In this document: positions 1 through 32,000 of the stretch, piece after piece
How positions within the stretch are numbered: position 1 is the stretch's first letter
Layout: every line of letters begins with the position of its first letter
Assembly (NCBI GenBank): GCA_030688545.1
Contig: JAUYHT010000006.1
Location: 210,001 to 242,000, forward strand
Source of the DNA: Candidatus Iainarchaeum sp.
GTDB taxonomy: Archaea > Iainarchaeota > Iainarchaeia > Iainarchaeales > VGJJ01
Direction: 5' to 3'
DNA length: 32,000 nt
The notes under the pieces: generated by a model
Databases searched by the model: none
Seen by the model: only the letters and a program-made list of their open reading frames with translations
What the model was told of the DNA's origin: nothing
Position numbers and translations under genes: made by a program

Positions 1-380
1 TTTTTCATCCATCGATTGGTCTTGATTTTGGCCACTATAAAACCGCCCGCAATCGAGAAAAGTGTTAGAATGATAAAAATAACGGGCCAAAACCATTCGA
101 CCTTTTTATCGGTACCAAAAATTAGACCAATACGATATCCAATAAAAATCATCCATAATAATAGAATGATCAGAAATAGCGGAATAATATTCTCACCAAT
201 AGGGGGATGATAATCAGAATCAGACTGCTCCCAAGAAGGATTCGTCCAATTCTCCCAAAAAAAGAATCCATACAATAAAAGAAAGAGAATAGAGAGAATA
301 ATTAATGCAAAGATCGCGCTTCTTAGTGGGGGTTGACCAAGCCAATTTTCGCCGATAAGAAAACGTTTCAGACCAGTCAC
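1..380 (-). CDS. Integral membrane protein, C-terminal end cut by window edge (absent from ORF track)
   Basis: Minus-strand frame is open from GTG at 380-378 (GGTGA 5 nt upstream) to position 1 with no stop. Translation VTGLKRFLIGENWLGQPPLRSAIFALIILSILFLLLYGFFFWENW...IPLFLIILLLWMIFIGYRIGLIF...WPVIFIILTLFSIAGGFIVAKIK shows three hydrophobic helices. Confidence 0.5.
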   Translation of the reverse strand, partial: MTGLKRFLIGENWLGQPPLRSAIFALIILSILFLLLYGFFFWENWTNPSWEQSDSDYHPPIGENIIPLFLIILLLWMIFIGYRIGLIFGTDKKVEWFWPVIFIILTLFSIAGGFIVAKIKTNRWMK

Positions 381-444
381 TCTTTCACCTTTATCGAGAA
401 GTTGTTAGTAGAATAAAAACTATACTCCCATCTGTAAGGCAAAT

Positions 445-505
445 GATCCCAGGGTCGAGTCTGTGGAATAGAATTAATCCCGCCTCCCGAACTTGCTACC
501 GCAGT
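445..505 (-). repeat. Inter-cassette repeat (ICR) family, outlying partial copy 0
   Basis: gatcccagggtcgagtctgtggaatagaattaatcccgcctcccgaacttgc matches the spacer plus R-arm core (aatcccgcctcccgaact, 476-493) of the copies at 7-18 kb, in the same orientation. Confidence 0.7.
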
Positions 506-852
506 ACTTCCATTTTTTACCCGATAGCCCCCGGTAGGCTAAAAATGTTTACTGGCAATTCTATCCAAAAATACGGCACCACGAAAGCAAATAATTGCAA
601 GTATAAAATATACACTACTCTATACCCTTTGTCAGATCCAGAAGCAACAAACAGAAAAACAAGCGCAAGCAAAAAAAGTACTATTTTGACTATTCTATTT
701 TCAAGAAATCCTAAAAATCCAATGAGAATAGTAAAGATATTAGATTTAAATATTTATATTGGGTAAAGTGCTTTATCGAAGCCAGTACGGCCCATTCAAA
801 GCGTATGTTTGGATGTGGCATCGTTTCAAATTTATTGCCACCTTTTTAATTT

Positions 853-1032
853 TTAATTTTTTTCGATTGCAAAGTATTCTTTTTTCTTCAGTTTTTCAGG
901 TTCAATTCGAACTTTGAAAAATTTTATCATTTTTCTTATTGTCAATTCTTTGGTTGGCAGCGCGTGGGCTACTTTGAATATTTCAACTATTCTGTCTTCG
1001 TCGTTGGATAAATCGATTTGTATCTTGACCAT
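853..1032 (-). CDS. Small 59-aa protein, possible ribbon-helix-helix/DUF2683-like antitoxin-type protein (below ORF-track cutoff)
   Basis: ATG at 1032-1030, TAA at 855-853. Translation is MVKIQIDLSNDEDRIVEIFKVAHALPTKELTIRKMIKFFKVRIEPEKLKKKEYFAIEKN. The N-terminal beta-strand-helix pattern resembles the putative antitoxin at 12376-12636. Confidence 0.35.
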   Translation of the reverse strand: MVKIQIDLSNDEDRIVEIFKVAHALPTKELTIRKMIKFFKVRIEPEKLKKKEYFAIEKN

Positions 1033-1087
1033 GATTTACCTTGGTATCCGCTCAATACTTTATTAAAATTAAAAATGCATTTTCTCA

Positions 1088-1399
1088 TTATTTTTGCAAA
1101 TTCAAATATAGGTATCCGCTCGCCACAAAAAAGAAACCTATAACTATAAATCCAATCCCGGGGGTCGCGATCAGTGGTTCGAGCCAGGTGGCTAATCCAA
1201 ACCCCACCAAAAGAATTCCCGTTAGAAGGACGGCACCCACTATCATGTTTTTCAAGAGTAGAGGCATCGACCGTGCGATTCCGACTTCTATGCCATCCGA
1301 AATAGAGGAAGAAATAGCTCCCTTTACCGTTTCCGCACGAAGGAGGATGATACTCCCCAGTCCTTTGATGATGGCTCCAATGCTACTCGACAAGCTCAC
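1088..1399 (-). CDS. Membrane protein, YqjE/DUF1469-like (holin-X type fold)
   Basis: 103-aa ORF with two or three TM helices (MIVGAVLLTGILLVGFGLATW, GIGFIVIGFFFVASGYLYL). It sits 3 nt downstream of a DUF883-like gene, the usual YqjD-YqjE pairing. Confidence 0.5.
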   Translation of the reverse strand: MSLSSSIGAIIKGLGSIILLRAETVKGAISSSISDGIEVGIARSMPLLLKNMIVGAVLLTGILLVGFGLATWLEPLIATPGIGFIVIGFFFVASGYLYLNLQK

Positions 1400-1402
1400 C
1401 GT

Positions 1403-1639
1403 TTATCCCTTCTTCGAGATGAGCGCCCCGATTAACAAGCCGCCAAGAAATGCTCCAATGACAAATTCAAAGGGACGTTCGCTCACAGCATGTTCAACCA
1501 TGGATTGCTTCTTCTTCACGTATGTGTGCGCGCCATGAACATTTGCATTAATCTGCTTGCGCGCATCATCTAAATTTGAATTAATTTGCTCCTCGAAATG
1601 TTTATCGAGAATACGTCCTTCCACCATTTTTGTAGTCAT
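1403..1639 (-). CDS. DUF883/ElaB-YqjD-like tail-anchored stress protein
   Basis: 78 aa with a hydrophilic helical N-terminus. The C-terminal ERPFEFVIGAFLGGLLIGALISKKG matches the ElaB/YqjD C-terminal anchor pattern (PW..xGxAAxxGxxxGxLL). Confidence 0.55.
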   Translation of the reverse strand: MTTKMVEGRILDKHFEEQINSNLDDARKQINANVHGAHTYVKKKQSMVEHAVSERPFEFVIGAFLGGLLIGALISKKG

Positions 1640-1818
1640 GTTTTTTACCTCGTTTTTTAAATTATTTAGATATTATTTTCCGCTGATGATGCAGCGGAAG
1701 AGGGCGATGATCTTTGATCAGTCGATCACCCGGTGCTGGGCACACTAGTGAAATTCAGTTAACCCAACCCTCTTCTTCTTCGACTATAGGAGGAGGTCAT
1801 TCCCTCCGTGCTCATCTT

Positions 1819-2304
1819 CTATTCGATTCGACCGCCAACTTTGACAGCAGTTGCATCAAACAGGATGTTGAGCAGAACGCTCTCTCCCACGCCTTTCACA
1901 GCAGATTTGGCAAATACCACATCATTCGATAAGATTCCCGTTTCCACCACTAAAGCGGAAATGTTGTTCGAGTTTCCTTCTGTGCGAACTTCTTTGACCT
2001 TTCCAATTTCTTTTCCGCTGGAGTCGAAAACTTTTAACCCTTTATAATCCGAAACCGGACTCATGTTGAGTACGACTCCTTCCATTGAGAGCGATGCAAT
2101 GTACTTTCGCCCTATAAAGGTGTCTTCACCGAAGAATCCTCGATCCATTTCAACTCCATCTAAGTTCAATGTCTGCGAGTCCAAACGGATTTCCATGACT
2201 TTCCCAACATCCTTTCCGTTGGAATCAAGAACTTTTTTGCCTTTCAAATCTTGCACACGCATCCCTGAGTCAAATTCTTTGTTTATCTGTCGAATTTCAT
2301 GCAT
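1819..2304 (-). CDS. PRC-barrel domain protein (two tandem PRC barrels)
   Basis: 161 aa with an internal duplication: LKGKKVLDSNGKDVGKVMEIRLD... and YKGLKVFDSSGKEIGKVKEVRTE... This is the typical PRC-barrel G-x-x-V-x-D-x-x-G-x-x-x-G-x-V signature. Confidence 0.65.
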   Translation of the reverse strand: MHEIRQINKEFDSGMRVQDLKGKKVLDSNGKDVGKVMEIRLDSQTLNLDGVEMDRGFFGEDTFIGRKYIASLSMEGVVLNMSPVSDYKGLKVFDSSGKEIGKVKEVRTEGNSNNISALVVETGILSNDVVFAKSAVKGVGESVLLNILFDATAVKVGGRIE

Positions 2305-2598
2305 AGATTATCACCTCATGATAACACAGTTTAGTTGATCCAAACACCCAGCAAAACACGCGGGGGGCGCGCAAAAAATGCGACGTGCAATAATAGTCGG
2401 AAAAGTTTTTGATTGAAATACTTTTCCGTTGGTGTGTCATTTGTCGTTGTTGTATGGGTATTATGTGCCGACCTTTCTATAAAGAGGTCGTTGGAATCAA
2501 CAAAGCAGGCATAATTGGAAAAAATATGTATTATAATAAGGCAATACAATACACCCCACTAGGTCCTATTTTGTTAACGATGGAGAAAAAGGACGATA

Positions 2599-3585
2599 TT
2601 ATCCATTGGGCCGCATCGCCCCTTTCACGATTCCAATGGCACTCGCGAGGATAATGGGGCCAAAAATAAATCCGAACACGCCAAAAAGTGAAATTCCACC
2701 AATAACGCCCACGATCATCACATAGGGATGGATTCGCGTCCGGTCGCCGATCCATTTGGCATAGAGGATTGTTTCCACTCCAAACGTGAGAATAACTCCA
2801 ATAATCGCCACTCCCACCGCAATCTCATATTGCTGATTCACTGCATAGAAGATGGCCAGCGGCGCCCAAACCATAATAGGTCCAATGCTAGGAAGGAAAG
2901 CAAGAACAAAGATGAGTGCGGCCATGATGAGGCTCAGTTCCACTCCTAAAAAAGTAAAACCAACAAACGAGATAACAAACTCTAAAATCGCCATCACGAG
3001 CGTTCCGTATAGGATAGCTTGCGTATTGAGGTTGAGTTCGTAAATAATATGCTCCTTGTGTGAGGACGGGATGTATTTTCTCAATTCCGCGGAAAGTTTA
3101 TCCCATTTACATAATGCATAATACATTCCAATAAGGGTAATGAACAGCCCTATTATCAAATTAGGAAGAGAAGCAAGAATGGAGGCAGTCATGTCTGAAA
3201 CAATTTGATTAAACTGCGTTTGCATCGTGACGGCATTGAGATTAAAACCTCGAAACATGGGATTGATGGCAATAAGAGTGATGTAATGCGAAATGTTTCG
3301 ATTGCTAATCGCATCCCCCGCTTCATTAATCGCGCCAACAACTACTAATGTAATGGGTACGACAACCAAAACAATGGCAACCAACACGCACGTCACCGCA
3401 GCCAAATTTGAACCGAGTTTGTCAACGAGTTTAAGATAGAGGGGGCGCGCCATGTATGCCAGCACATACGCTGAGAGTATGGCAATAACGAATGGCAACA
3501 TTATTAATGATGCAAGAACAATAATGCCGAGTACGATCGCCCAAAACAAATATCCTTTGAGCTGGAGCTTATCACCGGATATCAT
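2599..3585 (-). CDS. AI-2E family transporter (PerM/UPF0118)
   Basis: Multi-TM protein with AI-2E-like layout and C-terminal motifs (LPSIGPIMVWAPLAIFY, GDRTRIHPYVMIVGVIGGISLFGVFGFIFGPIIL). I prefer the ATG at 3585 (MISGDKLQLKGYLFWAIVLG...). The track ORF extends to 3774, but those first 63 aa are non-membrane and low-complexity. Confidence 0.7.
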   Translation of the reverse strand: MISGDKLQLKGYLFWAIVLGIIVLASLIMLPFVIAILSAYVLAYMARPLYLKLVDKLGSNLAAVTCVLVAIVLVVVPITLVVVGAINEAGDAISNRNISHYITLIAINPMFRGFNLNAVTMQTQFNQIVSDMTASILASLPNLIIGLFITLIGMYYALCKWDKLSAELRKYIPSSHKEHIIYELNLNTQAILYGTLVMAILEFVISFVGFTFLGVELSLIMAALIFVLAFLPSIGPIMVWAPLAIFYAVNQQYEIAVGVAIIGVILTFGVETILYAKWIGDRTRIHPYVMIVGVIGGISLFGVFGFIFGPIILASAIGIVKGAMRPNG

Positions 3586-3774
3586 ATACCTTAATTCACT
3601 CAACCAATTGAAAAATAGATGTATTGAGATGGTATGCGATATATTAACGCGTGAATACACATATTTGGGCCTTATTTCACCATACGACCTATTTATAGGG
3701 TGGTGGTAGTTAGTTTGTACATTAGATACGCCATTTGACATGGCGTAATTAGAAAAAAAGGAGTTCAAAAACAA

Positions 3775-3894
3775 ATGGCAAAAAAAACACGCGGAACACG
3801 AATGGCAAAAGCCGTTCGAAATGCGGCTAATACGAAAGGCGGTAAAGGACCCGTCATTAAACGAAAAGTCGGATTACGAATCATGAGATCCTAA
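3775..3894 (+). CDS. Very basic 39-aa micro-protein (hypothetical)
   Basis: AGGAG lies 11 nt upstream of the ATG at 3775. Translation is MAKKTRGTRMAKAVRNAANTKGGKGPVIKRKVGLRIMRS, stop at 3892-3894. Divergent from the AI-2E gene. No family recognised. Confidence 0.3.
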   Translation: MAKKTRGTRMAKAVRNAANTKGGKGPVIKRKVGLRIMRS

Positions 3895-4046
3895 GCTATT
3901 TTCGAAAGAGGAAGTGGGCAACTCATTTACCTGCTACTCTAATATGACTTTCTCCCCACTCTAAAGGATGGGTATCCGACAAATAGAAAACGTCACTTGC
4001 TCGCGTGTTCGCTCGCCAAACAATGGGCGACGAATGTCGCAGGCCA

Positions 4047-4260
4047 GTTTCGGAACCTTTTTCATAAAAGGTTCATCAAAAGCATTTTGATCGAACTTTT
4101 TTCAAAAGTTCGGCTGGCCGCTGCGATTTTGATCAACCTTTTCTTAAAAGGTTGAGGGCGAGGTATCTATCTTTTTCCCCGGGCTTCATCGTAAACGGTG
4201 TTTACGATGCCCGCAAAACAGGGTTTTGCTTGGTTTTCTAAAAAGCCCGAATGATAATTG
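4047..4260. repeat. Hairpin-repeat cluster A (3 hairpin units plus conserved tail)
   Basis: Hairpins are gaacctttttcataaaaggttc (4053-4074), cgaacttttttcaaaagttcg (4092-4112) and caaccttttcttaaaaggttg (4134-4154); the last two are preceded by ttttgatc. A 9-bp perfect stem atcgtaaac/gtttacgat lies at about 4188-4208. The tail gttttctaaaaagcccgaatgataatt (4233-4259) recurs at 22559-22588. Confidence 0.8.
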
Positions 4261-4324
4261 CCTTCTCCCGTTTGACCGATCGTTTTCATTCGTTGTCTGC
4301 ATAGTCCCTAGCGACCCTCCCGTA

Positions 4325-6340
4325 TTAACTCGTGTTCACGATCAGTGTTCCGCCGGAGGTAGCAGTAGCCGGACCTACTTTAATGGCCACGCGTTGCACG
4401 TCGCTTCCCGTCATGGTAGGCCCTCCGTTAAATTGGGTGGTCCCGGGTGTGGTGTCGGTGTATGTAAGTTGAGGGGGGCCGTAGCGTTGCTGCAATACGT
4501 ATCCCAATCCCGCGCCCGAAGTTACTTGGACAAACGATTCATACAGGGAGGTGGCATCGGCCAAACTGAATACATACACTATGCTTTCGCCAGTAGTAAG
4601 ATTCCAATTATAGGTCAGTCCGGCGGAAATCGTGGTCGCTCCGCCTGAAATCATATCTAAATATGCTTGTTTTTCATGATAATTTGCGGGAGGAGTATAG
4701 GTGCAGCTCTGAGATTCGTTTTCGGTAGTGGAAGGTCTGTTCACCGTGGTTCCACAGGCATTGGCATCCGTACATGGTCTCGTTCTCATTCGGGTTTGCG
4801 TGGAATCGGGCTGGCATTCACTCCAATCGCTCCATCCCCCCCATTCGTCACAGGACCAGCTCTCGGTGCAATTGGACGGCGGGGTATACGTGCAGGATTG
4901 AGACTGTGTCTCGGTTTCGATAGGTCTCGTTGTTTCAGTCCCACAGGCATTGTCATCGGTGCAAAGCCGTTCTTGCGTGCGTGTTTGAGTGGAGGAAGAA
5001 GTGCACACGCTCCAATCGCTCCAATCCCCATACTCACCACACGACCATGATTCTTGGCAGGGGGCACAACTTTGCCTGGTCTCCGGTTTTGGACAATTCG
5101 CCGGAGTCGATTTACATAGGCGTGTCTGCAAATTGTTCGTGCATGCTCCCCATAATCCGCAATCCGGGAGGGGGCAAGCACTCTGGTTCGCTTCTGCCAC
5201 TTCTTGGTTGGATTCCGGCGGGCCGAGCAAGTTGAACGTTTTTTCAGCGGCTAGGTAGGGAAGGGCCGCGTTGGCTCCCGCGATGAGACTTGAAACAAGG
5301 TCCGATGTCGGCGTGATTCCCGTCGTCGAAGAGATGTTGACTCCGGGCGTCACCACAATGACTTGACCATTTTTGGAAGCCCCCAGCACCCCTCCTATTT
5401 TGGAGAAAGGGAGTGTTGACTTGTCCAACATGCTCTTCACGCCATCTGTGACAAATCCCACGACATGACCTCCAGTGTCTTTAATCGTGGTGAGTGCAGA
5501 TTTTACTTTGTCGAAAAATCCTTTCTCTTCCACTGTTGAACGCACGGGATCACAGGGTCCGGGGTTCTGTTGTTTCCACGTGTCCCAATTGAACGTGTCC
5601 AGATTGAAAGGTTCGCTCGTGGCAAGACTCAATTCTGCTTCCGTCAACGTGGGCGAGTCCAGCGTGTTTGAACAGGAACAGTCGCAATGAACCAGTTTTC
5701 GGTCGTAATCGTAATAGTAGCACGGTTGCTCCAATGCACACCCTGCTCCTCGCGCCGCGCATAATTCCGCGGTCTGCTTCTGGCAGCCCAGCGTCATTTT
5801 GGTAAAGGGATTCGCGGAAACATTTTCTTCAGTGGCAATGCAGGCGGAAACGCTGTACAAGTCCACATCGTCCTCGCAGTCCCAAGCCGCACAGGTAAAG
5901 GAGCAGGTGTACTGGTCGGAACCCGTTACACTCCCTTTTTCGTTTTCGGAGCACATGAAACTTAGAACGGCAGAGGAGATGTAAGTCTCATCATCCGCGT
6001 TCTCATTGTACGCACAATTATTGGTTCCTATGATGACATCCTGATTGCTGTAGCCGCTGCGTGCGGGAAGGACCTGTGTCGATCCCCTCATCCGGGAAAC
6101 AAACCAATTGTCATACCCTTTGGTTTTCGCGTCCACCGCACAACGCTTGATCACCGCGCGCATGTGTTGGTCGCACAAGTCTCGATACTCGGAGGGCCAA
6201 TCGTCATACGAATGCGTATTGTAGGAAGAATAATCCCCATAATCCCTTCCCGGTATTCCACCGAATGTATCCGCATATACGGGAATAGAAAATGCCAGTA
6301 TTCCCGCGAGAACAAATAATACAATCCATCGACTTTCCAT
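4325..6340 (-). CDS. Secreted Cys-rich protein with two thrombospondin type-1-like (WSxWS) repeats and a C-terminal beta-sandwich-like domain
   Basis: Likely start is the ATG at 6340, giving signal peptide MESRWIVLFVLAGILAFSIPVYA (the track ORF extends to 6565 with a non-signal N-terminus). There are many Cys. Two tandem 63-aa repeats carry ESWSC.E.G.WSDWS.C...STQTR...R.CTD.NACGT...SQSCTYTPP. Confidence 0.7.
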   Translation of the reverse strand: MESRWIVLFVLAGILAFSIPVYADTFGGIPGRDYGDYSSYNTHSYDDWPSEYRDLCDQHMRAVIKRCAVDAKTKGYDNWFVSRMRGSTQVLPARSGYSNQDVIIGTNNCAYNENADDETYISSAVLSFMCSENEKGSVTGSDQYTCSFTCAAWDCEDDVDLYSVSACIATEENVSANPFTKMTLGCQKQTAELCAARGAGCALEQPCYYYDYDRKLVHCDCSCSNTLDSPTLTEAELSLATSEPFNLDTFNWDTWKQQNPGPCDPVRSTVEEKGFFDKVKSALTTIKDTGGHVVGFVTDGVKSMLDKSTLPFSKIGGVLGASKNGQVIVVTPGVNISSTTGITPTSDLVSSLIAGANAALPYLAAEKTFNLLGPPESNQEVAEANQSACPLPDCGLWGACTNNLQTRLCKSTPANCPKPETRQSCAPCQESWSCGEYGDWSDWSVCTSSSTQTRTQERLCTDDNACGTETTRPIETETQSQSCTYTPPSNCTESWSCDEWGGWSDWSECQPDSTQTRMRTRPCTDANACGTTVNRPSTTENESQSCTYTPPANYHEKQAYLDMISGGATTISAGLTYNWNLTTGESIVYVFSLADATSLYESFVQVTSGAGLGYVLQQRYGPPQLTYTDTTPGTTQFNGGPTMTGSDVQRVAIKVGPATATSGGTLIVNTS
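4679..5056 (-). repeat. Tandem 189-bp coding repeat (2 units) encoding the WSxWS modules
   Basis: Unit 1 (4868-5056) is QESWSCGEYGDWSDWSVCTSSSTQTRTQERLCTDDNACGTETTRPIETETQSQSCTYTPPSNC. Unit 2 (4679-4867) is TESWSCDEWGGWSDWSECQPDSTQTRMRTRPCTDANACGTTVNRPSTTENESQSCTYTPPANY. Confidence 0.85.
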
Positions 6341-6432
6341 AGGGGAGGGGTTGTTTTCACTCAATAAAAAGTTTTGCCTTCCGCAGGGGGGAAAACCATA
6401 CCTATTTATTCTCGGGGCCATTTCCCTTCTAG

Positions 6433-6954
6433 ATGAAAACAGAGCGTCTAGGAATAATCGCAATGGGACTGCTCCTCTTTTTGGCAGGATGCACGTCTTC
6501 AAATATACAGTCTCCGACGCAGGAACAGCAAAGCAGTTTGCCAGCGGGAGATACCACGTCAACACCCCCTCCCACGACCCCGACTACGGGCCGCTCCATG
6601 GAAGAAACATCGACATTAACCACGGGCGAATTCGATGGGCTTATCCCCAACGCGGAAACCTCGCTGATTTTCCAAGCCTTGAACAACGCAGGAATAGCTG
6701 ATGCAGCCGTAGAGTATCAAACCGAAACCGTGCTCGTGGCATTCGATTTGCCTTCCAGTATGACCAATGAGGGGGCTGCTTATTTTGCATTGGGGGTTGC
6801 TTCCAAATTCGCGCAACCCACTCAAATACTCTGGGTCCAAGTATTTGAGGGAAGTACATCCAAAACGTATTTCGTGAAAGCCGACACCGTTCAGAAATAC
6901 ACCACGGGAAAGTTGAATGAAAACCAACTAAAACTTGCGGTAACCGTGCAATAA
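6433..6954 (+). CDS. Lipoprotein with Thr/Pro-rich linker (hypothetical)
   Basis: Signal peptide plus lipobox MKTERLGIIAMGLLLFLAGC, followed by the TTSTPPPTTPTTG linker. Divergent from the 4325-6340 gene. Confidence 0.65.
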   Translation: MKTERLGIIAMGLLLFLAGCTSSNIQSPTQEQQSSLPAGDTTSTPPPTTPTTGRSMEETSTLTTGEFDGLIPNAETSLIFQALNNAGIADAAVEYQTETVLVAFDLPSSMTNEGAAYFALGVASKFAQPTQILWVQVFEGSTSKTYFVKADTVQKYTTGKLNENQLKLAVTVQ

Positions 6955-6968
6955 AATCCTATCCAAAG

Positions 6969-7055
6969 AAACCGCCAAAAGTGCTTATTCTGTCCGTCCG
7001 GCGGGACGGTCTGAAGTGTGAGTGTTTGAGGTATTAGTCCCGCCTCCCCGGCTTT
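6969..7055 (-). repeat. ICR copy 1 (distal part only)
   Basis: aaaccgccaaaa...gtccggcgggac (L arm, 6996-7007)...ctgaagtgtgagtgtttgaggtatt-agtcccgcctccccggc (core, 7036-7052). It abuts the stop codon of the PemK-like gene at 7061. Confidence 0.85.
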
Positions 7056-7060
7056 CTTTA

Positions 7061-7423
7061 TCAGGAAAGTTCATACAGTTCCTTTATTTTGGATTTAACT
7101 TCGTCCAACTTGGCTGTATGAACTTCATCGACCTGGCGCAGAATCTTGTCCTTGACCAGTACTACCGGAAAATCCGCTCGAATAAAACTCTCTTTAGCCA
7201 GCATTTTTTTCTCCGTGCTTGCATTGGTCAGAATGCAATCAAAATCATTTTTCCGAGGCTTAGAAGTTATTTTCAGCATCACGATATCAGGAGACTTAGA
7301 ATTATATTTTGCAGAGCTAACCACCAACCCTAATCGACGCTTGCTACCTTCTTGGTCCGAGTAGCGAACATCCGCCACAATGATTTGGCCCGGTTTAATG
7401 TTTGAGGAGTTCATCGGCGTCAT
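7061..7423 (-). CDS. Type II toxin, PemK/MazF-like endoribonuclease
   Basis: IKPGQIIVADVRYSDQEGSKRRLGLVVS...DIVMLKITSK matches the PemK/MazF SH3-like barrel pattern. It overlaps the upstream small antitoxin ORF. Confidence 0.65.
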   Translation of the reverse strand: MTPMNSSNIKPGQIIVADVRYSDQEGSKRRLGLVVSSAKYNSKSPDIVMLKITSKPRKNDFDCILTNASTEKKMLAKESFIRADFPVVLVKDKILRQVDEVHTAKLDEVKSKIKELYELS

Positions 7424-7613
7424 CCCAGTCTTCTAACGCATGCTTTAGTGCATATGAACGAACGGCATCACTCGAATTCTTTTCACTTTTTTCCAGCTTC
7501 TCAAGCTTGCTTTCAAAGGCTCTTCGCGCGACTTCCGTCCACTTTACATCCGAGTGCTGACGCATCTTTTCATGCATCTCATCCGGCACATTCATCGTCA
7601 TATTCGGCATCAA
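7395..7613 (-). CDS. Putative antitoxin partner of the PemK/MazF-like toxin
   Basis: 72-aa acidic protein overlapping the toxin start by 29 nt. The MNVPDEMHEKMRQHSDVKWTEVARRAFESKL pattern is RHH/antitoxin-like. Confidence 0.5.
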   Translation of the reverse strand: MMPNMTMNVPDEMHEKMRQHSDVKWTEVARRAFESKLEKLEKSEKNSSDAVRSYALKHALEDWDDADELLKH

Positions 7614-7679
7614 ATCACCTTATATAAGTAAAATAAGTAAAGGAATATTTAAGCCTATCGGGGGCAAAGCGCCAAAGCC

Positions 7680-7850
7680 GCACTGAAAAGTTAACACCAT
7701 AAAATGCGATTTTTGCCTTTTTGGTAAAATTTGGTGTTAACCGCCTCAAATATTCTGTTCCGGGAATCTTCCTGCTTTATTCACCCCCTCGCTTCTTAGC
7801 TCGGTGCAGTTAGTGAACTTAGTGTAATTGCTAACCATAGCTTACCTCCT
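7680..7850 (-). repeat. ICR copy A (diverged; carries 30-aa micro-ORF 7746-7838)
   Basis: Minus strand reads AGGAGGTAAGCT-ATG, then MVSNYTKFTNCTELRSEGVNKAGRFPEQNI*. It has the conserved CACTAACTGCACC block, and the R arm has decayed to tttgaggcggttaacacc. An extra 10-bp inverted repeat gttaacacca/tggtgttaac lies at about 7690-7745. Confidence 0.6.
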
Positions 7851-7853
7851 AAA

Positions 7854-8744
7854 CTACTTGTAACTGAGAAGCTTTTGGTGAGTATCCAGTATGTGATTCA
7901 CGGAATGTTGAAGTTCCTTTGCTGATGCTACAAATCGTTTCTGCTCAATAGTATTAGGCGAAAAATGTGCAATTCTAAGCAATTTTCCTTTTTTTGCGAT
8001 GAATGGAAGGGAAATAGTGAGGTCTTTGACACCTAAGAATGGTTTGTACAGATGGCCTGAGACTTGCACAGTCTGTTCCTTTGCATTTGTCAATCGTTCA
8101 AAAAAATCTCGAAAGGCTAAACCAGCGGCTTTGTGAGGAATTCCATGCGCACGGATAAAAGCCAACAATTCGAAATCCGTTTTGTGCGCTAATTCATCAT
8201 ATTTCTTTTCATTCGTTGAGTTGATGATTGGAATCGCCTTTCCATGAGTTCCAATACAGAAAACTTTTTTTCCAAGCACCTTTTCGTATCTCTTGGCATC
8301 CAATTCCATTCCAAAACCGAGAATATCATTACGGTTTAGTTTCAAACGCAAATAATTGGTAATTTCATCTACGGGATTGGTGACAACAATAATGCGGGTC
8401 TTTGAAGAAATCTTCTTGAGATAACGAAGAAGGTCGGCCACTGCTCCAAGATTAAATTTCAATTCATCCTGCCGAACTTCATACGTCGAACTCCTACTTA
8501 TCATACTTTCAGTACGTGCACTATCGCTAATCCCAGAAAGTGAAAGGATAATGTAATCAACTTTTTGGAGAGCTGAAAGATTCTCTAAAACGCGCACCTT
8601 CGCGCTATCCAAATCAGCTGCTAATCCTTTTGCACTTTTGGATGTACGACTGTAGAACAAAAGCTCCTTCGTCTCTTTGAGCTCAACTAAATTTTCAGCA
8701 ATAGCTCGGCCTGTTCGTCCACAGCCGATTAGTAGGATATGCAT
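7854..8744 (-). CDS. L-lactate/malate dehydrogenase family 2-hydroxyacid dehydrogenase (divergent)
   Basis: Rossmann motif MHILLIGCGRTGRAIA, then IIVVTNPVDEITN, GFGMELDAKR and the catalytic-His context IGTHGKAIP (GEHG equivalent). Confidence 0.65.
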   Translation of the reverse strand: MHILLIGCGRTGRAIAENLVELKETKELLFYSRTSKSAKGLAADLDSAKVRVLENLSALQKVDYIILSLSGISDSARTESMISRSSTYEVRQDELKFNLGAVADLLRYLKKISSKTRIIVVTNPVDEITNYLRLKLNRNDILGFGMELDAKRYEKVLGKKVFCIGTHGKAIPIINSTNEKKYDELAHKTDFELLAFIRAHGIPHKAAGLAFRDFFERLTNAKEQTVQVSGHLYKPFLGVKDLTISLPFIAKKGKLLRIAHFSPNTIEQKRFVASAKELQHSVNHILDTHQKLLSYK

Positions 8745-8785
8745 ATCAGAAAGATTCCAATTCGACCCGACTTATAAGCAATAGT

Positions 8786-8870
8786 GTCCGGTCGTCGGGA
8801 CAAGCCTGAAGCGTCAGAGAAGAAAGTATAGTCCCGCCTCCCGGACTCGCAATCGGATCTTCGGTTTTCA
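8786..8870 (-). repeat. ICR copy B (distal part)
   Basis: L arm gtccggtcgtcgggac (8786-8801), spacer, core agtcccgcctcccggact (8830-8847), then cgcaatcggatcttcgg. It starts within about 10 nt of the ATPase stop at 8881. Confidence 0.85.
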
Positions 8871-8880
8871 TTCATTTATA

Positions 8881-10158
8881 TTATTCTTCTAACAGCCATT
8901 TCCACACAGGCTTAACGTTTATTCTTTTACCGTCTTTCTGAATATTTTCTTCCTGATCAAACGTAAGGATGAGGCCTTTGCTTGCTTTTATTTCGCCCAT
9001 TGCCTCCAAAAGACCATTAATTTCCCGATCTTTAGTCGTTGGGGTAAGAGCATAGGTTACTTGTACTGCTTCCAATTCGTTTGACCGCTTGAGAATGAAA
9101 TCACATTCCTTCTTTCCCTTAAAATAAAATGTCTCCATATCTCGTCGCTTCAATTCCTGCATAACAATGGCTTCGAGTCGTTTTCCATTATCTGGATTGA
9201 ATGCAGGCGAGAGAAACGTTTGAAAAGAGTTATCCGATAAGTAAACCTTTTTGGGATTAAGCGAACGCACTTTAGCAGAATATGAGAATTTGGATGAAGA
9301 GAAGATAAAAAAGGCGTCTTCTAGGTGATTTAGATAAAGGGAAATTGTTTTTTTGCTAACTTCCGTTCCTCTCCCCTTAAGCATTTTTTCGAAAGAGGTT
9401 ATGGAAAAAAGAGACGAATTATTGTCAAGTATGTGATTCATAAGCACCTGCATAATATCTACACTCTTGACATTGTAACGTTCAACAATGTCCTTGTAAA
9501 AAGTGGTTTCATAATAGGTTTTTACCAGATCTTTTTTTTCATTCAATTCTTTTTGGGCCAAAAGAGGAAAACCGCCATAAGACATATATTCGTCAAACAA
9601 TCTAAGGAGTAATCCTTTTTTTTCGCTAAATGGAATTGTTTTATCATAGCTAAATCCTTTTAACTGTAAAAATTCTTTGAACGAAAAAGGAAGCAGGAGA
9701 ACACTCGTATATCGACCACGAAGTTCGGTAGCCACTTCCTTACTGAGAAGCTTAGAGGATGATCCGCTTAGTATAATGAAATATTTACCTGTATTATGAA
9801 GCCTTCGAATAAATTTGCTCCAAATAGGCGCTTCCTGAATCTCATCAAAAAAGAGATAATGTGGTTCCACCCCAGTCACCTCTCGGTGAGCCACAAATAA
9901 TTCATCGAGGTGGCTGGAAGAAATTCCAGCCAAACGATTATCTTCAAAATCCAAGAAGAGAATCTCATTTCGATTAACTTTTTCGAGCAATTGCTTAATC
10001 GTCAAAAACATGATGGACGTTTTACCCACCCTCCGCGGACCGATAACTGCCTGGATGCTTTCCTTACTTGGTTTTAGATGTACACTTCTCTGGATCAATT
10101 CGGGCAAGGGTTTTTCCAGCCATTCCACGATCATTCGTTTGAAAATATCCCGATACAT
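8881..10158 (-). CDS. AAA+ ATPase, DUF4143-containing (COG1373-type)
   Basis: Walker A GPRRVGKTS, Walker B-like LLFLDFEDN / YLFFDEIQ, and the C-terminal restriction-endonuclease-like region typical of this family. Confidence 0.7.
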   Translation of the reverse strand: MYRDIFKRMIVEWLEKPLPELIQRSVHLKPSKESIQAVIGPRRVGKTSIMFLTIKQLLEKVNRNEILFLDFEDNRLAGISSSHLDELFVAHREVTGVEPHYLFFDEIQEAPIWSKFIRRLHNTGKYFIILSGSSSKLLSKEVATELRGRYTSVLLLPFSFKEFLQLKGFSYDKTIPFSEKKGLLLRLFDEYMSYGGFPLLAQKELNEKKDLVKTYYETTFYKDIVERYNVKSVDIMQVLMNHILDNNSSLFSITSFEKMLKGRGTEVSKKTISLYLNHLEDAFFIFSSSKFSYSAKVRSLNPKKVYLSDNSFQTFLSPAFNPDNGKRLEAIVMQELKRRDMETFYFKGKKECDFILKRSNELEAVQVTYALTPTTKDREINGLLEAMGEIKASKGLILTFDQEENIQKDGKRINVKPVWKWLLEE

Positions 10159-10189
10159 GCTAAATTATACCCAAGATCACCTTATATAT

Positions 10190-10243
10190 GTTTCTTCATA
10201 GAAACAGTTTGACGGTTAATTGTTTCTTATAAGAAACAATTAA
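10190..10243. promoter_or_regulatory. Two adjacent palindromic operator-like sites sharing GTTTCTT/AAGAAAC half-sites
   Basis: Perfect 28-bp palindrome ttaattgtttcttataagaaacaattaa (10216-10243), plus gtttcttcatagaaac (10190-10205). They lie 32-60 nt upstream of the ATPase start at 10158 and downstream of the 88-aa gene. Confidence 0.5.
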
Positions 10244-10286
10244 ATATCACCCCCACCCCCCCAGCCAATCAAGGAGATGCATTCTT

Positions 10287-10553
10287 TCATACTTCCACGC
10301 TTTCTTGAATCAGCTTTTTCATCCTATCTTTAGGAGTATAAACCCAGATAATGCCTTTAGGAGTGTCTAAAACCATAAAGCGTTTCTCAAAATACTCAAT
10401 AATCACGTCCAAGGTTGGGCGCATTATTTTGTTACCGGCTCGTTTCAATAGCTCATAGCGAGAAAGAGGCTCTTTGGCTTCTTTGAGTATTTCTTCGACT
10501 AAAAGAACGGTTTTGAGGGTGGGGTAGTGTAGGACCTGCATAAACGTCACCAA
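10287..10553 (-). CDS. Small hypothetical protein, possibly winged-helix DNA-binding
   Basis: 88-aa ORF. The helix-rich N-terminus and beta-hairpin C-terminus (GIIWVYTP) suggest wHTH. No firm motif. Confidence 0.4.
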   Translation of the reverse strand: MVTFMQVLHYPTLKTVLLVEEILKEAKEPLSRYELLKRAGNKIMRPTLDVIIEYFEKRFMVLDTPKGIIWVYTPKDRMKKLIQESVEV

Positions 10554-10593
10554 CTACATTAATATAGACATATAACGCATATAAAGATATATT

Positions 10594-10896
10594 CTATTTG
10601 GCGTTCTTTCCGCTTGCTTTAGATAATCCCCAATACTTTATTTGACCAATGAAAAAACTGATGGTAAAAAGCACGTAAATGATAACAAAACTAAATTCAG
10701 TGAAAAAGAACCCAATATCAGCTAAATCACCGGTTGTAGATACTCTGAGTAAAAATCCTAACGAAAATAGAACCATCGGGAAAACAAAAATAGAAAGGAA
10801 ATGAAGACCCGTCTTAAAACGAGAAAGAATAGAGTAAACAAAACCAATACTCAAAAGAAGCACAAACGGAATAAAAAAAATATAAATATTGGACAT
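10594..10896 (-). CDS. Small membrane protein (3 TM), hypothetical
   Basis: 100 aa with three hydrophobic helices (IYIFFIPFVLLLSIGFVYSIL, FLSIFVFPMVLFSLGFLL, FFFTEFSFVIIYVLFTISFFIG). Confidence 0.5.
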   Translation of the reverse strand: MSNIYIFFIPFVLLLSIGFVYSILSRFKTGLHFLSIFVFPMVLFSLGFLLRVSTTGDLADIGFFFTEFSFVIIYVLFTISFFIGQIKYWGLSKASGKNAK

Positions 10897-10938
10897 ACGA
10901 TACGTTGTTGCAATACCTATTTAATGGTTACACAATCT

Positions 10939-11040
10939 ACCCGGGGGAAGACCAAAGGTTGAGTAAGTGATGGATTAGTCCCGGCTTCCCGGATTTACTT
11001 CTAAGAAACTTCCGACTTTTACCCGAGGTCTCGCTTAAAA
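10939..11040 (-). repeat. ICR copy B' (diverged, 1-nt insertion in core)
   Basis: accaaaggttgagtaagtgatggatt-agtcccggcttcccggat (core, 10977-10994), then ...cgaggtctcgcttaaaag. Confidence 0.7.
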
Positions 11041-11120
11041 GATCACACACCATAGCAAAACACCCTCCTGCGATAGTTAGTGAAGATTATCAATATAAGG
11101 AAGCAGATTGTCGGAGATAT

Positions 11121-11960
11121 ATGAAACAGATATTGCTAACAAATGACGACGGTTATCAGTCCGTTGGTTTCTACCCCTTGTTAAAGGAATTAGAAAAGAG
11201 TTTTTCTGTTACTTCGGTTGCACCGGAAAGCGAAAGGAGTTGGATAGGAAAATCGATTACAGCCAAAAAAGAATTAAAGGTCAAAAAAATAAACCTGAAT
11301 GGAATCCCAATTTATGTTTGTAGTGGAACTCCTGCCGATTGCTCTCAATTGGGCATATATGAGTTTTCAAAAAAGCGACCGGATTTAGTGGTGTCCGGCA
11401 TCAATATCGGTGCAAATGTTGGACATGGTAGAATACTGAGTTCGGGCACAATTGGTGCAGCAATGGAAGCGGCTATTGATGAAGTAAAGGCACTCGCCTC
11501 CTCACTTCAACTTCCCGATGATATACGCAAGTCAGCGGATTTCTTTCACCCCAAAAATTATTCCATGTTTGAGAATGCAGCAAAAATAACAGCTAAAATT
11601 GCAAAAATTGTGGTTCAATACCCATTTGAGAAAGGTGTGGACATTCTTTCTATCAACATACCATTTGAGGCCACCGTTGAGAATAAAATCCAGATTACGA
11701 GGCCACATCGAGAACCCTATCACCGACTTTTTGCGAAAAAAAACGAAGGATATAGTAAGAAATCAATCGGTGATTCGTCTGCTCGCGGCAAAATAGATTT
11801 CACATACAAAATCGGCACAGACAGTTATGCACTTTCTAAGAATAAAATTTCAATCACCCCTATTAGCTTGAACCTTTCACGCGAAGAATCGTTCAAAAAA
11901 CTAAATCAGCTTCTCAAGAAGAACTGGTCGTCGGGACAAGAGCAGAGCTTGAGTAGGTGA
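11121..11960 (+). CDS. surE: 5'/3'-nucleotidase SurE
   Basis: N-terminal hallmark MKQILLTNDDGYQSVG, plus SGINIGAN and SGTIGAAMEA motifs. The last 12 or so codons (NWSSGQEQSLSR*) are read through the antisense of ICR copy C. Confidence 0.8.
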   Translation: MKQILLTNDDGYQSVGFYPLLKELEKSFSVTSVAPESERSWIGKSITAKKELKVKKINLNGIPIYVCSGTPADCSQLGIYEFSKKRPDLVVSGINIGANVGHGRILSSGTIGAAMEAAIDEVKALASSLQLPDDIRKSADFFHPKNYSMFENAAKITAKIAKIVVQYPFEKGVDILSINIPFEATVENKIQITRPHREPYHRLFAKKNEGYSKKSIGDSSARGKIDFTYKIGTDSYALSKNKISITPISLNLSREESFKKLNQLLKKNWSSGQEQSLSR

Positions 11961-12092
11961 ATGGATTAGTCCCGCCTCCCGGACTCGAAATCGGGAAATC
12001 TCTGGTCTTTTGGAAGATAGGCTCGGCTGAAGCCTCGCGAAGAGTGTAGTTGGTGTACTTTGGGATGTTCTCTGAACTCATCTCAGCCTCCC
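11914..12092 (-). repeat. ICR copy C (near full length; carries 55-aa micro-ORF 11914-12081)
   Basis: Minus strand reads GGGAGGCTGAG-ATG, then MSSENIPKYTNYTLREASAEPIFQKTRDFPISSPGGGTNPFTYSSSALVPTTSSS*. Core is at 11968-11985. Confidence 0.85.
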
Positions 12093-12093
12093 T

Positions 12094-12369
12094 TCAATAA
12101 ATGTTGTCGTGATGATCATAGTCCGCAAAAAGAACAAACTTTTTCGCTTTGTCATATTGAAAAGTTAAAACAAAGTGTTTGTCGATATGAACACGTTTGA
12201 AATCTTTCATCGTGTGGCGCAGGTTCTTGTAGTGTTCAATGGTATATTCATCCGAGTTCACAATTTGTTTAATTTTCTTGTTAATGATTAAAACTTTCTT
12301 GGGATCTCGCTTGGCTAAATTCCGTAGAATATCCTTCAGTTTGTCAGATAGGTCGTATTCCAGTGGCAT
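12094..12369 (-). CDS. Type II toxin, RelE/ParE superfamily (YafQ/RelE-like mRNA interferase)
   Basis: 91 aa. The pattern ...KKIKQIVNSDEYTIEHYKNLRHTMKDFKRVHIDKHFVLTFQYDKAKKFVLFADYDHHDNIY is the typical RelE-fold C-terminus. It sits 6 nt downstream of a small antitoxin-like ORF. Confidence 0.65.
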   Translation of the reverse strand: MPLEYDLSDKLKDILRNLAKRDPKKVLIINKKIKQIVNSDEYTIEHYKNLRHTMKDFKRVHIDKHFVLTFQYDKAKKFVLFADYDHHDNIY

Positions 12370-12375
12370 AAGAAA

Positions 12376-12636
12376 TCACAAGCCGCAGAGTTCATCTAGC
12401 TCTTTATCCGACATTCTGCGATTGGGGTGCTTACGATAATGCTCCTCCGTAATCTTCAAAATTTTTTTAGCATAGGCTTCGCTGGCTTCTTGTTCTACAA
12501 ACTCATCTCCAAACATCTCGGCAAACTTATCCAAAGCCTCGCCTTTATCGCGCAAACCATACTTTTCCTTAACTACCCCCAAGACTCGGGAAGTATAGCC
12601 CTTCACTTTCGTATTAATGGCAACCGAATCACCCAT
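12376..12636 (-). CDS. Putative antitoxin (DUF2683-like)
   Basis: 86 aa. VAINTKVKGYTSRVLGVVKEKYGLRDKGEALDKFAEMF resembles the archaeal DUF2683/RHH-type small proteins. Position is immediately upstream of the RelE-like toxin. Confidence 0.5.
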   Translation of the reverse strand: MGDSVAINTKVKGYTSRVLGVVKEKYGLRDKGEALDKFAEMFGDEFVEQEASEAYAKKILKITEEHYRKHPNRRMSDKELDELCGL

Positions 12637-12687
12637 TTAATATCACCTAATATAGAATTAGTTGAACTAATTAATAAGGCTTTGGAC

Positions 12688-12800
12688 GCGAACCGCCAAA
12701 AAGAGCTCTATTCCGAAAATCTTCCGTTTCTATCCGAAACCTCAATTACGGGTTCGGTGTGGTTAGTGCACTTAGTGATATTCAATTGATTCATCTTTCC
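12688..12800 (-). repeat. ICR copy D (internally deleted; 28-aa micro-ORF 12708-12794)
   Basis: GGAAAG-ATG, then MNQLNITKCTNHTEPVIEVSDRNGRFSE*. This is joined directly to the distal TTTTTGGCGGTT motif (plus strand aaccgccaaaaa, 12691-12702). The arm/spacer segment is missing. Confidence 0.65.
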
Positions 12801-12848
12801 AATGTAGGAAATCCATACTTTTAATAATACTCCAAGGGATATAGGACT

Positions 12849-13382
12849 ATGAATAGCGGTAGAAAACGTCCAGGACCAAGGAGCAATGGCAGAAGGGGAT
12901 TGTTCCCAAAACCATTATCTTATTACCTCGGGAAGAAAAGAGGCAAGCAAGCTCGTAACCCAGCGGAAGACTTCATCGCTGGAAGATCCTCTCATCTAAT
13001 TGCTCAGGATTTCGAAATGGCCCTTCTTAATAGACAAATTAATAGGCTAAATGCTAAACGTCGAGCCAAAATAATAACCCCTAAAGAAAGGGAAACTCTT
13101 TCATTTGCGCTTATTGAAAGAGCTACTCTCCAACTTCCAATCAGCAATTTACGGTGGGCTTTAGAAACAGCATTGGCATTCCATTCAGCAATTTGGAACC
13201 ACCAAAATAATACACCTATTGGACAATACACTCCTTTATCATATAGCAAAGAGCATTGGACTGAACAATTAAATTTAATGATTCAATATTACCCACACTT
13301 CCGAAAATATGGTATAGGAAAAAAATATTTTGATTCATTCGTAAGACTGACACGCCAATTAATTGACACGCCAATTGATTGA
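12849..13382 (+). CDS. Hypothetical protein with highly basic N-terminus
   Basis: 177-aa ORF opposite in strand to most of the array. No recognisable motif. Confidence 0.4.
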   Translation: MNSGRKRPGPRSNGRRGLFPKPLSYYLGKKRGKQARNPAEDFIAGRSSHLIAQDFEMALLNRQINRLNAKRRAKIITPKERETLSFALIERATLQLPISNLRWALETALAFHSAIWNHQNNTPIGQYTPLSYSKEHWTEQLNLMIQYYPHFRKYGIGKKYFDSFVRLTRQLIDTPID

Positions 13383-13427
13383 ATGAAAGCATTGAAGTAA
13401 TTTTTTATTCCACCATAAGCATATCTG

Positions 13428-13544
13428 TCTTCGGGGCGATACCGAAGGTTGAGTATGTGAAATAGGATTAGTCCCGCATCCAGGATTCTATTCCGGGAAT
13501 CTCTCGTTTTTTCTTGATTGCTCGCTTCTAAGCTCGCCAACCAT
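13428..13544 (-). repeat. ICR copy E
   Basis: ccgaaggttgagtatgtgaaataggatt-agtcccgcatccaggatt (core, 13470-13487), then ...gggaatctctcg...ctcgcttctaagctcgcc. The ATG at 13544-13542 directly follows the Nudix TAA. The micro-ORF is truncated (MVGELRSEQSRKNERFPE*). Confidence 0.8.
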
Positions 13545-14096
13545 TTATTTCATCCACTTGTAAATTTTTTTGCGCTCCCGATAGAGCTTGAGAATGCCTG
13601 TTGCAATAAAGTCGTTTTTTATTTTTCCAGATAGAACCATACGATAGGCTGTTAATAATGACTTTGGATGGACTGAAATGTCCTCATCTTCATCCTTCTC
13701 AAGGGGGTCGTATTCCAAATCGGTCGCCAGAAAGGCCGCCAGTTTCCATTCTAAAATTCCTAATCTGTCTTTTTCAATAAAAAGTTTCATTTTCTTTGCA
13801 CGATAACCCGTTTCTTCGCGCAGTTCACGCTGAGCTGCTATATGAATATTTCTTTCCTTATCCACCCGTCCGCCCGGGACTCGCCAATCGTACTCGCTTG
13901 TTTTTTGGCGATACTCACGGGTAATCAAAACACGCTTTTGCTTATCGAAAGCAAAAACCACTACACTAGGGGGACGAACAGCGCGTTCAAAAATTGTTTT
14001 TTTACCACTTGGAAAAACCGCAGAAGCCTGTTCCACCCGGAAAAACTTGCCTTTGAATACGGACTTGTATTTTCCAACTTTTACTCGACCAACCAT
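13545..14096 (-). CDS. Nudix hydrolase (ADP-ribose pyrophosphatase-like)
   Basis: Nudix box GGRVDKERNIHIAAQRELREETGY (GX5EX7REUXEEXGU). The N-terminal beta region is typical of the ADPR pyrophosphatase subfamily. Confidence 0.8.
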   Translation of the reverse strand: MVGRVKVGKYKSVFKGKFFRVEQASAVFPSGKKTIFERAVRPPSVVVFAFDKQKRVLITREYRQKTSEYDWRVPGGRVDKERNIHIAAQRELREETGYRAKKMKLFIEKDRLGILEWKLAAFLATDLEYDPLEKDEDEDISVHPKSLLTAYRMVLSGKIKNDFIATGILKLYRERKKIYKWMK

Positions 14097-14128
14097 ACCA
14101 CTAACTCCTTCAAAATCTGGTTAATAAA

Positions 14129-14280
14129 TCCGGTCGTCGGGACGAGTCGTAAGTGTCACAGAAGTAGAAATTAGTCCAGCCTCCCGGTAATGCACCAGGG
14201 GATCTTTCTTTGAATACAGGCTCGGTTGCTGCCTCGCTGACGTTGGTGCAGTAGTGATGATCGACCAACGTATCTCATCC
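14129..14280 (-). repeat. ICR copy F (near full length)
   Basis: L arm tccggtcgtcgggac (14129-14143), core agtccagcctcccggtaa (14173-14190), then gaatacaggctcggttgctgcctcgc and ggtgcagtagtgatg. The conserved frame has only a TTG start and reads ...VDHHYCTNVSEAATEPVFKERSPGALPGGWTN... Confidence 0.85.
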
Positions 14281-14293
14281 AATCCAATATTTA

Positions 14294-14764
14294 CTATTGG
14301 AAACGATAAATTATTCCTCTATTGCCAAGTTGAGCCTTCTGGAAATTAGGGTCCTCGCACACAACAAAATCGGTCTTTTTGTCTGCAAAATTCGTCTTTC
14401 GATAAAGCTCTGCTGGAACTAATCGATTAATATCCCAAACGAGTATTACTCTATCAGCTTTACCCTTGTAACGTTGACCCCTACCCAATGAAAGGATTTT
14501 ATTAAATCCATTTTTCGGCAGCGGAACTCGTGAGAAAAATCGTTCTCTTTTCCAACCACTTACACTGCTGACCCCACTCTTTGTCAACCTATTTTTGTTC
14601 TGTCCAAGTGCACGCCGAAGTTTAGCCAGACGACCTTCAGCAGCGGATTTTTGTCCCGCTGTCATTTTAGCACTAGGACGACTCATTCGCAATTGAAAGA
14701 CTCTCAAATCGTTTTGACGTCTCCTTATATTACGCGAAGCTGATGATATTCTCGACGTAGGCAT
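14294..14764 (-). CDS. Hypothetical protein, Arg/Lys-rich N-terminal half
   Basis: 156-aa ORF filling one inter-repeat unit. No recognisable motif. Confidence 0.45.
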   Translation of the reverse strand: MPTSRISSASRNIRRRQNDLRVFQLRMSRPSAKMTAGQKSAAEGRLAKLRRALGQNKNRLTKSGVSSVSGWKRERFFSRVPLPKNGFNKILSLGRGQRYKGKADRVILVWDINRLVPAELYRKTNFADKKTDFVVCEDPNFQKAQLGNRGIIYRFQ

Positions 14765-14822
14765 GCAAGTAAAGAAAATTTAGTAGTTTAAAAAGATTTC
14801 CTGAATTCTAACGAAAAATGTA

Positions 14823-14926
14823 GTCCACCAGGCGGTCCGGCCTGAAGTGTGAGTGTTTGAGATATTAGTCCCGCCTCCCGGACTTGCAATCGGAGAATCT
14901 CTGATTTTCTGGAATAAAGGTTCGAT
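14823..14926 (-). repeat. ICR copy G (5' part replaced by HicA gene end)
   Basis: L-arm variant gtccaccaggcggtcc, spacer cctgaagtgtgagtgtttgagatatt, core agtcccgcctcccggact (14867-14884), then tgcaatcggagaatctctgattttctggaataaaggttcg. Confidence 0.85.
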
Positions 14927-14934
14927 AGGAAGAC

Positions 14935-15141
14935 CTATTTGAAATCCTCTTCCGTCAACCCAGTTGCCTCAATAATCGATTTCAACGTCTTCGGGACAAT
15001 GACTTTATGATTTGGTACCGTAACGGGCGGTCGCTCTGGGTGCTGAAGATGAATATGGCTGCCTTTTTGGTTTTTGATAGAGTAGCCTTTCTTCAAGAGA
15101 ATACGCAAAACTTCTTTGCCAGAAACAACAGGAAGTTTCAT
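14935..15141 (-). CDS. hicA: HicA family toxin (YcfA-like mRNA interferase)
   Basis: 68 aa with GKEVLRILLKKGYSIKNQKGSHIHLQHP...VTVPNH. The KGSH motif and overall HicA pattern are present. It overlaps the upstream HicB by 4 nt. Confidence 0.8.
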   Translation of the reverse strand: MKLPVVSGKEVLRILLKKGYSIKNQKGSHIHLQHPERPPVTVPNHKVIVPKTLKSIIEATGLTEEDFK

Positions 15142-15353
15142 ACGGTAACAGAAACTTTCGTGACTTCCTTGTCACTATGGAGAGGGACACCCGATTCCGC
15201 CAATGACTCCAAATGCAACGCTATGGCCTCTTTGATATTTTCCAGCGCTCCCTCACGAGTTTCTCCTTGACTAATACATCCGGGCAACGCTGGAACGGTC
15301 ACGGTATACCAGCCCGATTCACTGTCTTTTTCCAAATAAACTTTCCAATCCAT
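15138..15353 (-). CDS. hicB: HicB/UPF0150 family antitoxin
   Basis: 71 aa. YTVTVPALPGCISQGETREGALENIKEAIALHLESL is the classic UPF0150/HicB N-terminal domain. Confidence 0.8.
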   Translation of the reverse strand: MDWKVYLEKDSESGWYTVTVPALPGCISQGETREGALENIKEAIALHLESLAESGVPLHSDKEVTKVSVTV

Positions 15354-15395
15354 ATCAATACCCCCCTATTAGTCAATAAAAATCAATGCCTAACA

Positions 15396-15485
15396 AACCG
15401 CCAAATACGCCTTTATGCGTCCGGAGGGATGATGGCGAAGGTTGAGTCTATGAACAATGAAAGTCCCGCCTCTCTCGATGCCACA
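15396..15485 (-). repeat. ICR copy H (distal part, decayed core)
   Basis: aaaccgccaaat...gtccggagggat...gcgaaggttgagtctatgaacaatga-agtcccgcctctctcgat (core, 15462-15479). It begins 7 nt from the NMNAT stop. Confidence 0.75.
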
Positions 15486-15491
15486 GGCAGG

Positions 15492-16001
15492 TTATCCCCT
15501 AATTCCATATGCTTCTTTGATCCGTTTTATTCCATTAAATTTTTTGATTAGTCTTGCAACCGATTTTCCAGTAAATTGCTCCCAGGATTGGTTAAAAGCG
15601 ATGGCGTCCCTAATCTTAGTGGAGGAAATGGTCCCCGCCCGTTTTATTCGTTTAATTCTTACCTTTTTTCGAATGAGTTTGATAACCGTTTCTTTATCAG
15701 TATACAATACATCAAATTGGCCGCAGCACTCAAATAGATTTTGAATACCCACAGAATATGATTTTCCATCCATAACTACGACAACTTTCACTTTATTTGA
15801 ATCGATTCCCTCTTCTTTCAAATAGGCTTGCATCATTTTTCTTTTTTCAGTTCCATCAAATGGGTTCCTTTTTGTATTTCTAAATTCAGCACTACCAACT
15901 ACTACAAATAATTTATCTACTTCTTTCAAAATTCCCTTTATGACACGCAAATGCCCTTTATGCGGAGGATTAAATCGACCCCAATAAACCCCAATCATCA
16001 C
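15492..16001 (-). CDS. Nicotinamide-nucleotide adenylyltransferase (archaeal-type NMNAT)
   Basis: GVYWGRFNPPHKGHL (the (H/T)xGH nucleotidyltransferase motif in archaeal NMNAT context) and the C-terminal ISSTKIRD (ISSTxxR) motif. 169 aa. Confidence 0.8.
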   Translation of the reverse strand: MMIGVYWGRFNPPHKGHLRVIKGILKEVDKLFVVVGSAEFRNTKRNPFDGTEKRKMMQAYLKEEGIDSNKVKVVVVMDGKSYSVGIQNLFECCGQFDVLYTDKETVIKLIRKKVRIKRIKRAGTISSTKIRDAIAFNQSWEQFTGKSVARLIKKFNGIKRIKEAYGIRG

Positions 16002-16060
16002 TCAATCATTTATCCGAAATTAATAAACGATGCTGAAAAGTATCTGCAAATTCGAACACT

Positions 16061-16200
16061 CTAATAAATTATAGTCCCGCCTCCCGGACTTGCGACCTGG
16101 GAATTTCCGGTCTTTTGGAATACAGGTTCGGCTTCTGCCTCACTATGAGTGTATTTAGTGCAGTTTATGCTATTCGACTGACTCATCTTATCTTTCCCAA
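16061..16200 (-). repeat. ICR copy I (proximal part; 41-aa micro-ORF 16061-16186)
   Basis: GGGAAAGATAAG-ATG, then MSQSNSINCTKYTHSEAEAEPVFQKTGNSQVASPGGGTIIY*. Core agtcccgcctcccggact is at 16073-16090. The distal spacer and L arm are absent. Confidence 0.85.
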
Positions 16201-16217
16201 GCTTCCGGCAGTTTCTA

Positions 16218-16403
16218 TTATGTTAATAGTTTTTCAATTGCATAGCCGCCCACATAGTCTTCTTTTGTCAGAGGATTAGGTATCCCCCTTCGCTTGAGCT
16301 CATCCATCATTTCCCAAATACTTATCCCAGCCATCTCCGCGGCCCTTCCTATGCTCACTTTGCTTTCGGAGTATTGCTTGACCGCTTTTTCTAGATTATT
16401 CAT
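16218..16403 (-). CDS. UPF0175 family antitoxin-like protein
   Basis: 61 aa. KVSIGRAAEMAGISIWEMMDELKRRGIP is the UPF0175 HTH signature. It overlaps the HicA stop by 4 nt. Confidence 0.7.
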   Translation of the reverse strand: MNNLEKAVKQYSESKVSIGRAAEMAGISIWEMMDELKRRGIPNPLTKEDYVGGYAIEKLLT

Positions 16404-16630
16404 AGTTTCTCAACTAACTTATAGAATTCTTCTTTTTCCATTTTCAATCCTTTTTTGATAATCTTATCTCGAATTCCCGTTCCAACGGGTTCGTTTCCAT
16501 GAATGGGGATGGTCAGCACCCTTCCATCCGCATGTTCAAACTGATGATGACTTCCTTTAACTCTTTTTTCAGTAAACCCAAGCTTGATGACAATCTTGGC
16601 TAACTCTTTGCCGGAAAAGACTTTGGACAA
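16400..16630 (-). CDS. hicA: HicA family toxin
   Basis: 76 aa with GKELAKIVIKLGFTEKRVKGSHHQFEHADGRVLTIPIHGNEPV. Confidence 0.8.
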   Translation of the reverse strand: MSKVFSGKELAKIVIKLGFTEKRVKGSHHQFEHADGRVLTIPIHGNEPVGTGIRDKIIKKGLKMEKEEFYKLVEKL

Positions 16631-16635
16631 AGTCG

Positions 16636-16866
16636 TTACACCTCAACGACTTGCAATCCTACAAACCGAGAGGATGAAACTTCATGCTCATTATTACGTT
16701 CCAGACAAAGTTCAATTACTTCCTTAATCCGCTTCAATAATTCATCCATTGTTTTGGCCTGGGTGTAGCACCCTTCCAACTCAGGAACTTCCCCCACAAG
16801 CCAACCCTCGTCGTCTTTTTCAATAACCATCGTAAAGGTCCGTTTAGCCATTTTTTCGTTTGTCAT
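16636..16866 (-). CDS. hicB: HicB/UPF0150 family antitoxin
   Basis: 76 aa with FTMVIEKDDEGWLVGEVPELEGCYTQAKTMDELLKRIKEVIELCLE. Confidence 0.8.
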   Translation of the reverse strand: MTNEKMAKRTFTMVIEKDDEGWLVGEVPELEGCYTQAKTMDELLKRIKEVIELCLERNNEHEVSSSRFVGLQVVEV

Positions 16867-16906
16867 AGTATGACTCTCCAGTTACAGAATAAAACCTTTT
16901 CTTATG

Positions 16907-17085
16907 AAAACCGCCAAAAAACGTTTATTTGTCCGGCGGGACGAAACCGAAGGTTGAGTCTGTGAATAGAATTAGTCCCGCCTCCCGGACTTGCACCGGG
17001 GATCTTTCTTTGAATACAGGCTCGGCTGCTGCATCGCTTATCTTTGCTAAACTCTAACACACCTTTTGGTGCAGATAGTGAATTA
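16907..17085 (-). repeat. ICR copy J (best-preserved full-length copy)
   Basis: aaaaccgccaaaaaacg, L arm gtccggcgggac (16931-16942), spacer gaaaccgaaggttgagtctgtgaatagaatt, core agtcccgcctcccggact (16974-16991), then tgcaccggggatctttctttgaatacaggctcggctgctgcatcgc and ggtgcagatagtg. Confidence 0.9.
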
Positions 17086-17111
17086 TAAAGAAATATAGCG
17101 TTCGTTATGCA

Positions 17112-17963
17112 ATGAAAAGCACATACAAAAGAATTGGCGCTAGCATTCATACACGGTGGAGAACTTGGAGAAAAGCGCAGAGGCGGAAAGAAGCGATACA
17201 AGTTGGTTCAAAAATTGGGGAAGGAGCACAAGGAGTTATTCGTAGGGGACAATTTTTTCGGAATGAACGTTCACGTCCGATGATAGTAAAAAGATTCAAG
17301 GGAACACCAAGAACGGCAAATCATGAAGCCGTTTCCTCCTACTATCACCTGAAATTATTACATCAACTAGGATTTCCAACTACCCCCTTTTTTCATCTTT
17401 TTCGCGATCCTAGCAATAAAGCCTTTTCGTTAATGTTGAGTGATTTAACACGAAGACGAAACGGTGAAGAATACAATATTGTCCACGATTTACAAGAAAT
17501 ACAAGACGAGAACTATCGCAATTTAACCACCAAAGGGATGCATCCTAAAGACCTCACTGAAAGAACTATGCACTATTTTGTTAAGGGAAAGGACAGAATG
17601 ATTAGTAATCCAGATGAGATTGATAAGCAAATACAAGAACTTAATAGTAAAGCCAGTAAGATTGGTATTACGCTTGGTAGAGAAGCATTTGTGGTTGTTG
17701 TGAATAACAAAACAAGACATGGACATGTTGTTATAAATGATGTAGCTGAAACAAATATTCCACAAAAATTATTCCCGGAAAACTTTATTCGAAAAGAGCA
17801 CAGAAAAGATTTTTTTAATTTGAGAACAAATTGGAATTCAGCTTTTGAAAATGCTGTTATTATCGCTCTTAGTTTTCCAATAAGCGTACCTTTCCTAATT
17901 TATGAAAAAATTAATGAACAAATAATCGAGTACCGCTATAGACGGGAAAAAAAAGGAAAATAG
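17112..17963 (+). CDS. Hypothetical protein, possibly a divergent protein-kinase-like fold
   Basis: 283 aa. It has a glycine-loop-like IGEGAQGVI followed by PMIVKRFKG (VAIK-like Lys), and later RHGHVVINDVAE (a possible catalytic-loop analogue). Weak motif-level evidence only. Confidence 0.4.
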   Translation: MKSTYKRIGASIHTRWRTWRKAQRRKEAIQVGSKIGEGAQGVIRRGQFFRNERSRPMIVKRFKGTPRTANHEAVSSYYHLKLLHQLGFPTTPFFHLFRDPSNKAFSLMLSDLTRRRNGEEYNIVHDLQEIQDENYRNLTTKGMHPKDLTERTMHYFVKGKDRMISNPDEIDKQIQELNSKASKIGITLGREAFVVVVNNKTRHGHVVINDVAETNIPQKLFPENFIRKEHRKDFFNLRTNWNSAFENAVIIALSFPISVPFLIYEKINEQIIEYRYRREKKGK

Positions 17964-18009
17964 TGAAGATGACACAAGAAAGCGGGAACGATTGATGAAA
18001 GACCAAAAG

Positions 18010-18130
18010 TGTCCGCCGTAAAAAAAGTTAACATTCATTGTCCGACGAGACAGCCCGATGTGTGAGAGTTTGAGGTATAGTCCCGCCTCCCGGACTTGCA
18101 CCGGGGATCTTCCGGTCTACAGCCGGACGC
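18010..18130 (-). repeat. ICR copy K (terminal copy at the GC-rich boundary)
   Basis: gtccgccgtaaaaaaag, L arm gtccgacgagac (18040-18051), spacer, core agtcccgcctcccggact (18079-18096), then tgcaccggggatcttccggtc. Confidence 0.85.
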
Positions 18131-18133
18131 ATT

Positions 18134-18375
18134 AGCTACTATGCTAAGGCGGGAACTCTTCCCATCTCAGTTATCGCGAGCCTTTTCCAAAAAGGCTCAG
18201 CTACTCTACCAAGGCGGGAACCCTTTCCGCACTCACTTTTTTGATCACCTTTTTTTCTAAAAAGGTCACCTTTTTGATCAACCTTTTTTTCTAAAAGGTC
18301 ACCTTTTTGATCAACCTTTTTTCTAAAAAGGTTGAGCTACTTTGGTAAGGCGGAAATCTTAATTAACTCCATACA
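18134..18375. repeat. Hairpin-repeat cluster B (3 'agctact...aaggcggga' units, 1 isolated hairpin, 3 tandem 33-bp hairpin units)
   Basis: Units are at 18134-18169, 18199-18235 and 18335-18375. Hairpin gagccttttccaaaaaggctc is at 18178-18198. Tandem units tttttgatca(c/a)cttttttt-ctaaaa(a)ggt.. are at 18237-18270, 18271-18303 and 18304-18336. Confidence 0.85.
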
Positions 18376-18741
18376 CCGAACAAGGGGACTCGAAAAGATT
18401 TGCCGAGTCAGAGTGGTATTGCGAAGCAATACCACGACCCCGAACGACCATATGGAATTTGGTCCGGCAAAAGGATTGGGTCCAGAAAAGCCTTTTAATA
18501 GGGCGGGGAAAAAACCCTGCGTGATTCTGGATTAAGGGTTTTGAGAGGGGATATGGAAAAGGGAGGATTTGGATATTTAGAGTAAGGATAAGGATCCCCT
18601 CTTCTTTCCCATTGCCCACATAACCCCCTAGGTTCACGGACGAAAATGCCTTCCGTCGATTGTTTAATTTCGATTCGTCGCGGGGTGAAGGCTTATATTG
18701 GGATTGCTTTTCCCTCCCGCCATACCTGGGGAGGTATTTCA

Positions 18742-19860
18742 ATGGGGTTTCTTCGCCATAGCCTAATGGTCCTTTTCGTGATAGGATTAGCTATTCCTGC
18801 TTTTTCGCTGGCCGACGATTTCTCGTCGTATGCCTCCCATTACCGGGTTTTGGATAATACATCCCCCCAGGGGTGGGTGCCGGCGTATGATGCCATTTCT
18901 ATTCAATCCGATTCCTTGCATAAAAATGGAGACGCGGCCTTCCGCACCAATGTGGATGTTTCCCGCCATTCCAGTCAACGGGCCTCGGTGCATACGAATC
19001 TATCGTCCCAGAATCTAGGTGTTTACAAGAACCGCGGGGGCATGATGTATTTGTGGTTCAAGCCCTCGGTGGCCACTCATCTCACCGATATTCGTGTCCG
19101 CCTGGGCAGCGATGCGTCCAATTATTTCGAATACATTACCACTCAGCCATACAACATCTCTTATTTCGTGGGCGCGCAATTGGTGCCCTTCGATCTGGAG
19201 GCCCCCTCCTCGGTCGTTGGAAGGCCCTCCATCCAGGATATTCGTCGGGTGCAGGTGCTCGTGTATTATACAGCCGCCCAACCTGATTTCGCGTTCACCA
19301 TCAACCAAATCTGGGTGGAGAAGGGCGGGAATGCCTTCGGCGCCAATTGGGTCGTGCCTTTTTTTGGCGGGCGCCCGGATGGGTGGGCTCTCCCATACGT
19401 TTCCATGTGGAATAATGGCATGTCCCTCACTGACAATGATATCTTGTCCCTGGGTCACCATGGGAGGGTGTTTTATAGGCGTGAGGATTCGTCCAATAAA
19501 TCCGCTTTCACCGTGGAGACGGATGTGAAAATAGTAAATGCGGCCTGGGGTAGCCGGTTGTTCTTCGATTTCATCGATGGGTTCAATTTCTCTGGGGTTT
19601 TCCTGACCAACCAATGGCAGAAGGCGGGAATTGAGTATTGGCAGAATGGCGTTCGTTCCTATCGCCAAATCCCTTTTACAATAATCCCAGGGCAGACCTA
19701 CCGCGTCAAGTACGAGGTGAATAACCGCATCGTGAAGTTGTTCATCAATGGGGCCTATCTATTATCGTATACTCTCCCCTCCCGGCGCACCGGAGAATTG
19801 GGGATGGAATCGTTTCAGGGTACCTCCCATTTCTCGGCGTTCAATTTCCTCCCCGCTTAG
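18742..19860 (+). CDS. Secreted protein, C-terminal concanavalin-A-like/LamG (DUF1080-like) domain suspected
   Basis: GGAGGT lies 8 nt upstream of the ATG at 18742. Signal peptide is MGFLRHSLMVLFVIGLAIPAFSLA. The C-terminal part (FTVETDVKIV...YRVKYEVNNRIVKLFINGAYLLSY) fits a jelly-roll lectin-type pattern. The track ORF start at 18646 is probably too far upstream. Confidence 0.6.
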   Translation: MGFLRHSLMVLFVIGLAIPAFSLADDFSSYASHYRVLDNTSPQGWVPAYDAISIQSDSLHKNGDAAFRTNVDVSRHSSQRASVHTNLSSQNLGVYKNRGGMMYLWFKPSVATHLTDIRVRLGSDASNYFEYITTQPYNISYFVGAQLVPFDLEAPSSVVGRPSIQDIRRVQVLVYYTAAQPDFAFTINQIWVEKGGNAFGANWVVPFFGGRPDGWALPYVSMWNNGMSLTDNDILSLGHHGRVFYRREDSSNKSAFTVETDVKIVNAAWGSRLFFDFIDGFNFSGVFLTNQWQKAGIEYWQNGVRSYRQIPFTIIPGQTYRVKYEVNNRIVKLFINGAYLLSYTLPSRRTGELGMESFQGTSHFSAFNFLPA

Positions 19861-19918
19861 ATGATGAGTCGGGGAATGCCCCTAATCCCTTATAAGCCTG
19901 TTTTCCCACCCTTCGGAT

Positions 19919-20524
19919 ATGACCCCTATCCGCATCACCTTCGACCGTTCCAAATGCATTGCAGCCAAATCCTGTGTGAGCGCCGATCCTAATACCTTCG
20001 GTTTCGATGACACCGCTCAGAAGGCTATTCTCCGACATGGAACCCCCGCCGGGAATGATCTTTTTTCCCGCGTGATAGAAGGGGATGATCCCATGATTCG
20101 TCGGGCGATGGATGCGGCCGCTTCCTGCCCCGTGAATGCATTCAAGGTGGAGAATGTTTCCTCCGGGGACGTTTTGGTGACGGATAAGCTGGACACGCAG
20201 GGGGTTAAAGAGGTGCGGGCGACGTATGATGATGCCCGCGATTTTCGTCTCGATGAGAAGGGCTATTTCCTCCTCCGCACCATCCCCGAAAAAGACGAAT
20301 TGGAAGTCGGCTTCTGCACCTCCAAAAATAGGATGGTGCTAAAAGTGGTGGGCCAGACCCCTATTGCGGTATACCATGCCCTGGCTCAGCAGGATTTGGG
20401 GTTACGTCCCGAGCACTATGCCTATCTGGGTAGGGAACTAGAAAAGGCCTACCATTGCCTTCGAATGGGTTTGGCGTATGTGCAGGATGACGAGCTCCAC
20501 ACTATGAGGCCATTAAAAAAATAG
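19919..20524 (+). CDS. Ferredoxin-like domain fused to DUF4346-like domain
   Basis: N-terminus IRITFDRSKCIAAKSCVSADPNTF...AAASCPVNAFKV has the single-cluster ferredoxin pattern. C-terminus LDEKGYFLLR...EHYAYLGRELEKAYHCLRMGLAYVQDDEL matches my recollection of the DUF4346 signature (HAAYLGRELxKAE...YVQD). Confidence 0.6.
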   Translation: MTPIRITFDRSKCIAAKSCVSADPNTFGFDDTAQKAILRHGTPAGNDLFSRVIEGDDPMIRRAMDAAASCPVNAFKVENVSSGDVLVTDKLDTQGVKEVRATYDDARDFRLDEKGYFLLRTIPEKDELEVGFCTSKNRMVLKVVGQTPIAVYHALAQQDLGLRPEHYAYLGRELEKAYHCLRMGLAYVQDDELHTMRPLKK

Positions 20525-20554
20525 GCCTAAATAGGCGTCCCGTGTTAGGATAGG

Positions 20555-21643
20555 ATGCCAAATCCCTTTCCAACCAGAAAACTCCTGCGTTGGTTCGCCA
20601 CGCACCAGCGCCCTCTTCCCTGGAGAAAGACCTACAACCCTTACCAGGTCTGGGTGTCCGAGGTCATGGCCCAGCAGACGCAGATAAAGCAGATGCTTCC
20701 TTTCTATGAAAGATTCATGAAACGATTTCCCTCCCTCCGCGCATTGGCGGATGCCGATTCCCAGGACGTATTGAAAGCCTGGGAGGGGTTGGGGTATTAT
20801 TCCCGCGCGCGGAACCTGCACGCCGCCGCTCGAACCGTGATGAAGGAAAAAAAGGGGGTGTTTCCCACATCCAAAAATGACCTCCTCCAACTCCAGGGAT
20901 GTGGACCCTATATCGCTTCCGCCGTGGCCAGTATTGCCTTTAGGGAAGATGTGCCCGTGGTGGATGGGAATGTATTGCGGGTCATGTCCCGCGTCTGGGG
21001 GGATACGCGGGATGTCACCCTTTCCCAGACGAAAATCCATTTCGAACGGAAGTTAATAGAAATCCTTCCCCACGGTCAGGCACGGGCGTTCAACCAGGCG
21101 TTGATGGAAGTGGGGGCTCTGATTTGCACCCCCGAAAAACCCGCTTGTGGCGCTTGCCCGTTACATTCGGGATGCACAGCCTATGCCAATGGCACGCAAA
21201 ACCGATTCCCGGTGAAATCCAAAAAGAAGAAACCCGTGTCGCGCATTTTTGCAGGGGTGGTCATCCGAGAAAAGGATCAGTTTCTTCTCATTCAGCGTCA
21301 TGAAGCCTTATTGAAAGGTCTCTGGGAGTTTCCCACCATTCCCTATGCTCCGTTAACCCAATCCATATCGGATATTGAGGAAAATTTCCTTGCCAACGGC
21401 TTTCCGGTTATTCTGAGTGACCGGTTGGGAACCGTAAAACACGTCTATTCGCATTTCACCCAGCACGTGCACGTATTTTCCGGCCGCCCGATTGGAAAAG
21501 CCATTCAGGGGCACTGGGTTCCGGTGGCCCATTTGGAAAAAAAACCTTTTTCAGGGGTCCAACAGAAGATGTTCAACCTCATTTTTTCGCCGGTTGCCAA
21601 TTCAGAAACTTCTGCCTCCCAGCAAAGATCTACCGCGCGATGA
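20555..21643 (+). CDS. mutY: A/G-specific adenine DNA glycosylase MutY
   Basis: LPWRKTYNPYQVWVSEVMAQQTQI, HhH-GPD GLGYYSRARNLH, Fe-S cluster loop CTPEKPACGACPLHSGC, and a C-terminal Nudix-like (MutT-like) domain. Confidence 0.85.
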   Translation: MPNPFPTRKLLRWFATHQRPLPWRKTYNPYQVWVSEVMAQQTQIKQMLPFYERFMKRFPSLRALADADSQDVLKAWEGLGYYSRARNLHAAARTVMKEKKGVFPTSKNDLLQLQGCGPYIASAVASIAFREDVPVVDGNVLRVMSRVWGDTRDVTLSQTKIHFERKLIEILPHGQARAFNQALMEVGALICTPEKPACGACPLHSGCTAYANGTQNRFPVKSKKKKPVSRIFAGVVIREKDQFLLIQRHEALLKGLWEFPTIPYAPLTQSISDIEENFLANGFPVILSDRLGTVKHVYSHFTQHVHVFSGRPIGKAIQGHWVPVAHLEKKPFSGVQQKMFNLIFSPVANSETSASQQRSTAR

Positions 21644-21707
21644 GGAAAACGTTGATACCATGGAATGTTTCGTGGTGAAGGCGGCGAACCCCCGATATTC
21701 TCTTTGA

Positions 21708-22088
21708 ATGGAGCCTCTTTTTCCATTTACTTTCCATCGTTTAGGAGCAGGCTTCTTTAATATTAGCGTTCCTCCCATACCCATGCCACATGGGGAAGAT
21801 CGGGTGTTCATGCGGGCGCTCCGCCTCGCATTGCTCGCCAGTCGAGGTGGGGGAATGCGGGGGCGCATCCTGGTGACTTTGGCTAAACAACCCTTGAATC
21901 CATTGGCATTGGCCAAGCAGTTGGGGGTGGATTACAAAACGTCCTTGTACCATTTGGAAAAGCTCCAGAAACAGAACCTCGTACTCAAGAAAGGCGATGG
22001 GTATGGCGCAGTGTACGTGGTGACATTCACTCCCGACCAGGAAGCCATCTTCCGGGGTATGGTAAGCGACATGGGAGAATCCTTATAA
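21708..22088 (+). CDS. Winged-helix (ArsR-like) transcriptional regulator
   Basis: GRILVTLAKQPLNPLALAKQLGVDYKTSLYHLEKLQKQNLVLKK is a wHTH recognition pattern. The start is uncertain: ATGs at 21783 or 21810 would give a more typical protein of 92-101 aa. Confidence 0.6.
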   Translation: MEPLFPFTFHRLGAGFFNISVPPIPMPHGEDRVFMRALRLALLASRGGGMRGRILVTLAKQPLNPLALAKQLGVDYKTSLYHLEKLQKQNLVLKKGDGYGAVYVVTFTPDQEAIFRGMVSDMGESL

Positions 22089-22111
22089 CACGCGAGGAAG
22101 AGGAATAGACT

Positions 22112-22399
22112 ATGGAAGAATTCATGATGTTCACCCTTTACCTTGAAGGGCTCAACGCCCTTCTCCTCCTGGGATTAGGGAGCATCTATTGGCAGAACTA
22201 CCGCGCCCTCCCCACCCTGGTGGGGGCGGGGTTGTTGGTATTTTCCCTCATCCTCCTGCTCCAGAATGGAGCCGGGATTTTTCTCCATTTCACGGGGGGA
22301 GAATTATATGGCGCCATGGCCGCCACCCACGTTTTCGTGTTGAAGCTCATCGAAACCCTGGCCCTGGCCTTCCTGGCGTATTCCGCGTGGAAGGAATGA
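22112..22399 (+). CDS. Small membrane protein (3 TM) downstream of the wHTH regulator
   Basis: 95 aa with hydrophobic helices LNALLLLGLGSIYW, LVGAGLLVFSLILLL and VFVLKLIETLALAFLAYSAW. Confidence 0.5.
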   Translation: MEEFMMFTLYLEGLNALLLLGLGSIYWQNYRALPTLVGAGLLVFSLILLLQNGAGIFLHFTGGELYGAMAATHVFVLKLIETLALAFLAYSAWKE

Positions 22400-22436
22400 C
22401 CACTTATTCCCAATCAAATGGTGGGCGAAATGGTAG

Positions 22437-22590
22437 CGCCTCTTTTTTCTAAAAAGAGCCGTTTTGATCAATCCTTTTCATAAAAAGGGCCCGTTTTTTG
22501 ATCGAATTGTTTTCTAAAAAGGAGTCGTTTTTTGATCGAACTTTTTTTTAAAAAGTTCGTTTTCTAAAAAGCCCAAATGGGGATAATTCA
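22437..22590. repeat. Hairpin-repeat cluster C (about 4.5 tandem units of roughly 33 bp plus conserved tail)
   Basis: Units are ctcttttttctaaaaagag (22440-22458), gttttgatcaatccttttcataaaaagggccc, gttttttgatcgaattgttttctaaaaaggagtc and gttttttgatcgaacttttttttaaaaagttc. The tail gttttctaaaaagcccaaatggggataatt (22559-22588) is homologous to 4233-4259. Confidence 0.85.
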
Positions 22591-22649
22591 TATATACCAG
22601 CCCACTCGCATTCCCTCATCGTCCTCGATTGGGACAGGAAGGTTATCGC

Positions 22650-23210
22650 ATGAAAACCACGATGATGCTTGGCATTGGATTGTTCCTATTCACCTTCGGT
22701 TGCCTGGCCGCGACCGCTCCCGAATCGGATTTGGAAACGTCCATGGTGAATGAATCCGGGGCCATGAAAAAGGATGGGGATGCCATGATGGACACGGATG
22801 GGGAGGCCATGTCCAAGACGGAAAACGGATCCATGGGAATAATAGACGATGCGAGCGTTTCTCCATTCCTCCAATATGTGCCATTCACCCAGTCGGCGTA
22901 TGCGCAGGCTAAGGCTGATGGTAAAACCATTTTTCTTGAATTCTATGCCAATTGGTGTCCTATTTGCCGCGCGCAGGCGCCGGCTCTTGAATCCGGTTTA
23001 GTCAAAATCCAATCTGACAACCTCGTGGCCTTCCGCGTGAATTACAATGATTCCGATACCGATGCGGATGAATCGGCTTTGGCTAAGAAATTCAATATTA
23101 TTTACCAGCACACCCACCTTGTAGTTGATGCGCAGGAAATAGTGCTCTTGCGTTCCCAGGAATCCTGGTCCGAGGAGGATGTGGTGGAGAAAATAGGGGC
23201 TTTCGCATAA
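22650..23210 (+). CDS. Thioredoxin-fold thiol:disulfide oxidoreductase lipoprotein
   Basis: AGGAAGG lies upstream of the ATG at 22650. Signal plus lipobox is MKTTMMLGIGLFLFTFGC. The active site is FYANWCPICRAQAP (CxxC). Confidence 0.75.
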   Translation: MKTTMMLGIGLFLFTFGCLAATAPESDLETSMVNESGAMKKDGDAMMDTDGEAMSKTENGSMGIIDDASVSPFLQYVPFTQSAYAQAKADGKTIFLEFYANWCPICRAQAPALESGLVKIQSDNLVAFRVNYNDSDTDADESALAKKFNIIYQHTHLVVDAQEIVLLRSQESWSEEDVVEKIGAFA

Positions 23211-23234
23211 GGTATATCTCTGGAAGCTTCTCCC

Positions 23235-23960
23235 ATGGTCGACATCACCTTACCCATTGCTTTCGTCGCTGGCTTGGTTTCATTCCTATCCCCTTGCGTT
23301 TTGCCCCTTCTCCCAGCCTTCCTCACTTTTATCGCGGGCACGACCCTCCAACAGGGCCATGAGATCACTAAGGAACAGCGCACCAAAATCTTTCTCGCTT
23401 CCCTGTTTTTCGTTCTGGGTTTCTCCGTGGTCTTTTCAGTTTTGGGGGTGTTGCTCCAGAGCGTGCTCCAAACCTATGCGTATGATGTGCGGTCCTATTT
23501 GGGTTTCATTGGGGGATCGCTCATTATCATATTTGGATTAATGATGATGGGCTACATCAAAATCCCCGCTCTCCAGCGCGAGCATAAATTGAAAGTCACG
23601 CAAACTCGGTATACGTTTCTCACGGCCTTCCTTTTCGGAGCGGCCTTCGCGGTGGGCTGGACTCCCTGCGTGGGCGCCGTTTTAGGAACCGTGCTCACCC
23701 TTGCGGCCACTAATCCGGGGGTGGCGTTGCCTCTCATGCTCGCGTATTCCCTGGGTTTAGGCATCCCTTTCCTCCTGGTGGGCGCCTTCATCACCCGCGC
23801 GCAAGGGATCATCCAGTGGCTTTCGCCTCATTTGCTAATCATTAATTGGATATTTGGTTTGCTCCTGGTAATATTAGGAATCCTCGTCTTCACGGGCCAA
23901 TTGGTGGTGTTGGCGAATGTGCTCACCGCTCCCTTCGTGGAGTGGGCGATGGGGAATTGA
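23235..23960 (+). CDS. ccdA: Cytochrome c biogenesis/thiol-disulfide electron transporter CcdA (DsbD family)
   Basis: Six-TM protein with the two conserved Cys motifs LSFLSPCVLPLLPAFL and GWTPCVGAVLG. It is adjacent to the thioredoxin-like partner. Confidence 0.8.
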   Translation: MVDITLPIAFVAGLVSFLSPCVLPLLPAFLTFIAGTTLQQGHEITKEQRTKIFLASLFFVLGFSVVFSVLGVLLQSVLQTYAYDVRSYLGFIGGSLIIIFGLMMMGYIKIPALQREHKLKVTQTRYTFLTAFLFGAAFAVGWTPCVGAVLGTVLTLAATNPGVALPLMLAYSLGLGIPFLLVGAFITRAQGIIQWLSPHLLIINWIFGLLLVILGILVFTGQLVVLANVLTAPFVEWAMGN

Positions 23961-24172
23961 AAAATAGAAATGAGTAATCATCCTCTTTTCCACATTCGAA
24001 CATTTCATTGGCGAACGCCCCGCGTTCGAGGTAACCGTGCAGCCGGCCGCATAGGGAAATTCTTTTTCGAGTTTGGTTTCGCGGAAAGGAGAATTGGCCG
24101 ATCCAGAAGGGAGATTTTTGCAAATGCTCTAGGGAGAATCTGCGGAACAAAAAAAAAATCCTTTTTCTTCCA

Positions 24173-25072
24173 TCACCTTTTTTTGGAAATAAAAGGGTCA
24201 AAAAAACGTTCCCACACCAATGGATAAACCAACGTGGCATACACTCCTATGAGGAAGAAGGCGGCGAAGGATACGATTTCATATCCCGGAACTAGGGATA
24301 TCTGCGCATAGACTTCCCAGGCCAACCATCCGGTAGTGAGCAAACCCCCTCCCAGGCGGATAACGGTGGGAACAGTGAATGGCAAAGGGGTGTGAGACGA
24401 TCGTTCTTCATACAACATGAAACCCGCGATGAATCCGAAGATAGCGCCCGCGTATATCATTGAATCCGGGGACACGAGAAACAATCCCAAACCGAGGATA
24501 CCTATGAGTCCGATTAACAATTCATTCTGGCGCGCGCGAATCTTTTGGATGAGCAAGGCCTGGTGGGTGATTTTGGAAAGGATGATGCCGATGAGGGTTC
24601 CAAGAATTATTCCAACTCCCACATCCAAGAGATAGTGCACCCCCAAATATACGCGTGACAATCCCACGAGGACCACGAGCAATACCCCCACTCCCAAGAA
24701 AGAAGGGGGCACCCATTTTTCTGTCATCATCTGGCTGAATTGGGTGCTTACCAGCATGGCATGCCCACTCGGGAAACCGAATTTTCCCATTCCATCCACA
24801 TATAATGGTTTGATCCCGTAGTCTATTCCCGGTCGCAGGCGCGCCACCGAGTACTTGAGTACCTCGGTGACCCCGCCCGCAATAATCAGGGCGAGCAATA
24901 CTCGCAAGGCCATCGGACGGCGATGCATCCAATACAAGCACAGGATGACGCCCCCCCAGAATACTGGCGACCCTAACCAGGTGAGTAGAATCATGAAGCC
25001 CGTCACTAGGGGCGACGCGGAGGATTGGAGGAGCTGGGAGAAAGCGACCTCGAATGGAAAAGGGACCTGCAT
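24173..25072 (-). CDS. PAP2 superfamily phosphatase (membrane)
   Basis: The three PAP2 motifs are present: KYSVARLRP (KX6RP), FPSGH (PSGH) and SRVYLGVHYLLDV (SRX5HX3D). There are extra C-terminal TM helices. Confidence 0.8.
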   Translation of the reverse strand: MQVPFPFEVAFSQLLQSSASPLVTGFMILLTWLGSPVFWGGVILCLYWMHRRPMALRVLLALIIAGGVTEVLKYSVARLRPGIDYGIKPLYVDGMGKFGFPSGHAMLVSTQFSQMMTEKWVPPSFLGVGVLLVVLVGLSRVYLGVHYLLDVGVGIILGTLIGIILSKITHQALLIQKIRARQNELLIGLIGILGLGLFLVSPDSMIYAGAIFGFIAGFMLYEERSSHTPLPFTVPTVIRLGGGLLTTGWLAWEVYAQISLVPGYEIVSFAAFFLIGVYATLVYPLVWERFFDPFISKKR

Positions 25073-25157
25073 GCGGGTACCAATGGATTTCCAAATAAAA
25101 AGGAATGGGGGTGTTTCGATGGGACGTTGAGCCTATTGGTAGGTCGAACGATCGAAT

Positions 25158-25181
25158 GAAAAAAAGACATGGGACCGCTCG
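25158..25181 (-). repeat. Duplicated tRNA-Pro 3'-end fragment plus flank (direct repeat of 25225-25249)
   Basis: aaaaaaagacatgggaccgctcg occurs at 25159-25181 and again at 25227-25249, where it forms the 3' acceptor end of tRNA-Pro plus 11 nt of flank. The upstream copy continues tccctgaac versus gatttgaac in the tRNA. Confidence 0.8.
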
Positions 25182-25237
25182 TCCCTGAACACGGAGCCTT
25201 TTAAAAAAAGGCTCGCGAAAAAAAGAAAAAAAAGACA

Positions 25238-25310
25238 TGGGACCGCTCGGATTTGAACCGAGGTCAACAGCTCCCAAAGCTGCCATCCTACCAGGCTAGA
25301 CGACGGTCCC
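25238..25310 (-). tRNA. tRNA-Pro (anticodon UGG)
   Basis: Minus strand is GGGACCG-TC-GTCT-AGCCTGGTA-GGAT-G-GCAGC-TTTGGGA-GCTGT-TGAC-CTCGG-TTCAAAT-CCGAG-CGGTCCC-A. The cloverleaf folds by hand, with anticodon loop U33-UGG-G37. It is 73 nt and has no encoded CCA. Confidence 0.9.
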
Positions 25311-25372
25311 CCCTACTTAGTAGTTGGTCGGGCAAGATTTAACTATCTACTGTGGTGGGGATTTTCAAATGA

Positions 25373-25879
25373 TTATGGTTGAATCCGGGATTGAAGTTCT
25401 TGCGCCACGTCCCCATCATGCTCCACCCCAATGAGGGTGACTTTCTGGTACATTTCACCCTCCCGATAAGTGAGGGTGATTTTTCCAATACCCATGCGGG
25501 AGGAGGCCCAGTCTTGGGTGGCCTTCACCCCCACCATCGCCAAATAGGGAATGAAGAAAACCCGCGTGGGGGTTTTCATCCATAATCCTTTATCCGTGAG
25601 CCACGCGTCCCTCTGGAGCACGTCCACGCGCCACAGCCACCGCATTACTGCTCCCACCAGCAAGGCCAAACCCGCAATGACAATGGCTTGGAAGAGGAAA
25701 ATCTTCCAATTCCCCGCGTTGGTGCGATAGGTGTGAAGGAGAAAAATGAGGAGACCGATGAACCATACCCCCATGAGGGGCGAGGCGAGGATAGAATAGT
25801 AGGTGATGGTCCGCGGACTCGTCTTGATCTCATGGAGGATGGTTTCTCCCGGAGCGAGAGGGGGGATATTAGGTTCCAT
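25373..25879 (-). CDS. Membrane protein with bacterial PH-like (bPH_2/DUF304, YdbS-like) domain
   Basis: GETILHEIKTSPR, two TM helices, then AWLTDKGLWMKTP...IPYLAMVGVKATQDW..RMGIGKITLTY. This is the typical bPH_2 topology. Confidence 0.6.
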   Translation of the reverse strand: MEPNIPPLAPGETILHEIKTSPRTITYYSILASPLMGVWFIGLLIFLLHTYRTNAGNWKIFLFQAIVIAGLALLVGAVMRWLWRVDVLQRDAWLTDKGLWMKTPTRVFFIPYLAMVGVKATQDWASSRMGIGKITLTYREGEMYQKVTLIGVEHDGDVAQELQSRIQP

Positions 25880-25942
25880 TACAAGGAAAAAAATCCCCCG
25901 GGAGTAAATAAAGGAGGGTGACCATCCCCAAAGAAAAAAAGG

Positions 25943-26806
25943 TCATTTTTTCTTCCGGAGCAAGCGTTTGAGTCCCGGTATCTCTATCTGGGAGGCTTCT
26001 GTGAATAAACCCCGGATGCGGAACAGTTTGCGTGCCAAATATGTGGAGGCATAGGAAGGCAAATGGTCATCCTTAACCTCCCGGGATGCCATTTCTTTGA
26101 TGTAGGATAAAGTCGCACTCGGTTTGGCCGTTTTATCCGGGGCATTTTCAACCAGCCCCGGGAGTTGCTCTCCACCCAAAGACAGGAGATAAGCCTCGAA
26201 TCGATTTTCCAAACTCACTTTGTAGGAGGACATGAATTCCATGAATGTTCGCGGATCCGCCCCCTCAGTAATGCGGTATTTCTTGATGCATTTCCATTTG
26301 GGATAGTTGGCGATGAACTGGATGAATCCTCCGTGCACGTCCATGGGGGGGAATACTCCGCCATAGCTAACACTCAAACCCTCCCGCTCAATCAGCTTCC
26401 GCGCACACCGAGCGCGGATGAATTGCTGCATCTCCTTCTTCTCTTTGGCCTGCCACCCCGGTTGATCGGTGGCCGTTGTAATGGCTTGCCCCATCTTGCG
26501 CGCCGTGAGCATAGGAAAGGCTTTGTCCGGATTAGGTTCCCCTAAGGCCTCCCCGAGTATTGCATCCACCTCAACCAGGGAAACAGCTTTCCCCAGGTAA
26601 GAGTCGATGGCAGCATCCGCCCCCCTGAGGGCCATGGGAAATATTCCCAATTGGACAGGCGTGCGGATGTCGTCCACAATAGGAATGCGCTTGCTCTCAT
26701 TCCAATTCCCCAATTCCACCTGAAAATCAACGTATCCGGGTTCCATTCGTATACTGGGGGGCTGGACCATTATAAATCCGTATTGAGGGGCCGCTTTCTC
26801 CTCCAT
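25943..26806 (-). CDS. Hypothetical protein (287 aa)
   Basis: Long ORF with composition matching its neighbours and no competing frame. No motif recognised. Confidence 0.55.
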   Translation of the reverse strand: MEEKAAPQYGFIMVQPPSIRMEPGYVDFQVELGNWNESKRIPIVDDIRTPVQLGIFPMALRGADAAIDSYLGKAVSLVEVDAILGEALGEPNPDKAFPMLTARKMGQAITTATDQPGWQAKEKKEMQQFIRARCARKLIEREGLSVSYGGVFPPMDVHGGFIQFIANYPKWKCIKKYRITEGADPRTFMEFMSSYKVSLENRFEAYLLSLGGEQLPGLVENAPDKTAKPSATLSYIKEMASREVKDDHLPSYASTYLARKLFRIRGLFTEASQIEIPGLKRLLRKKK

Positions 26807-26904
26807 CTCTTATCCTATTTCATTGAGGGAACCCCTATCCCTATTTTTCCCAAGCAGGAGCCTAATGGTTTATATCCGCCATCCCCGAGGAATGTATTTC
26901 CCAT

Positions 26905-27183
26905 ATGACTAATCGTATGACCCTCACCGAGAAATGCCAGCGCTTTTTCCACCAGGTTCGCCACTTCGAGGTAAAGCAGGGTTTGGCGTTCGGGAGGTAC
27001 ACGCTTTCCGATTACCTTCTGTTCCTCACTGTAGGTATTTGGTTCGCCGCGATTCTACAGGGGTTTTTTTCCCAGGAAATATTATTCCAGATGGGTGGGG
27101 TTGTCCTTGTTCTTCTCCTCGCTTACCACATCGCCCTCTTCCTCGTTTCGGGGGGCCGGGGACGCGTCGTTGACTTCGTGTAA
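26905..27183 (+). CDS. Small membrane protein (2 TM), hypothetical
   Basis: 92 aa with helices YLLFLTVGIWFAAILQGFF and MGGVVLVLLLAYHIALFLV. Divergent from the 25943-26806 gene. Confidence 0.45.
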   Translation: MTNRMTLTEKCQRFFHQVRHFEVKQGLAFGRYTLSDYLLFLTVGIWFAAILQGFFSQEILFQMGGVVLVLLLAYHIALFLVSGGRGRVVDFV

Positions 27184-27261
27184 ATCCTGGGAGAAAAAAA
27201 TAACTCATATAGTTGTTCCAACTATTTTCCCCAAATAAATTGAATGCCGCCCAATTTTATC

Positions 27262-30200
27262 TCATGTTGCCAGGCCAAAGAGCTTGAGCACTAAACCAAA
27301 CAAATAAAGAATAGGACTCGCCAACGCCACCACGAACGCATAAATGGAATTAGGCAGACTCACCGAACAGAAATTGGGACAGATACCCCCACAATCCACC
27401 CCCAACTCCCCCACATCCTTCACTTCATTCGTACACGCCGAAATAGTAGAAATGGGGCACCCCTCATCCACTTGGCTATCACAATCATTGTCGATGCCAT
27501 CGCACAACTCGAGCGTCGGCACACACGTTTGAGGACCACCGCCGCCGCCACCGCCGCCACCACCACCGCCCCCACTGTCACCACCACCGCCCCCGGGCCC
27601 GGGTGGAGGCTCGGGCGCCGCGCGGGCATCCGCACAACTTGTATTGGAAAACGAATCACCCCTAATATTCTCAGCGAGCACCACAAAACAATACCCCTCT
27701 TCCGGGATCCCCGTATACGTGTAGGGGCTCGACGATTGTAAATTCACTACCCACCGGGTATTGTTGGCCGGATCGTCAAATTCCTGCCGGGAAATGCCCC
27801 CGCTGGCCACGGGATCGGATTCCAAAATCCCGCGGAGGATATAGATAGGCGCGGGCTGCCCGCCCGCATTCGTCCAGGTAACATTCACGCGTCCCGTGGC
27901 CGTGCCTGTGGCTGCGGTGACCGTGAAGCTTCCCGGCGGGGAATCCGATGAGCGCGCGGTAGCGCAGGAAGTGGTTGAATACGAGAACCCGTACGCATTC
28001 GTGGCCTTCGCGGCAAAGCAATAATCCGTGCTCGCCATCCCCGTGAACAGGAAGGGGTTGGAGGGATTGGTCTGGTCGTAATCCCATACCGTGCCCCCCT
28101 CGAACTCGCCGGAATCAATAATTCCATCAAGCGCGATGGGGTGGGAGGCCAATATCCCGCGAAGGATATAATCCACGGGCGCCGTTCCCCCAGCAAGGTC
28201 CCAGGCCACGTTCACCGTTCGGGCGGAGGGACCCGTGGTGGCGACCACATCGAAGTTGCCCGGGGGGTTATTGGCCGAGGTCTGCGAGGTCACCGTCAAA
28301 GGCATCGAATTAGAAACTATTCCGGGAGCGTTGCGCACGCGCACCGGGTAATCCGTGCTCCCCGTGGAACCCGCTCCCCCCAGGGCTTGGATTTGGGCCG
28401 CCGTCAGGTTGAAGCGCAATAGTGTCCCCCCCTGGTTCACAATATTAGGGGAAATAGGGGGGAGATTCCCCACGAGTATTTCAGAGTAGGTCTGGAAGTT
28501 GCTCCCCGTGAGGGCGATGGTGTAGTCCGAATCCTCTTCAACCGATTGGGGGGAAATCAGCGTGAGGATGGCCGGGGCTTCCGTTATGGTTAATATCAAT
28601 CCGTTGGAGGTCCTGCTCCCATTCACCACAAACACATTGTGGGGTCCGACTCCCAACAATTGGGTCTGGGTGGCCGTGAGGGTAAACGTGAGGGAATTGC
28701 CATTGGGGTTCACGGCATCCGGTGTCAATAAAGGAAGAGTACCCACGCGCACTTTGGAATACGGGGTAAATTTGCTCCCAGATAGGGTGAATTGCTGGAT
28801 CCCCCCCACTTGGACCGAATTGGGGTTGATGTTTGTAAGTGTAGGGGTGGGATCGGTGATCGTTAATGTCTTCGAATTGGAATTAATGAGGGTGTTGATG
28901 ACCAATACGGTATGGAGGCCCACCCCCAGATTATTGTTCACTTGATCCAGGGAGGGATTGACCCGCAGCATGTCGGGAAGCGTGATGGTGGGGCTGCTGA
29001 AGGTCACGCTCCCTATTTTCACGCTGGGATTGGCGCCGAAATAATTGGATTGCAGGTTGATGGGGGGATTCGTATTGTATTCGATGGCCGAGGGGGTGAC
29101 ATTCAGCAATATGGGGGCGGAAATGACCAATTGTTGAGCGTTGGATGTTTGGCTGCCCGAGGTAACCGTCACGTTATGCGCATTTACTCCCAGGGAAAGG
29201 GTTTGGGCCGGTGTCAGGGAATACGTGAGCTGTGCGGCGTTCACCATCATCACCTGCGTGCAGGGCACGGCGAGCGCCCCCACCTTCAGGGTTCCAATCG
29301 TGCAGCTCACCGGGAAATTGGTTCCGTTTAATGTAATCACGGGTGAGGGGGCGTTGTAGGCGATGGTATTGGGGTTCATTCCGGAGGTAGTTGGAGCGCC
29401 TCCTCCGCCACCGGCCAATCCATCGAGGGCCCCCGCTTCGTGCGGGGATAGACGGAGGGTATTGGTAATATCCTCCGGCACCAAATAAGTCACATTGGCC
29501 GTGCCGATTATGGCTCCCGTGTCGGAAGGCCTGAACCCCAGGAAGTTTCCTCCATACGAATAATTATTTCCCCATCCCGTACTGGGCGGAGTTGTAAAAT
29601 CCGTTAATCCTTGTCCGATTACATATCCCGTGCTCATGTTTCGCACGCCACTCGTGATGGTATTATTGGTTTGGTGCATGGCCACGACATTCCCAACTAA
29701 TATTCCCTGATTACTCGTTCCCGATAGGAGTTGAATCGTGTAGGCGCCCGGACTCCCTTGATGATTATACACCACGTTATTCGCCAGCACCAATCCCGGT
29801 TGACCGTTCCAGGCAACTAATCCAATGCCATATCCGTTATTGGTATTGAATACAGTATTGTGAGATATTTCCAAATAATCCAAAGAGGCAGTATTATGAG
29901 TACCGTCAATGGCCTTATTCCCAATACGAGCGGTTACCAAATTGTTTCTGAAAACATGCCTCCCATTTTCGAATTGTACCCCATTATCGGAGCAATCATG
30001 GATCACATTTTTCTCGATGATGTTGCGTTGGTTAGAGAAATACGTTCCCGCGTGGGAAAGATCAAACCACATGCAGGGCCAATATCCTGCCGAATCGCCA
30101 TAATAATTGTACGCCGCATGGTGAACATGGTTTTCCGCCACCCAATTGGAATGGGAACCCCTATTCAATTGGATTCCCGCAGCCTGCTTTCCGGTGTGAT

Positions 30201-32000
30201 GGATATGATTGAGAGCAATAACAGCATTGGTGACAATTTGTGGTCCACCCATGGTTCCAAACATTACTGCAGTTCCTTTGATGATACCGGCTCCTTCTCC
30301 CACGTTGTGAATTTCATTTCTGGTAATAAACAAATAGGAATTGTTTATCCCACTAAATTGTCCTCCATGAATACCCGCGTTCGCGGTGTCGTGGATGCGC
30401 AATTGATCCAACCAAATATTACTGGCCTTATTGAAAATGATTCCTTTGTTTCCCCCGGTGATCTCAAATCCACGCAATGCCAAATAGGCCGCAGTAATCC
30501 CGCTCCCGGTTTGGCCGATGGCCAAAACATCGTTTCCCGCCCCACTCGCGGTTAATACCGGATTGGCACCGGCGGCCGCGACAACGAAAATAGGTTGTGA
30601 GGCGGTCCCCTGTGCGGTAATCCGCGCGGGATTGGGCATCTGATAGGTGCCCCCCGGAACAATGAGCTTCTGCCCGGGGGAGAGGTTGTTGATGGCACTC
30701 AGTAATTCCGTTCCCGTGCTCCCGGAGAAAGCGATCCCATTAATAGGTTCGAGCGTCGACCAGGGGGGAAAGTAGGGAGAGGAAGCCCCGCCCGTGTCGC
30801 CGATGTTCAGGGGGAAAGGCGCGGAAAAGACGCCGGTGTTCTCCATGCGCACATCGTGCGTCCCCACACCCAAATTAGTGACTTGAACCGCGGTCAGGGA
30901 AACATCGAAGCAGAGGGGTGCGGGCTGCCCGGGATAGTTGAATACGTTTGAACCCACGTGTATTTTGGGATTATTCCCCGGGTATCGGCAAGTGAAGGAT
31001 AAAGTCGCGGCCTGGTTGGCGGGAATGGTATCCGGGATGATCGCATCGATGATGGGGGGGGAAATAGTCAAATCCACAGGAAGCGAGGTGTAAATCCCGG
31101 CGGTTACCGTCACCGGATGATCAGTCGCCCCCAGCGTCAGAGTGTTGGCCTTATTGAGCTGGAACTCTAGACTTGTGCCAGTGACATTTTGCATTTGCGA
31201 ACTTGACGAAAGAATAGTCACCTGATTAGGGGGATTCCCAATCTTCACCGTAGGAGAATTCCCAAAATTGGTACCGGTAACAGTAATCCAGGGAGAAATA
31301 GCATTATACCCAATAGTATCCGGGTCCAAAGGCTCCGTAATCGTAGGTACATTAGGATCAGAAACCGAGAAAGACAATGAATTAGAATACGTATTCGCCC
31401 CCCGCTTCAAGCGAACCGAACCAATACCCAAACCAAGCGTGCTCAAATCACTTGTAGTGAGCGACGTGGTTAGAGCCACATTGCTGACAAACAACCCAAT
31501 CTTGGATACGAAACATAATGAGGTGCCACAAGCTCCCTGAAACTCCACCCGATCCCCCGACTGGAATAAATAACCGGAAATAGCAATGGAATTGTAATTC
31601 TGACTCGTCACATACGCATTAGGGGTAACCGTGCTCAAAACGAATGACGACGCGCTCACGATAGGCAAAGTAATACTATTCGACATATCCGGTCCCTGAA
31701 TCACCCGAGCCGAATGATTGCCCACCCCCAAAGTAGTAATATTAGATGTAGTAAGCGTCGCAGTAATAGAAGAGCTAATCGTCAAATTCACCACTGTTGA
31801 AGGGGCATTCTCCTTCGCGATGCGCAACGTATCCCCCGGCTCAATACCCGAACCCAGGAGAGTCAACGTATAATTCTGCCCAGGGGGATGAATAATAGGC
31901 GAAGGATTAGACGTGATGCCAGTTAGGAATAATGTATCCCCCGCACACGTGCAATTGCTCCCCCCCAGCATGGAAACGAAGGGCTGGATGCAATACCCCC
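27262..32000 (-). CDS. Giant C-terminally anchored surface protein (IPT/TIG repeats, right-handed beta-helix, 2 FN3-like domains, Gly linker, Cys-rich motif, TM anchor); N-terminus outside window
   Basis: The frame stays open upstream of the listed ATG (31971) to the window end, and there is no signal peptide, so the gene is 5'-partial. IPT-like modules of about 90 aa cover roughly 30772-32000 and 28267-29388. PbH1-type beta-helix repeats (NHIHHTG, NVIHDCSDNG, ISHNTVFN, LANNVVYN) cover about 29422-30759. Two FN3-like units cover 27616-28266. The Gly run is at 27535-27594. CDGIDNDCDSQVDEGC and GVDCGGICPNFC are at 27370-27528. The TM tail IYAFVVALASPILYLFGLVLKLFGLAT is at 27265-27345. Confidence 0.85.
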   Translation of the reverse strand, partial: GYCIQPFVSMLGGSNCTCAGDTLFLTGITSNPSPIIHPPGQNYTLTLLGSGIEPGDTLRIAKENAPSTVVNLTISSSITATLTTSNITTLGVGNHSARVIQGPDMSNSITLPIVSASSFVLSTVTPNAYVTSQNYNSIAISGYLFQSGDRVEFQGACGTSLCFVSKIGLFVSNVALTTSLTTSDLSTLGLGIGSVRLKRGANTYSNSLSFSVSDPNVPTITEPLDPDTIGYNAISPWITVTGTNFGNSPTVKIGNPPNQVTILSSSSQMQNVTGTSLEFQLNKANTLTLGATDHPVTVTAGIYTSLPVDLTISPPIIDAIIPDTIPANQAATLSFTCRYPGNNPKIHVGSNVFNYPGQPAPLCFDVSLTAVQVTNLGVGTHDVRMENTGVFSAPFPLNIGDTGGASSPYFPPWSTLEPINGIAFSGSTGTELLSAINNLSPGQKLIVPGGTYQMPNPARITAQGTASQPIFVVAAAGANPVLTASGAGNDVLAIGQTGSGITAAYLALRGFEITGGNKGIIFNKASNIWLDQLRIHDTANAGIHGGQFSGINNSYLFITRNEIHNVGEGAGIIKGTAVMFGTMGGPQIVTNAVIALNHIHHTGKQAAGIQLNRGSHSNWVAENHVHHAAYNYYGDSAGYWPCMWFDLSHAGTYFSNQRNIIEKNVIHDCSDNGVQFENGRHVFRNNLVTARIGNKAIDGTHNTASLDYLEISHNTVFNTNNGYGIGLVAWNGQPGLVLANNVVYNHQGSPGAYTIQLLSGTSNQGILVGNVVAMHQTNNTITSGVRNMSTGYVIGQGLTDFTTPPSTGWGNNYSYGGNFLGFRPSDTGAIIGTANVTYLVPEDITNTLRLSPHEAGALDGLAGGGGGAPTTSGMNPNTIAYNAPSPVITLNGTNFPVSCTIGTLKVGALAVPCTQVMMVNAAQLTYSLTPAQTLSLGVNAHNVTVTSGSQTSNAQQLVISAPILLNVTPSAIEYNTNPPINLQSNYFGANPSVKIGSVTFSSPTITLPDMLRVNPSLDQVNNNLGVGLHTVLVINTLINSNSKTLTITDPTPTLTNINPNSVQVGGIQQFTLSGSKFTPYSKVRVGTLPLLTPDAVNPNGNSLTFTLTATQTQLLGVGPHNVFVVNGSRTSNGLILTITEAPAILTLISPQSVEEDSDYTIALTGSNFQTYSEILVGNLPPISPNIVNQGGTLLRFNLTAAQIQALGGAGSTGSTDYPVRVRNAPGIVSNSMPLTVTSQTSANNPPGNFDVVATTGPSARTVNVAWDLAGGTAPVDYILRGILASHPIALDGIIDSGEFEGGTVWDYDQTNPSNPFLFTGMASTDYCFAAKATNAYGFSYSTTSCATARSSDSPPGSFTVTAATGTATGRVNVTWTNAGGQPAPIYILRGILESDPVASGGISRQEFDDPANNTRWVVNLQSSSPYTYTGIPEEGYCFVVLAENIRGDSFSNTSCADARAAPEPPPGPGGGGGDSGGGGGGGGGGGGGPQTCVPTLELCDGIDNDCDSQVDEGCPISTISACTNEVKDVGELGVDCGGICPNFCSVSLPNSIYAFVVALASPILYLFGLVLKLFGLAT

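Follow-up and report, generated by a model that had tools for sequence, protein, structure and literature searches.

The window (the whole stretch of 32,000 nucleotides that was analysed) comes from a Diapherotrites/Iainarchaeota (DPANN) archaeon and contains, between positions 6987 and 18118, 13 same-orientation copies of one repeat family with 12 small gene units between them. At the start of this array, on the chromosome, lies an intact tRNA-Tyr gene of the archaeal type, with a C1-G72 pair and a short variable loop, which the initial annotation had overlooked. This gene anchors the array and serves as its primary attachment site; the synteny upstream of the gene (tRNA-Pro, MutY, and a ferredoxin-like gene) is the same in relatives. 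The GC content of the array is ~40%, compared to ~51% in the flanks.

Each repeat is ~90–170 nt long and has three parts on the minus strand, termed P-O-P'. The core O duplicates the T-arm and 3' acceptor strand of the neighbouring tRNA-Tyr gene (…AGTCCGGGAGGCGGGACTA), and the repeats are therefore attachment sites of tRNA-targeting integrative elements. In many copies, the left arm P retains an ATG whose frame stays open into the core, together with a Shine-Dalgarno-like motif. The non-coding right arm P' often carries an imperfect copy of the core in inverted orientation. All copies are intergenic or at a gene end. The tRNA gene and the repeat copies, with a 14th degenerate copy (c0) outside the array, are as follows (E-values from nhmmer with the repeat profile unless stated otherwise).

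18080–18153, minus strand: tRNA-Tyr (GTA), ARAGORN; Rfam tRNA model 63.2 bits
18031–18118, minus strand: copy K, the 3' end of the intact tRNA-Tyr gene (core), then an element-type right arm P'; this is the tRNA-proximal junction B-O-P'; E = 1.9e-18, model positions 42–133
16922–17081, minus strand: copy J, left arm, perfect core (0 mismatches), right arm bearing an inverted core copy and TTTTGGCGGTTT; E = 2.9e-30
16049–16189, minus strand: copy I, left-arm ATG with the frame open into the core (…SPGGGT), perfect core, truncated right arm; E = 3e-19
15410–15497, minus strand: copy H, left half of the core degenerate, right arm common to the HicAB cassette of relative L010; E = 1e-13 and three-way junction alignment
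14818–14932, minus strand: copy G, perfect core flanked by a short left arm and a right arm; E = 4e-25
14123–14278, minus strand: copy F, diverged core flanked by a full left arm and a right arm; E = 4e-23
13419–13544, minus strand: copy E, ATG-bearing left arm in which a TAG immediately precedes the core (3 mismatches); E = 4e-27
12706–12794, minus strand: copy D, left arm alone, core and most of the right arm deleted, TTTTTGGCGGTTC kept; left-arm profile built without copy D, E = 3e-13
11922–12086, minus strand: copy C, full left arm with Shine-Dalgarno motif and ATG in frame to SPGGGT, perfect core, right arm; E = 1.7e-29
10931–11085, minus strand: copy B', diverged core AATCCGGGAAGCCGGGACT; E = 1.2e-24
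8781–8869, minus strand: copy B, perfect core flanked by a short left arm and a right arm; E = 9e-19 and junction alignment
7741–7830, minus strand: copy A, left arm and degenerate core remnant, the remainder replaced by a GTTAACACCA…TGGTGTTAAC palindrome (7690–7741); left-arm profile built without copy A, E = 1.5e-9
6987–7060, minus strand: copy 1, core (2 mismatches) and right arm, the last copy of the dense array; E = 2e-17
443–530, minus strand: copy c0, core (2 mismatches) and partial arms, isolated, degenerate and most distal, 6.5 kb past copy 1, perhaps a former outer boundary of the island; E = 7e-17

Searching the window for the AGTCCCGCCTCCCGGACT core with up to three mismatches gave nine matches, all on the plus strand, compared to a chance expectation of 0.02 in shuffled sequence. 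Eight were located at 7036, 8830, 11968, 13470, 14867, 16073, 16974, and 18079, and the ninth, at 476, was absent from the earlier list. The repeat profile found 12 copies, all of them on the minus strand, with E-values from 1e-13 to 3e-30, and among them those with more divergent cores (10977, 14173, and 15462). Copies A and D, described earlier as diverged and internally deleted, both lack the core and were identified by a left-arm-only profile built without these two copies (7830–7755 and 12794–12706, respectively). Together, the searches confirmed the 13 co-oriented copies and their range. Seven of the 13 copies retain a perfect or nearly perfect core, and the similarity of the core to the tRNA drops with rank away from it (Spearman −0.57, p = 0.04). 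From copy 1 through copy J, the arrangement was the same in L002, a 12.8-kb Logan contig assembled independently from the same sample. No further copies were found in the 8 kb left of the window (L037) or in ~60 kb of other DPANN DNA (L038–L042).

The gene units are 0.5–2.2 kb in size, and each consists of one gene or one toxin-antitoxin pair (~12 units).

17112–17963, plus strand: unit 12, 283-aa ORF (ORF list), inverted relative to the array; no match in Pfam, NCBIfam or PHROGs
16218–16866, minus strand: unit 11, HicB, HicA and UPF0175 (Pfam), probably two fused cassettes
15492–16001, minus strand: unit 10, cytidylyltransferase-like (NMNAT-like); Pfam CTP_transf_like, E = 2.8e-15
14935–15353, minus strand: unit 9, HicB-HicA pair (Pfam)
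14294–14764, minus strand: unit 8, 156-aa ORF (ORF list); no match in Pfam, NCBIfam or PHROGs
13545–14096, minus strand: unit 7, Nudix hydrolase; Pfam NUDIX, E = 3.4e-15
12849–13382, plus strand: unit 6, 177-aa ORF (ORF list), inverted; no match in Pfam, NCBIfam or PHROGs
12094–12636, minus strand: unit 5, two genes (86 aa and 91 aa), probably a toxin-antitoxin pair; weak YhaV/RelE-like Pfam match, E = 0.005
11121–11960, plus strand: unit 4, SurE 5'-nucleotidase, inverted, its 3' end extending into copy C; Pfam SurE, E = 8.5e-51
8881–10896, minus strand: unit 3, 100-aa membrane protein, 88-aa wHTH protein and AAA_14/DUF4143 ATPase (Pfam)
7854–8744, minus strand: unit 2, Rossmann-fold dehydrogenase (Ldh_1_N-like); Pfam E = 4.2e-9
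7061–7613, minus strand: unit 1, VapB-like antitoxin and PemK/MazF toxin; Pfam PemK_toxin, E = 1.1e-12; NCBIfam VapB, E = 1.9e-5

Most of the cargo named in the initial annotation was borne out by Pfam, namely PemK, the Ldh_1_N-type dehydrogenase, the AAA_14+DUF4143 ATPase, SurE, Nudix, HicA/HicB (twice), the cytidylyltransferase-like (NMNAT-like) protein, and UPF0175. For the RelE toxin-antitoxin unit the weak YhaV-like match was the sole support, and the "kinase-like" unit had no family match. As reported before, no tyrosine recombinase is present: none of the ORFs in the window is an integrase, tblastn found no integrase C-terminal remnant anywhere in it, and no integrase was found within 8 kb left of the window or 14 kb right of the tRNA. 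The gene adjoining the array start encodes a secreted protein.

A genome scan located the 19-nt core in DPANN MAGs (Iainarchaeota/Diapherotrites) from mesophilic groundwater and lake hosts, and the repeat profile, a check proposed earlier, found multi-copy arrays solely downstream of tRNA-Tyr. These arrays had five copies in L019, four to five in L010 and L015 combined, and two each in L011, L004, L007, L021, and L006; none of their 43 ORFs was an integrase. At the empty sites of L009, L014, and L016, the tRNA-Tyr is followed by the native flank and a conserved 161-aa gene, and the terminal array copies of L004 and L007 are P-O joined to this same flank and gene (79–99% amino-acid identity). 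The relatives show a tandem B-O-P' … P-O-P' … P-O-B' layout.

Two elements in the relatives, of 8.1 and about 9.5 kb, carry a Xer-like tyrosine integrase. Their 350-aa Phage_integrase ORFs (L012:1274–2326 and L005:2691–3743, E about 1e-18) start inside the tRNA 3' end. The 8.1-kb element is that of L012, and L027 bridges L012 and L004 at 100% identity. In the groundwater contig L026, the tRNA is joined directly to the sequence past this element (99.96% identity), with 28 core nucleotides shared at the joint; the single exact occupied/empty pair is thus that of an integrase-bearing 8.1-kb element. The best solved relatives of these integrases are XerA/XerD.

Backbone proteins of the window and its relatives are about 53% identical (range 52–58%), compared to 78–99% for cassette proteins, and the shared cassettes stand in different order and beside different neighbours. 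The HicB of unit 11 is 98.7% identical to that of L006, where HicBA is followed directly by a repeat, and UPF0175 has its own repeat in L011. Unit 9 and L010 share 93–96% amino-acid identity and, along a 534-nt stretch that ends in the core, 84.5% nucleotide identity, and the wHTH and ATPase genes of unit 3 share 77% nucleotide identity with L010 over 1725 nt, also ending in the core. At the ATPase|HicB junction of L010, the left side matches copy B of the window and the right side copy H, with the switch inside the core. The unit 3 wHTH gene is common to seven arrays, and unit 5 is 69% identical to a cassette gene of L007. Comparison of relatives, as had been proposed, thus supported the site-specific gain and reshuffling of repeat-bounded units. 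A UDG-wHTH-117 aa cassette has different right-arm spacers in L004 and L019, so part of the exchange between repeats occurs by homologous recombination or gene conversion. Neither a circular cassette junction nor a presence/absence difference of a single cassette among near-identical strains was found.

Since the repeats combine copies of the tRNA-Tyr 3' end with element-borne arms, the array belongs among tRNA-targeting integrative elements accreted in tandem. We consider it likely that small integrative units, devoid of an integrase and mobilised in trans, accreted in tandem at the tRNA-Tyr 3' end to form it. A Xer-like tyrosine integrase, of the kind that 8–10 kb elements using the same site encode in relatives, would recombine the core of a circular unit (P-O-P'-cargo) with that of the tRNA gene. 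Integration would regenerate the tRNA and place the new unit next to it, older units would be displaced outward and their cores would decay, and recombination between any two cores could excise or reshuffle single units or blocks. With insertion at the tRNA core and recombination between cores, the tRNA would thereby act as an integron attI and P-O-P' as an attC. That single cassettes without an integrase are moved in trans by an enzyme of this type is inferred.

Tandem accretion, including integrase-less cis-mobilizable elements, is known from the ssrA genomic islands of Dehalococcoides (PMC3146451) and from streptococcal ICE/CIME (PMC5704250). As in such tRNA/tmRNA islands, an intact small-RNA gene stands at one end, its 3' end recurs as direct repeats between successive foreign units, units without recombination genes of their own occur and presumably rely on the integrase of an adjacent element for movement, and unit number and content differ between strains. 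Here, the units are 0.5–2.2 kb rather than 10–30 kb, none of the 12 carries an integrase, a long P-O-P' site of three parts stands in place of a 20-bp repeat, the host belongs to the DPANN archaea, and the recombinase is a tyrosine enzyme, compared to a serine enzyme in Dehalococcoides.

The left arm may descend from the N-terminal part of a split integrase gene of the SSV ("suicidal") type. At least nine distinct left arms retain ATG…SPGGGT in the integrase reading frame, and joining both ends of the L034/L021 element gives one continuous ORF. As in archaeal type I SSV-type integrases (PMC7253208, PMC8371274), the 3' part of a tRNA gene serves as att core and is traversed by the integrase ORF, and the opposite end of the element has a short ATG-started ORF in the same frame, resembling int(N). 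Unlike these, the enzymes here are Xer-like, with no SSV1 integrase match in a PDB search; the hosts are mesophilic, not hyperthermophilic; and the array has 13 tandem copies, whereas tandem integrations were reported absent for the suicidal integrases studied in PMC7253208. An intact full-length gene, which would prove the split, was not found with the left-arm peptide profile among 5.8 billion proteins; this counts against a split-integrase origin, as do the stop codon two codons ahead of the core in the distal arm of the L012 element and the possible TTG start past the core of the L005 integrase.

An alternative that we regard as unlikely is a fossil array, in which the units are decayed stumps of separate integrase-bearing 8–10 kb tRNA-Tyr elements that lost the integrase and most cargo by deletion after each integration, and no cassette moves today. 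Full-size integrase elements occupy the site in relatives, the distal cores are degenerate and two copies have none, left arms resemble integrase N-terminal remnants (some with stops or frameshifts), and archaeal elements are known to re-use att sites in tandem (PMC6563490, PMC8371274). However, every internal junction has the shared right arm P' where integrase sequence would be expected, and independent deletions would not yield P' twelve times. The missing integrase C-terminus, the well-preserved cores, and the recurrence of small units in distant genomes, with other neighbours and core breakpoints, argue in the same direction.

It is more doubtful still that homologous recombination acted by itself, with units laid down once and the repeats serving as RecA/RadA-type homology patches. 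Repeats of 90–170 nt suffice for such exchange, the spacer types of the UDG cassette fit it, and a similarity switch in the most conserved segment is equally expected. Against this, arrays in relatives begin exactly at the tRNA core and end as P-O joined to native flank, the occupied/empty pair is cut within the 28-nt core, and the integrase ORF overlaps the same core, which together show site-specific recombination at this sequence, at least in building the array.

The initial annotation likened the locus to sedentary chromosomal integrons, and the cassette architecture holds: small units each have one co-oriented site, homogeneous within the array, with unrelated, toxin-antitoxin-rich cargo and cassettes common to distant hosts. 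Insertion is apparently at one primary site, and newer cassettes are therefore proximal; sedentary integrons and attC clusters also often lack a local integrase (PMC9668308). The annotation's caveat that this may be another gene-capture system was right. IntI is absent and the core is a tRNA 3' end. Unlike integrons, the array has no integrase-adjoining attI and no R/L-box attC motifs, its primary site is a tRNA gene, its sites derive from a tRNA 3' end and probably the 5' end of an integrase gene, three cassettes are inverted, and many probably drive their own expression. The absence of RYYYAAC…GTTRRRY held for 12 of 13 repeats, the exception being a palindromic match. Although archaeal integrons have been reported in MAGs, mostly as integrase-less attC clusters (PMC9668308), and an imperfect core/right-arm inverted repeat folds in 5 of 12 copies, a true integron or CALIN (attC cluster lacking integron integrase) is most improbable, because IntI and the attC core motifs are absent, the associated integrases score 42 bits on the integron-integrase model TIGR02249 (cut-off 265), IntI4 reaches them at only E = 1e-3, and no recombinase adjoins the array start.

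The array resembles a platform that collects genes in the manner of an integron but consists of sites for tRNA-targeting integrases. If true, the accretion of integrase-less mini-elements mobilised in trans would represent a new form of tandem site-specific accretion with integron-like behaviour.

The consensus core AGTCCCGCCTCCCGGACT occurred nine times in the window at three or fewer mismatches, on the plus strand only, whereas 0.02 occurrences were expected from dinucleotide shuffles. A profile built from the copies recovered 12 repeat members in a single orientation (E = 1e-13 to 3e-30). Copies A and D, described in the initial annotation as diverged and deleted, both lack the core; a left-arm-only profile made without them recovered them at E = 1.5e-9 and 3e-13, respectively. 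The claim of one repeat family in 13 co-oriented copies (1, A, B, B', and C to K from left to right) was thus borne out by both core and profile searches, and a degenerate 14th copy, c0, which had been missed, was added. The features discussed here are as follows.

443–530, minus strand: degenerate repeat copy c0 (3509–3596 of L037, the sequence continuing 8 kb left of the window)
4083–4149, 18216–18331 and 22439–22568: tandem ~33-bp units TTTTGATC(A/G)A(C/A)C…TTTTTTCTAAAAAGG, in groups of two to four
4325–6954: 50%-GC block separating copy 1 from the low-GC PRC/AI-2E region
6970–6981, 12691–12702, 15396–15407 and 16908–16919: motif AAACCGCCAAAA (TTTTGGCGGTTT on the gene strand)
6987–18118: 13 repeat copies
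7690–7741: palindrome in copy A
10276–10591: 316-bp wHTH module
11121–16001: non-TA cargo for nucleotide handling (SurE, Nudix, NMNAT-like)
16218–16866: UPF0175 joined to HicB-HicA, no repeat between
18080–18153, minus strand: intact tRNA-Tyr(GTA)
18199–18228 and 18335–18364: partial duplicates of the tRNA-Tyr 5' end
18646–19860: 404-aa ORF beside the tRNA

The 13 copies split 12 gene units of 0.5–2.2 kb, with unrelated cargo and one co-oriented site each, confirming the proposed architecture of small one-gene or toxin-antitoxin (TA) units. The array has a GC content of ~40%, compared with ~51% in the flanks, and the order from copy 1 to copy J was reproduced by an independent assembly of the same sample. 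Most of the earlier gene labels were supported by Pfam, namely PemK, an Ldh-type dehydrogenase, an AAA_14/DUF4143 ATPase, SurE, Nudix, two HicAB pairs, an NMNAT-like cytidylyltransferase, and UPF0175. Pfam support for the "RelE" label was weak, and the "kinase-like" unit received none.

Copy c0 lies 6.5 kb past the dense array, beyond genes for a PRC-barrel protein and an AI-2E transporter and within a low-GC stretch (36–43%), and the next 8 kb beyond it contained no further repeat copy. A DUF1428 backbone gene comes after c0; in the related locus L016 this gene is found downstream of tRNA-Tyr. Copy c0 may be the old outer end of a 17.7-kb island. Encoded in the 50%-GC block are a secreted protein of 746 aa, rich in cysteine and with an internal duplication of ~189 nt (4757–5047), and a lipoprotein-like ORF of 173 aa. 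Neither matched a known family, and no homologue of either was found in the related loci. In copy A, the core and right-arm spacer have given way to a perfect palindrome, GTTAACACCA…TGGTGTTAAC, whose 10-bp arms flank a loop of 32 nt. The motif AAACCGCCAAAA lies at the cargo-proximal end of some right arms, just upstream of a TA operon in three of its four positions, and also occurs in the arrays of L010 and L019; a role as operator or promoter of TA cassettes is possible. The HicB-HicA-UPF0175 unit looks like two cassettes fused through site loss, because the same HicBA in L006 is directly followed by a repeat and UPF0175 in L011 has its own repeat.

The tRNA-Tyr gene at one end of the array was identified by both ARAGORN and Rfam. 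Its C1-G72 pair and short variable loop mark it as the archaeal type, according to established tRNA-identity rules. Rfam identified nothing else over the array. The core of copy K is the T-arm and 3' acceptor strand of this tRNA, and in six copies the 19-nt core matches the tRNA 3' part exactly. On the minus strand, which is the strand of most cassette genes, the full repeat consists of a left arm (P), the tRNA-derived core (O, …AGTCCGGGAGGCGGGACTA), and a right arm (P') of ~45–80 nt. P' often includes GTCCCGCCGGAC, in which the core is imperfectly repeated in inverted orientation, and in some copies it terminates in TTTTGGCGGTTT. Copy K is composed of the tRNA 5' part, O, and P', and the internal copies of P-O-P', which is the layout expected of successive P-O-P' circles entering one tRNA core. 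Similarity between core and tRNA dropped with distance from the tRNA (Spearman -0.57, p = 0.04), fitting insertion at the tRNA-proximal site and outward ageing. Core and right arm can pair through GTCCGG(GAG)GCGGGAC and GTCCCGCCGGAC, and the predicted DNA hairpin, examined as a possible attC-like fold, had z-scores of -2.1 to -3.2 in five of 12 copies, fewer than half, being absent or weak in the other seven.

The ~33-bp tandem units were intergenic only, with one block directly upstream of tRNA-Tyr, and L010 has a similar motif ahead of its tRNA-Tyr. A promoter or regulator-binding function is possible. Interleaved with these units upstream of the real tRNA-Tyr are the two partial duplicates of its 5' end (acceptor strand and D arm, ~22 nt), which are not predicted by integration at the 3' end.

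A scan for the 19-nt core in one genome per species yielded 19 loci, mostly in DPANN MAGs, which were assigned to Candidatus Iainarchaeum, "uncultured archaeon", and one Woesearchaeota. Upstream of tRNA-Tyr, synteny was kept (tRNA-Pro, MutY, and a ferredoxin/pterin-binding protein) at amino acid identities of just 52–58%. Downstream, the repeat profile detected five copies in L019, four to five in L010+L015, and two each in L011, L004, L007, L021, and L006. In three empty sites (L009, L014, and L016), the tRNA is directly followed by the native flank and a conserved 161-aa gene. The last copy in L004 and L007 is a P-O fused to this same flank and gene (79–99% identity). Together, the empty sites and terminal fusions indicate that the arrays were inserted cleanly, with the tRNA on one side and its native neighbour on the other. 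A dispersed REP/MITE-like element was ruled out, as copies were found only downstream of tRNA-Tyr, with no further copies in ~60 kb of other DPANN DNA or in the 8 kb left of the window. Scattering through the genome, named in the initial annotation as evidence against a cassette array, was therefore not seen in the DNA covered by the profile scan.

Loci L012 and L004 are adjoining pieces of one contig, bridged by L027 at 100%, in which the tRNA core and the following core delimit an integrase-bearing element of 8.1 kb. In L026, from the same groundwater well, the tRNA is joined directly to the sequence past the element at 99.96% identity, and the overlap is only the 28-nt core. The two constitute an occupied/empty pair cut exactly at the core, which comes from relatives and not from the window's own population. 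A second element of ~9.5 kb spans L034 and L021, bridged by L035, and its end is a left arm reading MNHMLNSTNYTNSTKSVDSAPRPQSPGGGT that joins the integrase in frame across the core.

Cassettes were shared between genomes at far higher identity than the backbones were.

Identity of window cassettes and backbone proteins to related loci
ATPase cassette: 85%, L010
wHTH cassette: 83–89%, six loci
HicAB cassette: 93–96%, L010
Second HicB: 98.7%, L006
UPF0175: 78%, L011
Backbone proteins: ~53%, relatives

Cassette proteins were 78–99% identical, compared with ~53% for backbones, and the neighbours and orders of cassettes differed between genomes. The ATPase and HicAB cassettes are direct neighbours in L010; their junction matches copy B towards the ATPase and copy H towards HicB, and the switch falls inside the core. 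A cassette thus behaves as the right part of the core, P', cargo, P, and the left part of the core. One cassette occurs with different right-arm spacers, indicating that homologous exchange between repeats also occurs. The comparison of relatives suggested in the initial annotation therefore revealed shared and reordered cassettes with breakpoints in the core, while the occupied/empty pair concerns an 8.1-kb integrase element. Cassettes and integrase-bearing elements have a common core and, in L021, also a common left-arm type within one array. Among 43 array ORFs in relatives, the cargo again comprised TA genes and assorted enzymes; the non-TA cargo there includes UDG (twice) and a nucleoside 2-deoxyribosyltransferase. 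Outside the TA pairs, cargo in the window and in relatives tends towards nucleotide handling, a notable bias in host-dependent DPANN cells.

The wHTH module, which holds only an 84–89-aa wHTH gene, is found once in each of seven arrays (the window, L004, L006, L010, L011, L019, and L021) at 81–86% nucleotide identity, with different neighbours on both sides and usually no adjoining repeat. Its recurrence and the 83–89% identity of the 88-aa protein raised the possibility of an array-specific excisionase or regulator. This was rejected because homologues with 67–71% identity reside in ordinary chromosomal contexts without nearby repeats, where they are paired with varied downstream genes.

The earlier statement that the window has no tyrosine recombinase holds, as family searches found no integrase or recombinase domain in any window ORF and tblastn found no integrase remnant. 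A recombinase near the array, which the initial annotation had proposed to look for, did not turn up: no integrase was found within 8 kb left of the window, and searches of Pfam, NCBIfam, and PHROGs showed no such domain in the divergent 404-aa ORF beside the tRNA, considered as a candidate, which is a secreted protein with a signal-peptide-like N-terminus. None of the 12 window units or the 43 array ORFs in relatives was an integrase. The integrase is coded only by the tRNA-proximal elements, namely the 8.1-kb element of L012 and the ~9.5-kb element of L005/L034. A scan of viral contigs for the core gave no matches.

In the two relatives L012 and L005, the start of a 350-aa Phage_integrase ORF (E ~1e-18) lies within the 3' end of tRNA-Tyr, and its frame continues across the core as …SPGGGT…. 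The ORF is a member of a large DPANN/Bathyarchaeia family (3068 matches at E <= 1e-10), in which many N-termini are read-through of tRNA 3' ends. The best solved relatives were XerA and XerD, and a PDB sequence search also returned XerH and, weakly, IntI4, with no SSV1 integrase chain at E <= 1e-3. The best NCBIfam model was archaeal XerA (86 bits, below its cut-off of 220), and the integron-integrase model TIGR02249 scored 41.7/41.8 bits against a cut-off of 265. These scores class the predicted integrases as Xer-like and not as integron integrases. The ORF starts at tRNA-Tyr lie at L012:1274–1330 and L005:3743–3690. For the integrated L012 copy, the sole in-frame start is an ATG inside tRNA-Tyr, at the D-stem/anticodon-stem junction, and this copy could possibly be translated from within the tRNA gene.

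At least nine distinct left arms carry a Shine–Dalgarno-like motif, an ATG, and an open frame ATG…SPGGGT in the integrase frame. The left arm resembles what would remain of the N-terminal part of an integrase gene that had been split (SSV-type). This reading calls for caution, because a protein database search found no full-length protein with the left-arm N-terminus, the distal arm of the L012 element has an in-frame stop codon, and the L005 integrase has a possible TTG start after the core. A conserved small protein was rejected, since the frame is shifted or the ATG missing in copies F, J, B', and others. Left-arm protein matches in the database were just three ORFs of 62–75 aa, all from the same arrays, and we take the frame to be left over from coding sequence rather than to be a gene.

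Among known systems, cis-mobilizable elements share with the array the att sites of a co-resident integrase element and the lack of recombination genes; the evidence for movement in trans is indirect and consists of cassette identities, orders, and core breakpoints. With tRNA-targeting tandem elements the array has in common direct repeats of the tRNA 3' part, an intact tRNA at one end, and, in relatives, empty and occupied sites differing at the att core. However, such elements have their own integrase next to the att site, which the window units lack. The closest described cases are the tandem Dehalococcoides ssrA islands at tRNA/tmRNA genes, which include integrase-less units (PMC3146451), and archaeal tRNA-targeting integrases, including the "suicidal" type I (PMC7253208, PMC8371274). 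Tandem re-use of att sites in archaea has been noted in reviews (PMC6563490, PMC8371274). In the literature searched, whose coverage was incomplete, we found no account of a dozen single-gene integrase-less cassettes at a DPANN tRNA gene. An SSV-type system would imply a relationship to the SSV integrase family, and Xer-type matches were found instead. A canonical integron, the family proposed in the initial annotation, matches in its small cassettes with one co-oriented site each and unrelated cargo. It was ruled out by how the integrases scored against the model and by the lack of attC motifs: the window has no IntI beside the array, and the repeats lack R''/L''-L'/R' boxes. The RYYYAAC…GTTRRRY pair, earlier reported as not found, occurs in only one of 13 repeats, as a palindromic match (shuffled mean, 0.22 regions).

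The tRNA origin of the core, site-specific building of the array, and sharing of cassettes with breakpoints in the core are established. The array is best read as integron-like in function and, in kind, as tandem accretion with cis-mobilizable elements. We consider it likely that integrase-less mini-elements accreted at tRNA-Tyr and were moved in trans by the integrases of 8–10-kb elements sharing the site. Under this explanation, circular units carrying P-O-P' would be integrated successively at a single tRNA core, new units would enter the tRNA-proximal site while older units age outward, and the Xer-like integrases of the 8–10-kb integrative elements would act in trans on the integrase-less cassettes. 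Single cassettes may still be mobile. More tentatively, and with somewhat less than even confidence, the array might represent an as yet undescribed DPANN cassette platform that is functionally equivalent to the integron and evolutionarily unrelated to it. In such a platform, tRNA-Tyr would be the capture site, and cassettes of 0.5–2 kb without an integrase, each with a ~90–170-nt site combining the 3' end of the tRNA with the 5' end cut from a split integrase gene, would be captured, stockpiled, reshuffled, and exchanged between distant hosts by Xer-like integrases supplied in trans by 8–10-kb elements.

DPANN archaea are host-dependent and have tiny genomes, and how they acquire and lose accessory genes is still poorly known. 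A dense array of single genes, anchored at a tRNA and shared by ~53%-identical genomes, would be a concrete mechanism of DPANN gene flux. Its cargo, with TA pairs and enzymes of nucleotide handling (SurE, Nudix, and NMNAT-like units and, in relatives, UDG and nucleoside deoxyribosyltransferase), fits a symbiont lifestyle. Split-integrase-like arrangements and tandem integration would also be extended to mesophilic archaea, as suicidal integrases have been described from geothermal environments, with no tandem integrations for those studied (PMC7253208). The array would be a second, independent route to an integron-like cassette store, built from ordinary tRNA-integrase parts, and it bears on the long-standing question of the origin of cassette systems and their recombination sites.

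Follow-up and report, generated by a model that had tools for sequence, protein, structure and literature searches.

Each of the recurring minus-strand micro-ORFs in the DNA analysed here (the window, 32,000 nt of Candidatus Iainarchaeum sp.) is probably an Int(N) fragment, the 5′ part of a gene for an integrase whose att site is located within that gene's reading frame. Such a stub most likely consists of a ribosome-binding site, a start codon and the first 25-35 codons of the integrase gene. As integrase gene starts, the micro-ORFs would be orphan starts located on recombination sites and would not constitute a small-protein family. That an att site can split the integrase gene in which it lies is well established (PMC8371274, PMC7253208).

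Micro-ORFs and att sites of the tRNA-Tyr island

The five ATG-started minus-strand micro-ORFs described in the original prediction were reproduced letter for letter, both in their starts and in their peptides. An SD sequence and an ATG had been reported at these starts; the ATG is present in all five, and a purine-rich SD-like sequence lies 3-9 nt upstream at 7838 and 12081 and is weaker at 16186 and 12794. Across the 11 repeat regions there are nine ATG-started ORFs of at least 18 aa, compared with 2.9 ± 1.6 in shuffled sequences (P ~0.002). The conserved block to which the starts had been related was also borne out, as CACTAANTNCAC occurs seven times with at most one mismatch, always on the minus strand and within the repeats, against 1.1 occurrences expected; the copy at 13544 is without it. 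The ATG does not lie at the same place relative to this block, as had been claimed. The distances are 14, 17, 17 and 26 nt, always a multiple of three apart. Inspection of other copies confirmed the frameshifts and stops listed for them.

The repeats are tRNA-Tyr-derived att sites of a genomic island and have an upstream arm with tandem 9-bp iterons. All share one orientation, correspond to the 3′ part of the neighbouring tRNA gene and are restricted to the island behind tRNA-Tyr. The core present in every repeat corresponds to the tRNA-Tyr 3′ part from about position 41, and alignment of the copy at 16975 showed ~33 nt identical to tRNA-Tyr. In the 1.13-Mb genome the core has nine matches, all on one strand and all within 473-18096 of the window. 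The GC content of the island is 37-43% versus 50% for the genome, and the native flank starts again just ahead of the window start. Relatives with an empty site exist, and the content of the island differs among close relatives. The att copies and stubs are as follows.

18080..18153, minus strand: tRNA-Tyr(GTA) gene, the attachment target (Rfam 63 bits, ARAGORN, alignment with the copies)
16972..17034, minus strand: short stub of 20 aa; its core (16973-16991) is read in the other frame, which is the frame of a second integrase lineage in the genus (L074), and iterons (17069-17080) lie upstream of its ATG
16061..16186, minus strand: intact Int(N)-type stub of 41 aa (read 16186 to 16061) with a weaker SD-like sequence, ATG, iterons and a 67-nt spacer; frame 1 is read through the att core (16072-16090)
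14866..14884, minus strand: att core copy with no ORF start upstream
14121..14290, minus strand: decayed copy (core 14172-14190); iteron-to-core distance 55 nt, still in frame, with the upstream ATG put out of frame by a 1-nt deletion within the iteron
13488..13544, minus strand: decayed stub of 18 aa (read 13544 to 13488), a variant with its ATG after the iteron position; the Nudix stop codon immediately precedes the ATG, and an in-frame TAG stands immediately ahead of the diverged core (13469-13487)
12708..12794, minus strand: truncated stub of 28 aa (read 12794 to 12708) with a weaker SD-like sequence; ATG and iterons (12757-12777) remain, but deletion of the core and hairpin arm makes the ORF end early
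11914..12081, minus strand: intact Int(N)-type stub of 55 aa (read 12081 to 11914) with a purine-rich SD-like sequence 3-9 nt upstream; it spans the core (11967-11985) and also the downstream arm, and starts 12 nt past the stop of a small upstream ORF (12094-12369)
10925..11090, minus strand: decayed copy, frame shifted by an extra base in the core (10975-10993)
7746..7838, minus strand: truncated stub of 30 aa (read 7838 to 7746) with a strong purine-rich SD-like sequence within 3-9 nt upstream; ATG and iterons (7804-7824) are kept, the core is deleted
8829-8847, 7035-7053, ~15463 (degenerate) and 475-493: other att core copies without an upstream ORF start

The island is divided into cassettes of 0.7-3 kb with one to three genes, which are mostly integrase-less and on which most of the stubs sit. 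Several of the cassettes carry cargo recognised by Pfam, namely NUDIX, SurE, a cytidylyltransferase-like enzyme and an AAA_14/DUF4143 ATPase. In the window cassettes a hairpin arm, not an integrase, lies behind each core, followed by an oligo-T tract. No integrase remnants were detected in the window by tblastn (E up to 5), and the four PF00589 genes of the genome are all located elsewhere than in the array. The Candidatus Iainarchaeum genome contains no partner integrase, which leaves its stubs as orphans. Two of them are intact, a third is short and uses the other frame, and the remainder carry frameshifts or stops or are truncated. Most of the stubs are decaying.

Two candidates for a recombinase arrangement of this kind within the genome were considered and rejected. 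The three large integrases located by tRNA-Cys, tRNA-Arg and a tRNA-Gly fragment do not overlap their tRNAs, as each has its own ATG 65-230 nt downstream. A 404-aa gene divergent from the array was considered as an IntI analogue; it has no family or structure match and is absent from the relatives' loci. The N-terminus of its product suggests a secreted or membrane protein.

Peptide motifs, codon positions and the open frame

The motifs shared by the micro-ORF peptides correspond to translated DNA elements. SPGGGT arises from translation of T-arm and acceptor-strand sequence in the adjacent tRNA-Tyr gene, the N-x-T triplets are the translated tandem 9-bp iterons, and a translated remnant of the anticodon-loop region is also among the shared motifs. 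The true tRNA-Tyr gene yields an identical "peptide" tail. Within the iteron, Thr is encoded almost exclusively by ACT, and variation in the middle codon affects the second base. The integrase genes of G002 and L074 contain inverted iteron copies ~100-150 nt past the core. The iteron is likely to be an arm-type binding site. The conserved residues are by-products of DNA function. The original prediction had held that equal substitution at all codon positions would speak against coding, and at the level of the peptide this is what was found (0.41/0.40/0.47 by codon position, pN/pS ~0.7); with the three positions about equal, there is no selection on the peptide sequence.

The recurrence of ORFs with an SD and an ATG, together with the N-x-T, EPVFQK and SPGGGT motifs that they have in common, could be taken to indicate an independent small-protein family of leader, type-I-toxin-like or glycosylated peptides. 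We consider such a family extremely improbable, given that every common motif maps to a DNA element, codon-position bias is absent, C-termini and stop positions vary, and the peptides have no hydrophobic stretch. Pfam gave no match for the micro-ORF peptides, and the 1.13-Mb genome holds no copy outside the tRNA-Tyr island. A profile search of 1.84 billion proteins returned only four similar small ORFs, three of them identical to ORFs at same-genus att copies. The earlier suggestion of leader or type-I-toxin-like peptides is thus not sustained, as there is no conserved C-terminus, hydrophobic segment, Pfam match or off-island copy.

The equality of the codon positions and the action of the iterons as a DNA motif would also fit a purely DNA-level att site, in which arm and core are kept only for recombinase binding and crossover and the ORFs are incidental and untranslated. 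Additionally, all three frames are open across the GC-rich core, the real tRNA gene itself gives an ORF, and about half of the arm-bearing copies are broken or truncated. The behavior of the reading frame, however, makes this explanation unlikely. In ten copies from seven species, the iteron-to-core spacers measure 40, 52, 55, 55, 58, 61, 61, 64, 67 and 67 nt, all 1 mod 3, and seven distinct lengths that differ by multiples of three have a chance of ~(1/3)^6. Over 308 codons, frames 1, 2 and 3 contain 0, 16 and 31 stops, with none in the frame used. Furthermore, the ATG is conserved in the seven species and in four further Iainarchaeum-like genomes reached through integrase loci, and an SD-like sequence lies ahead of most of these ATGs. 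Because SD, ATG and frame are conserved across species and indels occur only in threes, the ORFs are not incidental; an open frame into the core is maintained across species together with its SD and ATG. The original preference had been for a nucleic-acid element of which some copies are perhaps translated. The element itself stands, as att sites derived from tRNA-Tyr with motifs that are translated DNA, but the ORFs are more than incidental to it.

The partner integrase in relatives and the probable self-splitting gene

The earlier reading had missed both the identity of the repeats as tRNA-Tyr copies and the continuation of the ORF into an integrase gene in relatives. In these relatives a tyrosine integrase lies directly behind tRNA-Tyr, and its reading frame continues without a stop through the tRNA-derived core in the register used by the ORF. 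A 351-codon open frame extends from the tRNA-Tyr core into the integrase in G016 and G002, and the integrase is also in frame with the core in G155, G153 and G154, and in G157 for the N-terminal motif. In G016, the stretch from the core to the D and Y residues, which do not vary among 20 homologues, contains no ATG, GTG or TTG; in the G002 integrase a TTG is present, and its SD is poorly spaced. Just ahead of the conserved D-I-Y motif, a possible start codon (ATG or GTG) is present in most close homologues, so that the integrated gene may still yield a shorter product and the split might not be "suicidal". In Pfam the integrase matches PF00589 (67 bits), with weak, below-cut-off matches to SAM-like N-terminal domains, and it has no match to PF16795 (Phage_integr_3).

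In silico recombination of attR with attL was applied to 13 pairs from six genomes and, in 10 of them, rebuilt an integrase ORF of 362-374 aa that starts with an ATG; most of the rebuilt ORFs have a recognisable SD. The genomes are related, so that the pairs are not independent. The stub frame equals the integrase frame in 6/6 genomes, and G157 has both its stub and the N-terminal motif of its integrase in the alternative frame. This agreement argues further against a purely DNA-level site. The copies in the window share the architecture of the rebuilt stubs, namely an SD/ATG arm, iterons and an in-frame core.

Translation across the tRNA-like core could also matter in itself, without fusion to an integrase. 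A regulatory upstream ORF of this kind would keep transcription or translation running past the core, or would melt the core/arm hairpin. Such a role would suit an ORF that stays open while its sequence drifts, that is the last ORF of its cassette, 0-31 nt past the stop of the upstream gene, and that is present in integrase-less cassettes. We nevertheless regard it as highly unlikely. The ends of the window ORFs are uncoupled from any start further downstream (one ORF runs into the 3′ end of a convergent SurE gene and another stops 60 nt ahead of the next gene), the oligo-T tract lies behind the hairpin arm, and it would be left unexplained why stub and integrase share a frame, even where both have switched in G157.

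A contiguous, unsplit gene was found neither in the arrays nor among longer proteins sharing words, nor by the profile search of 1.84 billion proteins. Searches of viral and metagenome contigs with a DNA pattern, and of viral contigs with an integrase profile, were likewise negative. Together these negatives are weak evidence of absence. Four proteins (P0007, P0009, P0015 and P0025) were rejected as unsplit genes, as the DNA of relatives identified their N-terminal extension as read-through of an intron-containing tRNA-Tyr.

For a self-splitting integrase, the two pieces would make up one gene in the free circular element. Integration at tRNA-Tyr would split this gene, with the catalytic part remaining by the tRNA and the stub remaining at the far end of the element, beside the duplicated core. 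Because strand exchange occurs inside the core, stubs could be exchanged between integrase-bearing elements and the small integrase-less island cassettes, and under such exchange the frame would stay open while the peptide sequence drifts. Such exchange may be the reason why the integrase-less cassettes retain the stub. It is also conceivable, though rather doubtful, that cassette stubs are selected as donors of a start codon, and perhaps of a promoter, and that the tRNA-Tyr island is an integron-like capture platform of DPANN archaea with a self-splitting ordinary tyrosine integrase. An integrase-bearing element landing behind a stub would then be switched on again and would mobilise the neighbouring cassettes.

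Self-splitting would explain the recurring "hidden" small ORFs, which gene callers overlook or which are annotated as hypothetical, as half-genes completed only by site-specific recombination. For the annotation of DPANN islands it suggests a rule by which an SD-ATG frame entering a tRNA fragment can be taken to mark where an integration event has its distal end, and the frame of such a stub predicts that of its partner integrase.

Comparison with known systems

The SSV-type (type I, "suicidal") archaeal integrases of SSV1, pTN3 and pT26-2 are divided into int(N) and int(C) fragments, and their stubs and catalytic parts can be re-paired through recombination (PMC8371274, PMC7253208). As in that type, the att site described here is the 3′ part of a tRNA gene inside the integrase reading frame, the catalytic part lies by the tRNA, and a short N-terminal stub bearing the start codon lies at the other end. 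In contrast, the integrase belongs to PF00589 and not to PF16795 (superfamily 25_02 of PMC8371274), and it occurs in groundwater Iainarchaeia (DPANN) instead of the hyperthermophiles of the review. Apart from the core, the stub amounts to only 15-32 codons and lacks a conserved peptide, and most stubs are on 0.7-3-kb integrase-less cassettes. Many relatives have an internal start codon, so that the integrated gene may not be dead. The 2021 review placed self-splitting integrases only in the single, probably monophyletic family PF16795 and attributed the system to hyperthermophilic archaea (PMC8371274). A self-splitting design with an ordinary PF00589 integrase in DPANN Iainarchaeia suggests either a convergent origin or a much wider spread.

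Similarly to Islander-type islands and the tycheposon islands of Prochlorococcus, a single tRNA hotspot holds stacked elements with partial tRNA copies between them, and the content varies between close relatives (bioRxiv 10.1101/2020.12.28.424599). Unlike in those islands, the units are very small, with one to three genes each, and most have no integrase. In addition to the tRNA part, the sites keep a hairpin arm downstream and, upstream, a conserved arm that contains a translatable gene start.

The island also resembles integron arrays, in which small cassettes are separated by structured recombination sites that hold a small ORF. The attI site of integrons carries short ORFs that aid cassette translation, and the arm ORFs may resemble these. 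In contrast to integrons, no IntI-type integrase lies beside the array, where the neighbouring 404-aa gene is not a recombinase, and the sites are derived from a tRNA gene and are not attC.

The tRNA-Tyr island and its repeats

The five micro-ORFs, small minus-strand ORFs with an ATG inside the repeats (starts at 7838, 12081, 12794, 13544 and 16186), and their peptides were reproduced exactly as originally predicted. The repeat regions are enriched in ORFs of at least 18 aa with an ATG start, at 9 versus 2.9 in shuffles. The conserved block is likewise a genuine motif: CACTAANTNCAC occurs 7 times versus 1.1 expected, with all matches on the minus strand and within the repeats, and it is present twice as a unit pair with 9 nt spacing. 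Each repeat contains a copy of the 3' part of tRNA-Tyr, starting at the 3' strand of the anticodon stem and running to the acceptor end, and the gene lies on the same strand as the repeats:

18153-18080, minus strand, tRNA-Tyr(GTA) gene

The copy closest to this gene shows identity over ~33 nt. The 19-nt core, the tRNA-Tyr-derived part of the att site, has 9 matches with at most 3 mismatches in the 1.13-Mb genome, all of them within window 473-18096 and on a single strand. GC content is 37-43% in the island stretch versus ~50% in the genome, and the native flank, as in empty-site relatives, restarts just ahead of the window start. One to three genes lie between successive copies. Among the cassette genes scanned, those with a Pfam match include genes for NUDIX, SurE, a cytidylyltransferase-like enzyme, an AAA_14/DUF4143 ATPase and an Ldh-like protein; several small ORF pairs appear toxin-antitoxin-like by eye and are candidate modules.

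Additionally, a 746-aa ORF (4325-6565, minus strand) has a GC content of ~50% inside the otherwise low-GC island, holds internal 189-nt repeats (family D10) and gave no Pfam or NCBIfam match. Tandem clusters of 33-34-nt units (families D3/D4; TTTTGATC followed by a stem, a T/A-rich loop and a stem) lie at 18233-18338, 22462-22563 and ~4050-4150, one of them immediately upstream of tRNA-Tyr; these clusters have no relation to the att repeats. Just upstream of the tRNA-Tyr gene, at ~18190-18225 (minus strand), is a partial second copy of its 5' end covering the acceptor strand and D-arm-like sequence. The T-loop of the gene itself is TGCAAGT, which places G at position 55 instead of the near-universal U, as in other Iainarchaeia (loci L066-L068 and L071).

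Selection on the frame and not on the peptide

The diverging small-peptide family entertained in the original prediction is not borne out: codon-position differences are even, and the shared motifs are translated DNA elements. Pairwise comparison of 12 copies gives differences of 0.41, 0.40 and 0.47 at codon positions 1, 2 and 3 and a pN/pS of ~0.7; the peptide is not under selection. SPGGGT is the T-arm and acceptor strand read in one frame, and the true tRNA gene yields the same tail; EPVFQK falls on a diverged anticodon-loop remnant. Two or three 9-bp units in tandem (iterons) account for the N-x-T triplets. When their codons are aligned, Thr is nearly always encoded by ACT, and variation in the middle codon is at its second base (TGC, TAC, TTC), a pattern that argues for a DNA motif and not a selected amino acid. 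The iteron unit pair also occurs inverted within the 5' part of relatives' integrase genes, ~100-150 nt past the core; this layout is as expected for arm-type binding sites.

The reading frame is under selection. Ten copies from seven species keep the iterons and the core, with an ATG upstream of the iterons, and their iteron-to-core spacers, a measure independent of ORF calling, are 40, 52, 55, 55, 58, 61, 61, 64, 67 and 67 nt; all ten equal 1 modulo 3, and stops in the three frames number 0, 16 and 31 over 308 codons. The compared genomes are related, so neither these counts nor the pair counts below are independent. The ATG position is common to congeners, usually with an SD-like sequence ahead. 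Past the core, neither frames nor stop positions are conserved. In the window, only the copies at 16186 and 12081 are intact across the core, the remainder being frameshifted, stopped, truncated or with the core read in the other frame.

Other arm structures were also observed. A palindrome of the GTCC-N4-GGAC type lies 20-60 nt past most cores (examples are listed below); its sequence also complements the core's acceptor part and is followed by oligo-T and a GGCGGTTT end; these downstream arms form two families, both common to congeners. Where an opposite-strand cassette gene lies beside the arm, a conserved TATA-like box (AATATAAGG, other strand) immediately adjoins the iterons ~25 nt ahead of that gene's ATG, an arrangement that looks like a putative divergent promoter within the arm.

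6990-7010, downstream-arm palindrome
8787-8805, downstream-arm palindrome
14129-14147, downstream-arm palindrome
16931-16942, downstream-arm palindrome
17080-17112, iterons with TATA-like box
11085-11121, iterons with TATA-like box
relatives' locus L018, ~9500, iterons with TATA-like box
relatives' locus L019, ~225 and ~8790, iterons with TATA-like box

Partner integrases in relatives

Of the 16 same-genus genomes searched, most have arrays of the same repeats (1 to 9 matches) behind tRNA-Tyr, and some tRNA-Tyr sites are empty. Two congeners, G016 and G002, have a tyrosine integrase immediately behind tRNA-Tyr, and its 351-codon open frame crosses the core in the SPGGGT frame; in the Pfam scan this type matched PF00589 and did not match PF16795. 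In G016, no ATG, GTG or TTG occurs from the core to the D and Y residues invariant in 20 homologues; many integrase homologues have a possible internal start. In both congeners the last core adjoins the native flank, and an intact stub, the proposed 5' piece of a split integrase gene, precedes this core in the same frame. The same arrangement occurs in G155, G153, G154 and G157, genomes with an intron-containing tRNA-Tyr reached via their integrase loci; the G155 array comprises seven copies. For 10 of 13 pairs of element ends, in-silico recombination (attR x attL) gave ORFs of 362-374 aa from the stub ATG, mostly with a recognisable SD. G157 uses the other frame in both its stub and its N-terminal integrase motif, and its integrase is frameshifted further on. 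The short frame-2 window ORF at 17034 is consistent with a second integrase lineage in the genus, represented by locus L074, in which the core is read in frame 2.

At G155 locus L162 (C74:8500-27500), five cassettes of 0.9-2.5 kb come after a 7.8-kb integrase-bearing element, and every boundary is a copy of the tRNA-Tyr 3' exon. In other genera the tRNA-Tyr intron is ~36-130 nt long and follows the anticodon; such genes are missed by ARAGORN, and gene callers read through them into the integrase. Database proteins resembling unsplit integrase genes were rejected as artefacts of these introns. The window's genome has three more tyrosine integrases of 431-459 aa, each with a C-terminal extension and its own ATG:

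C4:412069-413646, immediately behind tRNA-Cys
C6:103185-104701, immediately behind tRNA-Arg(TCG)
C3:438645-440020, immediately behind a 3' fragment of tRNA-Gly(CCC)

Probable stubs of a split integrase gene

The micro-ORFs are most likely gene starts orphaned at tRNA-Tyr att sites, and we consider it probable that they are stubs of the Int(N) type, left when an integrase gene is cut in two at the att site it contains. An unsplit integrase gene was not found in the arrays, viral contigs, longer proteins or a profile search of 1.84 billion proteins. Strand exchange within the core would let stubs move from integrase-bearing elements to integrase-less cassettes and back, and the open frame may be kept on cassettes because stubs are exchangeable in this way. 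A gene split by its own att site is the design described for SSV-type integrases (PMC8371274, PMC7253208). In contrast to those cases, a different integrase family and a different host lineage are involved here, and the arrangement would thus be a variant of the known split-integrase design.
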